The notes beneath the pieces were generated by a model. That model saw only the letters and a list, made by a program, of their open reading frames with translations. It was not told where the DNA came from and did not search any database. This document shows, piece by piece, positions 1-39,142 of a stretch of DNA of 39,142 bases. How positions within the stretch are numbered: the first letter of the stretch is position 1; every line of letters starts with the position of its first letter. The translations under genes and the position numbers were made by a program. The stretch is from an uncultured Candidatus Saccharibacteria bacterium. GTDB lineage: Bacteria > Patescibacteriota > Minisyncoccia > Minisyncoccales > CAZJJV01. The stretch is from NCBI GenBank assembly GCA_964546415.1, contig CAZJJV010000001.1:1-39142 (forward strand), written 5' to 3'.

Positions 1-252
1 GAGGGAGTAATGAAAGAAAGTTATTTGAAAATAATAAAAGAAGATTTATCTGAAGGTTTAGAAAGAATTAAGGTTCCTACCCTTATTATCTGGGGGCAAA
101 AAGATAAAATAAAAAAACTGAAAGAAGGGGTAGCGATTAATAAAAAAATAAAAGACTCGGTTTTAAAAATTATTCCTGGCACAGGACACAGCCCCCACCT
201 TGAGAAGCCGGAATTGTTAACAAGAGAAATTTTAGGCTTTTTAACCAAATAA
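1..252 (+). CDS. alpha/beta-fold hydrolase, C-terminal fragment (5' end outside the window)
   Basis: Frame 1 is open from base 1 to TAA at 250-252. The tail contains PTLIIWGQKDKI and IPGTGHSPHLEKPE, the conserved acid/His region at the C-terminus of alpha/beta hydrolases. Confidence 0.6.
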   Translation, partial: EGVMKESYLKIIKEDLSEGLERIKVPTLIIWGQKDKIKKLKEGVAINKKIKDSVLKIIPGTGHSPHLEKPELLTREILGFLTK

Positions 253-255
253 ATT

Positions 256-2004
256 ATGCCAGGCCTTATTGTTTTTTTAATTTGTATTTGGGGAATTACC
301 CAATTAAAAGCCATCCTTTTTTGGCTTTATCTTTGGCAACTAAAAGAATATCATATTGGTCGATTTAAAGCCCACTTTGAAACCTATAAAGGAAAAAGAA
401 TCTTTTTAAATCCTCTTTTTATTTTTAAGGTTCTTATCTTGCTTTATGCCTTCTTTTTAATTGTTTATCCTACCAAAGAACCCCTTCCTTGGTATTTTTA
501 TGGAGTCTGGGTTTTAGTTTTAATCCTTCTTTATTTGCTTGAAGATTTAAAAATTTTCTTAAGTTTTATTAAAAGAAGGTTAAAGGTTCCTGTCTTCACT
601 TCAAAAATTATTCTTTTGTTTTGGCTTAATTTAATCTTTTGGGGTGTTTTAGTTCTGTTAGTTTTTTTAAGATTTTCTCATCATTTGTTCTGGTTCGTTT
701 TTTGCCTTTTGCTTTTTGATATATTTTCTCCTCTTTTGGTTTCAGGAATTGTTTTGGGCTGCCAACCCTTTGTGGTGTGGTGGAGGAGGGGCGTAATTGA
801 AAAAGCCAAAAAAAAGAGAGAAAAATTTAAAAATTTAATTGTGGTAGGTATTACTGGTTCTTATGGAAAAAGTTCTACTAAAGAAATTTTGGCTACCATT
901 TTAGCAAAAAAATTTAAGGTTTTAAAAACAGAAAAGAACCAAAATAGTGAAATTGGGATTTCTCGCTGTATCTTAAACAATTTAAATGAAGACCATGAAG
1001 TATTTGTGGTAGAGATGGGAGCTTATAATAAAGGGGGAATAAAATTGCTTTGCGATATTACCAAACCCCAAATTGGTATTTTGACCGGCATTTGTCCTCA
1101 GCACCTTTCTACTTTTGGTTCTTTGGAGAACATTATTAACACCAAATATGAATTAATAGAATCTCTTCCTCCAATGGGTTTTTCAGTGTTTAATGGAGAC
1201 GATAAATATTGCAGCCAACTTTATCAAAAAACAGAAGGAATCTCTAAAAGAATTTGTTACAGTAAATTCTTGGCTGAAGCCGAGAAAGTAGTAAAAGGAG
1301 ATTATTGGGTGAGAGAAATAAAATCAGAGAGAAGTTCTTTAACCTTTGAAGTTTTTTCTCGCCGTTGGGGAGAAATTGTTCAATTTAAAGTAAACCTGCC
1401 TGGTTCGTATTGGGCCCAAAATATTTTAATGGCTGCTATTGTAGCCAAAGAAATTTTAGGAATGAGTTTGGAAGAAATTGCTAAAGCCTGCCAAGAATTA
1501 AAAGCCGAACAGTTGGGGGTTAGACTTTTGAGGGGGGTGAACAATACCTTCTTGATCTGTTCTACTTATTCTGCTAATCCTCAAGGAGTAATGGCTCATT
1601 TGGATTATTTAGATACCTTGCCTCATAAAAAAATTATTGTAATGCCTTGTTTGATTGAATTAGGTTCAGCTTCCAGAGTAATTCATTATGAGATTGGTAA
1701 GAGAATTGGCGAGGTTTGCGATTTATGTATAGTTACCACCCTAGACAGATTTGAAGAGATTGGTAGGGGAGCAAAGGAGGTAGGATTGCCGCCAGAAAAT
1801 ATTCTTTTTTCTGAAAACCCCAAAGAGATATTTGAAAAAATAAAATATTTTGCTGAAGAAGGTGACACAATTTTGTTGGAAGGAAGGGTGCCAAAAGGTT
1901 TGGTTCAAATATTAACAAAAAAGGAGGCACCCAAAGATGCCTCTTTACGAAAACCGAATAGTTTGGACAATGCCAAAAATGTACAGCAGGATTCCAACGG
2001 CTAG
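256..2004 (+). CDS. murF: MurF-like Mur ligase (UDP-MurNAc-tripeptide--D-Ala-D-Ala ligase family) with an N-terminal polytopic membrane domain of about 190 aa
   Basis: P-loop GITGSYGKSSTKE (codons from 847). MurF-type motifs follow: NQNSEIGISRCIL, VVEMGAYNKGGIKLLCDITKPQIGILTGICPQHLSTFGSLENI, FNGDD and GDTILLEGR. Residues 1-190 form about five hydrophobic helices instead of the usual soluble N-domain. Confidence 0.8.
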   Translation: MPGLIVFLICIWGITQLKAILFWLYLWQLKEYHIGRFKAHFETYKGKRIFLNPLFIFKVLILLYAFFLIVYPTKEPLPWYFYGVWVLVLILLYLLEDLKIFLSFIKRRLKVPVFTSKIILLFWLNLIFWGVLVLLVFLRFSHHLFWFVFCLLLFDIFSPLLVSGIVLGCQPFVVWWRRGVIEKAKKKREKFKNLIVVGITGSYGKSSTKEILATILAKKFKVLKTEKNQNSEIGISRCILNNLNEDHEVFVVEMGAYNKGGIKLLCDITKPQIGILTGICPQHLSTFGSLENIINTKYELIESLPPMGFSVFNGDDKYCSQLYQKTEGISKRICYSKFLAEAEKVVKGDYWVREIKSERSSLTFEVFSRRWGEIVQFKVNLPGSYWAQNILMAAIVAKEILGMSLEEIAKACQELKAEQLGVRLLRGVNNTFLICSTYSANPQGVMAHLDYLDTLPHKKIIVMPCLIELGSASRVIHYEIGKRIGEVCDLCIVTTLDRFEEIGRGAKEVGLPPENILFSENPKEIFEKIKYFAEEGDTILLEGRVPKGLVQILTKKEAPKDASLRKPNSLDNAKNVQQDSNG

Positions 2005-2121
2005 TAAACAAATTCCCAGATTGAATTTGGCTCCCAAAATTAAACAGCCCTCAATTATTAAAATTAATCCACAAACCGTCGCTGATAGCCCAAAAACAGC
2101 CCAAAAATGTTTATTTCTCAC
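1945..2121 (-). CDS. possible small (58 aa) two-helix membrane protein, GTG start
   Basis: Minus-strand ORF spans the otherwise non-coding 2005-2145 gap. AAGGAGGGG (complement of 2125-2133) lies 3 nt upstream of an in-frame GTG (2121-2119). The product RNKHFWAVFGLSATVCGLILIIEGCLILGAKFNLGICLLAVGILLYIFGIVQ is strongly hydrophobic. No family recognised, and it overlaps the murF-like tail by 60 nt. Confidence 0.3.
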   Translation of the reverse strand: MRNKHFWAVFGLSATVCGLILIIEGCLILGAKFNLGICLLAVGILLYIFGIVQTIRFS

Positions 2122-2145
2122 TGTCCCCTCCTTAATAAAAAATAA

Positions 2146-3450
2146 ATGTGCTTTTTTAAAGATACCATGATGTTTAAATTTTGTCAACAAATAAAACCCA
2201 TTTCAATTTCTTTGTCTCCAAATACCGAAAAAGACGATATTTTATTGGCTTTCAAATTACTTTTTCAACCCTGGAAATGGAAAAAAAGCAAAAAAGGTTT
2301 AGTAAGGGTTTTAGAGGAAGAGTTTAAAAAATATTTAAAAGTGAATTATGCTATCTCTTTTAATAGTGGAAGATCAGCCCTTTTGGCAATTTTAAACTCT
2401 CTTGGTCTTAAAAAAGGAGACGAAGTGTTGCTTCAGGCCTTTACTTGCAATGCCTTAGTTAATCCTATTTTATGGTCAGGCTTAAAACCTGTCTTTGTAG
2501 ATTGTGACAAAGAAGATTTTAATCTTGATGTTTCTGATCTAAAAAGAAAAATCGGTCCCAAAAGTAAGGTAGTGATTGTCCAGCACACCTTTGGTTTACC
2601 CGCTAAAATGAATGAGATTTTAAAAATTTGCCGAGATTTCAATTTAATTTTAATTGAAGATTGTGCCCACTCTTTGGGAGCCAAATATAAAGGAAAGCTG
2701 GTTGGCACAATGGGCGATGCTTCTTTTTTTAGTTTTTCCAGAGATAAGGTTATTTCTTCTGTTTATGGAGGAATGGCGGCTACCAACAATGAAGGGTTGG
2801 CCAAAAAGATTAAACAATATCAAAAAAAAGCAGGTTCTCCTTCTCTCTTTTGGATTTTTCAACAACTCTTACACCCTGTTTTGATGAATTGGTTGATTTT
2901 ACCCACCTATAAAATTTTAGGAAAATATCTTTTGGTTTTATTTCAAATCCTTAAAATTCTATCTAAGGCAGTCCATTGGAAAGAGAAAAGAGGAAAAAAA
3001 CCTCCTTATTTCCCCAAAAAAATGCCAGAGGCCTTAGCCTTGTTGGCTTTAAATCAGTTTAGAAAACTAGAAAGATTTAATTCCCACCGAAAAAAAATTG
3101 CCAACTTCTACTATCAAAACCTAAAAGATCTTTCTTTTAAATTACCGCCTCGTTTTCCAGGCAGAGAAAGTATTTATTTGAGATTTAGTATTGTGTCTTC
3201 TCAGGCGCGAGAAATTATTAAAAAAGCCTGGAAGAATAATCTTTTAATAGGGGATTGGTATGATAGCCCAATAGCTCCTCACGATACCAAATTAGAAAGA
3301 ATGCAATATTCTCTAGGCTCTTGCCCGGTTGCAGAGAAACTTTCTCAAACAACCTTTAATTTACCCACCCACATTAATATCTCTTTATCTGAAGCCCAAA
3401 AAATTATCAAATTTTTAAGGGCCCAAATTAAAAATTCCCAAAACCCTTAA
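2146..3450 (+). CDS. DegT/DnrJ/EryC1/StrS-family PLP-dependent sugar aminotransferase (start may be the ATG at 2167)
   Basis: SGRSALLAILNSLGLKKGDEVLLQAFTCNALVNPI, IIEDCAHSLGAKYKGK and FSFSRDKVISSVYGGMA (PLP-lysine context) are typical of the family. Confidence 0.8.
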   Translation: MCFFKDTMMFKFCQQIKPISISLSPNTEKDDILLAFKLLFQPWKWKKSKKGLVRVLEEEFKKYLKVNYAISFNSGRSALLAILNSLGLKKGDEVLLQAFTCNALVNPILWSGLKPVFVDCDKEDFNLDVSDLKRKIGPKSKVVIVQHTFGLPAKMNEILKICRDFNLILIEDCAHSLGAKYKGKLVGTMGDASFFSFSRDKVISSVYGGMAATNNEGLAKKIKQYQKKAGSPSLFWIFQQLLHPVLMNWLILPTYKILGKYLLVLFQILKILSKAVHWKEKRGKKPPYFPKKMPEALALLALNQFRKLERFNSHRKKIANFYYQNLKDLSFKLPPRFPGRESIYLRFSIVSSQAREIIKKAWKNNLLIGDWYDSPIAPHDTKLERMQYSLGSCPVAEKLSQTTFNLPTHINISLSEAQKIIKFLRAQIKNSQNP

Positions 3451-3504
3451 ATCAAGAAGCTCATACTCTTACAGAGGCTTGATTTATAGAAAGCCACGCA
3501 TTTC

Positions 3505-3547
3505 CAGGGGTCGGACCCCTGTAAAGCTGACAGAGGTCTGACCTCTG
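3505..3547. repeat. two tandem perfect 17-bp palindromes, CAGGGGTC-G-GACCCCTG (3505-3521) and CAGAGGTC-T-GACCTCTG (3531-3547)
   Basis: Read directly. The arms differ by G>A with the mirrored C>T, so pairing is preserved. A half-site copy ACAGAGG lies at 3471-3477. The second palindrome is followed by TTGGGTTTTGGGTTG. They sit in an unusually long 228-nt intergenic gap. Confidence 0.6.
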
Positions 3548-3678
3548 TTGGGTTTTGGGTTGAAGGTTCTTAACAAACGATGGTTAATGAGGTAAAATAG
3601 AGGCAGAAAAATTAAGGTTTAGACAAAAAATTCGTTTTGCTTTAGTGTAGCCCATCTTTTATTGTTTAAAAAGCCTTT

Positions 3679-4689
3679 ATGCCAAAAGAAGAAATTGTTG
3701 AAATAAAAAACAAAAAAGAGTGGGAGGCGTTTTTTTTAAATTTGAAAGAAAAAACCTTTTTACAATCTTGGAATTGGGGAGAATTTCAAAAATCAATGGG
3801 TAATAAAATTTGGAGACTGGGGGTGTTAGAAAATGGAAGATTGAAGGGGGTTTGCTTGGTGACCAAGGTAAAAGCAAAAAGGGGTACTTTTTTGCTTTCT
3901 CAACACCCTGTTTGCATTTCTCCTATTCTTTTGGAAAAACTAAAAGAAATTGGCAAAAAAGAAAAATGTTTATTTTTAAGAATAGCCCCTCTTTTAAAAA
4001 ACACAAAAGAAAACAAGGAATTCTTTAAAGATTTTGGTTTTAGAAAATCTCCTATCCACGCTAATGCTTATGAAGCTACCTGGAGACTAAATCTTTCTTT
4101 TTCAGAGGAAGACCTTTTAAAGAATATGCGAAAAACCACCCGCTATTTAATTCGGCGGGCACTCTCAGATTCTGATATTGAGGTTTTTCAAAGCCAGGAT
4201 TTAAAAGATGTAGAACCTTTTTACATTCTTTGCCAAGAAGTAGCCAAGAAACAAAAATTTGTCCCTTTTTCTTTGGAGTTTTTAAAAAAAGAATTTTCTG
4301 CTTTTTTACCAGACAATCAGGTTGCTTTGTTTTTTGCTAAATATAAAAAAGAAATTGCGGCAGGTGCTTTTTTGGTTTTTTGGTCAAATATTGGTTTTTA
4401 TCATCATGCTGCTCTATTACCAAAATTTCACAAGATCCCCCTTGCTTATTTGCTCCAATGGGAGGCAATTAAAGAGGCTAAAAAGAGGAATTGTCAATTT
4501 TATGATTTTTGGGGTTATGTGGATCCTAAAAAATATCCTAAACATCCTTGGGCTGGGCCCACCCTTTTTAAGATGGGTTTTGGGGGAGAGCCTCTTGAAT
4601 ATTTAAAGACTCAAGACCTACCTTTATCTAAAAGATATTATCTTGTTTTTCTTTTTGAAACATTGAGAAAGATAAAAAGGGGTTTATGA
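3679..4689 (+). CDS. FemAB-family aminoacyl-tRNA-dependent peptidoglycan bridge-forming transferase (FemX-like)
   Basis: FLQSWNWGEFQKSMG at the N-terminus, LFLRIAPLL, AAGAFLVFWSNIGFYHHAA, AYLLQWEAIKEAKKRNCQFYDFWG and FKMGFGGEP follow the FemX/FemAB layout. Confidence 0.75.
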   Translation: MPKEEIVEIKNKKEWEAFFLNLKEKTFLQSWNWGEFQKSMGNKIWRLGVLENGRLKGVCLVTKVKAKRGTFLLSQHPVCISPILLEKLKEIGKKEKCLFLRIAPLLKNTKENKEFFKDFGFRKSPIHANAYEATWRLNLSFSEEDLLKNMRKTTRYLIRRALSDSDIEVFQSQDLKDVEPFYILCQEVAKKQKFVPFSLEFLKKEFSAFLPDNQVALFFAKYKKEIAAGAFLVFWSNIGFYHHAALLPKFHKIPLAYLLQWEAIKEAKKRNCQFYDFWGYVDPKKYPKHPWAGPTLFKMGFGGEPLEYLKTQDLPLSKRYYLVFLFETLRKIKRGL

Positions 4690-5471
4690 GAAAATATAGA
4701 AGGTTTCGTCAGATAAGAAAAAAGAAATCTTTTTTAAAAAGTAAAATTTTCTGGTTTTCTTTTTTGGGGATAGCAATGGTGATTTTGATTTTTTATTTTT
4801 TGTTTTTCTTTCCCCATTTTCAAATAAAAGATTTTGAAATTTCTGGCAATCAAAAACTCTCTCTTAAACAAATTGAAAACATCTTAAAAGAAAAAACCCA
4901 AAGTAAGGTTTTGTTTTTCACTTCAAGAAGTATTTTTTTGACAGATCTTAAAGAAATTGAAAATGAATTTTTAAGAAGGTTTCCCCTAATAGAAACAATA
5001 AAACTAAAGAGAAGGTTGCCCCAGAAAATTTGGGTTCATATAAAAGAGAGGGAGCCTGTGGCTATTTTTTGCGACAAAGAAGGTTGCTTTTTAATGGATA
5101 AAAATGGGATTATTTTCGAAAAAACAGAAATGATGGATGATTTTTTAGTTTTTAAAAAAGAAATAAAGGCAAGGGTGGGGGAGGAGGTAATAGATCCTCA
5201 ACAAATTTCTTTGGTTTTTGAGATTAAGGAAAAACTGGAAAAAGAATTGGAGGTTTTTTCTAAAGAAATATTGATAAAATCTTTGGAAGATTTTTCTGTT
5301 GTTACCAAGGAGGGGTGGCAGATTTATTTTAGTTTTAAAGAAAACCTTTTTTGGCAATTAACCAAACTTAAGGTAGTTTTGGAGATGGAAATTCCTCCAG
5401 AAAAAAGGGAGAGTTTAGAATATATTGATCTGAGGTTTGGCAATTTCGCTCCCTATAAATATCGAGACTAA
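4686..5471 (+). CDS. ftsQ: cell division protein FtsQ/DivIB (N-terminal TM helix plus POTRA domain)
   Basis: ATGA overlap with the upstream gene. Basic N-terminus, one TM helix (FWFSFLGIAMVILIFYFLFFF), then FQIKDFEISGNQKLSLKQIENIL (POTRA start) and a C-terminal YIDLRF motif. Confidence 0.7.
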   Translation: MRKYRRFRQIRKKKSFLKSKIFWFSFLGIAMVILIFYFLFFFPHFQIKDFEISGNQKLSLKQIENILKEKTQSKVLFFTSRSIFLTDLKEIENEFLRRFPLIETIKLKRRLPQKIWVHIKEREPVAIFCDKEGCFLMDKNGIIFEKTEMMDDFLVFKKEIKARVGEEVIDPQQISLVFEIKEKLEKELEVFSKEILIKSLEDFSVVTKEGWQIYFSFKENLFWQLTKLKVVLEMEIPPEKRESLEYIDLRFGNFAPYKYRD

Positions 5472-7276
5472 TCAATATAGTAAACAAAAATTGAATAACC
5501 AATTTTGGCTACCGGGGGCTCATATTTTAAGAGCCAAAGATAATGTCCCCAAGGTTGATCAAAGCCAGGAACAGGTAACCCCCTTCCTCCTTGCAAGAAA
5601 GTGGCAGAAACCGCTAAATAATTACCTTTTTCAAATTCTTCTGGTTTTTTGGTTCCTGACCAAGGAAGGAATTTTTCTTTTAGATAAAATTTGGCATCTC
5701 CGCCCCCAAAATAATCAACATAAATTTTTTCTATCCCTTTTTTGTTCACCCATTTTTTTAATCTCTTTAAATCTTGCCCCCAATCTAAATTAGAATCAAC
5801 AGTGTAGAGATAAAGATGGTCTGGGCCTCCAATGATTTCATTGGCATAAGCAAGAAAATGAGGATAGATAGATAAGACAGAAATGGCCTGCCAGAGAAGC
5901 AAAAATCCCAATATCAGATATTTAATTTTTAAATAAGATTTTTTTAACCAATAGGTTGTACCCACACTTACTAAAATAAAAGTAAAAGGAAAAACGGGAA
6001 GCAGGTGCCTTACCCCAATGTTTAAATTAGATTTAATAGAGGTTGCCCAATAAATTATCAGCCACAAAAAGAGGGAAAAAGCCACAAAATGTTTTTTGAG
6101 ACATTCTTTTAATCTGGGGATGGTTTCCTTCCAAAATGGCCTCTTTACTAAATAAGCCAGATACAAAAGAACAATTAAGGTTAACAGGTGAAAGGCTAAT
6201 GGCTCTTTTATTATGTAAACGAAAGGGAAATAGGTTTTCCAGCCACTAGCTGAAACCTCTCCCAAAAAGTAGGTAGTGTGGCCCCCTGAAGCCCTCTGGA
6301 AGACCATTAACAGCCCCAATCCATAATGGGCCAAACTCCTTAATATTGGTTTGTCTGAAGCCCAAATAACAATTTCAGCTGGACAACGAGAAAGTTCTAA
6401 TAAAGAACCAAACTTTAGACAAGCCTTTTCAAGAGAGAGGGGTCCTCCAGAAAAAGAAGAAAGTAAAAATTTAGTGTCTCTTAACTGGCGTTGGGGAGGA
6501 TAGTTAAAGGTGTGGTAAAAATAGACCAACCAGACCACAATTAAATACAAAATTAAAACTGCCAGCAAAACCTTTATTATTTCTTTCCCTTTTCCTAATT
6601 TTAAAAGCCACCAAAAAAGGGAAACCAAAAAGAAAAAAGGAATCAATAATATTAAAGAAAATTTAAGAAGCTCTGCTATTCCCAAAGCAAATCCTGCCAA
6701 TAAAATATTCTTTTTGCTAGGAGATTTTAAGGCTTTTAGAAAATAAAAAGTAGCAAAAACCACCCCAAAAGCAGCCCCTACATCAGTGGTAACCAGTCTT
6801 CCATGAGCCAAAAAAGTAGGGGAGAAGGCAAAGAAGAAAAGGGCTAAAAGGGCGGCCCCTTTTCCGAAAAATTCTTTAGCGAATCTAAAAATGTAAAATC
6901 CCAAAAGACATAAAAGTAAAATCATTGGGATTCTAGCCCAAAAGATCATTTTTTCGGCAGGATTTCCCATATGATAAAGGAAGTGATAACCAAAACCCCA
7001 TTGGCCATTTATATCTTCTTGCCAATCTTTTATTTCGTAAGGAAACCTTATTTCCTGAATAAACAGTAAGGGAAAGGCGGCCAGGTCTTTAAGGAGGGGA
7101 GGGTGTTCAGGGTTTAGTCTCATGTCTTTTTGGGTTAAATAAGAATAGCCAGCTGGTAGGTGGGCCACCTCATCCATTGTAAGAGAATCGTCTTTCATTG
7201 AAAAAAGAGCCAAAATAAAAACCAATACCAAAAGACCTGCTATTATAAAATTGTATAGACACTTTTTAAAAGTCAT
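5468..7276 (-). CDS. polytopic membrane glycosyltransferase, GT39 / PMT_2 (ArnT-like, polyprenyl-phosphate-sugar dependent) family
   Basis: DEVAHLPAGYSYL...LNPEHPPLLKDLAAFPL near the N-terminus (the DE motif of GT-C enzymes), more than 10 hydrophobic segments and a soluble C-terminal domain. Confidence 0.7.
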   Translation of the reverse strand: MTFKKCLYNFIIAGLLVLVFILALFSMKDDSLTMDEVAHLPAGYSYLTQKDMRLNPEHPPLLKDLAAFPLLFIQEIRFPYEIKDWQEDINGQWGFGYHFLYHMGNPAEKMIFWARIPMILLLCLLGFYIFRFAKEFFGKGAALLALFFFAFSPTFLAHGRLVTTDVGAAFGVVFATFYFLKALKSPSKKNILLAGFALGIAELLKFSLILLIPFFFLVSLFWWLLKLGKGKEIIKVLLAVLILYLIVVWLVYFYHTFNYPPQRQLRDTKFLLSSFSGGPLSLEKACLKFGSLLELSRCPAEIVIWASDKPILRSLAHYGLGLLMVFQRASGGHTTYFLGEVSASGWKTYFPFVYIIKEPLAFHLLTLIVLLYLAYLVKRPFWKETIPRLKECLKKHFVAFSLFLWLIIYWATSIKSNLNIGVRHLLPVFPFTFILVSVGTTYWLKKSYLKIKYLILGFLLLWQAISVLSIYPHFLAYANEIIGGPDHLYLYTVDSNLDWGQDLKRLKKWVNKKGIEKIYVDYFGGGDAKFYLKEKFLPWSGTKKPEEFEKGNYLAVSATFLQGGRGLPVPGFDQPWGHYLWLLKYEPPVAKIGYSIFVYYID

Positions 7277-8880
7277 GGTGTTGGGAGATTATAAATAAAG
7301 ATGGGACCTTTTTCAATTTCAATATTTCCTTGAGGAAAAAGATTTAATAATTTTGATAATAATTTTTGATCAGGGCGCATTATCAAAACCTTAGCTGGTT
7401 TTTTTATTTCTATTTTATCTAAATCTTGGGGCAAAATATAAATTGCTTTTGATTTGGTGGGGTTTATATTTTCAATAAACATAATAGTTTGGGCTGGCAT
7501 AGGAATGCCATTAGGATAGGGCACCGGAACCCCAGAGACATTAACAATCACATATTTTGAAAGGCCCTTTTTTAGATTAACTAAATATTCTCCCATTTTA
7601 ACATAATTTTGAGAAAAAGCATCTTTGACCTCTTTTTTATTTGCCCATTTCACAAAATATTTATTATATTGGAAAAGCATTAGGGCTACCAAAAAAAGAA
7701 AAATGGCTATCTTGAGTAGCAGTTTATTTTTAGTAGAGAGAGTTAAAATTTGATAAATTTGCCAACCCCCCAAACCGGCAAGGATATAAACCGGAATGGT
7801 AGTTCCAATGGTTCTTAAAGCGTGGGGTATTCCTTCTCTGGTTAAAATTCCAGCCAAAAGCATAGCCAAAAAAGTAAAAGAGAGCAGGTAAGAAGTAGTA
7901 AGAAGTGGGTAGTTTTTATTTTGATAATTTGTTTTTTTAAAGATTTCTTTGAAGGTTAAAAACAAGCCAATTAAAAACAAAATGCCTACTGGCCAAAAAA
8001 GCTGGGGAGAGCCAGAGAAGTTGTGACGCCAGTTAGGATCTCCGTAAACATTAAACATTCCCAGGTGAGCCAAGAGAGACCTTAAAAATTCTTGGGCTGG
8101 ATTTTGGGCAGAAAAGATAGAAATAGGACCTGCTCTTTCCAGAAATTCTGTTGGATGATAAAGAAAATAAATGCCTAGGGGTAGGGCTACGAGAAAAATA
8201 GTAAAAAGGGCTAGAGAAACTAATTTTCCAAATTCTTTTTGAAGGTTTTGTTGTTTGAAATAAAGCCAACCAAAGAGAAAAACGAAGGGCAAAATTAAAA
8301 CTGCCATTCTAAAGGGAGTATAGGTGTAAAAACCCAACCCGAAAAACAATCCCCCAAAAATTGCCCACAAATACGTCTTTTTTGAAAGAGAAGACCCTTT
8401 CAGATCGTTGAAAGCCCTGAATAAAAAATAAAAAGAAAAGGCCAAAACAAAAGGCAGGAGAATTCCCCGAAAGGCAATTCTGGAGAAATTTGTGTGCCAA
8501 AAAGAAATACTCAAGAAAAAAGAGGCCAAAAGGGCAATTCTTTCTGGTGAAGGCGATTTTTTATTAGAAAAGGTAAATAACTCTTTGGTAAAAAGAAACA
8601 AACCTAAAACAGTGAGCGTTCCTATAAGGGCTGAAACAATTCTTAAAGAAAGAATTGAGGGTCCGAAAATTGAAAACGAAACAAAAACCAAATTAATAAA
8701 AAGTCCCTCTCTTCCATTGTTTTCTGGATAAAATATTTTGCCTGCTCTAAACAGGGCTTCGTTTCCATTAATGGCTTCATCTGGATAAAGGCCAGGGGGG
8801 AGGATGTTTATTTTCCAAAACCTAAAGAAGGTGGCTATCAGCAAAACCAACAATAATATCAACCAGTATTTTCTAGCCAT
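7273..8880 (-). CDS. polytopic membrane glycosyltransferase, GT39/GT83 ArnT-like family (paralogue of the downstream gene)
   Basis: FFRFWKINILPPGLYPDEAINGNEAL (DE motif in the first loop), many TM segments, and an ATGA overlap with the 5468-7276 gene. Confidence 0.75.
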   Translation of the reverse strand: MARKYWLILLLVLLIATFFRFWKINILPPGLYPDEAINGNEALFRAGKIFYPENNGREGLFINLVFVSFSIFGPSILSLRIVSALIGTLTVLGLFLFTKELFTFSNKKSPSPERIALLASFFLSISFWHTNFSRIAFRGILLPFVLAFSFYFLFRAFNDLKGSSLSKKTYLWAIFGGLFFGLGFYTYTPFRMAVLILPFVFLFGWLYFKQQNLQKEFGKLVSLALFTIFLVALPLGIYFLYHPTEFLERAGPISIFSAQNPAQEFLRSLLAHLGMFNVYGDPNWRHNFSGSPQLFWPVGILFLIGLFLTFKEIFKKTNYQNKNYPLLTTSYLLSFTFLAMLLAGILTREGIPHALRTIGTTIPVYILAGLGGWQIYQILTLSTKNKLLLKIAIFLFLVALMLFQYNKYFVKWANKKEVKDAFSQNYVKMGEYLVNLKKGLSKYVIVNVSGVPVPYPNGIPMPAQTIMFIENINPTKSKAIYILPQDLDKIEIKKPAKVLIMRPDQKLLSKLLNLFPQGNIEIEKGPIFIYNLPTP

Positions 8881-8886
8881 TATTTT

Positions 8887-8895
8887 ATTTTAACA
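8887..8895 (-). promoter_or_regulatory. extended -10 element TGTTAAAAT, 6 nt upstream of the ATG at 8880 (implies a leaderless transcript)
   Basis: Reverse complement of 8887-8895 reads TGTTAAAAT. The same 9-mer recurs at 8940-8948 (minus) and 9063-9071 (plus). Confidence 0.3.
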
Positions 8896-8969
8896 AAACA
8901 AAAAAAGAGAAACAATTTTAAAATAGGAAAGCCCAGCAGATTTTAACAAACCAAAACCAAACCTTAATG

Positions 8970-9006
8970 ATTCGCCTTAATACCACGATCGTGAGATAAG
9001 GCGAAT
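8970..9006. other. nested palindrome: 10-bp stem ATTCGCCTTA / TAAGGCGAAT enclosing the 10-nt palindrome CACGATCGTG
   Basis: Read directly. Arms at 8970-8979 and 8997-9006, inner palindrome at 8984-8993, followed by the G-rich GGGAGGGGGAAGGG. It lies between divergent gene starts, so it is not a terminator. Confidence 0.5.
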
Positions 9007-9027
9007 GGGAGGGGGAAGGGTCGAAAA

Positions 9028-9054
9028 TTAGCACTCAAACCTCTTGACTGCTAA
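9028..9054 (+). promoter_or_regulatory. CIRCE operator (HrcA binding site)
   Basis: TTAGCACTC-AAACCTCTT-GACTGCTAA against the consensus TTAGCACTC-N9-GAGTGCTAA (one mismatch), directly upstream of hrcA. Confidence 0.85.
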
Positions 9055-9071
9055 TTTTGGTTTGTTAAAAT
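9044..9071 (+). promoter_or_regulatory. putative sigma-70-type promoter of the hrcA operon: -35 TTGACT, 16-nt spacer, extended -10 TGT-TAAAAT
   Basis: TTGACT (9044-9049) overlaps the right CIRCE arm. TGTTAAAAT (9063-9071) ends 5 nt before the ATG at 9077. Confidence 0.4.
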
Positions 9072-9076
9072 ATAAT

Positions 9077-9772
9077 ATGATGACCAAAAGGCAAACTGAA
9101 ATTTTAAAGAAGATAGTGAAAGAACATATTGTCACCGCTCAACCAGTGAGTTCCCAATTATTGGAAGAGAAATACAACTGGGGGATTTCTCCGGCTACCA
9201 TTAGAATTGAAATGCAAAGATTAACTGATCAGGGCTATCTTTATCAGCCCCATACTTCGGCTGGCAGGGTTCCTACTGATAAGGGTTATAGGTTTTTCGT
9301 AGACGAGATAATAAAAAGAAAGGATTCTTTCTTTGAAATTGGAGATTGGATAGAAAAAGAAATTGAAAATGTTTTTGAAACGATCCAACACTTAACTAAA
9401 CGCTTATCTCAATTTTCTAAAACCCTAACCCTTACTTATTTAGAGAAGGAAAGAATAATATGGAAAGAGGGTTGGGAAGAGGTATTAAAAGAACCAGAAT
9501 TTAAAGAAAGAAAGCGTCTTTTCTCTTTTGTGGGACTTTTGGAAGAGTTGGAAGAAAATATAGAAAGGCTGGCTTTTGATTCTGAGATTAATATTTATAT
9601 TGGGAGAGAAAGCAATCTGAGGAATTGTCAAGATTTCGCTATTTTAACCTCAAGGCATAAATTACCAGACCAAAGAGAGGGAATATTTTCTCTTGTGGGG
9701 CCAAAAAGAATGAATTACGACAAAAACATTAAATTAATGAGATCTTTGGCTCGTTTCCTAGAAAAATTATAA
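9077..9772 (+). CDS. hrcA: heat-inducible transcription repressor HrcA (short form, 231 aa)
   Basis: TKRQTEILKKIVKEHIVTAQPVSSQLL...ISPATIRIEMQRLTDQGYLYQPHTSAGRVPTDKGYRFFVDE (winged HTH) and C-terminal LVGPKRMNYDKNIKLM. I start at the ATG at 9077 because the track's TTG at 9044 lies inside CIRCE and the -35 element. Confidence 0.85.
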   Translation: MMTKRQTEILKKIVKEHIVTAQPVSSQLLEEKYNWGISPATIRIEMQRLTDQGYLYQPHTSAGRVPTDKGYRFFVDEIIKRKDSFFEIGDWIEKEIENVFETIQHLTKRLSQFSKTLTLTYLEKERIIWKEGWEEVLKEPEFKERKRLFSFVGLLEELEENIERLAFDSEINIYIGRESNLRNCQDFAILTSRHKLPDQREGIFSLVGPKRMNYDKNIKLMRSLARFLEKL

Positions 9773-9777
9773 AAATT

Positions 9778-10278
9778 ATGGAAAAAGACAAAAAGGAAGA
9801 ATCTTTCAAAGAAAAAATAAAAGAATTAAAAAAGAAACTTCAAGAATGCGAAAAAGCAAAGCAAGAATATTTAGAGGGTTGGCAACGGGCAAGGGCTGAT
9901 TTCTTAAATTACAAGAAAGAAGAATTAAAGAGAGCAGAGGGTCTAATTGAATTTGCTAAGGAGGGAATGATTTTAAAAATTTTATCTATTTTAGATAATT
10001 TTGAAATTGCTGAAAAGAGTTTGCCCCAAGATTTAAAAGAAGACAAAAACATAAAAGGGCTTCTTTTAATAAAAAACCAATTAAAAGAGTTTTTAAAACA
10101 GAATGGAGTAGAAGAAATTGAGCTGAAAGGGGAAAAATTTGACCCGGCCTTTTGTGAGGTGATTGAAGCGATAGAGGATAAAGAGAAAGAATCTGGGGTG
10201 GTAATTGAAGAAATCCAGAAAGGTTATAAAATTAATGGTAGGGTTTTAAGGCCAGCCAAGGTAAAAGTGGTAAAATAA
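9778..10278 (+). CDS. grpE: nucleotide exchange factor GrpE
   Basis: Coiled-coil N-terminus, RARADFLNYKKE, FDPAFCEVIEAI and GYKINGRVLRPAKVKV are GrpE signatures. Position matches the hrcA-grpE-dnaK context. Confidence 0.9.
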   Translation: MEKDKKEESFKEKIKELKKKLQECEKAKQEYLEGWQRARADFLNYKKEELKRAEGLIEFAKEGMILKILSILDNFEIAEKSLPQDLKEDKNIKGLLLIKNQLKEFLKQNGVEEIELKGEKFDPAFCEVIEAIEDKEKESGVVIEEIQKGYKINGRVLRPAKVKVVK

Positions 10279-10336
10279 AATTTTAAACGAAAAGGTCGTA
10301 GTTTATTTAATTATTTAACCAACAAAAACAAACACT

Positions 10337-10795
10337 ATGGCATTGATTCCCTGGAGACCTTTTTGGGACTTGGAGAAATGGTTTGAGGAAGAATGGCCTG
10401 AGGAATGGTTTGGGGGAGCGGGCTTGTTGAAAAAATTAAGAGAGGGAGTGCCAATGATAAGAACCCCCCGAATGGATATCTATGAGGACAATGGTAATGT
10501 GGTGGCTGAGGTGGAATTGCCGGGAGTAGATCCAAAGAATATTGAGGTAGAGATTAAAGATAACGCCTTAAAGATTGAAGCCAAGACAAAAGAAAAGAAA
10601 GAAGAAAAGGGTAAGGGTTATTATCGAAAAGAGATTTCGGCAGGACTCTTCAAGAGAATTGTTTCATTACCCTCAGAGGTGATAGGAGAGAAGGCTAATG
10701 CTGAGTATGGAGACGGAATTTTAAAAGTGGTTATTCCTAAAGCCAAGCCCAAAAAGGAAAAGAAAAAGCCAATTAAAATAAAGGTTAAAAAATAA
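10337..10795 (+). CDS. Hsp20/alpha-crystallin family small heat-shock protein
   Basis: PRMDIYEDNGNVVAEVELPGVDPKNIEVEIKDNALKIEAK...FKRIVSLPSEV...AEYGDGILKVVIPK is the alpha-crystallin domain pattern. Confidence 0.9.
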   Translation: MALIPWRPFWDLEKWFEEEWPEEWFGGAGLLKKLREGVPMIRTPRMDIYEDNGNVVAEVELPGVDPKNIEVEIKDNALKIEAKTKEKKEEKGKGYYRKEISAGLFKRIVSLPSEVIGEKANAEYGDGILKVVIPKAKPKKEKKKPIKIKVKK

Positions 10796-10802
10796 AATAA
10801 TA

Positions 10803-10826
10803 ATTTGGCCATTTGGCTATTTGGTG
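10803..10826 (+). repeat. three tandem 8-bp units ATTTGGCC / ATTTGGCT / ATTTGGTG upstream of dnaK
   Basis: Read directly. An inverted copy CCAAAT lies at 10850-10855 and a further direct copy at 10860-10865. The 9-mer GCCATTTGG occurs at 10808-10816 and 10857-10865. Confidence 0.5.
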
Positions 10827-10877
10827 GATTGACGATTTCAGGGTCAGGACCAAATTGCCATTTGGTCAATTAATGAA

Positions 10878-12782
10878 ATGGCAAAGGTATTAGGTATTGA
10901 TTTGGGAACCTCTATTTCAAAAATGGCCGCCATTTTACATGGAGAGCCGAAGTGTTTGGAATCCAGAGAGGGTTCGATTTTGATTCCCTCAATGGTGGCT
11001 ATTTCAAAATCAGGCGAAAGATTGATTGGAGATTTGGCTAAGAGACAGGCTATTACCAATCCCCAAAATACCATTTTTGCTGTAAAAAGGTTTATTGGTA
11101 GAAGATGGTCTGACCCCGAGGTTCAAAAAGAACTAAAAAGGTTGCCCTACGAAACCAGAGAAGGAAAAGAGGGCCGGGTTGAAATTAAAATGGGAGAGAA
11201 GTGGTACACCCCAATTGAGATTTCGGCTATGATTTTGCAGAAAATAAAATTAGACGCCGAAGAAAAACTGGGGGAAAAGGTTGAAGGAGCGGTTATTACT
11301 TGTCCGGCTAATTTCGATGATTCTCAGAGGAGAGCCACCAAGGCGGCTGGCGAAATCGCCGGCTTTAAGGTTTATCGGATTATCAACGAACCGACAGCAG
11401 CCGCCTTAGCTTATGGTTTGGGAAAAAAGAAGCAAGAGAAAGTATTGGTTTATGATTTTGGGGGAGGAACATTTGATGTGACCATTTTGGATGTTTCTCC
11501 AGAAGCGGTAGAGGTTTTGGCTACCGGAGGAGAGGCCCATTTAGGAGGAGAGGATTTCGATCAACAAATTCTTAGTTGGGTTGTAGAGAAGTTCAAGAAA
11601 GAGGAAGGGATTGATTTAACAAAAGACTCCATGGCTTTACAAAGAATTAAAGACGCTTCAGAGAAAGCAAAAATTGAATTGTCTAGTGCCTTAGAAACTG
11701 AGATCAACCTTCCTTTTATTTCGGCTGATTCAGCCGGTCCCAAGCATTTACTTTACAAAATAACCCGAGCCCAATTTGAAGAGATGACCCGGGATTTAGT
11801 AGAGAAGTCCATCGAGAGGGTAAAAAAGACATTAGAGGAGGCAAAGTTAAAAAAAGAAGATATTGATGAGATAGTTTTGGTGGGTGGGACCACCTTAATT
11901 CCACAGGTTCGCCAGGCGGTAAAAGATTTTTTTGGCAAAGAACCCAATAAAACCATTCATCCTGAAGAGGTGGTGGCAATGGGAGCCGCTATTCAGGCCG
12001 AAATCCTCAAAGCCAAAGAAGAAGGAAGGGCCCCAGAAGGAGAAATAAAGTCCGTTTTATTGTTAGATGTTTTGCCTTTATCTTTGGGGATAGAAACCCT
12101 AGGAGGAATTAATACTATAATGATTCCCAAAAACACTACTATTCCTACCTCCAAAACCCAGATTTTTTCTACTGCTACTGATAATCAAACCTCAGTAGAA
12201 ATTAATGTATTACAGGGGGAACGACCTATGGCTCAAGATTGCCGCTCTTTAGGGAGATTTATTTTAGAGGGAATTCCACCTGCTCCTCGGGGGGTGCCCC
12301 AGATTGAGGTAACCTTTGATGTAGACACTAATGGGATTTTAACTGTTACTGCCAAAGATAAAGCAACTGGCAAGAGTCAGTCAATCAGGATTGAGGGATC
12401 TTTGGGTCTCTCAAAAGAAGAGATAGAAAGAATGAAAAAAGAGGCTCAAATGTATGCCGAAGAAGACAAAAAGAAGAGGGAATTGGTAGAGGCAAGGAAT
12501 GTGGCAGATAATTTAATTTATACTACCGAAAAAACCCTAAAAGAATCAGGAGACAAGATTTCTGAGGAACTCAAAAAAGAAATAAACGAAAAGTTAGAGG
12601 GGTTGAAAAAAGTAAAAGAAAAAGATAATATAGAAGATATAAAACAAAAAACCGCAGAACTTTCCCAAGTGATTCAAAAGATAGGAACTGAAATGTATAA
12701 AAGAGATCAGGCCCAGGAACCTTCTCAGAAAGAGCCAGAAAAACCAGAAGAACCAGAGGAAGGAGAATATCGAGAAAAATAA
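10878..12782 (+). CDS. dnaK: molecular chaperone DnaK (Hsp70)
   Basis: [58 protein letters not shown] and [12 protein letters not shown], full-length at 634 aa. Confidence 0.97.
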
Positions 12783-12805
12783 ATATTTATATAAAGCATT
12801 AAACC

Positions 12806-13885
12806 ATGAAGGACTATTATAAAATTTTAGGCGTTTCTCGAGATGCTTCCCCTGAAGAGATAAAAAGGGCTTATTACAGGTTGGCCCATAAATATCATCC
12901 TGACAAAAGAGGAGGAGACGAAAAAAAATTTAAAGAGATAAATGAGGCCTATCAGGTTTTATCTGATAAAGAAAAGAGGGCTCAGTATGATAAATATGGA
13001 AGGGTTTTTGAGGGAGTAAGAGGTAGGACCGGGGAGGGATTTGATTTTCAATGGAGTTGGCCAAAATCTGGAGGTTTTGATTTTGAGGACCTAGAAGAAA
13101 TCATTGAGGAATTTTTTGGGTTTGGCCCTTTTAGAAAAAGAAAGAGAGATATTAAAAAAGGAAAAGACATTAGTATAGAGATAGAGATTCCCCTGGAAGA
13201 CACCTTAAAAGGAACAGAAAAAAAGATTAAATTAAAAAAATATGTTGTTTGTTCTCGTTGTCAAGGGAGCGGAGCGGAACCAGGGAGTAAAATAAAAGAG
13301 TGTTTTTCATGCCGAGGGACAGGGCAGGTTCAAGAGATCAAACAAACCCTTTTTGGTTCTTTCACCAGATATACAACCTGTCCAGAATGTGGGGGAGAGG
13401 GTTTTAGGCCAGAAAATTTATGTAATGTTTGCCGAGGAGAAGGAAGAATAAAAGGAGAAGAAGAGATTAGCGTTTGGGTTCCCCCTGGGGTGGATACAAA
13501 TCAAATAATAAAAATTGAAGGAAAGGGAGAGGCCGGTAGGAGGGGAGGAAAAAACGGAGATTTATATGTAAGGATAATCGTGAAAAAACATCCTGTTTTT
13601 GAAAGGAAGGGAGATGATCTTTTTGTGTCAGTACCTATTAGTTTTACCCAGGCAGCTTTGGGAGATGAGGTAGAGGTGCCTACCCTGGAAGGGAAAAAGA
13701 TTTTATTAAGGGTACCTCCTGGAACTGAATCTGGAAAGATATTTAAAATTTCTAAAAAAGGAATTCCTCATTTTGCTGGCCGTGGCAGAGGTAATCTTTA
13801 TGTAAATCTGGTTGTGAAAACTCCAAAGAAATTGACCAAAAAACAAAAAGAAATTTTGAAGAAATTAAGAGAAGAAGGATTGTAG
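12806..13885 (+). CDS. dnaJ: co-chaperone DnaJ (type I: J domain plus four CxxCxGxG zinc-finger repeats)
   Basis: [31 protein letters not shown], then [24 protein letters not shown] and CNVCRGEG. Confidence 0.95.
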
Positions 13886-13955
13886 CCCCCATAGCTCAAT
13901 GGTAGAGCAGCGGCCTTTTAAGCCGTTGATCTGGGTTCGATTCCTAGTGGGGGCA
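13885..13955 (+). tRNA. tRNA-Lys (anticodon UUU), 71 nt, CCA not encoded
   Basis: Hand-folded cloverleaf. Acceptor GCCCCCA / TGGGGGC (7 bp perfect). D arm GCTC-AATGGTA-GAGC. Anticodon arm GCGGC-CTTTTAA-GCCGT with TTT at 13917-13919. T arm CTGGG-TTCGATT-CCTAG. Discriminator A13955. Confidence 0.9.
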
Positions 13956-13956
13956 C

Positions 13957-15228
13957 ATGGCAAAATTTTGTTTGGTTACCTTTGGTTGCAAATTAAACCA
14001 AGCAGATTCAGCATTAATAAGAAGGGTTGTCGCCAAGTTCCACAAGGAGGCCTCAGAAAAAGAGGCCGATTTTGTTATTTTGAATACCTGTGGGGTGGTA
14101 GAAAAAACCGAACTAAAGATTATTAAAAAAGCTAAGGAGCTGAAAAGAAAAAGAAAAAAAATAGTTTTAGCCGGTTGTTTGCCATTGATTTCCCCTGAGG
14201 TAGCAAAGAATATAGCAGATGGAATGGTGGGTCCTACTAATATTTTGGATTTACCCAAGGTGATTAAAGGGGTTTTAAGGGGCAAAAAAACAATCTCTCT
14301 GAAGACAAGGTTTTTAGATAAGGCAAGGTTGGGGTGCGTTGCTTTAAATAAAGAAAGCTGTGTAGCGATTATTCCTATTTCAGAAGGTTGCCTGTCTTCT
14401 TGTGCTTATTGCGTGACCAGATTAGCCAGAAAAAAATTAAAGAGTTTTAAAAAGGAAGCAATTTTAGAAAATATAAAATCAGCCATTTCAATGGGAGCCA
14501 AAGAAATCCAGTTAACCTCCCAGGATTTAGCAATCTATGGATTAGATAAAGGAAAAATGGAATTAGGAGATCTTTTGAAAGAAATTGCTAAAATTCAAGG
14601 GAGTTTTAAGGTAAGATTAGGAATGATGAACCCTCAATATGCGAAAAGAATTTTTAACCAGATTTTAAAAATTCTAAAAGATGATAAATTTTATAAATTC
14701 TTACACTTACCTTTCCAATCAGGTTCTAACAATATTTTAAAGGCAATGGGACGAGGTTATAAAAGAGAGGACATTTTAAGATTAGTAAAAGGATTTAGAA
14801 GAAAATTTAAAAGAGGTTTGTTGGCTACTGATGTTATTGTAGGATTTCCAGGAGAGAGCGAAAGAGATTTTAAAGAGACCCTGTCTTTGGTGAAAAAGAT
14901 AAAACCCGACATTCTCCATATTTTCAAGTTTTCTAAAAGAAAAGGATCTCTCTGCGATCATTTAAAAGATTTTCCAGATAGGATTAAAAAAGAGAGATCT
15001 AAAATATTAACAAGGGTATGGAAAGAAATTGCCAAAGAGCAGAGCAGAAAATACTTGGGAAAAACCTTGAAGGTTTTGATTGTTGAGAAAAGAGGAAATA
15101 GTTTTTTGGCTAGGCCAGATTCTTACAAGGCGGTAATTTTAAAAGAGGGCAAGGTAGGGGAGTGGCAAAGAGTGAAGATTATAAAAACCAAACCAAATTA
15201 TTTGGTTGGTAAAGCCCTAAAAAATTAA
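13957..15228 (+). CDS. MiaB/MtaB/RimO-family radical-SAM methylthiotransferase, probably tRNA t6A37 methylthiotransferase (MtaB-like)
   Basis: N-terminal UPF0004-type TFGCKLNQADS and ILNTCGV. Radical-SAM CLSSCAYC (CxxxCxxC). C-terminal TRAM-like GKTLKVLIVEK...VKIIKTKPNYLVGKAL. Subfamily is inferred from context (adjacent tRNA-Lys UUU). Confidence 0.8.
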   Translation: MAKFCLVTFGCKLNQADSALIRRVVAKFHKEASEKEADFVILNTCGVVEKTELKIIKKAKELKRKRKKIVLAGCLPLISPEVAKNIADGMVGPTNILDLPKVIKGVLRGKKTISLKTRFLDKARLGCVALNKESCVAIIPISEGCLSSCAYCVTRLARKKLKSFKKEAILENIKSAISMGAKEIQLTSQDLAIYGLDKGKMELGDLLKEIAKIQGSFKVRLGMMNPQYAKRIFNQILKILKDDKFYKFLHLPFQSGSNNILKAMGRGYKREDILRLVKGFRRKFKRGLLATDVIVGFPGESERDFKETLSLVKKIKPDILHIFKFSKRKGSLCDHLKDFPDRIKKERSKILTRVWKEIAKEQSRKYLGKTLKVLIVEKRGNSFLARPDSYKAVILKEGKVGEWQRVKIIKTKPNYLVGKALKN

Positions 15229-15260
15229 ATTATTTCTCAGTTTTGTTAGATTTTTTCATT

Positions 15261-15289
15261 TTGACCGACTCTAAGAATTAAGTTAAAAT
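15261..15289 (+). promoter_or_regulatory. putative promoter of lysS: -35 TTGACC, 17-nt spacer, -10 TAAAAT
   Basis: TTGACC at 15261-15266 and TAAAAT at 15284-15289, which ends 8 nt before the ATG at 15298 (leaderless or near-leaderless). Confidence 0.35.
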
Positions 15290-15297
15290 AAAAAAAG

Positions 15298-16761
15298 ATG
15301 GCTACTATTGAAGAAATCAAAAAGGTAAGATTAAAAAAATTAGAGGCCTTAAAGAGGGCTCAAATTCTTCCTTATCCTGGAAAAACCAAAAGGACCCACA
15401 CAATAAAAGAAGCTTTGAAAAACTTTACTAAACTTTCTAGATCAAAAAAAGAAATAGTGCTAGCGGGTAGAATAAGATCTTTAAGAATCCATGGCGGAGC
15501 CAGTTTTTTTGATATTGAAGACGGAACCGGGAAAATCCAGGCTTTTTTAAGAAAAGATATGGTGGGGCCAAAAGCTTATCAGTTTTTTTTGGATCACTTT
15601 GATATTGGGGATTTTGTTGAAACAAGGGGCCTACTTTTTAAAACCAAAAGAGGAGAGAAGACAATTGGGGTGGCAGATTATAAAATGTTGGCTAAATCCC
15701 TTTTACCCTTACCTGAGAAATGGCATGGATTGAAAGACATTGAAGAAAGGTTTAGAAAAAGATATTTAGATTTGCTTTTTAATCCAGAAGTGAAGAGAAA
15801 ATTTGAAATAAGGGCCCAAACCTTAAAAGAAATTAGAAATTTTTTAAATAAAGAAGGATTTTTAGAGGTGGAAACCCCTATTTTGCAGCCTCTTTATGGA
15901 GGAGCAAGGGCGAGGCCTTTTAAAACCCACCTCAACGCCTTAGATATAGACCTATATTTAAGAATTGCCCCTGAACTTTATTTGAAGAGATTATTAGTAG
16001 GAGGGTTTGAAAAGGTGTATGAGATCGGAAAGTGTTTTCGTAATGAAGGAGTTGATCGCCAACACAATCCAGATTTTACTATGTTGGAATTTTATTGGGC
16101 TTATGCAGATTATAAAGATTTGATGAAACTAACAGAAAAAATGTTTGAATATCTGTTAAAGAAAATTTTTAAAAAAACAGAAATAGTTTATGAGGGCAAG
16201 AAAATTAACTTCAGGCCTCCTTGGCAAAGAATTGAATTTGATCAGCTTTTAAGGAAATATGCGGGCATCAACTATGAAGAAATTAACCTCTCTGCCTTAA
16301 AAGAAAAAGCAAAAAAATTGGGTTTGAAGGTAACTAAAAGGGCCACCAAGGTGGAGGTGGCTGATGAGATTGTGAAAAAGGTTTGTCGGCCCAAGATTTA
16401 CCAACCCACCTTTGTCATTCATTATCCAGCAGGTTTTCAAGCCCTAGCCAAGCCCTTAGATAAGAACCCTCAAAAACTGGCTAATTTTCAATTAATTGTG
16501 GCTGGTTTTGAATTAATTAACGCCTTTTCAGAATTGAATGATCCTATAGAGCAAAGGAAGAGATTAAAAGAACAAGAAAAGTTATATGTGGAAGGAATAA
16601 AAGAAGCCCAAAGATTAGATGAGGATTTCTTAGAAGCCCTAGAATATGGAATGCCCCCGGCTGCTGGTTTTGGAATGGGAATTGATAGATTGGTAGCCAT
16701 CTTAACTAATTCTCACAGTTTAAGAGAGGTAATCCTATTTCCAACAATGCGAAAAAAATAA
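15298..16761 (+). CDS. lysS: lysine--tRNA ligase, class II
   Basis: OB-fold N-domain, then FLEVETPILQ, YLRIAPELYLKRLLVGGFEKVYEIGKCFRNEG, NPDFTMLEFYWAY and GFGMGIDRLVAILT. Confidence 0.95.
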   Translation: MATIEEIKKVRLKKLEALKRAQILPYPGKTKRTHTIKEALKNFTKLSRSKKEIVLAGRIRSLRIHGGASFFDIEDGTGKIQAFLRKDMVGPKAYQFFLDHFDIGDFVETRGLLFKTKRGEKTIGVADYKMLAKSLLPLPEKWHGLKDIEERFRKRYLDLLFNPEVKRKFEIRAQTLKEIRNFLNKEGFLEVETPILQPLYGGARARPFKTHLNALDIDLYLRIAPELYLKRLLVGGFEKVYEIGKCFRNEGVDRQHNPDFTMLEFYWAYADYKDLMKLTEKMFEYLLKKIFKKTEIVYEGKKINFRPPWQRIEFDQLLRKYAGINYEEINLSALKEKAKKLGLKVTKRATKVEVADEIVKKVCRPKIYQPTFVIHYPAGFQALAKPLDKNPQKLANFQLIVAGFELINAFSELNDPIEQRKRLKEQEKLYVEGIKEAQRLDEDFLEALEYGMPPAAGFGMGIDRLVAILTNSHSLREVILFPTMRKK

Positions 16762-16765
16762 AAGA

Positions 16766-18124
16766 ATGCTCTTGGAAGAATTAAAAGATAAAAAAATTTT
16801 GATTTTGGGTTTGGGCAGAGAGGGCCTAGATACCTTTTTTTGTTTAAGAAAACTTTTTCCTAAAAAAATTTTAGGAATTGCAGATTCTAACGAGAAAGTG
16901 AAAGAAAAAATCAAAAAAAAAGAGAAAGTCAGGTGGCACCTAGGAAAAAATTATCTAAAAGCCCTTAAAAAATATGATTTAATTATAAAATCTCCTGGTA
17001 TTCCCATTCATCTTCCAGAAATAGAAAGGGCCTATCGGGAAAAAAGGATAACCTCCCAAACCGAGCTTTTTTTCAAAAATTGCCCGGCTAAAATTATTGG
17101 TATTACAGGCACCAAGGGGAAGGGAACAACCAGTTTTCTTTTAGAAAAAATTTTAAGAAAAGGAGGATACAAACCATTTTTAATAGGGAACATTGAAAGA
17201 CCGGCCCTGGGTTATCTTTTGAAAACCTACAAACTTGCCCTTTCTGATCCCAAGGTTTTATACATTTATGAGGTCTCTAGCCATCAACTTTACAAACTTA
17301 AAAGATCTCCCCAGATAGCAATTTTTTTAAATTTGTATCCTGCCCACTTGGATTTTTTCAAAAGTTTTAAAGAATATATTTTAGCCAAAACCAATATTTG
17401 TCGCTACCAAAAAAGTTCCGATATTTTAATTTATAACGATAAAGATCCGCTAATTAAAAAAATTATAAAAAAATCTCCAGCAAAGAAAATTCCTATTTCT
17501 TCTGCTTTACCATATTCCAAAAAAATTCCTCAAAGTCCCACCATAGTTCATCCTACAATTTTAAAGGCTGTTTTCTTGACAGCCAAACTTTTAAATGTTC
17601 CCCAAAAAATAATTTTTGAGACAATAAAAAAATTTAAAGGATTACCTCATCGCTTAGAATTTGTGGGAGAATTTAAAAAAATAAAATTTTATAACGATTC
17701 TTTAGCCACCATTCCCCAAAGCACCATTTTTGCTATAAAAGCCTTGGCTAAAAATCTTCAGACCATCTTTTTGGGAGGATCGGAAAATTATACTGAGGTG
17801 GAAGAGTTGGCAGAAAAGATTTTAAAAAGCCAGATTAAAAACATTATCTTTTTTCCTGATACTGGAGAAAAGATTTATCAAAAAATCATTGAAACAGCAG
17901 AAAGAAGATCTAATTTTAAAAAGAGAATTAAAAAAATAAAATTTTTCTTTGTGGATAATATGAAAGATGCTGTGAAAATCGCTTATCAAAACACAGAAAA
18001 AGGCAAGGCCTGTCTTCTTTCTCCCGCTTACCCAAGCTTTAGTCTTTTTAGGGATTATAAAGAGAGAGGAAAATTATTTAAAAAATACGTGAAACTTTAT
18101 GCCAAAAAGAAAAAAATATCCTGA
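16766..18124 (+). CDS. murD: UDP-N-acetylmuramoylalanine--D-glutamate ligase MurD
   Basis: ILILGLGREG (Rossmann N-domain), GITGTKGKGTTS P-loop, HRLEFVGE, and its position ahead of ftsW-murG. Confidence 0.9.
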   Translation: MLLEELKDKKILILGLGREGLDTFFCLRKLFPKKILGIADSNEKVKEKIKKKEKVRWHLGKNYLKALKKYDLIIKSPGIPIHLPEIERAYREKRITSQTELFFKNCPAKIIGITGTKGKGTTSFLLEKILRKGGYKPFLIGNIERPALGYLLKTYKLALSDPKVLYIYEVSSHQLYKLKRSPQIAIFLNLYPAHLDFFKSFKEYILAKTNICRYQKSSDILIYNDKDPLIKKIIKKSPAKKIPISSALPYSKKIPQSPTIVHPTILKAVFLTAKLLNVPQKIIFETIKKFKGLPHRLEFVGEFKKIKFYNDSLATIPQSTIFAIKALAKNLQTIFLGGSENYTEVEELAEKILKSQIKNIIFFPDTGEKIYQKIIETAERRSNFKKRIKKIKFFFVDNMKDAVKIAYQNTEKGKACLLSPAYPSFSLFRDYKERGKLFKKYVKLYAKKKKIS

Positions 18125-19229
18125 TTTTGGATTGGTAGCCATTTTAGGAATCCTCATTCTTTTGGGAGTTTTGGTTTTGGCTAGTGTTTCTGCCCCTTTT
18201 TCTTTAGAAAGATTTGGCGTCCCCTTTTATTTTTTACAACGCCAACTTCTTTTGGGTTTAGCACCTGGCCTGGTTTTAGCCCTTTTAATCTCAAGAATTC
18301 CTTTAGAATTAATTAAAAAATGGAGCCCCAAGATTTTTTTACTGAACCTAATTTTTTTGATAATGGTTTTTTTGCCCGGGCTCGGAATAAGAGCAGGGGG
18401 AGCAACCCGTTGGGTCAACCTGGGGTTTATTTCTTTTCAGCCAGCCGAGTTTCTCAAATTGAGCTTCATTCTTTATTTAGCCTCTTGGTTGGCCCAACGC
18501 ACCTCTAGTGAAAAAATCAAACCCTATCAACAAAAAAAACATTTAGCCCAAACCTTGGCTGCTTTTATAATAATAATGGGGTTAATTTCAGTTTGTTTAA
18601 TCCGCCAACCCAATATTAGTACCCTGGGTATTATTTTTGCTACCGGAGGTTTAATGTATTTTTTGGCTGGCACCCCTCTCTGGCATAGTTTTTTAGTATT
18701 TTTTATAGGACTATTGGGTCTTTTGGGTCTTATTAAATTTGCCCCCTATCGGATGGCTCGATTTCTGGTGTTTTTAAATCCGGAGGTAGATCCAATGGGG
18801 ATAGGTTATCAATTAAAACAGGCCTCAATTGCTATTGGTTCAGGGGGGATTTTTGGATTGGGTTTAGGGACTATGTCGGGCCAAAAATTTGGTTTGCTTC
18901 CCCAAACAATTTCTGACTCGATTTTTGCCATTTTTGCTGAAGAGGCAGGGTTTTTTGGATGTTTAATTTTGATTTCTTTGTTTTTGCTTTTTTTCTGGCG
19001 CGTCTTTAAAATCAGTAAAAATAACCCCGATAAATTTTCTCAATTGGTAGGCTTGGGAATCGGAATCTGGATTTCTCTTCAAAGTTTTGTTAATATAGGA
19101 GCAATGATTGGCGTTTTCCCCTTAACTGGAATTCCTTTACCTTTTGTCAGTTATGGAAGTTCTCACTTGTTGGCTGAGTTAATGGCTGTAGGGATATTAT
19201 TAAACATTTCTAAAAAAACAAAACTATGA
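18099..19229 (+). CDS. ftsW: FtsW/RodA/SpoVE-family peptidoglycan polymerase (SEDS protein)
   Basis: About 10 TM segments. GGATRWVNLGFISFQPAEFLKL, LPQTISDSIFAIFAEEAGFFG and GIPLPFVSYGSS. Confidence 0.9.
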   Translation: MPKRKKYPDFGLVAILGILILLGVLVLASVSAPFSLERFGVPFYFLQRQLLLGLAPGLVLALLISRIPLELIKKWSPKIFLLNLIFLIMVFLPGLGIRAGGATRWVNLGFISFQPAEFLKLSFILYLASWLAQRTSSEKIKPYQQKKHLAQTLAAFIIIMGLISVCLIRQPNISTLGIIFATGGLMYFLAGTPLWHSFLVFFIGLLGLLGLIKFAPYRMARFLVFLNPEVDPMGIGYQLKQASIAIGSGGIFGLGLGTMSGQKFGLLPQTISDSIFAIFAEEAGFFGCLILISLFLLFFWRVFKISKNNPDKFSQLVGLGIGIWISLQSFVNIGAMIGVFPLTGIPLPFVSYGSSHLLAELMAVGILLNISKKTKL

Positions 19230-20359
19230 AGGTTTTATTTACCGGAGGTGGCACTGGAGGACATATCTTTCCCATCTTGGCAGTAGCCCGAGAGTTAAGG
19301 CTGGCCTGGACCAGGCCAGAACCCTTAGAATTGTTTTATTTGGGGCCAGAGGATGATTTTGCTGAAACCTTGCTTTCCCAAGAAGGAATTAAAGTAAAGT
19401 CAATTTGGGCAGGTAAGATAAGGCGTTATCTGAATATTTCAAGTTTGATTTTAAACTTTATTGATCTTTTAAAGTTGCCTATAGGATTTTTACAATCTTT
19501 CTTTTATATTTTCTTTTGGGCCCCTGATGCAATTTTTAGCAAGGGCGGGTATGGGTCTTTTCCACCAGTGCTAGCAGGCTGGCTATTGGGGGTGCCCATT
19601 TTTCTTCATGAATCGGATATAGCCCCTGGTTTAGCCAATAAAATATTGTCAAAGTTTGCGGTAGATATATTTGTCTCTTTTCCTAAAACAGAATATTTTT
19701 CTCCTAAAAAAATAATTGTGGTTGGCAATCCTATTCGGCCCGGAATTTGGGAAGGATCAAAAGAGGTTGCCAAGGAATTATTTGAGATTTCTGGAGAAAA
19801 ACCGGTAATTTTAATACTGGGCGGATCTCAGGGCGCTCAGCGCATTAACGATTTAATTTTAACTATTTTACCTGAGTTTTTAAAAGAGTTCGAAATCATT
19901 CATCAAGTAGGGGAGAGAAACTTTAAAGAAGTAGAAAGGGAGGTAGCAGTTATCTTGCCCGAAGAATTAAAAAAGTATTATCATTTTTACCCCCTCTTAA
20001 GAGAGATTGAATTAAAACACGCCTATCAGGCGGCTGATTTGATAGTGGCTCGGGCAGGTTCTGGTACCATTTTTGAAATTGCGGCTGCCGCCAAACCAAG
20101 CATTTTAATTCCTTTGCCTGAATCAGCCCAAGGTCATCAGATTAAAAACGCCTACGCTTATGCTCAAACAGGAGCAGCAATTGTAATAGAAGAGGAGAAT
20201 TTTACACCCCGCTTTTTCTTGGAAAAAATTCGCTATCTTTTTTCTCGACCTGATTTTTTAACCGAAATGTCAGAAAGAGCTAAGGAATTTTCTTGTCCTC
20301 GAGCAGGTAGAATAATTGCTGAATATCTTTTAGATTATCTTTCTTTTCAAGGGTTTTAG
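19226..20359 (+). CDS. murG: undecaprenyldiphospho-muramoylpentapeptide beta-N-acetylglucosaminyltransferase MurG
   Basis: FTGGGTGGHIFPILAVAREL, ILGGSQGAQRIN, ARAGSGTIFEIAA and HQIKNA. ATGA overlap with ftsW. Confidence 0.9.
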   Translation: MKVLFTGGGTGGHIFPILAVARELRLAWTRPEPLELFYLGPEDDFAETLLSQEGIKVKSIWAGKIRRYLNISSLILNFIDLLKLPIGFLQSFFYIFFWAPDAIFSKGGYGSFPPVLAGWLLGVPIFLHESDIAPGLANKILSKFAVDIFVSFPKTEYFSPKKIIVVGNPIRPGIWEGSKEVAKELFEISGEKPVILILGGSQGAQRINDLILTILPEFLKEFEIIHQVGERNFKEVEREVAVILPEELKKYYHFYPLLREIELKHAYQAADLIVARAGSGTIFEIAAAAKPSILIPLPESAQGHQIKNAYAYAQTGAAIVIEEENFTPRFFLEKIRYLFSRPDFLTEMSERAKEFSCPRAGRIIAEYLLDYLSFQGF

Positions 20360-20382
20360 CCCTCATATTTTCTTTATTTTTA

Positions 20383-20391
20383 TGTTACAAT
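20383..20391 (+). promoter_or_regulatory. extended -10-like element TGTTACAAT, 15 nt upstream of the gltX ATG
   Basis: Read directly. It belongs to the recurring TGnTAnAAn pattern seen upstream of several operon-leading genes in this window. Confidence 0.3.
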
Positions 20392-20406
20392 AATCTAGGG
20401 AATCTT

Positions 20407-21993
20407 ATGGACAAAGAAGATTTTAAGTTTATGAAGCCCGGTGAGGTGAGGGTGAGAATTGCTCCTTCGCCAACGGGATTTATGCATGTGGGCTTGGCTA
20501 GGACCGCCCTTTTTAATTATCTTTTTGCCAAAAAACATAATGGGGTTTTTGTTTTGAGGATTGAAGATACAGACGCAGAAAGATCAGATCCAAAATTTGA
20601 GAAAGACATTACAGAGACCCTAAAATGGTTAGGAGTTGAATGGGATGAGGGGCCAGATATTGGGGGACCCTATGGGCCATATCGTCAGTCAGAAAGAGGA
20701 GAAATTTATAAAAAATATTTAGAAAATTTAATAAAGGAAGGGAAGGCTTATTATTGTTTTTGCTCTGAAGAAGAGTTGGAGAGTCAAAGACAATATTTCC
20801 TTTCTATCGGCCAACCTCCTATTTATAATGGGAAGTGCCGTAATTTAGACGAAAAAACGGTAAAAAAATACCTAAAGGAAGGGAAGAAAGCGATTATAAG
20901 ATTTAAAACCCCAACAAAGAAGATAAAATTTAATGATCTAGTGAAGGGAGAGATTGAATTTGACACTTCTCTCATTGGAGATTTTTCTATTGCCAAAGAT
21001 TTAACCTCTCCTCTTTATAATTTTGCAGTAGTAATAGATGATTTTGAGATGAAAATCTCCCATGTTTTAAGAGGAGAAGAGCATATCTCTAATACTCCAA
21101 AACAAATCCTTTTACAGGAAGCCTTAGGCTTTCCAAGCCCTCAGTACGGACATCTACCTTTGATTTTAGGACCCGATCGTTCAAAACTAAGCAAGAGGCA
21201 TGGAGCGGTGGCGGTATCTGAATACAAAAGACAAGGATATTTACCAGAAGCCATTATTAATTTCATTGCCTTTTTGGGCTGGAATCCAGGGACCGAGAGA
21301 GAGATTTATTCTTTGCCTGCCCTAATCAAGGATTTTTCAATTGAAAGGATTCAAAAATCTGGGGCTGTCTTTAATATCAAAAGATTAGATTTTTTAAATG
21401 GTTTTTATATTCGGCAAAAACCCACAGATAAATTAACCCAACTATGCCTCCCTTATTTAATAGAAAAAAAATTAATAGAGAGGGTTTCTGAAACTTCAGA
21501 AAAATTTAAGATAATAGAAACCAGAGAAATAGTGGATATTAATTATTTAGAAAAGATAGTCAAAATTTATCAAGAAAGATTAAAAAAGCTTTCAGAATTA
21601 CCAGAATTGACAGACTTTTTCTTTAAAGAAAAATTAGAGTTTGATAAAAATCTACTTAAATGGAGAAATATGACAGATAAAGAAGTTAAACAAGCCCTTG
21701 ACAAATTAGAAAAAGTATTGTCTAAAATTAAAGAAAACTTATGGAACAGAGAATATCTGGAAAAGGTTCTTTTGGAAGAAGCTGAGAATTTTGTTAGGGA
21801 AATAGGTAGAGTAGGGGAGTTGGCTTCTGGAAAAACAGAGCCTGTAAAAAGAATAGATAGGGGATATTTTTTATGGCCCCTAAGGGTGGCCCTAAGTGGT
21901 AAGGAGGCTTCAGCCGGACCTTTTGAGATTGCTGAGATTTTGGGAAAAGAGAAAACCTTAAAAAGGATTAAAGAAGCAAAAAAGAAACTATGA
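20407..21993 (+). CDS. gltX: glutamate--tRNA ligase
   Basis: RIAPSPTGFMHVGLARTALFNYLFAKKH (HIGH region), VLRIEDTD and KLSKRHG (KMSKS). Confidence 0.95.
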   Translation: MDKEDFKFMKPGEVRVRIAPSPTGFMHVGLARTALFNYLFAKKHNGVFVLRIEDTDAERSDPKFEKDITETLKWLGVEWDEGPDIGGPYGPYRQSERGEIYKKYLENLIKEGKAYYCFCSEEELESQRQYFLSIGQPPIYNGKCRNLDEKTVKKYLKEGKKAIIRFKTPTKKIKFNDLVKGEIEFDTSLIGDFSIAKDLTSPLYNFAVVIDDFEMKISHVLRGEEHISNTPKQILLQEALGFPSPQYGHLPLILGPDRSKLSKRHGAVAVSEYKRQGYLPEAIINFIAFLGWNPGTEREIYSLPALIKDFSIERIQKSGAVFNIKRLDFLNGFYIRQKPTDKLTQLCLPYLIEKKLIERVSETSEKFKIIETREIVDINYLEKIVKIYQERLKKLSELPELTDFFFKEKLEFDKNLLKWRNMTDKEVKQALDKLEKVLSKIKENLWNREYLEKVLLEEAENFVREIGRVGELASGKTEPVKRIDRGYFLWPLRVALSGKEASAGPFEIAEILGKEKTLKRIKEAKKKL

Positions 21994-22376
21994 TCAACAA
22001 AACCATTTTTGCTCTATCTTTTTTAATTATTTTTTTAAGCCCTGTTTTTTGTTTTGCTCAAGAACTTTCTATGATTAGACCACCTCAAACCTTAGAGGAG
22101 TCCTGGGGTTGGATAAAAAGCTTTTTAAATGATATTCCTTTTTTAATAAAGGATCTTTGGCAAAAAGAGGTTTGGCCAGCCATCTTTAAAGTTTTAAATT
22201 GGCTAAAAGTGAAAATATGGGATAACTTTTTGGAGCCTTATTTGAAAACCCATTTTCAAAAAAAAGTTCCTCAAATCGAAAAAGAGTTTCAGAAAGAAAA
22301 AGAAGAGATAAGAAAAGAAATTCCCAAAGTAAAAGAATCCTTTTGGCAGAAATTTAAAAAACTGTTTAGTTTTTAG
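21990..22376 (+). CDS. hypothetical small secreted Trp-rich protein (signal peptide plus Lys/Glu-rich tail)
   Basis: ATGA overlap with gltX. Signal-like N-terminus MINKTIFALSFLIIFLSPVFCFA. No recognisable family. Confidence 0.5.
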   Translation: MINKTIFALSFLIIFLSPVFCFAQELSMIRPPQTLEESWGWIKSFLNDIPFLIKDLWQKEVWPAIFKVLNWLKVKIWDNFLEPYLKTHFQKKVPQIEKEFQKEKEEIRKEIPKVKESFWQKFKKLFSF

Positions 22377-22512
22377 CGGGGGAAAGGACTTTTTGGCTTG
22401 ACAAAGCGTTTTGGTTTGTTATTTTTAAAGTAGAAGTAACTTCGCATAATGTACCTTTATCGTAGTAAAATAAGGCCCTTAAATTAATCTTTTTGGACCC
22501 CTCCCCTGAATT

Positions 22513-23463
22513 ATGAAAAAAGATTCTAGACCCATCATTTCCCATATTGACGATTTTTTAGAATATTTAGATGTGGAAAGAGGTCTGTCAGTAAGATCTC
22601 AACAGACCTATAGAAGATTTTTAAAAAAATTTGAAGATTGGCTCAAAAAAAACAATCTTGAAAATCTTTTACCCCACCAACTTTCTGAAGATCATATAAG
22701 AAAGTATCGTTTCTTTCTTTCCCAAAGTTTTAACAGGGCCACTAAAGAACCAATCAAAAGATCTACTCAAAATTACTACCTTATTGCTTTAAGGAATTTT
22801 TTGAATTATTTTGCTGAAAGAGGAATTTTGTCTTTGCCAGCCGAAAAAATTAAACTGGTAAAACAAAAAGAAAGAGTGATTAAATTTCTGGACCTAGAAC
22901 AAATTGAAAAACTTTTGGCTGCTCCTAATCCAGAAAGCATTGTGGGTTTGAGAGATAAGGCCATTTTAGAAGTTTTCTTTTCTACCGGATTGCGGGTTTC
23001 AGAATTAGTAGCCCTTGACCGTCGTCAGTTCGTTAATCTTCAAAATAAAAAAGATTTAGAATTAGGAATCGTTGGTAAGGGCGGCAGACCCCGAACTGTT
23101 TATTTTTCAGAAAGGGCTTTATATTGGTTGAAAAAATATTTAGAAGCCAGAAAAGATAAAGAAAAAGCCCTTTTTATTAGTTATAAAGGGCCCAAAAATA
23201 AGGCTGGAAAGAGGTTGACGGTTCGGGCAGTAGAATTATTGGTCAAAAAATATGCTGTTTTGGCTGGCTGTCCCATCACTACTACACCTCATACTATTCG
23301 CCATAGTTTTGCCACCGACCTCTTAAAGAAAGGTGTAGATGTGAGAATTGTCCAAGAGTTTTTGGGCCACAAAAACATCTCCACTACTCAAATCTATACC
23401 CATGTCACCAGGCCTCAATTAAGAGAAATTCATAGAAAATATCACGGATTTACTAAAAAATAG
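22513..23463 (+). CDS. tyrosine site-specific recombinase, XerC/XerD family
   Basis: N-terminal SAM-like domain. Catalytic region GLRVSELVAL, HTIRHSFATDLLKKGVDVRIVQEFLGHKNISTTQIYTHV (R..HxxR..H..Y). Confidence 0.9.
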   Translation: MKKDSRPIISHIDDFLEYLDVERGLSVRSQQTYRRFLKKFEDWLKKNNLENLLPHQLSEDHIRKYRFFLSQSFNRATKEPIKRSTQNYYLIALRNFLNYFAERGILSLPAEKIKLVKQKERVIKFLDLEQIEKLLAAPNPESIVGLRDKAILEVFFSTGLRVSELVALDRRQFVNLQNKKDLELGIVGKGGRPRTVYFSERALYWLKKYLEARKDKEKALFISYKGPKNKAGKRLTVRAVELLVKKYAVLAGCPITTTPHTIRHSFATDLLKKGVDVRIVQEFLGHKNISTTQIYTHVTRPQLREIHRKYHGFTKK

Positions 23464-23466
23464 GAA

Positions 23467-24177
23467 TCAGGCTCCCAACCTCCTTTCTCTCTGGGAGTAG
23501 CTTTTGAGAGCCTTTATAAATTCTTGAGGAGAAAAATCTGGGAAAAGGGTTTTGGTGAAATACCACTGGGAATAAGCGGTCTCCCACATCATAAAACCAG
23601 CCGAATTATGAGGATCATTTTCACAACCTGTCCTAATTATTAAATCTACCGGTGGTAAATCTTTAGTCCAAAGATGTTCTTTAATTGTTTGGGGAGTAAT
23701 TTTTTGGGGAGGAATTTTCTTTTTAATGATATTTTTAATGCAATCTATCATCTCGTCTCTACCATCATAAGCCAAAAGAAAGGTAAGATGATGTTTTTGA
23801 TAGTTTTTGGTAAGTTTTGTGACTTCTTTGATTAGTTTTTTAGTATTAGATGGCAAAATTTTTGACCAGCGGCCAATTATTCTAACCCTTACTTTGTGTT
23901 GGTGAACCCTTTTTTCTTTTAAGATTTTTTTTAAACCTTGATTATAAACCTTGATTAAAAAATTGACTTCTCTTTTAGGTCTTTTGGTTAGATTATCCCA
24001 AGAACTTCCCCAAAAAGTAAAATAAGGAACTTTTAATTCCAGGGCTTTTTCTAAAATTTTTTCTAATGCCTTAAGACCCTCTTGATGGCCCAACCAAGGT
24101 GGGAGTTTTCTTCTCTTGGCCCACCGCCGGTTTCCATCAGGAATCAAAGCTATATGTTTGGGAAAAATTTCTTTCAT
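23467..24177 (-). CDS. uppS: isoprenyl transferase (cis-prenyltransferase, undecaprenyl-diphosphate synthase type)
   Basis: HIALIPDGNRRWAKRR, FTFWGSSWDN, LIIRTGCE and the C-terminal RERRLGA. Confidence 0.9.
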   Translation of the reverse strand: MKEIFPKHIALIPDGNRRWAKRRKLPPWLGHQEGLKALEKILEKALELKVPYFTFWGSSWDNLTKRPKREVNFLIKVYNQGLKKILKEKRVHQHKVRVRIIGRWSKILPSNTKKLIKEVTKLTKNYQKHHLTFLLAYDGRDEMIDCIKNIIKKKIPPQKITPQTIKEHLWTKDLPPVDLIIRTGCENDPHNSAGFMMWETAYSQWYFTKTLFPDFSPQEFIKALKSYSQRERRLGA

Positions 24178-25133
24178 AAAAGAAAATCAGATTCTACTTT
24201 TATTTTTTTAGGGAAAATCCAGGGAAAATAAAAACCAAAAAAATAAACCAATCTGGTGATGATCCTAGAGAAAATTATTTTTTTTAAAAAAAACCTTTTT
24301 AAGTCTTTTTGATATTTTAAAAAATCTGGAAAATTTTTCAAGCAAAGATTATTAGCCATTATTTGCCAAATAACCCCTCCTCCAGACCAAGGTTTAGTTA
24401 ACCCTAAAGCGTCGCCACAAAGAGTGATTTTTGGGTTTTTTAAAAAAACCATTCCTTGGGGCACAAAGGCAGATCTTAGATTTTTTAATTTGAGCCCTCT
24501 TTTTTTTAAAAATTCTTCAAAAAATTTTTTTGACTCCCCTATTCTTTCAATAATTCCATATTCTATTTTTTCTTTTCTTGGGATTTTCCAAATAAAACCA
24601 TTTCTGGTTGGCCAGGTTTCTACTGTTTCTTTATCAATTAAACCTTCTAAATCATTACTAAACCCTATAAAACCTTGAAAGGCTAATCTCAAAGAAGGGT
24701 TTTTTAATTTTAAATATTTTCGGGTTACAGAAAAAGGACCATCGGCTCCCAAGATCCTATCAAATTTCTTTTCTAATTCTCCAAAATCTTCTTTTTTTAT
24801 TTGAACGCCTAAAAGGATTTTAGCCCCTTCTTTTTTGGCTAAATGAAATAGGGTTTCGTCTAATTTTAAATGATTCATTACTAAAAACCTTTTAGAAAAT
24901 TGGAGAAAAATGGTCCTTTTGGGAAAATGGATTTTACAAAACCTTATTTGATTTTCAACCAATCCCCTACTCTCTGGAATGAATTCTAAAATTCTTTCAC
25001 TGAATAAACCAGAACAAACCTCTTTGCCAATTTTTTTCTTTTTCTCAAAAACCACAACCCCTTCTCCTTTTTGGGAGAGTTTCCAGGCTAAATATAATCC
25101 AGAGGTTCCTCCGCCAACGATGGCTACTTTCAT
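24174..25133 (-). CDS. FAD-dependent oxidoreductase of the geranylgeranyl-reductase type
   Basis: KVAIVGGGTSGLYLAWKL (dinucleotide-binding GxGxxG), KEVCSGLFS (Cys context of GGR), LGADGPFSVTR and CGDALGLTKPWSGGGV. ATGA overlap with uppS. Confidence 0.65.
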   Translation of the reverse strand: MKVAIVGGGTSGLYLAWKLSQKGEGVVVFEKKKKIGKEVCSGLFSERILEFIPESRGLVENQIRFCKIHFPKRTIFLQFSKRFLVMNHLKLDETLFHLAKKEGAKILLGVQIKKEDFGELEKKFDRILGADGPFSVTRKYLKLKNPSLRLAFQGFIGFSNDLEGLIDKETVETWPTRNGFIWKIPRKEKIEYGIIERIGESKKFFEEFLKKRGLKLKNLRSAFVPQGMVFLKNPKITLCGDALGLTKPWSGGGVIWQIMANNLCLKNFPDFLKYQKDLKRFFLKKIIFSRIITRLVYFFGFYFPWIFPKKIKVESDFLL

Positions 25134-25151
25134 AAATTTTTAATTAAACCA

Positions 25152-25316
25152 TTATTGGATTTCTTTTTCTATTTCAATTTTAATGGGTTCTTTTAATTGA
25201 TCTTTGGCCACAATATAACCTAAAGCAAAAGACAAAAGAGCAATTAAGATTACTCCTATAACCAAGATAATATCTGCTTGGTATTCTTTGACAAAATTTT
25301 TGATTTTTGCTAACAT
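25152..25316 (-). CDS. possible 54-aa single-pass membrane protein (below the ORF-track length cut-off)
   Basis: My translation of the minus strand is [55 protein letters not shown] 55-codon stop-free frame is unexpected in AT-rich spacer and contains a clear TM helix. Its ATG lies inside the putative rpmA -10 element. Confidence 0.35.
25288..25316 (+). promoter_or_regulatory. putative rpmA promoter: -35 TTGACA, 17-nt spacer ending in TGC, -10 TAACAT
   Basis: TTGACA at 25288-25293, TGC at 25308-25310 and TAACAT at 25311-25316. The ATG is 9 nt downstream. Confidence 0.45.
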
Positions 25317-25325
25317 AGGATATCT

Positions 25326-25604
25326 ATGGCTAAGACAAAAGCTGCTGGAGTAACTAAATTAGGAAGAGATTCTAGGCCTAAATATTTAGGGGTGAAGTTA
25401 TTTGGTGGCCAAAGAGCAAGGGTTGGTCAGGTTTTGGTTCGTCAAAGAGGCACCAAATTTTTGCCGGGGAAAAATGTTGCTCGGGGCAGGGATGATACCC
25501 TCTATGCTTTAAAAGAAGGGATTGTCAGGTTTACTACTAAAAGAAAAAAGGGGTTTGATGGTTCTCAACGAATTGTTAAGGTGGTAAATATTGAAGAAAA
25601 ATAA
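25326..25604 (+). CDS. rpmA: 50S ribosomal protein L27
   Basis: [22 protein letters not shown]...[24 protein letters not shown] matches L27 throughout. Confidence 0.95.
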
Positions 25605-25609
25605 TTTTT

Positions 25610-27238
25610 CTATTTTTTCTTTATAGCTGAAGCAATAAACTCTTTAAACAAAGGATGGGGATGGAGGGGCCTTGATTTGAATTCAGGATGAAACTGGCTG
25701 GCCACAAAATATGGGTGGTTTTTTAATTCAATAATTTCTACTAAATTTCTTTCGGGATTAATTCCAGAAATCACCAGTCCTTTTTTTTCCAAAATTTCTC
25801 TGAAATCGTTGTTGAATTCATAGCGATGGCGGTGCCTCTCAAAAACAATTTTCTTTTTGTAGGCCTGCCAGCTTTTGGTTCCTTTTTTTATTTCACATTT
25901 ATAAGCCCCTAATCTCATTGTTCCTCCGTACCTTTTCTCTTTTAATAATGCTTTTTGTTCTGGCATTACATCGATCACCAAATAAGGAGATTTTGGGTTA
26001 AACTCACTAGAATTTGCTTTTTTTAGATTGGCTACATTGCGAGCAAACTCTATCACCGCTAATTGCATTCCCAAACACAACCCCAAAAAAGGAATTCTGT
26101 TTCTTCTACAAAAAGAAATGGTTTTAATTTTTCCTTCTATTCCTCTTTTTCCAAATCCGCCCGGGACAATTATCCCATCATATTTTTTTAACTCTTTTAA
26201 TTTTTGGGGGCGTTTTTCATATTTTTCAGCGTCTAGCCAATAAATTTCTGGTTTTCTTTTTAGGGCCCAACTTGCATGTTTTACTGCTTCAATCACTGAA
26301 ATGTAAGAATCCACCAAGGTAAACTTTCCGGTGGCAAAGTACTTTCCCACTATTCCAATCTTTACTGGTTTTTTTGATTTTTTAATTGAGCCTACCAGTC
26401 TTTTCCAATCTCTCAGATTTTGTTTTTTGGTTCTTAAACCAAATTTTTTTAAAATCCTATTTCCCAAATTCTCTTTTTCAAAATTAAGAGGGATTTCATA
26501 AATAAAATCTACATCAGGAGCGGAAATTATGTCTTCCTTGGTTATATTACAGAAAATTGAGATTTTTCTTTTTCGGGGTTCATCTAGGGGAACAGAGGCC
26601 CGGCCCAAGATGATATCTGGTTGGATGCCAGCTTCGTTTAGAAGGCGGGCCGCCGTTTGGGTGGGCTTGGTTTTCATCTCTCCAATTTTTTCAGGAATGG
26701 GTAGATAAGAAATCAAAACAAAAATTACATCTCTTGGGTTTTTCAGTTTCATCATTCTGGCTGCCTCCAAAAACAAAAGATTTTGATACTCCCCTACCGT
26801 GCCACCAATCTCTATTAAAACAAAATCAGCCCTTGTTTTTTTGGCTACTTTTTTAATTCTGAAAATTACTTCGTTGGGAATATCAGGCACTACCTCTACA
26901 CACCTTCCCCCATACTCTAAATTTCTTTCTTTGTTAATTACTGCTTGATAGACCCTTCCGGTAGTTAAATAGTTATCCGAACTCATTTCTTCTTCCAAAA
27001 AACGTTCATAGTTTCCTATATCTTGATCGCATTCCGCCCCATCATCGGTCACAAAAATTTCCCCATGTTCTATGGGGTTCATTGTGCCAGCATCAACATT
27101 GATATAAGGATCTATTTTAAGGGCGGTTACCTTAAAACCCTTAGATTTTAAAATACAGCCAATAGAGGCTGTAGCCACACCCTTCCCTACTCCAGACATT
27201 ACTCCGCCGGCTAAAAAGATATATCTTGGTTTTGGCAT
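25610..27238 (-). CDS. pyrG: CTP synthase
   Basis: YIFLAGGVMSGVGKGV, KIDPYINVDAGTMNP, the glutaminase domain GLCLGMQLAVIEFARN and HRHRYEFN. Confidence 0.97.
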   Translation of the reverse strand: MPKPRYIFLAGGVMSGVGKGVATASIGCILKSKGFKVTALKIDPYINVDAGTMNPIEHGEIFVTDDGAECDQDIGNYERFLEEEMSSDNYLTTGRVYQAVINKERNLEYGGRCVEVVPDIPNEVIFRIKKVAKKTRADFVLIEIGGTVGEYQNLLFLEAARMMKLKNPRDVIFVLISYLPIPEKIGEMKTKPTQTAARLLNEAGIQPDIILGRASVPLDEPRKRKISIFCNITKEDIISAPDVDFIYEIPLNFEKENLGNRILKKFGLRTKKQNLRDWKRLVGSIKKSKKPVKIGIVGKYFATGKFTLVDSYISVIEAVKHASWALKRKPEIYWLDAEKYEKRPQKLKELKKYDGIIVPGGFGKRGIEGKIKTISFCRRNRIPFLGLCLGMQLAVIEFARNVANLKKANSSEFNPKSPYLVIDVMPEQKALLKEKRYGGTMRLGAYKCEIKKGTKSWQAYKKKIVFERHRHRYEFNNDFREILEKKGLVISGINPERNLVEIIELKNHPYFVASQFHPEFKSRPLHPHPLFKEFIASAIKKK

Positions 27239-27264
27239 GAGCGAATGATTGTTTGTTAAAATTA

Positions 27265-27714
27265 TTACTCTTCTTCCTCAACGACAATCACCTTTATTTC
27301 TGCTTCTAGGTTGTGATCAAATTTTACTTTCACCGGAAATTCCCCCAATTCTTTTATTGGCTTTTCCAGTTCAATCTGGTTCTTTTTTAAACCAAAACCT
27401 AATTTTTTGAGTTCTTCCCAAATCTTTTGAACCCCCACTGATTCATATAATTGACCTTCCTCACCCACCTTTACAGGAATTACCACCTCTTGACCATCCA
27501 CCTTGGTTGCCATTTCTTGAACCCTTTTTAGTTCTTGCTCTGCTTTTTTTTCTTTAATCTCTTTTTGGATTTTTACCCATTCTAAAACCTCTTTGGTCGC
27601 TGGTTTTGCTAACCCCTTGGGAATTAAATAATTTCTAGCATATCCATCAGATACTTCTTTGACCTCAAATTTTTTTCCTAATTTTTCAACATCTTCAAGT
27701 AATACTACCTTCAT
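27265..27714 (-). CDS. rplI: 50S ribosomal protein L9
   Basis: [40 protein letters not shown] is the L9 N-domain signature. Confidence 0.9.
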
Positions 27715-27750
27715 AGGTTTTCTTTAATTCTTTAATATTAAATAATTATA

Positions 27751-28926
27751 TTACAAATTTTTCAAAATCTCAATCGCTTTTTCTAACTGGGGATCTCTTC
27801 CTGCCTCAAAATCCTCTTCACTAATTTCTACTTTGATATCTGGTTCTAACCCTCTTTCAGTGATTAAATCTCCTTTGGGGGTCAACCAATGAGCCACCGT
27901 GACCTTTAAAGAGGACCCTCCACTTAATTTTTCTAACTCTTGGACAGAACCCTTTCCAAATGTTTTTTCTCCTATTAATAACACTCCCCGATTATCTCTT
28001 AAGGCACCTGCTAATATTTCTGATCCAGAAGCCGAACCTTCGTTAATTAAAACCACTAACGGATAATCCAAAAAACTGGCTGGCCCCTGAGATTTATAGT
28101 AATTCTTTTTTTTATTTTTGCCAAAGTCTTCAATGGCGACCATCTTTCCTCTTTCCAGAAACCAACCAGCAATATCTTGAACCACCCTTAAATAGCCTCC
28201 GGGATTATTCCTAACATCTAATATAATTTTTTTGGCCGGACTATTCAAGATTTCAAGGGCGGCCTTTTTAAAATCAGAACTAGCCTTTTCGGTAAATTGA
28301 TACAATTGAATATAAGCAATCTCTCCTTCTTTTAGTTCCCATTTTAAAGAAGGAATTTCAATTACCGCTCTCTTAACCTTAAATTCTTTAGGCAAATCCC
28401 ATTCTTTTCGCAAAATAGTAAGGGCGACTTCGGTTCCTTTGGGCCCCCTTATTAATTCTACTGCCTCATCTATGGTGATGTCAGTTGTTGGATTTCCATC
28501 TATTTCCAAAATTTTATCTCCTGCTCTCAAACCAGCTTTCTGGGCTGGTGTTCCTTCTAAGGGAGCAATTACCTGAAGTTGTCCCTTTCTGATTCCAATT
28601 TCCATTCCCACTCCTTCATAGGTGCCCCTGACATCTTCTACAAACCTTTTGGTTTTCTCGGGATCCAAAAATACAGTATAAGGATCTCCTAAAGATTTTA
28701 CCATACCAGCGATTGCTCCATAGAGCATCTCCTGATTGTCAAATTTTGCTTTGTCAACAAACTTTTCTTGCAAAACCTCATAGGTTTCCCAAAACAAAGA
28801 AAAATCAAAGTTTCCTGGAGGATAAATTCTACACTCTGTTTGCTCTTTACCAATCCACAAACCCAAAACAAAACTTATCAAGACAATCAAAATTAAAACT
28901 GGTTTTTTGTTAGGTTTAAAAAGCAT
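27751..28926 (-). CDS. S41-family C-terminal processing (tail-specific) peptidase with a PDZ domain
   Basis: N-terminal signal anchor, PDZ motif AQKAGLRAGDKILEIDG, and catalytic region LINEGSASGSEILAGALRD...GEKTFGKGSVQ. Confidence 0.9.
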   Translation of the reverse strand: MLFKPNKKPVLILIVLISFVLGLWIGKEQTECRIYPPGNFDFSLFWETYEVLQEKFVDKAKFDNQEMLYGAIAGMVKSLGDPYTVFLDPEKTKRFVEDVRGTYEGVGMEIGIRKGQLQVIAPLEGTPAQKAGLRAGDKILEIDGNPTTDITIDEAVELIRGPKGTEVALTILRKEWDLPKEFKVKRAVIEIPSLKWELKEGEIAYIQLYQFTEKASSDFKKAALEILNSPAKKIILDVRNNPGGYLRVVQDIAGWFLERGKMVAIEDFGKNKKKNYYKSQGPASFLDYPLVVLINEGSASGSEILAGALRDNRGVLLIGEKTFGKGSVQELEKLSGGSSLKVTVAHWLTPKGDLITERGLEPDIKVEISEEDFEAGRDPQLEKAIEILKNL

Positions 28927-28970
28927 ATTAACAAACCCAATGTATTATTTTAAAACAAAATTGCCCAAGA

Positions 28971-29000
28971 TTTCAATCAGAGGCAACCTCCTTATTGAAA
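28971..29000 (-). terminator. possible intrinsic terminator after the surface-protein operon
   Basis: On the minus strand, TTTCAAT-AAGGAGGTTGCCTCTG-ATTGAAA (7-bp outer stem plus inner GAGG/CCTC) followed by the T-rich TCTTGGGCAATTTTGTTTT. It starts 10 nt after the stop of the 29010-30740 gene. Confidence 0.3.
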
Positions 29001-29009
29001 CTCAAACGC

Positions 29010-30740
29010 CTATTTTAATTCTTTTCTTATATCTTGAAGTTCTTTCTCAATGGTTTTTCTTGAACATTCTAAGGCTTTTTTTAGATTATCTCTTATTTTC
29101 TTTTCTTCTTTTGTGAGGCCTGGTTTTCCATCAAGATATTCAATTTGTTTTTTTATTTCTTTCCTTAGGCCTTTGAAAGCCATCACGACCGCCCTATTAA
29201 GTTCTCTGGTTTCCCTCTTCAATCTTTTTTTCCAAATTGAAATTCGATACCAAGCGTAAAAGAATATCAACAAAAGCCCAATAATAATAAGAACCAAGGT
29301 AACCATAACACTAAGATAGTTTATTGCTATTTTACCAAATTTTAAAAATGGAGGCAAACCTACAGAAAAGCGATACTCTTTAGAGGGAAAGCTAAGGGCT
29401 CCTTTTTCATTTTGGGTTTGAGCCCAAGTTTTATATTCTCCCTGCTCTAAAGAACCCAAAACAATCCTCCAATAACCTTTCTCGTTTGTCTCAGCCTCTT
29501 TTTTGATCGGTTCCTCGTTTTCTTTTTGGTAAAACAATGTAACATGAGAGTAAGGAATACTCTTTCCTTCTAAGGTTAATTTTGAATCAGGTAAAACATT
29601 TTTGGGACAAGATTCAATTTTTGGAGACTCTATTGGTAAAACCTCAAGATCGGTTTTGGCTTCAGAAAAATTGCCTGCTCTATCAAAGGCCTTGACCACG
29701 ATTTTATGCGTCCCTGGGGCCTGGGGAGGCAACTCTAAAGGATTAGATTTGGTAATTCCAGTTGCCTGAAAGGGCTCCCCTTCTCCTATTTTTACTTCAT
29801 AGTAGGCAATCCCTGAAGGTTTGTCGGTAGTGTTAAATAAGAGAATGGGGGTGGGGTCCGTTGGGTCTTCTTTTTGGATTTCAATTTCAAAAGAAGCAGG
29901 GGGAAGCGTGTCGATCATTATTTTTCTGTGAGTTAGTTTCCCCCAGCCATAACTATTTTTAAAATTTATATGGAAATACCAAATTCCGTCTTTTAGATTT
30001 TCAAAAGAAACCTTGTCTGGTAAGCCCTCGGCTACAAATTTAGGATTAGTGGTGGGGTTTTGATCTAAGCCATAACTTATCTTTTCTACGTCGGGCGGTA
30101 ATTTCCAATGGATTTCAGGACTATTATTTGAATACCATTGATCTTCTTGGGGATGGGTTGAGGAAGAAAGAATAGGGGCAGAAGGGGTGCCAACATGCGT
30201 TTGAAAAGGAGTTTCTTCTGTTGTTTGGGGAGCCGCCCCTGTCTTAAAAGTATAAAGGCCCCCTATCATATTAGTTAAGACATTGGTTCCTTTTCCATCA
30301 GCTGCCAAAATAGAGCCTGAGGAAAAATTGACCTGAGTAGAGACTGGAAGCCTAGATTTAAAAACGATGGTAAAGATGGTTCCTGATTTTCCTGAAAAGG
30401 GCGTGGGGGTTCCCCCTCCAAAAACTATAGTTCCCAAAGAGTTAGAAAAGGTGGGTTCGGTAGTCCAAAGAGAAAAAATGGAACCGGTTTTAGAAAGATT
30501 AACCACTGAAATTTCTTGGGGATTAAAAATTAGGGTTCCTTCTGCTGCATTAATGGGTTGGTCGCCGCTATTTACCCTTACCTTTACTGAAAAAGTTTGG
30601 CCAACCGAATAGGTTCCACTGGCTGGAGAGAGGTATAAAGAAGCCCCTCCAGCCCTTGTTTCGCTTACTCTAAGCCAAAAAAACAAAAGGAGAATAGATA
30701 TTATAAAACCTCCAATTAGTTTTAGTTTTTTATTTTTCAT
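29010..30740 (-). CDS. secreted, C-terminally membrane-anchored surface protein: N-terminal cohesin-like domain, Ig-like modules, TM helix and a charged coiled-coil cytoplasmic tail of about 85 aa
   Basis: Signal peptide ending ETRA|GGASLYLSP. Cohesin-like stretch YSVGQTFSVKVRVNSGDQPINAAEGTLIFNPQEISVV...GTIFTIVFKS. DTLPPASF...SGIAYYEVKIGEG...VKAFDRAGN module. TM helix YLSVMVTLVLIIIGLLLIFFYAWY. Confidence 0.6.
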   Translation of the reverse strand: MKNKKLKLIGGFIISILLLFFWLRVSETRAGGASLYLSPASGTYSVGQTFSVKVRVNSGDQPINAAEGTLIFNPQEISVVNLSKTGSIFSLWTTEPTFSNSLGTIVFGGGTPTPFSGKSGTIFTIVFKSRLPVSTQVNFSSGSILAADGKGTNVLTNMIGGLYTFKTGAAPQTTEETPFQTHVGTPSAPILSSSTHPQEDQWYSNNSPEIHWKLPPDVEKISYGLDQNPTTNPKFVAEGLPDKVSFENLKDGIWYFHINFKNSYGWGKLTHRKIMIDTLPPASFEIEIQKEDPTDPTPILLFNTTDKPSGIAYYEVKIGEGEPFQATGITKSNPLELPPQAPGTHKIVVKAFDRAGNFSEAKTDLEVLPIESPKIESCPKNVLPDSKLTLEGKSIPYSHVTLFYQKENEEPIKKEAETNEKGYWRIVLGSLEQGEYKTWAQTQNEKGALSFPSKEYRFSVGLPPFLKFGKIAINYLSVMVTLVLIIIGLLLIFFYAWYRISIWKKRLKRETRELNRAVVMAFKGLRKEIKKQIEYLDGKPGLTKEEKKIRDNLKKALECSRKTIEKELQDIRKELK

Positions 30741-31674
30741 TTTCCTTTTGGAGCCTTAACTTCCTCTTTAAATAAGTCCAATACCCTACCCCAATTAAAA
30801 TTAAAACCAAGCCAATTATCCAGTTAATAATTGAGAACCTTTTAGGTAAATAAGGCCTAAACTCAACAATCCTTTCATTTCCTGCTTTATCTACCGCCTT
30901 TACTTTTATTATACTTTTTAAATTTTGATCTTCCAATAAATGGGGGCTCTCAGCTATTTTCCAAGGATTCTCTCCCTCTTTTACTTCATAATGGTCGATA
31001 CCGGTTTGTTTGTCTTGGGTATTAAAAATTATAAAATATCTTCCTTCAAAAACCTGAGGATCTTTTAAAACCAAGATACCAAATGGTTCTGGAGGGGCGG
31101 TATCTTTTTTTAATTCTTTTTCTAAAATTTTTTCCAAAGATTCACCCCTCTCTTTTAAAATTTGATATATAGCTTTTTCTAATTTTAATTGGGCTTCTGT
31201 CCCCAAACCATCATTTAATAATACTTTTGAGTTTTTTGAAAATTTAACTTCAACCACACCCTTTTCTCCTACTAAAATTTCAGGAACCCTAAAGATAATT
31301 TCTCCTAAAATGTTGCTTTCGCCAGGATCACCGGCAATCTTTCCGCAATAACCTCCGGGTATTCCACCAGAAAAAGAAATTTTACCATCTTCAATTTTGG
31401 GTTTTTCTAACCATATAGAAATCAAAGATTCACCCATCAAAAAATCTTTAACTACTAAAAGATTTTTGTTGTATTCAATTTCTGCTTTTATGGTGTTGAT
31501 ACACTCTTTTTCAGGATCAATTTTAACCTTCACCCCAAACTCCTGCCCCATTTTTAACTGAGCCCTTGATGGTTCAAAATATAAACTCGCCCCCCATGCC
31601 CCAAGGGGCAACACTAAACCGACACCAAACAAGACACTAAACAGAAACAAAACTTTTTTATGTTTTTTTGCCAT
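30730..31674 (-). CDS. secreted, C-terminally membrane-anchored cohesin-like surface protein (shorter paralogue of the 29010-30740 product)
   Basis: Signal peptide ending GAWG|ASLYFEP. MGQEFGVKVKIDPEKECINTIKAEIEYNKNLLVV. Shared module DTAPPEPF...TGIDHYEVKEGEN...VKAVDKAGN. TM helix IINWIIGLVLILIGVGYWTY. Overlaps the next gene by 11 nt. Confidence 0.6.
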   Translation of the reverse strand: MAKKHKKVLFLFSVLFGVGLVLPLGAWGASLYFEPSRAQLKMGQEFGVKVKIDPEKECINTIKAEIEYNKNLLVVKDFLMGESLISIWLEKPKIEDGKISFSGGIPGGYCGKIAGDPGESNILGEIIFRVPEILVGEKGVVEVKFSKNSKVLLNDGLGTEAQLKLEKAIYQILKERGESLEKILEKELKKDTAPPEPFGILVLKDPQVFEGRYFIIFNTQDKQTGIDHYEVKEGENPWKIAESPHLLEDQNLKSIIKVKAVDKAGNERIVEFRPYLPKRFSIINWIIGLVLILIGVGYWTYLKRKLRLQKENEK

Positions 31675-32044
31675 AGATCCTTCGGATTATTTGGACACCA
31701 TTTGAAGTACCAAAATTGATTAAATAACCAACATTATAGTTAGAGGATTTTAAATAATACCAAAATTGTTTAATGTCATCCTGAGTCAATTTTGGTTTTA
31801 CCTTTACCTCAACTATGATTTTATTCTCAACTACTAAATCGGGGATATAGGTACCAACTTTTCTCCCATTGTAAAAAATATCTATTCTTTTTTCTTTCTC
31901 AACTTTGAGATTTTTGTCTTTTAAACCATAATAGAATGAGTTTTGATATACTTTTTCTTTATGCCGATTCCTAAACTTCTTATAAATATCAAATGCTACT
32001 CCCTGGATAACGTATGATTCTTGTTTATATAAAAGCTTAGCCAT
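31658..32044 (-). CDS. GxxExxY-family protein (PD-(D/E)XK nuclease-like fold)
   Basis: HKEKVYQNSF (ExxY), YIPDLVVENKIIVEVKVKP (D...ExK core) and QFWYYLKSSNYNVGYLINFG match the family layout. Overlaps the downstream gene by 17 nt. Confidence 0.65.
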   Translation of the reverse strand: MAKLLYKQESYVIQGVAFDIYKKFRNRHKEKVYQNSFYYGLKDKNLKVEKEKRIDIFYNGRKVGTYIPDLVVENKIIVEVKVKPKLTQDDIKQFWYYLKSSNYNVGYLINFGTSNGVQIIRRIYGKKT

Positions 32045-32101
32045 AAGTTTAGATTCAGTTTTGCGTAAAGTTTGGTATCGGTTTAGTGAATGATAGCTTC
32101 G

Positions 32102-33259
32102 CTAGCCGGTCCAGTAATAAAGCATAATTGAAAAATCTGGCAAATTAACTATTCCGTCTTGGTTTTGATCAGCGCAAGGATTTTCTCTTTTCCACCAATA
32201 AAGCAAAATAGAAAAGTCAATTAAATTAACCCTACCATCTTTATTTAAATCAGCGCCAGGGCAAACAAATCCTGTAACCTTTCGCCCTACATAAAAAGCC
32301 AAAACCTGAGAAAAAGAAGATTCTATATTTTCTTTTGGGTCTTTGGCCTTGGCTCTGGCAGTGTGGGTTCCCTCTTCTAAAACCAAAGTATTAATCGATT
32401 CCTCCCACCTCCCTTCTTCATCAGAAAAAGTGGTTTGGACTATTTCTGAAGATTCAATATGAACAAAAACCTGGGCATTGGGGACGGTAGAACCAAAAAT
32501 ATTCAAGTTTTCTCCCTTTTTGAAGGAAGTTTTAGGTAATTCTATGGTAGGGGGCAAAAAAATACCCGAAATAGTGGTGGTCATATCTTTAATTACCGTG
32601 GCTGTAAAGGAAAAGGTAATAGACCTTCTACCCTTTTTGTCTTCTGCCCACAAAGAGAAGGTCCAAAGTCCAGGGGTGGCTTTTTTGACTTCTATTCTAA
32701 AATTGGCTGAATCATCTGCCTTTTTGGTAGCCACCACCCTTCCATCTTGTAAAAGAGTAATTAAGGCTTCAGGATAGGCCTTCCCTTTAATAATTACCCT
32801 TGTTTCTTTGGTTACTGTTTCTCCACCGCCCCCGCCTCCAAAAGAGACAGGCGGAGCAGGTTCGGTTTGGCAAACCTCATCACAACCGTCTCCAGCCAGA
32901 TTATTTCCATCGTCACAGGTTTCTCCATACTGAGTTTGTAAGATTCCATCTCCACAATAAGGAGCCCAGCCATCACAACTTGTATTACAATACCTGCCTT
33001 CAATAGTAGAAGAGTAAAGGCCGTTACTAGAACCATCATCGCAGACTTCTGGCCCCTCAACTATTCCATTGCCACAAATGTAAATTACCACCGAGGTTTG
33101 AAGAGAGCTAGCCTTGACCTGATTTTTAAATAAAAAAGGACCCAAAATTGGTCCTGTTAAAATTAAGAAAAACAGAATTAAAGATGCTAGATTGACTTGG
33201 TTTCTTATTTCATACCTTTTTCCTTTTTCGCCAAAATTTAATTCCTTGGTATAAACCAT
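32102..33259 (-). CDS. secreted protein with Cys-rich CxxG...CDDGN repeats, two Ig/carboxypeptidase-regulatory-like modules and a C-terminal duplicated dockerin-like segment
   Basis: CGNGIVEGPEVCDDG and YCGDGILQTQYGETCDDGNNLAGDGCDEVC (Myxococcus-type cysteine-rich repeat pattern). C-terminus DLNKDGRVNLIDFSILLYWW and DQNQDGIVNLPDFSIMLYYW (dockerin repeats, about 32105-32260). Only one ATG is available, giving a 50-nt overlap with the upstream gene. Confidence 0.6.
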   Translation of the reverse strand: MVYTKELNFGEKGKRYEIRNQVNLASLILFFLILTGPILGPFLFKNQVKASSLQTSVVIYICGNGIVEGPEVCDDGSSNGLYSSTIEGRYCNTSCDGWAPYCGDGILQTQYGETCDDGNNLAGDGCDEVCQTEPAPPVSFGGGGGGETVTKETRVIIKGKAYPEALITLLQDGRVVATKKADDSANFRIEVKKATPGLWTFSLWAEDKKGRRSITFSFTATVIKDMTTTISGIFLPPTIELPKTSFKKGENLNIFGSTVPNAQVFVHIESSEIVQTTFSDEEGRWEESINTLVLEEGTHTARAKAKDPKENIESSFSQVLAFYVGRKVTGFVCPGADLNKDGRVNLIDFSILLYWWKRENPCADQNQDGIVNLPDFSIMLYYWTG

Positions 33260-34172
33260 AGCTTATTCCAGCCAAAACAACAAAAAGACAAATAAGGGTT
33301 GTTATTTTATCTTTTAAGGGCAAATCAAAGAACCCTGCTTTTTGATAATTACTAATGGTGCCCTGAGGGAGAATGCTTAAATGAATTTTTCCTCGATTTA
33401 CCACCTCCTCTTTCTTATAAATTTTATATTTTGCCCAATAACTGCCAGGTTTTAAATTGGTAAGCAATTTTGCTGTCACCCACTCTGTTTTGAAAGGTTC
33501 AACTTTTTTATCTATTTTCTTTGTTTCAATTGATTCTAAAAGTTTTTCCTCTTTGCTATCATAAATATCAAAATGAATTTTACTAGGAGCTGCTTTTATG
33601 TTTCCAGTATTTTCTATTTGAATTGAAAATCTAATAATTCCTGGGAAATGCCAAAAGAGCCATTTGTAACCCTCTTCTAAATCTGAAACCCTAACCCCCC
33701 TTACCTTAAAGTCAAAAATTTCTTTGGTTACATTTAAATTAACATCAATTTGCCCTCCCAGGGTAATACTTACTGTACCTAGTTCTGGAGCCTTCAAAGG
33801 AGTTGTTTTTACCCTAATTGACCCCTTGTATCTCTTAAATTGAGCATTTTCTGGTACCTTTACGCTAATAATTATTGGAAATTGTTTTTCTCCCTTAGGT
33901 AAGATAAATTCTTTTCCTTTATCTACCGAAAACCAACTATTAGCTTCTGGTACATTGAAAATTAACTCAACCTTCCAATCTTCGTCTGGTTGATCTCTAA
34001 CTAAAATAATTTTTTGTTCAAAATAAGAACCCTGGGTTAGGTTTTCGTTCCTAACATGGGGAGGAGAAATTCCAAAACCCGCCCTTGCTGCCGAGGGCAA
34101 CAAACACAAAACTGACACTAAACTAAACATTAAACTAACACTAAGCCAAAATTTTCGCCAGCCCTTTAACAT
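33210..34172 (-). CDS. secreted two-beta-sandwich protein with a C-terminal TM anchor and basic tail (architecture reminiscent of DUF916/DUF3324 CscA-type proteins)
   Basis: Signal peptide ending SAARA|GFGISPP. SYFEQKIILVRDQPDEDWKVEL and IQIENTGNIKAAP (Ig-like strand patterns). C-terminal TTLICLFVVLAGISYGLYQGI followed by KFWRKRKKV. Confidence 0.45.
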   Translation of the reverse strand: MLKGWRKFWLSVSLMFSLVSVLCLLPSAARAGFGISPPHVRNENLTQGSYFEQKIILVRDQPDEDWKVELIFNVPEANSWFSVDKGKEFILPKGEKQFPIIISVKVPENAQFKRYKGSIRVKTTPLKAPELGTVSITLGGQIDVNLNVTKEIFDFKVRGVRVSDLEEGYKWLFWHFPGIIRFSIQIENTGNIKAAPSKIHFDIYDSKEEKLLESIETKKIDKKVEPFKTEWVTAKLLTNLKPGSYWAKYKIYKKEEVVNRGKIHLSILPQGTISNYQKAGFFDLPLKDKITTLICLFVVLAGISYGLYQGIKFWRKRKKV

Positions 34173-34244
34173 ATTTTAAATTCTAAACAATTAAACAGAT
34201 TCGATTCTGTTTCGTGTTTTAATTTCACTCCTGTTTTGTGCTTA

Positions 34245-35966
34245 TTACTGCCAGTCGTCAGATTCACTTGTTACCCCTGCAATGGTGTTAGTTCCGGTAT
34301 AAGTACCAGGAGGAGTACCATCAGGAACCTCCAACAACCAATAGATAGCCTTAGATGCAGGGCTTCCGGTGGTGGTAGTTTTTGGGCAGTTAAGTTCGTA
34401 TTCAGTAGCGCTAGTGCTTAAATCAGTACCATTGCCATAACTAAAGCCACTAGTGAAAGAGTGTTCTTGATAACTTACGGCAATTGTATTGCCTCCAGAG
34501 GTCATATCTGTTCCGGAAAGCTCTACATCTAGTCCTACATTTCCGGTCGCCTTGACGGTGGTGGATTGCTCAGAAGAAACATTTCCTGCAGAAACATTTC
34601 CATAACCGATACTTGATTCTACCACATCATAAGCGAGAAACATTCCCACATCATTTCCGTCAGCATCTTCTACCAAGCCACTATCAGCTGAATCATCATC
34701 TATGGCTTTGACTGAGACCAACCAATTTTGACTAGGATATTCGGTGTCTGTTCCGGTAGGATCAGCATGGTACTGGAGAGAAAAAGTGCAGGTCCAGGTA
34801 GCGTTTGAGTCGCTAGTGCCACCACAAGAGCCATCGTCTTGGGAACAACTAGGATTCCAAAGAGCATAAGCCTCAGGGTAACAATAGTTGGCATTATATT
34901 CTCCTGCTTCATCACATCCTGTTTGGCCAATTCCTGAACGATAAACATTGATGATTGCTGAAGCAATTTCATTTTCCGAAGAAGAATTTTCGCAACTATT
35001 ATCATCAGTAACAGTAAATTTTACCTTAAAGCCTGAGGTTTCTCCTTCAGCCACTGTTAAGCTTAAACTTCCTGACTCATCGGTATCAAGTAGCTCAATA
35101 GAAGAGGCAGTAATGCTTGGAGCAACATTACTTACAGTTAAGGTAGAATCAGTTCCCTGGGATCCTCCACTGGCTTCAAAACCATGATTGTCTACGACAA
35201 ATCCATAGGCTGAATAATTATCATCTGGATAGGGGGTGGTAATATCATAAGAACAACTGGGGTTGCTGGCAGAGGCTGTGCTATGACACCATTCCCCGTC
35301 TCCACAAGAAGGACTGTCTCCTCCGGTGAAAGAATCGCTTTTACAAACATAAAGAGTAACTGTATCTGAGCTCCCATCAGTATCTGAATCTGATGCGGTG
35401 GTTGTCCAGGTTACAGTGTTGCCAGGGTCAGTTGGTGAATCATCTGAATAAGCAGTAAATGAGGGCCGATGATTTACCTTAAAAGGAGTTCCTGAGTCTC
35501 CTGAACCTTGGTTTGCTGAGGAACATTGAGCACTGGAACCGTTGCCGTCACAAGCGAAAGCATACCACTCATTAGATTCTGAATCTGCATCTTGGGTAGT
35601 ATAAGAGCAAGATGCTTCGCTTTCATCAGCAGTAGCAGTAGATATACACCACTCACCTCCTGGACATGTTGGCGCTCCTCCATTAGTCGCACTTATCTCA
35701 TTTGTTTTACAGACAGCCAAATACCAATCTTCTCCATTAGGATCGTCAGCGGTGGCTTTGAAGGTAACATTTTGACCAGCGTCTGTTGGAGAAGTGCTAG
35801 AAGAAGTAGGATCTTCGTGAGGATCTACGGTAAAACTGGGAGGAGCATTCCCTACTGTTACTGAAGTGGAAACATCGGTTGCCTCTACCAGTTTTTGCCA
35901 AATCAATACTACCCCTCCACTGATGACCAACAAACACAAAAGTCCCAGCAAAATTCTCTTAGCCAT
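34245..35966 (-). CDS. large acidic, Cys-paired, Ser/Thr/Asp-rich secreted protein with tandem Ig/cadherin-like modules and a C-terminal module shared with the 36110-37966 product
   Basis: N-terminal signal/anchor. Two tandem repeats share PSFT...VCK(T/S)...C(P/G)xGEWC(I/H)STA...SCSY. A third module starts VSNVAPSI. The C-terminus has TGNVGLDVELSGTDMT...IYWLLEVP...GTYTGT. Very few Lys/Arg. Confidence 0.6.
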   Translation of the reverse strand: MAKRILLGLLCLLVISGGVVLIWQKLVEATDVSTSVTVGNAPPSFTVDPHEDPTSSSTSPTDAGQNVTFKATADDPNGEDWYLAVCKTNEISATNGGAPTCPGGEWCISTATADESEASCSYTTQDADSESNEWYAFACDGNGSSAQCSSANQGSGDSGTPFKVNHRPSFTAYSDDSPTDPGNTVTWTTTASDSDTDGSSDTVTLYVCKSDSFTGGDSPSCGDGEWCHSTASASNPSCSYDITTPYPDDNYSAYGFVVDNHGFEASGGSQGTDSTLTVSNVAPSITASSIELLDTDESGSLSLTVAEGETSGFKVKFTVTDDNSCENSSSENEIASAIINVYRSGIGQTGCDEAGEYNANYCYPEAYALWNPSCSQDDGSCGGTSDSNATWTCTFSLQYHADPTGTDTEYPSQNWLVSVKAIDDDSADSGLVEDADGNDVGMFLAYDVVESSIGYGNVSAGNVSSEQSTTVKATGNVGLDVELSGTDMTSGGNTIAVSYQEHSFTSGFSYGNGTDLSTSATEYELNCPKTTTTGSPASKAIYWLLEVPDGTPPGTYTGTNTIAGVTSESDDWQ

Positions 35967-36109
35967 TTTTTATTTAAATTGTTTTAAATAGATTTATTTT
36001 AGAAAGCGGATCGACCTTTAAGGGCTATTATTTTATTATAACAAACCAATCATCTTTTGTTTAATAATTATCTTATTATATCTTCAAAAACCTTCTTCGT
36101 AAACCAATA

Positions 36110-37966
36110 TTATGGGCAAAAACTGTCTGAAACCACATCAAAAGAGATGTTTCCAGAATAGGTTTGGCTGGGTTTGTCTAAAGGAACCTTTAACTTCCAA
36201 TAAATATATTCTGATTGGTCAGAAGGATGGGTAGTGGGTTTGGTGGTGGATAATTCATGACAGGTAGGGGTGTTGGTCAAAGCAGTGCCTTCGCTGTCCC
36301 AATTAAAGCCAGAAGTAGAAGAATATTTCTGTTGGCTTACCGGAATAGAATAAGTAGACCAGGTTAGGTCAGTTCCTGAAAGTTGAACATCCACGGCTAC
36401 ATTACCAGTGGTAGTAATTAAAACTTGTTTTTCTACTGAAACCTGATTAGGATTGACAGTGCCGTAATTAATGCTAGAGACATCTAACTTAAAAGCAGCC
36501 AATTCATTAATGGTTACAGTTTGGGTATTGAAGGCAGATTGAGATTGAGAATCAGTGGCCGTAACCTTTGCTGTCCACTGATTGGAAGCATTAGCATGAA
36601 ACCAGACATCTACAGTGGCTTGGGCTTCAGCAGAAGTGTCTCCAGGACCGGTGCAGGTATCATCCACTTCAGTAAAGGTTAAATTAGGATAACAATCATT
36701 ATCATCAGCAGTGCAACTATCTGTCTCTGCTCCAGCGTCATAAAAAACCCCACTAATTGAGCCATTTACAAAAACATCTTCACAACCATTGAGGTCAGAA
36801 ATGGTGGCAGTAATGGTTACGGTGGTGGTTGAATCGGCATTCAAATCTATGGGGCTTGGCAAGATGCTAATACTGTCTACTGTTGGAGACTGGTTTCCAA
36901 CCTGAAGAGTAGTGCTACCAGAGATGGCTACCGGAAAGGTGCCACTAACTGTGCCACTAGAAATTGTTACATCACTACTAGAAGAAATTTCAATATCAAG
37001 GGTTTCTCCATCTGAGGCTCCAGAACCCACATCTAAAACCACATAAAGACAAACCTGAGATGTCCCCACCGTCATTGTGCCACTAACAGTGGCTTTTTCG
37101 CTCGCATTAAAAGAGGCGGCTGTACCAAAAAGGGTTTCTGTCCCATCATAATTACAGGTGGCGGCGGTTTCATAATATATATCAACATTTGAAAGATTAG
37201 AATTAGCATTCACGGTGCCAGTTTCACTAATCACAATTTGGCTGACGGTTACGGTGCTAAAATCCGTTGCCATTGTAAAGGCCCCACCCACATAACTATT
37301 GGTTGAAGGAATATCCATTCTTGAAACCTGGCTTCCTGTACTTTGTATCGTAAGGGTAGGAAGGGTGTAGGTAACTGTAATCCAAACATAATCAAAACGA
37401 ATAGCATCAGGTGCGGCCCCATCCTTATTAGTAAATTCTATATCAACATTTTGGAGCTCTGATTTGGTATCCACACCTTGGGCATATAGATCATAGGTTA
37501 AATCCCCGCTCCAGCCAGTGATATCAGTTGGTTTAATAGTCGTGTTTGTTAATCCGCTTCCATTATCATAACGCACATAATTGGGCCCATTGTAACCATC
37601 CTCTGCCCCATATTCTAAGTGTAAAACAGCCCCAGTAATGTTTGCATTATCTGGAATAGAAGAAACATCAAAAGTATCAATATACATTATCTGGTTTTTA
37701 TCAACAAAATAGCATCCATCACCAGCTGAATCAGGTGCTGTGCCGTCTGGATCACAAGTAGCATCATCTGCCGTAATTTCACTTAAGGCAGAGGGCGAAG
37801 AATCGTTTGAATGCTTTGAGGCCGGTAAAATATTCACTGTATCAGCTTTTATTTGTTCGATTCTAAAAGGAGGAGGTAGTCCTTTCCAGGTTTGCCACCA
37901 ATCAGAAAAGACCCAAAGAAGCATTAAAAAGATTATAATAGAAAACTTTAAAAACCCCTTTTTCAT
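36110..37966 (-). CDS. large acidic secreted multi-domain surface protein, C-terminal half paralogous to the 34245-35966 product
   Basis: N-terminal signal anchor. Beta-rich modules (ITGAVLHLEY...FDYVWITVTY; VTVSQIVISETGTVNANSNLSNVDIYY). VGNQSPTV Ig-like module. The C-terminus has TGNVAVDVQLSGTDLT...YIYWKLKVP...QTYSGN. Confidence 0.6.
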   Translation of the reverse strand: MKKGFLKFSIIIFLMLLWVFSDWWQTWKGLPPPFRIEQIKADTVNILPASKHSNDSSPSALSEITADDATCDPDGTAPDSAGDGCYFVDKNQIMYIDTFDVSSIPDNANITGAVLHLEYGAEDGYNGPNYVRYDNGSGLTNTTIKPTDITGWSGDLTYDLYAQGVDTKSELQNVDIEFTNKDGAAPDAIRFDYVWITVTYTLPTLTIQSTGSQVSRMDIPSTNSYVGGAFTMATDFSTVTVSQIVISETGTVNANSNLSNVDIYYETAATCNYDGTETLFGTAASFNASEKATVSGTMTVGTSQVCLYVVLDVGSGASDGETLDIEISSSSDVTISSGTVSGTFPVAISGSTTLQVGNQSPTVDSISILPSPIDLNADSTTTVTITATISDLNGCEDVFVNGSISGVFYDAGAETDSCTADDNDCYPNLTFTEVDDTCTGPGDTSAEAQATVDVWFHANASNQWTAKVTATDSQSQSAFNTQTVTINELAAFKLDVSSINYGTVNPNQVSVEKQVLITTTGNVAVDVQLSGTDLTWSTYSIPVSQQKYSSTSGFNWDSEGTALTNTPTCHELSTTKPTTHPSDQSEYIYWKLKVPLDKPSQTYSGNISFDVVSDSFCP

Positions 37967-38161
37967 TTTTGAAAAACCGTTTATTTTATTTTACCTCATT
38001 TTTTAAAAACCTACTACCAACCAAAAATGAATCCATCTAAAGGAACGGTTTTGCGACCCCAAAGAGCGGGCTTTCAAAAATATTTCCGTCTTTTATAAAC
38101 CATCTAATAGACCCTCAATTTCTTTTACTTTTTAGAAGAAGTTTTGAGGTGAGAAATTTTA

Positions 38162-38170
38162 TGTTATAAA
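38162..38170 (+). promoter_or_regulatory. extended -10-like element TGTTATAAA, 14 nt upstream of the ATG at 38185
   Basis: Read directly. Same TGnTAnAAn pattern as at 9063-9071, 20383-20391 and 25308-25316. Confidence 0.3.
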
Positions 38171-38184
38171 TATATTAGATTACT

Positions 38185-39057
38185 ATGAATGTTATAATAA
38201 CCAACCCACTAAATCTTAAAGAATTAAAAAAAGAACTTAAAGAAGAGGGATCAGAAAAAATTCACGTCCTTAGTGATTTTGATAAAACCCTAACTTGTGC
38301 TTTTGTTGATGGTGAAAAAACACCTTCATTAATCTCTATTTTGCGTGACGGAAATTACTTAACCCCTGATTATGCTGAGAAAGCCCATGCTTTGTTTGAC
38401 AAATATCATCCTATTGAAATTGATCCAGGTATTCCATTAGAAGAAAAGAAAAAAGCAATGCATGAATGGTGGAAAACCCATTTTGATTTACTTATTAAAT
38501 GTGGATTAAAAAAGAAAGACATTGAAGATGTTGTTAATTCAAACAAAGTAAAATTTAGAGAAAGCGCCTTAGAACTTATTAATTTACTTTATAAAAACAA
38601 TATTCCATTGGTTATAATTTCCTCTAGTGGGCTTGGCAAATACGCTTTAGAACTTTTATTAAAAAAACATAACAGCCTATATGATAATGTTTACATAATT
38701 TCTAATGACTATATTTGGGATGAAAACGGAAAAGCCATAGACGTAAAAGAACCAATTATTCATTGTATGAACAAAGATGAAACTGTGTTGGATGAATTCC
38801 CTTTTTATAAAGAAATAGAAAAAAGAAGGAATGTTGTTTTGCTTGGGGACAGCCTTGCAGATATTGATATGGTACAGGGTTTTGATTATAAACATTTACT
38901 AAAAATAGGTTTTCTAAACGAAAAAGTAGAAGAACTTCTTCCTGAATATAAAAAGCGTTTCGATGTTATTATTCCCAACGATGGCTCTATGGGCTTTGTA
39001 TTGGAACTAATGAGAGAAATCTTGAGCCAACCAAAACCCCCTAGTAACACTCCTTGA
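38185..39057 (+). CDS. HAD-superfamily pyrimidine 5'-nucleotidase of the UMPH-1 / cytosolic 5'-nucleotidase III type
   Basis: Motif I VLSDFDKTLT (DxDxT). Near-colinear resemblance to animal NT5C3 as I recall it: YHPIEIDPGIPLEEKKKAMHEWW, IPLVIISSSGLG, YIISNDYIWDENG, IIHCMNKD, VVLLGDSLADIDM and LLKIGFLNEKVEELLPEYKKRFDVI. Confidence 0.75.
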   Translation: MNVIITNPLNLKELKKELKEEGSEKIHVLSDFDKTLTCAFVDGEKTPSLISILRDGNYLTPDYAEKAHALFDKYHPIEIDPGIPLEEKKKAMHEWWKTHFDLLIKCGLKKKDIEDVVNSNKVKFRESALELINLLYKNNIPLVIISSSGLGKYALELLLKKHNSLYDNVYIISNDYIWDENGKAIDVKEPIIHCMNKDETVLDEFPFYKEIEKRRNVVLLGDSLADIDMVQGFDYKHLLKIGFLNEKVEELLPEYKKRFDVIIPNDGSMGFVLELMREILSQPKPPSNTP

Positions 39058-39142
39058 TTTTTGATATGGAAAAAACTATAAATAATCAAATCCCAAAATG
39101 ATTTTATGACAAAAACAAAACTAAAATTAGAAGGAAAAAGGA

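Follow-up and report, generated by a model that had tools for sequence, protein, structure and literature searches.

The tRNA-Lys Gene and Its Neighbors

When a tRNA gene is tightly enclosed by coding regions of its own strand, the question arises of whether its excision also sets the ends of the flanking mRNAs, as in the tRNA punctuation model of Ojala, Montoya and Attardi for mitochondria. Such a gene is found in a 39,142-nt stretch (hereafter the window) of the metagenome-assembled genome of an uncultured Candidatus Saccharibacteria bacterium. There, tRNA-Lys(UUU) is abutted on both sides by same-strand coding regions, with a 1-nt overlap at its 5′ end and a 1-nt separation (C74) at its 3′ end. 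The features of this locus with coordinates given below are on the plus strand.

The gene was called by ARAGORN at 13885–13956 (anticodon ttt), and Rfam RF00005 matched 13885–13955 over the full length (75.5 bits, gathering score 29, E = 6e-15, model positions 1–71 of 71). Both programs accepted the fold proposed in the initial annotation. In addition, the sequence agreed with its other details: GCCCCCA at 13885–13891 pairs with TGGGGGC at 13948–13954 in the acceptor stem, the discriminator A13955 (A73) is separated from the ATG at 13957 by the single base C13956 (C74), the CCA end is not encoded, and G13885 serves both as the last base of the dnaJ stop codon TAG (13883–13885) and as nucleotide 1 of the tRNA. 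The anticodon loop, CUUUUAA, includes A37, the base that carries t6A/ms2t6A. No other tRNA-Lys was detected in the 85%-complete assembly. It should be noted that the thermodynamic fold of 13865–13995 was no better than those of shuffled sequences (z = −0.62), and the minimum-energy structure was not a cloverleaf. Fold energy is uninformative for a tRNA, and we therefore relied on the covariance model.

Upstream of the tRNA lies a heat-shock operon. It is headed by a CIRCE operator, the binding site of HrcA, at 9028–9054, with one mismatch to TTAGCACTC-N9-GAGTGCTAA and 0.01 chance matches expected. A promoter-like sequence, TTGACT-16-TAAAAT, is present at 9044–9071, with 5 nt between its −10 box and the start codon of hrcA (ATG at 9077), which is a leaderless-type geometry. 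The presumed transcription unit opens with hrcA, grpE, hsp20 and dnaK at 9077–12782 (open reading frames with Pfam HrcA, GrpE, HSP20 and HSP70 domains). They are followed by dnaJ at 12806–13885, which encodes 359 aa and matched TIGR02349 with 416.1 bits (cut-off 377.2, profile positions 1–353 of 354).

Downstream of the tRNA, a gene of 423 codons at 13957–15228 encodes e-MtaB, the archaeal/eukaryal-type, CDKAL1-like tRNA t6A37 methylthiotransferase (TIGR01578, 385.7 bits, cut-off 314.7). The UPF0004, radical SAM and TRAM domains were found using Pfam, and the score against the bacterial MtaB model TIGR01579 was 274.6 bits, under the cut-off of 357. Outside the group, the closest relatives are those of Archaeoglobales, with 45–46% identity. 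The ATG at 13957 is the true start: the frame is closed upstream by an in-frame TAG at 13945–13947, the UPF0004 domain begins at residue 3, and N-terminal alignment showed that all orthologues share the same Met, 9 residues ahead of an invariant GC motif. Next comes lysS at 15298–16761, encoding a class II lysyl-tRNA synthetase (TIGR00499, 561.7 bits, cut-off 427.6). The promoter-like sequence before it, TTGACC-17-TAAAAT at 15261–15289, ends 8 nt before the lysS ATG and is again of leaderless-type geometry.

The 5′ Overlap Varies Between Strains

In strains about 2% diverged from this one, dnaJ ends in TAA, and a spacer of 28–29 nt precedes tRNA-Lys. Both the spacer and the zero-spacer alleles are present in public metagenome assemblies, and the zero-spacer allele was found on two strain backgrounds. 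Furthermore, the zero-spacer form was matched by contigs from three hydrothermal-vent runs, and the runs in which this sequence was found were DNA runs only, from hydrothermal vent, sediment and marine metagenomes. One Logan contig in run X1 skips 13851–13900; its shorter side is 21 nt, under the reliability limit of the method, and it was set aside. The C-terminus of DnaJ is intact despite the overlap, the length of 359 aa is also found in the spacer-bearing strain, and TAG is an ordinary stop codon in this genome (52 of 368 long open frames).

Across the order, dnaJ is followed by tRNA-Lys(UUU) at 12 junctions, with gaps of −1, 3, 3, 6, 11, 15, 18, 27, 28, 28, 34 and 53 nt; the gaps of 3–6 nt occur in four further families. 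From these comparisons, the 5′ overlap is a strain-level polymorphism. The stop-codon base shared by dnaJ and tRNA-Lys is thus not a conserved design; a recent polymorphic deletion accounts for it, and the spacer is present in sister strains.

The 3′ Junction Recurs

The other side of the tRNA gave a different result. This genome has the exact N73-C-ATG arrangement once more, between tRNA-Arg(GCG) and recG (G000, C53). Among the 30 families sampled, recG starts 0–1 nt past N73 in nine, 2 nt in two and 4 nt in two. In three genomes of the order, the distance from a tRNA to the following gene was 1 nt in 5 and 2 nt in 3 of 32 cases, and was never 0 or 3 nt. In addition, C74 is encoded in 99 of the 116 tRNA genes of these genomes, and the full CCA in 16. 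This enrichment was highly significant (binomial P ~ 4e-77; 98 with C74 among 115 scored, background C frequency 0.11). The e-MtaB junction itself is tight in this species only, the gene starting 6, 56 and 59 nt from N73 in other families.

As judged from the genomes compared, the N73-C74-ATG junction is recurrent across related families, unlike the 5′ overlap. The initial annotation regarded tight nesting of a tRNA between coding regions as unusual for bacteria, but such nesting is common in this lineage: a same-strand stop codon lies within 10 nt of, or overlaps, 27 of the 116 tRNAs, and 8 of 32 starts lie within 2 nt of N73. However, it should be noted that a pile-up at the minimal distance is likewise expected from deletion bias alone, acting up to a selected C74.

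Promoters and Translation Signals

No terminator-like or plus-strand promoter-like site was present from 12991 up to tRNA-Lys, and for promoter-like sites on the plus strand the consensus scan came up empty from 12991 as far as 15261. A terminator-like hairpin at 14049–14067 inside e-MtaB was taken as chance, since such sites are rarer in the region than in shuffled sequences (5 vs 10.4).

In all three genomes, −10-like hexamers peak 7–9 nt ahead of the ATGs of operon-head genes, which is a signature of leaderless transcripts. Meanwhile, Shine-Dalgarno-like motifs precede 2.5–8% of the long open reading frames in the three genomes. The 16S rRNA gene of this genome is cut at the contig end (model position 1326), and the 16S tail was read in two relatives, G029 and G030; both are without the anti-Shine-Dalgarno CCUCC. 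Loss of this motif in a subgroup of Parcubacteria has been published (PMC9297842). The order, one of ultra-small bacteria, is probably Parcubacteria-like, and at least two members are without the motif. We also considered the 3′ strand of the acceptor stem (GGGGG or GAGGG) as a Shine-Dalgarno site. This is unlikely, because it lies just 3–4 nt from the ATG, where base pairing holds it within the acceptor helix, and because the relatives are without the anti-Shine-Dalgarno motif.

Processing Enzymes

This genome has an RNase P RNA (121 bits, cut-off 100; G000, C27:2485–2981), one CCA-adding enzyme (PF01743), tmRNA, RNase Y, RNase J and PNPase. The 85%-complete assembly yielded neither RNase R/II nor RNase E/G, nor a canonical RNase Z, for which TIGR02651 gave just an 18-bit match inside RNase J, and none of 41 genomes (this one and 40 relatives of the order) exceeded the TIGR02651 cut-off. 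The absences in this genome are provisional because it is 85% complete. The result for RNase Z bears on the resemblance to mitochondria that the initial annotation had drawn: the 3′ cut of the mitochondrial model needs RNase Z, which was found neither here nor, above the cut-off, in the 40 relatives. If exonucleases formed the tRNA 3′ ends, they would destroy the downstream mRNA instead of releasing it.

A Possible Path from Transcript to mRNA

We propose that a long transcript would start at the CIRCE-controlled hrcA promoter and run through grpE, hsp20, dnaK and dnaJ into tRNA-Lys and e-MtaB. Co-transcription of dnaJ, tRNA-Lys and e-MtaB seems to be the only economical reading of the sequence, because no space is left for a promoter, the 28-nt spacer of the sister strain is dispensable, and gaps of 3–6 nt occur in the four other families. 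Deletion pressure in the ~0.6-Mb genome may have stripped both spacers. At the 5′ side, a 28-bp deletion would have joined the TA of the former TAA stop to G1 of the tRNA; the precursor would keep a UAG, so DnaJ would be unchanged. RNase P would then cut before G13885 and leave a dnaJ mRNA with a UA 3′ end. The ribosomes stalled on this mRNA could be freed by tmRNA, and in this way the overlap would be tolerated rather than designed.

At the 3′ side, an endonuclease other than canonical RNase Z would cut at or just after A73/C74. The freed tRNA-Lys would be completed by the CCA-adding enzyme, and the e-MtaB mRNA would be left with AUG or CAUG at its 5′ end. The ribosomes of the order lean little on the Shine-Dalgarno interaction and the promoters are of leaderless-type geometry, so this mRNA would probably be translated as leaderless. 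Indirect support for a (near-)leaderless downstream mRNA comes from the N73-C74-ATG arrangement of tRNA and recG kept in nine families, from the leaderless promoter signature with little or no Shine-Dalgarno use in the order, and from the fact that no internal promoter fits within the tRNA. In general, excision of the tRNA probably makes the 5′ start of the following mRNA. For the whole scheme at this locus, with tRNA-Lys internal to the CIRCE-controlled transcript and its excision giving e-MtaB an mRNA that is (nearly) leaderless, our confidence is middling. The anatomy, the strain polymorphism, the recurrent and conserved N73-C74-ATG and the set of enzymes found or not found are observations, whereas joint transcription, the positions of the two cuts and translation without a leader are predicted.

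A wider form of this scheme appears unlikely to us. The tRNAs of the order would be true punctuation: a dedicated endonuclease other than RNase Z would cut after the near-universal encoded C74, giving tRNA 3′ ends that need only CA and leaderless mRNAs with a 5′ AUG (recG, e-MtaB and about 1–2 more genes per genome), whose translation would hinge on tRNA processing. Moreover, the UA end of the zero-spacer dnaJ mRNA might be A-tailed to UAA as in mitochondria.

Alternative Explanations

The tight junctions could also be the product of neutral compaction only, which we consider possible, though on the unlikely side. The tRNA and the mRNA would then be alternative fates of one transcript: PNPase-type exonucleases would trim the tRNA 3′ end after a cut farther downstream, destroying that copy of e-MtaB, and unprocessed precursors would allow low-level e-MtaB translation by internal initiation beside the folded tRNA. 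The nuclease repertoire suits this explanation, as the genome has PNPase, RNase Y and RNase J, and RNase Z was not found. The 5′ polymorphism is clearly neutral-looking, the gaps between coding sequences are minimal as well (median 9 nt, with 92 of 358 overlapping), and the cell probably requires little of either e-MtaB or RecG. However, to initiate 2 nt past a stable G+C-rich acceptor stem would require unfolding of the tRNA, and e-MtaB is without the A-rich unstructured leader found ahead of other genes. Furthermore, the exact 1-nt junction of recG has been kept over family-level divergence, whereas other spacers drift.

Another explanation would place the tRNA promoter within the 3′ end of dnaJ and the e-MtaB promoter within the tRNA gene, giving a primary leaderless transcript from the ATG. 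Leaderless-type promoters are indeed common in this genome, but the scan from 12991 to 15261 does not fit this arrangement and the tRNA sequence is constrained by its own fold. The bases 7–14 nt upstream of the e-MtaB ATG are CCTAGTGG, within the T stem and acceptor stem; they contain no TANNNT hexamer, and none was found at the recG junction. A promoter inside tRNA-Lys was rejected because no −10-like hexamer is at the needed place, and we regard independent units as very improbable. It could finally be asked if the zero spacer was mis-assembled, or if tRNA-Lys or e-MtaB is a pseudogene, since the source is a metagenome-assembled genome and the spacer does occur in a sister strain. This is already refuted. 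At least six independent contigs, from different vent samples and assemblers, bridge the junction without gaps and with identical sequence, so it is not an assembly artefact; the tRNA, the only tRNA-Lys found, scores well above the gathering score, and e-MtaB has its full length and exceeds the family cut-off.

Comparison with Known Systems

The locus shares with mitochondrial punctuation a tRNA directly flanked by same-strand coding regions, whose excision would fix both where the upstream mRNA ends and where a leaderless downstream one begins, and a stop codon that would be incomplete once cleaved. However, this is a bacterium, the precursor contains the whole UAG stop codon of dnaJ, RNase Z was not found, and a minority of genes would be punctuated (the start codon is within 2 nt for 8 of 116 tRNAs). 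In addition, to our knowledge, completion of stop codons by poly(A), as in mitochondria, is not known in this bacterium. Mixed tRNA–mRNA operons exist in Escherichia coli, for example thrU-tyrU-glyT-thrT-tufB and secG-leuU. There, as proposed here, tRNAs are co-transcribed with protein genes and freed by RNase P and 3′ nucleases, but these operons retain spacers and ordinary Shine-Dalgarno leaders, and they have neither a shared stop base nor a start codon abutting a tRNA.

Leaderless mRNAs derived from promoters have been reported in Actinobacteria, Deinococcus and lambda cI (PMC4633059, PMC4007540, PMC3848588). The predicted e-MtaB mRNA is similar to them in having its AUG no more than 1 nt from the 5′ end and initiation independent of the Shine-Dalgarno interaction, and this genome shares with them the −10-box geometry at operon heads. 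However, the 5′ end here would come from RNA processing (5′-monophosphate) and not from transcription initiation. A partial literature search returned no description of a bacterial tRNA fused to an AUG or of tRNA processing as a source of leaderless mRNAs, which is not proof of novelty.

If excision does yield translatable leaderless mRNAs, mitochondrial punctuation would have a bacterial parallel, with an independent origin under genome reduction. This would also connect the loss of the anti-Shine-Dalgarno motif, the undetected RNase Z, the tRNA genes encoding C74 only and the leaderless-type promoters. In addition, gene callers that bar overlaps between coding sequences and tRNAs, or require a ribosome-binding site, will misplace starts or stops at such junctions.

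The gene order also recalls the heptacistronic dnaK operon of Bacillus subtilis (hrcA-grpE-dnaK-dnaJ-yqeT-yqeU-yqeV, the last being mtaB). Both are controlled by CIRCE/HrcA and have a t6A37 methylthiotransferase gene 3′ of dnaJ. However, the enzyme here is of the archaeal/eukaryal type (TIGR01578) and not the bacterial MtaB (TIGR01579), and the gene of its predicted substrate tRNA lies between dnaJ and the methylthiotransferase gene. The locus is also a compact lysine-decoding unit attached to a heat-shock operon, with tRNA-Lys(UUU), LysRS and the enzyme predicted to methylthiolate the t6A37 of this tRNA.

The tRNA-Lys Gene and Its Two Junctions

The initial annotation placed a tRNA-Lys gene at 13885. 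This call is borne out by ARAGORN, which found tRNA-Lys(UUU) at 13885-13956 as the sole tRNA of the window, and by the Rfam tRNA model, which spans 13885-13955 end to end (75.5 bits, E = 6e-15; gathering score, 29). Every detail of the junctions described there was also seen in the sequence. The upstream gene dnaJ (12806-13885, plus strand; TIGR02349, 416 bits) ends in a TAG stop at 13883-13885, and G13885 doubles as nucleotide 1 of the tRNA. In addition, 13885-13891 pairs perfectly with 13948-13954 in the acceptor stem, the discriminator is A13955, CCA is absent from the gene, and C13956 alone separates the discriminator from the ATG at 13957. TAG is an ordinary stop in this genome, closing 52 of 368 long frames.

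The ATG at 13957 is the genuine start of the methylthiotransferase gene e-MtaB (13957-15228, plus strand), because the upstream frame is closed by an in-frame TAG (13945-13947), the Pfam UPF0004 match starts at residue 3, and the same start Met is found in eight orthologues, archaeal included, nine residues ahead of an invariant GC motif in our alignment of N-termini (A2).

The 5′ Junction Is Polymorphic among Strains

The dnaJ-tRNA-Lys(UUU) synteny is widespread in the order, and the gaps at 12 junctions were -1, 3, 3, 6, 11, 15, 18, 27, 28, 28, 34, and 53 nt; thus, the junction of the window lies at one extreme of a continuous range. The metagenome contig L034, whose proteins are close to those of the window (identity of 99% for DnaK, 97.8% for DnaJ, and 98% for e-MtaB), reads TTG TAA, a 27-nt spacer, and then the same tRNA-Lys. 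Compared with L034, the window lacks exactly 28 bp; the remaining TA together with G1 of the tRNA restores TAG, and the length of DnaJ (359 residues) is unchanged.

Ten strain contigs fell into two clades about 2% apart. Clade A, which comprises the window plus six contigs of different samples and assemblers, has zero spacer throughout (GGATTGTA followed by G). In clade B, L187 and L034 have a spacer of 28-29 nt, and L186, whose e-MtaB is 0.3% from that of L187, has zero spacer on the clade B background (GGCTTGTA followed by G). Since zero spacer occurs on two strain backgrounds, there would have been two or more origins or reversions of the indel, or else a very short conversion tract would have transferred it. 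Recurrent precise deletion, or gene conversion over a very short stretch, is therefore indicated at 13880-13885. We infer that the spacer probably holds nothing essential, so that the only tRNA-Lys gene must get its transcription from upstream. Furthermore, the polymorphism among strains and the continuum of gaps suggest that sharing of the stop-codon base is a tolerated state rather than a designed one.

Other tRNA Genes Abutting Coding Sequences

The 1-nt tRNA-Lys/e-MtaB junction is limited to the species of the window. In relatives, the distance from the discriminator (N73) to e-MtaB was 6 nt (CAAAAA; G015), 56 nt (G045), and 59 nt (G013), and G019 has two small ORFs in between. Meanwhile, the genome of the window has a second case, in which a single C separates tRNA-Arg(GCG) from the ATG of recG. 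We surveyed recG loci from 30 families of the order for same-strand tRNAs within 400 nt upstream and found them in 19. The recG start lay 0-1 nt past N73 in nine families (eight after tRNA-Arg(GCG), one after tRNA-Leu(UAG)), 2 nt past it in two, and 4 nt in two; the remaining distances were 7, 12, 40, 59, 106, and 274 nt. RecG has the same N-terminus whether or not a tRNA lies upstream, which leaves no doubt about the start. Moreover, many recG loci with a tRNA have a divergent tRNA-Ser gene about 75 nt upstream, and there tRNA-Arg would in effect serve as the leader at the 5′ end of the recG transcript. Retention of the 1-nt junction at recG across family-level divergence shows an arrangement that is presumably expressed well enough to persist, and such persistence would call for an unusual mode of translation start.

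We then counted junctions in the genome of the window and two complete single-contig relatives (G029 and G030) selected solely for completeness, with 116 tRNAs in all. For 32 tRNAs, an ORF of 100 aa or more began on the same strand no more than 200 nt downstream, at a distance from N73 of 1 nt in five, 2 nt in three, never 0 or 3 nt, and 4-153 nt in the others. On the 5′ side, a CDS stop lay within 10 nt of 27 of the 116 tRNAs, with three exact abutments and seven overlaps. For example, the ftsH frame enters tRNA-Ile(UAU), an uncommon isoacceptor among bacteria, by 10 nt and stops at the conserved U8-A9-G10 of the tRNA, read as TAG (contig C40 of the window's genome, 1-74); a G029 ORF upstream of tRNA-Thr likewise overlaps by 10 nt and ends in TAG. 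At tRNA-Leu(CAG) on contig C12 of the window's genome (1207-1310), the upstream ORF stops 2 nt ahead, and the start of the RNase J gene is 15 nt past the discriminator, without a Shine-Dalgarno (SD) motif. In G029, a 566-aa ORF begins 2 nt after tRNA-Leu(CAG).

C74 and Putative Signals of Leaderless Translation

The base after the discriminator (C74) was C in 99 of the 116 tRNA genes and in 82 of the 99 without CCA (98 of 115 scorable genes against a background C frequency of 0.11; binomial P ~ 4e-77). The base after C74 was most often A, and full CCA was encoded in just 16 genes. The cause could be RNase P contact, 3′ nuclease specificity, or CCA-enzyme priming, and the pile-up at 1 nt could reflect a deletion bias halting at a selected C74.

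SD-like motifs preceded 2.5-8% of long ORFs in the three genomes (2.5-5% in G029 and G030). The CCUCC anti-SD motif is missing from the 16S tails of G029 (C1, ~548306, minus strand) and G030 (C1, ~500428, minus strand), which read GGAUCAC-UACAUUUU (as DNA, GGATCAC-TACATTTT). This matches the anti-SD loss published for a Parcubacteria subgroup (PMC9297842). In addition, -10-like hexamers cluster in all three genomes, ending 7-9 nt ahead of operon-head ATGs (in the window's genome, 40 of 146 operon-head genes vs. about four per position elsewhere), a spacing characteristic of leaderless transcripts. Within the window, -10-like boxes end 5 nt before the hrcA ATG (region 9066-9079) and 8 nt before the lysS ATG (region 15284-15300), also in leaderless-type geometry.

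Possible Mechanism and Alternatives

The most likely reading, to which we give about an even chance, is that tRNA-Lys is excised from a dnaJ/e-MtaB precursor, freeing an e-MtaB mRNA for leaderless translation. The tRNA would be transcribed together with both genes and excised by RNase P and a putative 3′ endonuclease, and the freed mRNA would begin with AUG or CAUG. The stop-codon overlap would be a tolerated deletion, with tmRNA on hand for messages cut back to UA. The genome of the window (574 kb, 65 contigs, 85% complete, ~35% G+C; 150 other sampled genomes of the order are mostly 0.3-1.0 Mb, the largest ~1.5 Mb) has 23 tRNAs plus tmRNA, with tRNA-Lys(UUU) the only tRNA-Lys in this 85%-complete assembly. 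It also has RNase P RNA, one CCA-adding-type enzyme, RNase Y, RNase J, and PNPase. Searches of this 85%-complete assembly recovered no RNase Z, RNase E/G, or RNase R/II, and none of the 41 genomes examined in the order had an RNase Z match above the cut-off. The main rival, possible though less probable, is plain compaction, in which an exonucleolytic tRNA 3′ end costs the message and e-MtaB is poorly translated from precursors.

Independent internal promoters are poorly supported and improbable. A CIRCE operator (9028-9054, one mismatch) is overlapped by a promoter-like site (9044-9071), our scan of the window found no terminator-like or plus-strand promoter-like site between 12991 and tRNA-Lys, and the next promoter-like site lies just 5′ of lysS (15261-15289). 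An assembly artefact is the least probable explanation, since independent contigs bridge 13885 gap-free; thus, the junction is real.

Excision of tRNA-Lys would work like mitochondrial tRNA punctuation. However, RNase Z, a feature of that system, was not found in the 85%-complete assembly. Of its other features, a single precursor transcript and leaderless translation of the downstream message are predicted here, and completion of the stop codon may occur. The arrangement in the window is unlike that of classical bacterial tRNA-mRNA operons, where leaders are kept. In the literature searched, with partial coverage, we found no description of bacterial junctions like tRNA-C-ATG.

The Lysine-Decoding Cluster

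The gene order in the window is hrcA, grpE, hsp20, dnaK, dnaJ, tRNA-Lys(UUU), the methylthiotransferase gene, lysS, and murD. The methylthiotransferase belongs to the archaeal/eukaryal type responsible for ms2t6A37 synthesis (TIGR01578, 385.7 bits vs. a cut-off of 314.7), and the bacterial MtaB and MiaB models both scored under their cut-offs on it. Its nearest relatives beyond its own bacterial group are from Archaeoglobales (45-46% identity) of similar vent habitats, which suggests that e-MtaB may have been acquired from archaea; the DNA runs carrying the locus are chiefly hydrothermal-vent metagenomes. The gene presumably occupies the slot of bacterial mtaB (yqeV) in the dnaK operon of B. 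subtilis.

Meanwhile, 13885-16761 forms a lysine-decoding cluster, with tRNA-Lys(UUU), the archaeal-type t6A37 methylthiotransferase, and class II LysRS side by side; the tRNA, its expected modifying enzyme, and its synthetase are neighbours. The tRNA-to-e-MtaB linkage is kept in each of the four further genomes of the order in which this enzyme type was detected (G013, G015, G019, and G045), and lysS downstream of e-MtaB was seen in the species of the window only.

Follow-up and report, generated by a model that had tools for sequence, protein, structure and literature searches.

Closest described systems and anatomy of the locus

The pairing of cohesin with dockerin is what defines cellulosomes and holds them together. 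Non-cellulosomal cohesin-dockerin pairs have reportedly been described by Peer et al. in 2009 (PMC3035643). Cellulosome-like complexes with dockerin-bearing enzymes were proposed in another uncultivated phylum (PMC8542988), and a cohesin followed by tandem BIG domains and a TM segment occurs in TMEM132-type adhesion molecules (PMC6030884). In the text excerpted from PMC10599100, which cites Siezen 2006, the WxLIP is composed of DUF916, DUF3324 and a TM segment and is accompanied by short and long WxL proteins; it is proposed to bind and stabilise WxL proteins at the cell surface (PMC10599100). S-layers have been observed on some Patescibacteria, and an excerpt of a 2026 review (PMC13293708) names no S-layer gene. 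We found no published description in the literature of the cluster analysed here. It lies on the minus strand of the window (the whole 39,142-nt stretch of DNA that was analysed), among seven ORFs, g1 to g7:

29010..30740, minus strand: g1, 576-aa anchor with signal peptide, cohesin, Ig-like modules, TM helix and cytoplasmic tail
30730..31674, minus strand: g2, 314-aa anchor with signal peptide, cohesin-like domain, Ig-like module and C-terminal TM helix
31658..32044, minus strand: g3, 128 aa, GxxExxY / PD-(D/E)XK family gene (PF13366 and TIGR04256)
32102..33259, minus strand: g4, 385 aa, secreted; Cys-rich DUF4215/myxo_disulf repeats, Big_6 and Big_13 domains, dockerin at the C-terminus
33210..34172, minus strand: g5, 320 aa, basic (pI 9.7), with signal peptide, two tandem beta-sandwich domains and TM helix
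34245..35966, minus strand: g6, 573-aa secreted acidic protein with 18 Cys and 4-5 beta-sandwich domains
36035..36103, minus strand: two sigma-70-like hexamer pairs in the 143-nt g7-g6 spacer, 10/12 matches each
36110..37966, minus strand: g7, 618-aa secreted acidic multi-Ig protein (pI 4.05) with N-terminal hydrophobic segment

Neighbouring ORFs overlap by 11, 17 and 50 nt or are separated by gaps of 57, 72 and 143 nt. An N-terminal hydrophobic segment is present in six of the seven products, and those of 576, 314 and 320 aa have a C-terminal TM segment as well. ORF and hydrophobicity checks bore out the original prediction on the seven reading frames, their overlaps, the signal peptides and the C-terminal TM helices. 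The 50-nt overlap requires use of the first ATG of the 385-aa ORF and the N-termini of homologues vary, so the start of g4 is uncertain. Promoter and terminator scans of the locus performed no better than on shuffled sequence; the hexamer pairs in the g7-g6 spacer, as matches to the consensus, are a possible internal promoter for g6.

The g3 product matches PF13366 (PDDEXK_3) with E 2.5e-30 and TIGR04256 (GxxExxY) with E 1e-28 in Pfam and NCBIfam, and it has no signal peptide. Its gene has no counterpart in any of the related loci (0/84) and is therefore an insertion between g4 and g2, outside the system and unrelated to the six-gene unit. Of the seven-gene operon originally proposed, the seven co-directional ORFs remain; the unit itself is made of six genes, with g3 inserted.

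Cohesin and dockerin genes g4, g2 and g1

The modules that define this part of the cluster are:

32105..32260, minus strand: g4 dockerin module with two 12-residue Ca-binding loops, DLNKDGRVNLID and DQNQDGIVNLPD
31165-31596, minus strand: g2 cohesin-like domain, window copy sub-threshold
30246-30653, minus strand: g1 cohesin domain, window copy below the Pfam cutoff

Family-level Pfam and PDB profile matches agree with the domains first read from the letters, namely two TM-anchored cohesin proteins and one Cys-rich dockerin protein. In g4, two Ig domains (Big_6 and Big_13; Pfam/NCBIfam) accompany a dockerin that scores 23.1 bits against a Pfam cutoff of 22.9. Dockerin_1 was found in 39/40 members of the g4 family, Big_6 in 36/40 and DUF4215 in 35/40; the D/N positions of the dockerin loops are invariant or almost so, and the family profile matches the solved dockerins 2y3n_B (3.6e-6), 4fl4_A and 1daq. 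The Ig-like modules of g1 are of the OmpL47 type and Big_13, and the protein ends in a charged cytoplasmic tail of ~80 aa. Pfam Cohesin is present in 27 of 36 members of the g1 family, and Big_13 likewise in 27 of 36 (best 1e-9); its homologues fall into a long form (about 575-640 aa) and a short one (about 310-330 aa). The N-terminal cohesin-like domain and the middle module are common to g1 and g2, the Ig-like module of g2 showing the pattern 'DTxPP...DKxSG'. In the g2 family Pfam Cohesin reaches 8/40 members (best 1e-6). All seven PDB matches of its profile are cohesins, the top five being of the type-II / anchoring-scaffoldin kind, among them 5g5d (4.8e-4) and SdbA 2bm3 (1.9e-3). The dockerin gene adjoins two cohesin genes in 62-71 of 64-71 loci.

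In the explanation that we favour, g1 and g2 would be type-I membrane proteins that hold their cohesins off the membrane on Ig-like spacers, and g4 would plug its C-terminal Ca-binding dockerin into them. This resembles cohesin-dockerin pairs and anchoring scaffoldins, with a canonical duplicated Ca-binding dockerin in g4, cohesin domains in g1 and g2, type-II cohesins such as SdbA as the best solved matches of the g2 family, and a cell-bound cohesin that would catch a secreted dockerin protein. The part order of g1 (cohesin, Ig-like domains, one TM helix, cytoplasmic tail) is that of the TMEM132-type molecules, which are eukaryotic, an apparent parallel in architecture only. It counts against our explanation that both window cohesins lie below the Pfam cutoff of 24.1 bits, at 22.8 for g1 and 16.4 for g2.

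The same domains could also form a cellulosome-like scaffold for nutrient capture, in which the g1 and g2 cohesins would recruit dockerin hydrolases encoded elsewhere and g4 would be one client. The pair is the one found in cellulosomes, a precedent has been proposed in an uncultivated phylum (PMC8542988), and two cohesin anchors for one local dockerin would leave spare capacity. Yet no enzyme or CBM turned up in the cluster, the 39-kb window or the relatives' clusters inspected, and the sole local dockerin protein, itself non-catalytic, is strictly inherited together with the cohesins (71/71), which makes such a scaffold very unlikely. Compared with the described cohesin-dockerin pairs and anchoring scaffoldins, each of the two anchors carries a single cohesin and is fixed by a C-terminal TM helix rather than by SLH or sortase, and the client g4 is Cys-rich and Ig-containing. 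In the six secreted products and their relatives, profile searches (Pfam, NCBIfam) detected no domain of a hydrolase or of any other enzyme, as the lack of recognisable enzyme motifs had led one to expect.

The trio g7-g6-g5 and its comparison with WxL clusters

Three further segments are considered here:

36152..36700, minus strand: g7 C-terminal module, aa 423-605 (BLASTP against g6)
34248..34889, minus strand: g6 C-terminal module, aa 360-573, core about the last 140 aa, with a conserved Trp at the end
35832..35882, minus strand: g6 mature N-terminus, conserved ATDVSTSVTVGNAPPSF right after an AxA-type signal-peptidase site

Both g6 and g7 have a pI of 4.05 and about 25% Ser+Thr, and their C-termini are 37% identical over 200 aa (BLASTP, E 4e-26), confirming the predicted pair of acidic multi-Ig proteins with a common C-terminal module. 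A phmmer search of 1.84 billion representatives with the last 144 aa of g6 returned 822 proteins at E<=1e-3 and 282 at <=1e-10. With three exceptions, the 150 matches listed have the module at or close to their C-terminus, in proteins of up to 2528 aa, and the ten short matches inspected look like fragments; such placement in long proteins is what a docking or anchoring module would be expected to show. For g7 there was no match in Pfam, NCBIfam or PDB sequences. Its homologues range from 618 to 2490 aa, some with DUF2341/LamG-type domains, and represent the variable 'long' partner. The AF2 model of g6 (pLDDT 84.5) gave generic multi-Ig fold matches only; 12 of its Cys are invariant.

The AF2 model of g5 (pLDDT 90.7) contains a signal peptide, two beta-sandwiches and a TM helix (modelled helix 286-319), and the protein has a short Lys/Arg tail, in agreement with the two-domain anchored beta-sandwich protein that had been proposed. 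Foldseek against PDB matched it to PapD-like/ASH tandem domains, to the E. faecium WxLIP (9i25_C, 9i1y; E about 1e-7) and to FimC/PapD chaperones. The g5 homologues (n=531) are all unnamed, the mature N-terminus AGFGISPP is near-invariant, and g5 directly follows g6 in 69/70 loci. The Doudnabacteria homologue has an extra second TM helix and SH3_3, a domain type known for cell-wall binding.

The trio is a clear organisational analogue of the Firmicutes WxL/WxLIP (csc) clusters. In both, the genes for two or more secreted proteins with a strictly C-terminal common module, one of these proteins long and variable in its N-terminal region, are immediately followed by the gene for a basic protein of ~320-360 aa with signal peptide, two tandem Ig-like domains, C-terminal TM helix and Lys/Arg tail; the order g7-g6-g5 equals the [long adhesin]...[WxL][WxLIP] order of Enterococcus, Listeria and Bacillus, and the g5 model matches solved WxLIP structures. 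The Patescibacteria cluster differs from these Bacillota systems in the bacterial group that carries it, in having no LPXTG protein or sortase, in g6 being a large conserved multi-domain protein rather than a bare WxL domain, and in its linkage with cohesin-dockerin genes, to which relatives add a MacB-type ABC transporter. The view that no characterised system is alike thus holds for the whole cluster, not for g7-g6-g5. At the sequence level g5 was rejected as a WxLIP (DUF916 undetected; WxLIP_HBD in 3/56 members at E of at least 0.0085; hhalign 25%), as was the g6/g7 module as a WxL domain (hhalign below 1%; no Pfam WxL match), and both results weigh against our explanation.

We propose that g5 is the membrane anchor for g6 and g7. 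The latter two, secreted without an anchor of their own, would be held via the strictly C-terminal ~140-aa module by g5, a putative tandem beta-sandwich holder of WxLIP/PapD-like architecture. In this arrangement the conserved g6 would form the base, and the variable g7, with lectin-like DUF2341/LamG domains in relatives, would be the head that faces outward. The g5 fold matches have low TM-scores (0.2-0.47) and are common to many unrelated tandem-Ig proteins, which tells against this reading. Compared with PapD/FimC, g5 has a similar two-domain Ig-like architecture (target-normalised TM-scores 0.44-0.47, the best in the list) and putative partners with conserved N-terminal strands; unlike them it is membrane-anchored, with no usher, no outer membrane and no sequence similarity, and its putative partners are large and multi-domain.

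As a rival explanation, the cluster could build a pilus-like fibre by strand complementation, with g5 as a membrane-tethered PapD-like chaperone or platform. Here the conserved free beta-strand at the N-terminus of each g6 would slot into the C-terminal module of the following subunit, in the mode of chaperone-usher, TasA or archaeal bundling pili; the polymer might be capped by g7 or carry g4, and in most relatives a MacB-type ABC transporter would provide mechanical work. The mature N-terminus of g6 (D..TTSVTV.N..P after A) is its most conserved part (0.68 vs. 0.58-0.63 in folded domains) and the motif occurs in 55/72 homologues, yet residues 31-45 are unstructured in the monomer model (pLDDT below 50), from which a free strand is proposed. 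In g4 homologues a comparable T.V.I strand comes right after the signal peptide, immediately ahead of the Cys-rich repeats and with no domain to pair with, and g7-type proteins have a conserved strand, [IV]-[KN]-I-[FL]-P, at their start. Along with the FimC/PapD matches, g5 strand 138-148, which has alternating hydrophobic residues, is highly conserved (0.83) after a low-confidence loop. We consider such a fibre quite unlikely: usher and sortase are both absent, a PapD-like match is nonspecific for tandem Ig domains, and the low-pLDDT N-terminus of g6 could just serve as a linker or as the site of processing or glycosylation.

Conservation of the cluster and its likely role

Among related loci with enough flanking DNA, the order g6-g5-g4-g2-g1 is retained in 62-71 of 64-71. 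The order long protein - g6 - g5 was seen in 69/70 Paceibacteria and in Doudnabacteria and Dojkabacteria too, the Dojkabacteria contig stopping within g5 and so showing the g7-g6-g5 side. The six genes are a real unit, a gene cluster conserved across many ultra-small Patescibacteria, and with its order kept in dozens of species-level genomes, an objection from missing synteny fails decisively. Every named homologue comes from Patescibacteria/CPR, as expected for the CPR-type organism first suggested. In Doudnabacteria the g7-g6-g5 trio occurs without cohesin-dockerin genes; the cluster is a composite of the cohesin-dockerin trio (g4, g2, g1) and an older trio (g7-g6-g5). This composite nature would also suit secreted and membrane proteins that act independently, form no complex and have nothing more in common than a conserved neighbourhood. 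We regard that as the least probable explanation, since the genes keep strict same-strand colinearity across dozens of species at protein identities of only 35-46%, the domain types are complementary (cohesin with dockerin), and two anchorless proteins with a common C-terminal module adjoin g5, an anchor without a ligand domain.

Of the 55 relatives with sufficient DNA upstream, 46 have within the cluster additional genes for an fn3 protein, an ATPase resembling LolD/FtsE/MacB and a permease of the MacB_PCD/FtsX type, which suggests ATP-driven assembly or release. The ATPase is nearest to LolD/FtsE/MacB (E 1e-54 to 1e-47, all below equivalog cutoffs) and has an additional C-terminal region of ~220 aa; its partners include a four-fn3 membrane protein and a 218-aa protein with TM and helical parts. 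ATPase class and MacB_PCD + FtsX permease are those of MacB / LolCDE / FtsEX type VII systems, from which this transporter differs by its place in a surface-protein cluster and the lack of an HlyD-type adaptor. Neither a MacB/LolCDE-type ABC transporter nor the fn3 protein is encoded in the window, so the apparatus is not 'complete', as had been claimed, and the window version may work differently or rely on genes elsewhere. The missing transporter also speaks against our explanation. Overall, the earlier interpretation is partly supported: its domain calls and absence of enzymes stand and the gene order is conserved, and the seven-gene unit and completeness do not hold.

Homologues of g6 (n=559, including Azambacteria, Doudnabacteria, Dojkabacteria and Spechtbacterales) have full-length identities of 45-75%. 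Identity between CPR classes is 45-50% and the median in related loci 41% over about 600 aa, unusually high for a surface protein. The 80 loci from species-representative genomes belong to 80 different assemblies, which fits one copy of the g6 cluster per genome. Both observations suit a housekeeping, S-layer-like coat serving the envelope integrity of a thin-walled cell rather than host contact, with g6 as lattice or wall-associated protein, g5 as its membrane anchor and the cohesin-dockerin trio as a second tier. The window encodes a full peptidoglycan pathway, and g5 is weakly similar to CARDB/DUF7490-type domains and to the archaeal 'putative S-layer protein' model NF033506 (E 4.7e-6), in the latter case far under the cutoff (25.6 bits vs. 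110). The searches revealed neither SLH nor any other domain known to anchor S-layers, and the g7-type partners are highly variable and lectin-like, which fits ligand binding; we judge such a coat unlikely.

To our assembly of anchored and docked proteins we give about an even chance. It would be non-enzymatic, fixed in the cytoplasmic membrane, exposed at the cell surface and made of two docking subsystems. The analysis shows the gene content, the domain identities, the g5 fold, the conserved gene order and how the C-terminal module is distributed; the protein pairings, the surface location and the adhesive role are inferred from these. The high conservation and apparently single copy of g6 count against it, being unusual for a host-specific adhesin, and the conservation fits a core envelope role at least as well. 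Such an assembly would probably yield a surface coat or a layer of fibrils by which the cell would adhere to a host cell or particle, and host attachment is plausible.

Gene layout and the surrounding window

The original prediction described seven co-directional open reading frames (ORFs) on the minus strand, with partial overlaps, N-terminal hydrophobic segments and C-terminal transmembrane (TM) segments, and our ORF calls and hydropathy scan reproduced this anatomy exactly, coordinates included. The ORFs, numbered g1 to g7 from the downstream end, meet in overlaps of 11, 17 and 50 nt or across gaps of 57, 72 and 143 nt. All products except that of g3 have an N-terminal hydrophobic segment, and those of g1, g2 and g5 also carry a TM segment at the C-terminus.

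Features of the cluster and of the surrounding window
5468-7276, minus strand: GT-C glycosyltransferase, PMT_2 family
7273-8880, minus strand: second GT-C glycosyltransferase, PMT_2 family, adjoining the first
13885-13956, plus strand: tRNA-Lys (TTT), the sole tRNA of the window
22513-23463, plus strand: tyrosine recombinase (XerC/D-like, Phage_integrase)
27751-28926, minus strand: S41 C-terminal-processing peptidase with PDZ domain (CtpA/CtpB-like)
29010-30740, minus strand: g1, 576 aa
30730-31674, minus strand: g2, 314 aa
31587-31611, minus strand: G+C-rich hairpin of 10 bp and, after it, a T-rich tail
31658-32044, minus strand: g3, 128 aa
32102-33259, minus strand: g4, 385 aa
33210-34172, minus strand: g5, 320 aa
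34245-35966, minus strand: g6, 573 aa
36035-36103, minus strand: two sigma-70-like hexamer pairs (10/12 matches, one with extended TG)
36110-37966, minus strand: g7, 618 aa

Base composition and the remaining genes of the window (Hsp70/DnaJ, tRNA synthetases, Mur ligases, FtsW, MurG, FemAB, UppS) are consistent with a small AT-rich CPR chromosome, and the named homologues all come from Patescibacteria. The tyrosine recombinase and the tRNA have no link to the cluster. Promoter and terminator scans of the region gave results no different from shuffled sequence. The two hexamer pairs in the 143-nt g7-g6 spacer, found by a scan that overall did not rise above shuffles, suggest that g6 may have a promoter of its own. 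The hairpin, the strongest of the region, lies within the 5′ coding/signal-peptide region of g2 and is probably not a terminator. Separated from g1 by 83 nt on the downstream side, the S41 peptidase gene has the same orientation and could be co-transcribed with it in the window. It was rejected as a conserved partner of the cluster, since relatives carry SecD/SecF or other genes downstream of g1.

Conservation and composition of the cluster in related genomes

With each GTDB species represented by a single genome, a scan revealed a g5 relative in at least 191 species-level genomes, and 84 loci were analysed. The same-strand order g6-g5-g4-g2-g1 is nearly always kept where the flanking DNA suffices, with median protein identities of 35-46%. 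Among loci with enough flank, g6 was at its expected place in 69/70, g4 in 71/71, g2 in 63/65 and g1 in 62/64, and a g7-type gene lies upstream of g6 in related loci. The original prediction would have been refuted by a lack of shared gene order in relatives, and an order kept in dozens of loci clearly speaks against such a refutation. Set beside this order, the reading that the products form no complex at all is very improbable.

The membership of the unit needs correction, as g3, one of the seven genes originally counted, proved to be an insertion. It encodes a GxxExxY / PD-(D/E)XK protein (E 2.5e-30 and 1e-28) without a signal peptide, scoring 100 bits against TIGR04256 (cutoff 35) and 105.7 against PF13366 (cutoff 22), which places it in this family. 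The gene is present in none of the 84 related loci, where g4 adjoins g2, and in the window it overlaps the start of g2 by 17 nt. This looks like a mobile or selfish gene that recently entered an operon whose make-up is otherwise fixed.

The cluster of most relatives also holds genes for an fn3 protein, an ATPase and a permease (ABC/fn3 genes), located between the g7-type gene and g6 in 46 of the 55 loci with enough upstream DNA; in locus L040, for example, they occupy 2838-7977 together with the gene for a 218-aa TM and helical protein.

Products encoded between the g7-type gene and g6 in relatives
Membrane protein with four fn3 domains, ~473 aa
LolD/FtsE/MacB-like ABC ATPase with a ~220-aa helical C-terminal extension, ~448 aa
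MacB_PCD/FtsX permease, ~402 aa
TM and helical protein, often present, 218 aa

An ATPase together with a MacB_PCD/FtsX permease defines a MacB-type (type VII) ABC transporter, and L040 and the 46/55 loci have both, whereas the window does not. The ABC/fn3 genes are missing at the locus both here and in the closest relatives (L001, L004, L009-L011 and L014), and tblastn with the L040 ATPase and permease (E<=1e-3) found no homologues anywhere in the 39-kb window. The subclade of the window has lost or moved these genes, and the apparatus can therefore not be called complete, as had been proposed.

Family sizes detectable for g5 and g6 are 531 and 559, and where sources give names to their members these are only "hypothetical" or "uncharacterized". 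Full-length g6 identity is 45-50% in Azambacteria, Doudnabacteria, Dojkabacteria and Spechtbacterales. A Doudnabacteria contig carries a long module protein, g6 and a g5-like gene in this order, followed by unrelated genes on the other strand; on a Dojkabacteria contig the trio begins and the contig end falls within g5. The g7-g6-g5 trio is thus a widely distributed core, to which Paceibacteria-type genomes are seen to add the cohesin-dockerin trio.

The high conservation of g6 speaks for an S-layer-like housekeeping coat, as does the finding that no two loci come from one assembly, in line with a single copy in every genome. We found no S-layer or SLH domain and no curated S-layer family above cutoff (SLH itself gave none; g5 reached 25.6 bits against NF033506, "putative S-layer protein", cutoff 110), and we consider such a coat unlikely.

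Domain architecture of the two protein sets

The g4 protein consists of Cys-rich DUF4215/myxo_disulf repeats, two Ig domains and a C-terminal dockerin. A dockerin is recognized by a duplicated ~22-residue segment with the 12-residue Ca-binding loop DxNxDGxxxxxD; g4 has this duplication, and both of its loops, DLNKDGRVNLID and DQNQDGIVNLPD, are canonical. The window copy scores 23.1 bits against Pfam Dockerin_1 (cutoff 22.9), the same model matches 39/40 g4-family members (best 4e-10), and the g4 family profile matches solved dockerins (2y3n_B at E 3.6e-6). The g1 and g2 proteins have an N-terminal domain and a middle module in common. Against Pfam cohesin (PF00963) the window copies stay below the 24.1-bit cutoff (g1 22.8, g2 16.4); at family level the assignment of a cohesin to a cell-bound partner holds, with matches in 27/36 g1-type (best 1e-9) and 8/40 g2-type proteins (best 1e-6). 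The g2 family profile has seven PDB matches, all of them cohesins, and the top five are of the type-II or anchoring-scaffoldin kind. Homologues of g1 come in two forms, a long one of ~575-640 aa, like that of the window, and a short one of ~310-330 aa (L020, L021, L023, L027, L036, L040 and others), which retains the cohesin, one Ig domain and the TM helix and tends to co-occur with the ABC transporter in the locus.

Cohesin-dockerin pairs are familiar from cellulosomes, where dockerin-bearing glycoside hydrolases or peptidases join a multi-cohesin scaffoldin with a CBM. The cluster differs from these, as each of its anchors, g1 and g2, bears one cohesin. No enzyme or CBM domains were found in the cluster, the window or the clusters of relatives, in agreement with the earlier remark that no product shows an enzyme active-site motif. 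A scaffold for dockerin enzymes encoded elsewhere would keep the docking chemistry and place its cargo outside the locus; we regard it as very unlikely.

Searches of Pfam, NCBIfam and PDB sequences returned no family or relatives for g5, g6 and g7, and PDB sequence searches with single g1, g5, g6 and g7 or with the family profiles of g5 and g6 yielded no meaningful match. The AlphaFold2 model of g5 (56-sequence alignment, pLDDT 90.7) begins with a signal-peptide helix, continues into two beta-sandwiches in tandem and ends in a TM helix. Foldseek matched it best to PapD-like/ASH tandem domains, the WxL-interacting protein (WxLIP) of E. faecium (9i25_C, 9i1y; E ~1e-7) and the pilus chaperones FimC/PapD, none of them specific; low TM-scores (here 0.2-0.47) are expected where the orientations of two domains differ. 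Most conserved in g5 are the mature N-terminus, AGFGISPP, and strand 138-148. In a Doudnabacteria homologue (L088:3582-4838, 418 aa) the usual TM helix is followed by a second one and an SH3_3 domain, an arrangement that would return a putative wall-binding domain to the cell exterior.

The acidic g6 and g7 products (pI 4.05) contain ~25% Ser+Thr, which makes them plausible putative substrates for O-glycosylation; two PMT_2-family genes lie elsewhere in the window. Their ~200 C-terminal residues are common to both (37% identity, E 4e-26). The g6 model (pLDDT 84.5) is a chain of four or five beta-sandwich domains, for which a full-length fold search of PDB and viral libraries found generic multi-Ig/fn3 proteins only (mastigoneme, AgI/II, integrin, phage tail proteins). 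Queried with the last 144 residues of g6, phmmer matched 822 of 1.84 billion representative proteins at E<=1e-3, 282 of them with E<=1e-10; in all but three of the 150 matches listed the module sits at or near the C-terminus, in proteins of up to 2528 aa. The g7-type proteins combine a conserved C-terminal module with a variable length (618-2490 aa), and some copies carry DUF2341, LamG or H-lectin-like domains. As the module is strictly C-terminal, follows varied N-terminal regions and occurs on two anchorless proteins adjoining g5, it would act like a docking or retention module.

In seven of ten module-bearing matches inspected a Trp stands within the last two residues (...GEAGEW, ...ATNTW, ...DDWQ), as in the family consensus; the site corresponds to 34248-34260 at the g6 C-terminus and was seen in homologues P0257-P0355. 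Ten short matches inspected as possible module-only proteins, like the short WxL proteins, start mid-domain without signal peptides and look like gene fragments. A type IV prepilin signal in g7 (MKKGF...) was rejected, KGF not being conserved in homologues and Glu5 being absent, and so was a class III signal (GK[IT][TI] ahead of the g6 signal-peptide core), as the cleavage sites look like ordinary AxA (ASA|D, VSA|D, VEA|D).

Directly after the AxA site, g6 homologues show a near-invariant D..TTSVTV.N..P (55/72 by strict pattern). This N-terminal strand (35832-35882 in the window) is the most conserved stretch of g6, at 0.68 vs. 0.58-0.63 for the domains, and is unstructured in the monomer model (pLDDT <50). 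Homologues of g4 have a similar T.V.I strand between the signal peptide and the Cys-rich repeats, and g7-type proteins begin with [IV][KN]I[FL]P. The non-homologous g6 (35832-35882) and g4 (~33085-33120) have the motif T[ST]V.[VI] in common just past their predicted signal-peptidase sites. The pattern across g4 to g7 suggests inter-chain beta-strand pairing, and on this strand conservation rest the surface-organelle proposal given below and the reading of the cluster as a strand-exchange fibre; the fibre we judge to be quite improbable.

Relation to known systems and the proposed assembly

We compared the trio with the csc/WxL clusters of Firmicutes. These encode one WxLIP (signal peptide, DUF916, DUF3324 and TM helix; 320-380 aa, often basic) and at least two proteins that end in a WxL domain, of which one is short and the other long, its N-terminal binding domains being variable; in an AlphaFold prediction, a WxLIP strand completes the WxL sandwich (PMC10599100). 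Examples on Enterococcus, Listeria and Bacillus plasmids have the order [long adhesin][LPXTG][WxL x1-3][WxLIP]. The CPR trio follows the same logic and gene order, and the architecture and modelled fold of g5 agree with WxLIP in the Foldseek comparison. At sequence level, PF06030 (DUF916) had no match in the g5 family, and PF11797 (DUF3324, WxLIP_HBD) matched 3/56 g5 homologues at E>=0.0085. In hhalign, the g5 family reached a probability of 25% with 36 true WxLIPs (E 7.6e-4; 114 columns including the signal peptide, with domain 1 paired with DUF916) and of 2% with three WxLIPs. A WxL domain (PF13731) in g6 or g7 was rejected, with no Pfam match in either or in 60 homologues, and hhalign of the g6 module with eight true WxL domains stayed below 1% probability. 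The WxL analogue is instead the adjacent g6 and g7 with a common C-terminal module of a different kind. Pfam and NCBIfam found no LPXTG/Gram_pos_anchor or sortase in the window's cluster, both of which are present in the Firmicutes examples. Given the missing DUF916 and WxL matches and the weak hhalign results, we liken the trio to a WxL cluster in its working and do not file it as one. If a WxLIP-like pairing holds, the WxL logic of an anchor plus a shared C-terminal module would reach a distant phylum, by very remote homology or by convergence.

The likeness of g5 to FimC/PapD is at fold level only, and g5 is TM-anchored. No usher-like protein was found in the window or in relatives, and we do not assign the cluster to the chaperone-usher systems.

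The most likely mechanism, to which we give about an even chance, is one in which two docking pairs make up a non-enzymatic assembly on the cell surface, anchored in the membrane. Through their cohesins, g1 and g2 would capture the g4 dockerin, and g5 would hold g6, as a conserved base, and g7, as a variable, lectin-like head, through their C-terminal module. In most lineages the added MacB-type ABC transporter may assemble or release components; transporters of this class (LolCDE, FtsEX, MacB) relay motion driven by ATP to partners outside the cytoplasm. The most natural candidate output would be adhesion to a host or particle.

A bolder proposal, which we put forward tentatively and hold to be rather doubtful, sees a new Patescibacteria-wide surface organelle in the g7-g6-g5 trio, which combines a dedicated C-terminal module with free N-terminal strands that hardly vary. 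It would stand apart from WxL clusters and chaperone-usher pili in origin and use the same beta-strand-complementation principle, a PapD/WxLIP-like anchor holding or polymerising multi-Ig subunits, to which Paceibacteria would add a cohesin-dockerin tier and MacB-type mechanotransmission ABC power. If true, the trio would be a candidate for what cryo-EM has shown on CPR cells as an S-layer or attachment structure.

Our search of the literature on cohesins, dockerins, S-layers and surface clusters of Patescibacteria/Parcubacteria and on Minisyncoccus found no account of the cluster. The accessible portion of a 2026 review presents type IV pili as the common attachment machinery of Patescibacteria and S-layers as occurring in some species, with no gene named in that portion (PMC13293708). 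The building principles, cohesin-dockerin pairing and an anchor with a shared C-terminal module, are known. New are the g5, g6 and g7 core families, which have no Pfam family and no source-given names, the way they are combined, their connection to a MacB-type transporter and the phylum in which they occur. Patescibacteria account for much of bacterial diversity, and most of them live on other cells, to which they are attached. With a relative from the class Minisyncoccia now in culture, location at the host contact site is directly testable. The products of g5, g6, g7, g4, g1 and g2 are concrete candidates for a surface layer or contact apparatus in these organisms, and they offer a testable design of two docking pairs with, in most lineages, an ABC motor.

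Follow-up and report, generated by a model that had tools for sequence, protein, structure and literature searches.

The locus described here raises the question of what a cohesin-dockerin set does on the surface of an ultra-small bacterium when no carbohydrate-active enzyme is encoded beside it. Cohesin-dockerin pairs outside cellulosomes are already known, and no paper on such an operon in CPR bacteria was found in the literature. The window analyzed is a stretch of 39,142 nucleotides from the 574-kb, 85% complete genome of an ultra-small uncultured CPR/Paceibacteria bacterium, and the genes discussed all lie on its minus strand in the order p573-s320-d385-c314-c576, with g128 sitting between d385 and c314 (Table 1). 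The initial annotation had placed two membrane-anchored cohesin-like proteins and one dockerin-bearing Cys-rich protein in a single operon. All of the described features are present on the minus strand at the coordinates given, and the three genes do share an operon but are not contiguous, being interrupted by g128. The g128 product has no signal peptide and is missing at the d385/c314 position in all 57 related loci; sequence comparison identifies it as a lineage-specific insertion outside the conserved system. The p573-s320-d385-c314-c576 order is seen again in >20 related loci spread over several candidate phyla, and the cohesin/dockerin trio is the downstream part of this larger conserved operon rather than a self-standing unit. 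The absence of carbohydrate-active enzymes noted initially holds, with searches for CAZyme and CBM families (GH, CE, PL, and CBM) giving no match on any of the seven operon proteins.

Table 1. Positions and supporting evidence of the genes and predicted modules of the cohesin-dockerin operon
Feature	Residues	Position (nt)	Strand	Evidence or character
c576, 576-aa type-I membrane protein		29010..30740	-	ORF, topology, Pfam, NCBIfam
c576 predicted cohesin module	33-166	30243..30644	-	PF00963, AF2 + Foldseek
c576 OmpL47-type beta-barrel-like module	~277-363	29652..29912	-	NF047446 E 2.2e-7
c576 Big_13 Ig-like module	381-448	29397..29600	-	PF19077 E 6.6e-8, 33.4 bits, cut-off 27
c576 C-terminal TM segment	476-494	29259..29315	-	Kyte-Doolittle mean 3.11 over 19 residues
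c576 conserved charged cytoplasmic tail	498-576	29013..29249	-	27-homologue alignment
c314, 314-aa type-I membrane protein		30730..31674	-	ORF, Pfam, NCBIfam, topology
c314 predicted divergent cohesin	~29-172	31159..31590	-	hhalign to c576 module; PF00963 below cut-off
c314 OmpL47-like module	~190-267	30874..31107	-	NF047446 E 3.3e-4, below cut-off
c314 C-terminal TM segment	280-298	30781..30837	-	hydropathy/topology analysis
g128, 128-aa GxxExxY / PD-(D/E)XK protein		31658..32044	-	PF13366 E 2.5e-30, TIGR04256 E 1e-28
d385, secreted 385-aa protein		32102..33259	-	ORF, Pfam, NCBIfam, topology
d385 Cys-rich head	~61-134	32858..33079	-	DUF4215 / myxo_disulf_rpt repeats
d385 two Ig-like modules	Big_6 150-220, Big_13 257-315	32315..32812	-	Pfam
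d385 predicted dockerin	337-385	32105..32251	-	PF00404, AF2 + Foldseek
Upstream partners of d385 (s320, p573, p618)		33210..37966	-	operon context, outside cohesin-dockerin pair
s320		33210-34172	-	signal + C-terminal TM
p573		34245-35966	-	acidic, Cys-paired, secreted; paralogue of p618
p618		36110-37966	-	acidic, Cys-paired, secreted; paralogue of p573

The arrangement of c576 from the N to the C terminus comprises a signal peptide, a cohesin, a middle module of unknown type, an OmpL47-like module, a Big_13 module, a TM segment, and a cytoplasmic tail of ~80 amino acids. The N-terminal module is a cohesin on the evidence of sequence profile and predicted fold. PF00963, with a cut-off of 24.1, scores 25.9 bits when the module is searched alone and 22.8 bits over the entire protein; all 29 members of the c576 cohesin family match it, and the AF2 model (pLDDT 91.3) is a type-I-like nine-strand β-sandwich lacking helices. 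The top 50 Foldseek matches of this model in the PDB are exclusively cohesins, the best being type I (6kgf_C, E 7.9e-10), with target-normalised TM scores of 0.70-0.78 against PDB cohesins. Profile searches with both the c576 and the c314 cohesin families found no significant PDB cohesin (best E 0.14). The protein has >844 homologues, several of which carry the NCBI name "cohesin domain-containing protein", and the c576 type is the cohesin protein kept wherever just one is present. Near-invariant positions of the tail among 27 homologues are Phe-522, Leu-525, Leu-542, Glu-546, Leu-553, Leu-557, Asp-570, and Leu-575.

The gene for c314 overlaps that of c576 by 11 nt, and its product has a simpler layout of signal peptide, divergent cohesin, OmpL47-like module, TM segment, and short tail. 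The claim of a cohesin pattern in both proteins, borne out for c576 by Pfam and fold, needs qualification for c314, where PF00963 reaches 16.4-17.7 bits, under the Pfam cut-off, and matches 9 of the 24 family members. The homology is nevertheless clear in hhalign, which aligns the c314 module with the c576 cohesin at a probability of 100% (E 5.5e-40), and by this profile comparison it is a divergent paralogue. It is distinguished by seven inserted residues following strand 6 and by a Cys-58-Cys-110 pair, both cysteines of which are kept in 20/24 family members. By topology analysis, both proteins begin with a hydrophobic signal and carry a single TM segment, located C-terminally, as annotated, and the similar starts of the mature chains directly after the signal are likewise present, GGASLYLSP in c576 and GASLYFEP in c314, with ASLYLSP and AAxLYLxP as the family consensuses at the mature start of cohesin proteins. 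The second shared module, recognized from its DTxPP...SGI..YEVK...D(R/K)AGN pattern, is of OmpL47 type, the NCBIfam matches being below cut-off in both proteins (for c576, NF047446 scores 31.2 bits against a cut-off of 40), and phmmer cross-matches between c314 and c576 homologues span it.

d385 is composed of a signal, two Cys-rich DUF4215 repeats, a Pro/Gly linker, Big_6 and Big_13 modules, and a C-terminal dockerin, with no TM segment. The C-terminal duplication, DLNKDGRVNLIDFSILLYWW (residues 337-356) and DQNQDGIVNLPDFSIMLYYW (residues 364-383), forms two F-hand repeats, the second starting 27 residues after the first, and the protein terminates in ...YYWTG. The reading of this duplication as a dockerin stands, and profile and model together identify the C terminus as a compact dockerin. 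With PF00404 (cut-off 22.9), the tail alone scores 29.6 bits and full-length d385 23.1 bits, and 57/57 family members match. Both Ca loops are intact with ligand positions 1, 3, 5, and 12 retained; 53-57 of the 57 homologues have Asp-1, Asn-3, Asp-5, and Asp-12 in both loops (position 5 of the second loop being Asp or Asn), and 54-57 have the Phe-Ser-Ile of both helices and Trp-64. The AF2 model (pLDDT 86) has two helices, and its top 15 Foldseek matches in the PDB are dockerins only (2y3n_B, TM 0.78, 38% identity), the E-values for this 66-residue model being weak (best 9.8e-3). The dockerin is the exact C-terminal end in every one of the 57 full-length homologues. Mean p-distances of 0.42 for the dockerin and 0.49 for the c576 cohesin make these the least diverged modules of their proteins, the others lying at 0.57-0.67. 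The domain calls are supported by HMMs, predicted folds, and family-wide conservation.

The Cys-rich repeats and Ig-like modules annotated on the dockerin protein are recovered as DUF4215/TIGR02232, Big_6, and Big_13, with head scores of 41 bits (PF13948) and 51.5 bits (TIGR02232), both above cut-offs. The head is, however, not a constant feature, being common to 25/57 homologues and swapped or absent in about half, whereas all 57 align from about residue 133 onward so that Ig-Ig-dockerin forms the constant part. The head is similar to residues 863-913 of pappalysin (E 1.5e-6).

Counting with the family HMMs over the genome gives a closed set of one dockerin and two cohesins, all inside this operon. 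The Pfam search recovers the same single dockerin, leaving no dockerin protein beyond d385 and no dockerin-bearing enzyme in the 574 kb. A survey of 201 genomes of the class finds both modules in 61, the dockerin only in 5, the cohesin only in 5, and neither in 130 (Fisher p 3e-39, not corrected for phylogeny), and the set occurs in about a third of related species. An adjacent pair is present in 60 of the 61 genomes with both modules; of 100 dockerins, 84 have a cohesin within 5 kb and 16 are not next to one. No cohesin is detectable in five of the 66 dockerin-positive genomes; conversely, five genomes have a cohesin but no detectable dockerin. The commonest dockerin:cohesin ratio is 1:2 (21/71 genomes), with 1:1 in 19. 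A mirror-tree test, bearing on the specificity of the two cohesin paralogues, gives no sign of co-evolution between dockerin and cohesin once shared phylogeny is taken into account (partial correlations -0.02 and 0.06).

We favor, with moderate confidence, a non-cellulosomal tether on the Paceibacteria (CPR) cell surface, in which a dedicated cohesin-dockerin pair serves a non-enzymatic surface protein, the operon probably pinning a variable surface protein, not cellulases, to the cell. The receptor/ligand pair for surface display proposed initially is putative and has strong indirect support, being strengthened by the confinement of the one dockerin and two cohesins of the genome to one operon, by the co-occurrence and adjacency of the modules across the class, and by the dockerin terminus common to all d385 homologues. 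d385 would be exported by Sec, its constant Ig-Ig stalk ending in a compact, Ca-binding, nearly symmetric dockerin that would plug into c576, the candidate universal anchor with its conserved cytoplasmic tail, by way of the type-I-like cohesin placed at the very start of the mature chain. A further or alternative socket for the dockerin may be c314, which would act as an accessory paralogue with a disulfide-stapled loop insertion. A single C-terminal TM helix would fix each anchor in the membrane and Ig-like stalks would raise both, so that the variable head of d385, here a Cys-rich DUF4215 knob, would be displayed away from the membrane, where it probably contacts a partner cell or substrate.

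An absence of mutual binding, the cohesin heads and dockerin tail acting independently and being co-encoded merely as one surface apparatus (for example, a host or wall ligand bound by the heads, with the dockerin as a Ca-dependent stabiliser or wall-binding tail), is unlikely. The mirror-tree result, the 10/71 positive genomes with just one of the two modules, and the presence in the operon of p573, p618, and s320, which lack an informative family match, are consistent with it, but both modules retain their family-defining features in a genome that offers neither another partner, the adjacency described above is frequent, and no part of d385 is better conserved than the dockerin, which is terminal without exception. 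Among the cohesins and dockerins characterised to date, none is known to act other than through the pair. The two dockerin helix faces might engage the c314 and c576 cohesins simultaneously in an obligate 1:1:1 complex coupling two membrane anchors, one with a conserved cytoplasmic tail. The near-duplicate repeats, which both keep L-x-D-F-S-I-(L/M)-(L/M)-(Y/F)-x-W, the prevalence of the 1:2 ratio, and the overlap of the c314 and c576 genes point in this direction. Such a clamp is nonetheless quite unlikely; the 1:1 genomes and entire lineages with the c576 type only, e.g. Falkowbacteria-type loci, mean that two cohesins are not required, and in known solved complexes the symmetric dockerins have a dual binding mode (mentioned in the title of 2vn5) in which a single cohesin is bound at a time.

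Very doubtful is a larger organelle in which p573/p618 and s320 form the main structure, possibly a WxL/DUF916 (Csc)-like wall-associated complex, and the trio is only an anchoring or adaptor sub-part with d385 joining the structure to the membrane anchors. Family searches of p573, p618, and s320 gave no informative match and tie none of them to WxL or DUF916, and in Falkowbacteria-type loci, where d385 and c576 are present, homologues of p573 or s320 were not detected, against which stand the conserved gene order across candidate phyla and, in Kaiserbacteria-type loci, giant p618-like proteins of 1,400-1,970 aa after the cohesin genes and an additional secreted protein of ~380 aa between d385 and c314. 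A minimal cellulosome-like rack holding carbohydrate-active enzymes on the cell is highly improbable even though cellulosomal type I modules are the best matches of both folds; only one cohesin is present on each anchor, and with the only dockerin on a non-enzymatic protein and GH, CE, PL, and CBM families absent from the operon, the rack is effectively refuted for this genome at 85% completeness.

Classical cellulosomes (C. thermocellum CipA, C. cellulolyticum CipC, and C. acetobutylicum CipA) supply the best structural matches of the c576 cohesin (6kgf_C, 4fl4, 2vn5, and 1g1k, E 1e-8 to 1e-10), but unlike these the operon is without a multi-cohesin scaffoldin, CBM, or dockerin-bearing enzymes and has one dockerin to two cohesins. 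Another comparison is with the single-cohesin surface anchors of cellulosomes, C. thermocellum OlpA/OlpC (3ul4 and 4dh2) and R. flavefaciens ScaE (2zf9), in which a cell-bound protein with one cohesin directly captures a dockerin-bearing protein. The c576 model has target-normalised TM scores of 0.71 (4dh2_A) and 0.75 (3ul4_A) with the OlpA/OlpC structures, the sequence identity to anchors of this type being only 10-19%. These anchors are wall-bound via SLH modules or sortase and take enzymes or scaffoldins as cargo, whereas here the predicted anchoring is through a C-terminal TM helix, followed by a conserved cytoplasmic tail, and the only cargo is a non-enzymatic Cys-rich/Ig-like protein. 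The Archaeoglobus fulgidus cohesin (2xdh) and Clostridium perfringens NagH-NagJ (2ozn; cohesin 2vo8) are non-cellulosomal modules employed, as proposed here, in roles other than plant-cell-wall degradation; the highest target-normalised TM score of the c576 model (0.78) is with 2xdh, and the 2ozn_B dockerin superposes on that of d385 with an rmsd of 1.0 Å over 47 columns. The enzymes linked by those pairs are soluble or secreted, or else the role of the pair is unknown, and none of them belongs to a lineage-wide operon in which TM-anchored cohesins serve one dedicated cargo. In a further difference, the d385 dockerin is shorter, as reflected in the spacing of its repeats, and has hydrophobic helix faces (L-x-D-F-S-I-L-L-Y-W-W) and an invariant C-terminal WTG.

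The cohesin-dockerin genes lie in a run of seven genes on the minus strand of the window and span d385, a secreted protein of 385 residues with a C-terminal dockerin, to c576, a membrane-anchored cohesin protein of 576 residues, with the second cohesin protein, c314 (314 residues), encoded between them. The open reading frames, signals, transmembrane segments, motifs and repeats described in the initial annotation were all found in the window. A hydrophobic signal at the N terminus and one transmembrane segment at the C terminus are present in both c576 and c314, and d385 has the N-terminal signal only and no C-terminal segment. Genes for an S41 protease, L9 and CTP synthase are located downstream of c576. 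The genome holding the window as contig C1 comprises 574 kb in 65 contigs, and its relatives are Paceibacteria/Parcubacteria-type CPR bacteria, including Nealsonbacteria, Falkowbacteria, Kaiserbacteria, Nomurabacteria and others.

Coordinates of the genes and features discussed, in the window and in related loci (L numbers)
Feature	Sequence	Coordinates	Strand	Remark
p618	window	36110-37966	-	
p573	window	34245-35966	-	
s320	window	33210-34172	-	
p618, p573 and s320 region	window	33210-37966	-	
d385	window	32102-33259	-	
d385 dockerin region with Cys positions	window	32105-32302	-	
g128	window	31658-32044	-	128 aa, GxxExxY / PD-(D/E)XK
c314	window	30730-31674	-	
c576	window	29010-30740	-	
c576 cytoplasmic tail	window	29013-29249	-	
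S41 C-terminal processing protease	window	27751-28926	-	PF03572 E 2e-47, with PDZ; 83 nt after c576
290-aa protein	window	38185-39057	+	UMPH-1 pyrimidine 5'-nucleotidase family PF05822, E 8.4e-69
Between-gene protein	L027	8255-8788		Falkowbacteria-type
Between-gene protein	L042	8391-8870		Falkowbacteria-type
Between-gene protein	L029	8417-8869		Falkowbacteria-type
Between-gene protein	L046	8451-8954		Falkowbacteria-type
Between-gene protein	L018	7560-8009		Falkowbacteria-type
Extra ~380-aa protein	L071	6431-7576		Kaiserbacteria-type
Extra ~380-aa protein	L043	6011-7156		Kaiserbacteria-type
Extra ~380-aa protein	L062	7013-8176		Kaiserbacteria-type
Extra ~380-aa protein	L037	1974-3107		Kaiserbacteria-type

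The signal is followed by GGASLYLSP in c576 and by GASLYFEP in c314 (family consensuses ASLYLSP and AAxLYLxP), a stretch that forms the first strand of the following module in the c576 model. The full-length proteins score below the 24.1-bit gathering threshold of the Pfam cohesin family PF00963 (c576 22.8 bits, c314 16.4 bits), and the isolated 190-residue N terminus of c576 exceeds it with 25.9 bits, all 29 aligned members of its family matching (best E 6.6e-12). The isolated c314 module stays under the threshold at 17.7 bits, with matches in nine of its 24 homologues. The cohesin profile thus supports the initial annotation for the c576 module but not for c314 taken alone (16.4-17.7 bits). 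The assignment of c314 to the family comes instead from an hhalign comparison with the c576 type (probability 100%, E 5.5e-40, 149 columns), which shows the two modules, at the level of sequence profiles, to be paralogues.

The AlphaFold2 model of c576 residues 1-190, calculated from a 29-row alignment with a mean pLDDT of 91.3, is free of helices and is built of nine main strands and a short hairpin, the arrangement of the nine-stranded cohesin sandwich. The top 50 Foldseek matches in the PDB are cohesins only and are led by type I modules (TM 0.70-0.78, rmsd 2.1-3.2), the top type I match being CohA2 of C. acetobutylicum (6kgf_C, E 7.9e-10) and other leading ones being C. thermocellum CipA (4fl4), C. 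cellulolyticum 2vn5 and 1g1k, OlpC (4dh2) and OlpA (3ul4). A target-normalised TM of 0.78 is reached by 2xdh, a non-cellulosomal cohesin from A. fulgidus, and types II and III score below type I with rmsd values of 5-8 Å. Profiles of both cohesin families searched against PDB sequences gave no significant cohesin (best 5g5d, E 0.14), and single-sequence phmmer with c576 gave no match. By these comparisons the c576 and c314 modules are a divergent branch of the cohesin family. A difference between the two types in the hhalign alignment is an insertion of seven residues after strand 6 of the c314 type (GGIPGGYCGKIAGDPGESN vs GGGTPTPFSGKSG), and 20 of 24 members retain the Cys-58/Cys-110 pair of c314. 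In solved complexes dockerins are bound by the 8-3-6-5 sheet, of which strand 6 is a part, so a difference in specificity between c314 and c576 might arise at this insertion.

The C terminus of d385 is formed by DLNKDGRVNLIDFSILLYWW (residues 337-356) and DQNQDGIVNLPDFSIMLYYW (residues 364-383), after which only TG precedes the stop codon. The predicted dockerin passes the Pfam dockerin profile PF00404 (gathering threshold 22.9 bits) with 23.1 bits for the full protein and 29.6 bits for the 66-residue tail, and all 57 homologous tails match (best E 1.6e-12). A 12-residue Ca loop with D1, N3, D5 and D12 followed by a helix occurs twice, as in the tandem F-hand. Positions 1 and 12 are Asp in 57/57 sequences in both repeats, position 3 is Asn in 53 (repeat 1) and 56 (repeat 2) of the 57, and position 5 is Asp in every repeat 1 and Asp or Asn in 55 of the second repeats; this retention of the loop ligands across the 57-row alignment bears out the tandem duplication as a dockerin signature. 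The F-S-I of both helices and the last Trp are likewise kept in 54-57 of 57 dockerins, an invariance that suggests an interface common to the whole class. An AlphaFold2 model of the tail (pLDDT 86) places short helices at tail residues 27-35 and 54-62, and its best 15 Foldseek matches in the PDB are dockerins only. The model superposes on 2y3n_B with a TM of 0.78 at 38% identity and on the NagH dockerin 2ozn_B with an rmsd of 1.0 Å, and calmodulin-type EF hands give TM values <0.3. The small size of the domain (~50 residues) keeps the Foldseek E-values weak, the best being 9.8e-3. The repeats of this compact dockerin start 27 residues apart and have hydrophobic helix faces, and the domain is always placed at the very C terminus (...WTG).

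A Cys precedes repeat 1 in 37 of the 57 dockerins and repeat 2 in 26, the latter never without the former, so that the pair co-occurs in 26/57; this paired occurrence suggests a disulfide staple. In L017 and L080 Cys is present within both helices instead (FLCWW / LLCCW).

A six-frame search of the genome with PF00963 gave no match at E <=1, and family-specific HMMs, built from the family alignments and run on all six frames of the 574 kb, were needed. These locate exactly one dockerin and two cohesins, all in the d385-c314-c576 operon, and both a regular expression for the double Ca loop and the Pfam dockerin model find d385 only. The c576 family has >844 members in a large protein collection, most with a precomputed PF00963 match, and NCBI names several of them "cohesin domain-containing protein." A scan of species-representative genomes gave 290 relatives; d385-c314-c576 is a recurrent gene order among the 79 retained loci, and the longer order p573-s320-d385-c314-c576 is seen in >20 loci from several candidate phyla. 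In an even sampling of the class (201 genomes), the dockerin occurs in 66 genomes and the cohesin in 66, with both in 61, dockerin only in 5, cohesin only in 5 and neither in 130 (Fisher p 3e-39, ignoring shared ancestry). Of the 100 dockerins in these genomes, 84 have a cohesin no more than 5 kb away on their contig, and an adjacent pair is present in 60 of the 61 genomes with both modules. The commonest dockerin:cohesin counts are 1:2 (21 genomes) and 1:1 (19 genomes), with a few genomes reaching up to six dockerins or seven cohesins, and a sole cohesin protein is of the long c576 type. The d385 and c314 homologues of L003 share a reading frame and are separated by one TAA and 5 codons.

The second module shared by c576 and c314 resembles the OmpL47-type β-barrel domain NF047446 (c576 E 2.2e-7, 31.2 bits; c314 E 3.3e-4, 21.1 bits); the E-values are significant and the modules are thus related, yet they are not counted as family members because both scores are below the curated cut-off of 40 bits. 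c576 also contains a Big_13 module (33.4 bits) and, at residues ~185-275, a conserved middle module with no family match. Its cytoplasmic tail of ~80 residues is charged and helix-prone, with near-invariant positions across 27 homologues that suggest an intracellular partner, whereas the c314 tail has 16 residues only. The N-terminal part of d385 is composed of two Cys-rich repeats (DUF4215 / myxo_disulf_rpt) resembling a pappalysin segment at E 1.5e-6, after which come a Pro/Gly linker, Big_6 and Big_13. Residues ~133-385 (Ig-Ig-dockerin) form a constant part that aligns in 57/57 homologues, and the Cys-rich head is common to only 25 of them. In 28 of the 57 the alignment begins past residue 125, and the N-terminal part varies in length between next to nothing, in proteins of 285-320 aa, and ~400 unrelated residues; Falkowbacteria-type loci have a head of 300-400 aa with no relation in sequence, and others lack one. 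Divergence is lowest in the dockerin and the c576 cohesin, whose mean pairwise distances are 0.42 and 0.49, respectively, and other modules have distances of 0.57-0.67.

The operon is probably best explained as a non-enzymatic surface tether, in which the d385 dockerin would be held by the cohesin of c576 or c314 and would display the variable head. Following secretion of d385, its terminal dockerin would, with Ca bound, plug into the cohesin at the mature N terminus of c576, c314 or both, which would stand as type I membrane proteins on Ig-like stalks, and the complex would hold the head outward. Co-occurrence, adjacency and the closed 1:2 set point indirectly to c576 and c314 as putative partners of the dockerin, and it is rather unlikely that the modules are present without mutual binding. 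Mirror-tree analysis of the 34 loci with all three genes gives raw dockerin-cohesin distance-matrix correlations of 0.64-0.66, no higher than with non-partner modules, and the partial correlations controlled for the d385 body and c576 stalk (-0.02 and 0.06) carry no signal beyond phylogeny. Simultaneous binding of both cohesins by the near-symmetric dockerin, giving a ternary clamp, would suit the 1:2 counts and is unlikely, being weakened by the many 1:1 genomes. It is distinctly unlikely that the d385-c314-c576 trio is an adaptor within a larger p573/p618/s320 structure, two genes of which share the longer conserved order. The receptor/ligand display proposed in the initial annotation is partly supported, its domain calls and surface-display logic standing. 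The folds, topology, module counts and co-occurrence are established by the analysis; we infer the binding itself and its dependence on Ca, as well as which cohesin is used and what the head does.

A cellulosome-like enzyme rack is highly improbable and effectively excluded for this genome, and a cellulosome reading was rejected since no enzyme bears a dockerin. Missing from the operon are a multi-cohesin scaffoldin (c576 and c314 have one cohesin each), a CBM (no CBM family match to any operon protein) and a dockerin-bearing enzyme (the single dockerin in this 85% complete genome is on the non-enzymatic d385). No carbohydrate-active family is found among the operon proteins, in agreement with the initial annotation. 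The SLH/LPXTG anchors of OlpA, OlpC, SdbA and ScaE have no counterpart, with no SLH or sortase-signal family match, and the anchor here is a C-terminal transmembrane helix followed by a cytoplasmic tail. The nearest analogues in function are the single-cohesin anchoring proteins OlpA, OlpC and ScaE and in context the non-cellulosomal pairs of A. fulgidus and C. perfringens. The operon differs from all of these in its transmembrane-helix anchor with a conserved cytoplasmic tail, its one dedicated non-enzymatic cargo with a swappable head, its compact and hydrophobic dockerin and its class-wide conservation. It is well known that cohesins and dockerins also occur in organisms that are not cellulolytic. 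PMC12484212 cites the A. fulgidus cohesin-dockerin pair. A full-text literature search found no paper on a cohesin-dockerin operon in CPR/Patescibacteria.

To our knowledge, the mode of attachment of Paceibacteria to partner cells is largely unknown, and none is in pure culture. The operon is a concrete, expressible candidate for this function; it is conserved, self-contained, present in about one-third of the sampled class genomes and variable in its head. More tentatively, it may represent a lineage-wide contact organelle of these ultra-small bacteria with three elements: a universal c576-type cohesin stalk with a transmembrane anchor, whose conserved cytoplasmic tail would link the surface with the inside of the cell; an adaptor of constant Ig-Ig-dockerin build; and a swappable head, Cys-rich here, by which the host or partner would be contacted. 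Valency would be adjusted through the accessory cohesin paralogues, of which a locus has 1 to 4. If true, cohesin-dockerin coupling would be a general way in which these episymbionts mount and exchange adhesins. The cohesin-dockerin pair is a well-understood high-affinity protein pair, and its biology would be extended by a membrane-integrated anchor in contrast to a wall-bound scaffoldin and by a dedicated 1:1 or 1:2 pair in contrast to many enzymes per scaffold. The compact ~50-residue dockerin with its hydrophobic face may serve as an orthogonal pair in designer assemblies.

Among the neighboring genes, p618 and p573 encode acidic, Lys-poor, Cys-paired secreted paralogues and s320 a protein with a signal and C-terminal transmembrane segment; the three are conserved upstream partners of d385-c314-c576 in >20 loci. 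They have no informative family match, the closest being a weak PACE-CTERM S-layer-like match of s320 (E 4.7e-6); a WxL/DUF916-like nature of these proteins is conceivable. In a scan for promoters and terminators, counts did not exceed those of shuffled sequence. g128, the gene between d385 and c314, overlaps the start of c314 by 17 nt. It was rejected as an operon member and is regarded as a lineage-specific insertion because no gene occupies its position in 57/57 related loci; a distant GxxExxY gene is present close to the cohesin gene of L068. The S41 protease is absent as a neighbor in the related loci examined (L002, L003 and L005).

Falkowbacteria-type single-cohesin loci have a cytoplasmic protein of 150-177 aa encoded between the dockerin and cohesin genes that resembles, by eye only, a small heat-shock (α-crystallin/Hsp20) protein. 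In Kaiserbacteria-type loci an extra Thr/Ser-rich secreted protein of ~380 aa, ending ...LTY(I/V)ATP(T/M/V)F, is encoded between the dockerin and c314-type genes, and downstream of the c576-type gene these loci have a giant p618-like protein (1,400-1,970 aa) and a cohesin-related open reading frame of ~250 aa. The full d385-c314-c576 set, 47% identical to that of the window, is also present in L009 (NJBH01000039.1), a contig submitted under the name "Promethearchaeota archaeon Loki_b32" that most likely stems from a CPR bacterium and was mis-binned into an Asgard MAG; L042, L058 and L079 are among several records labeled Gammaproteobacteria or Planctomycetia that look mis-binned likewise. The 290-aa protein on the plus strand of the window matches the UMPH-1 family, which is best known from eukaryotes.
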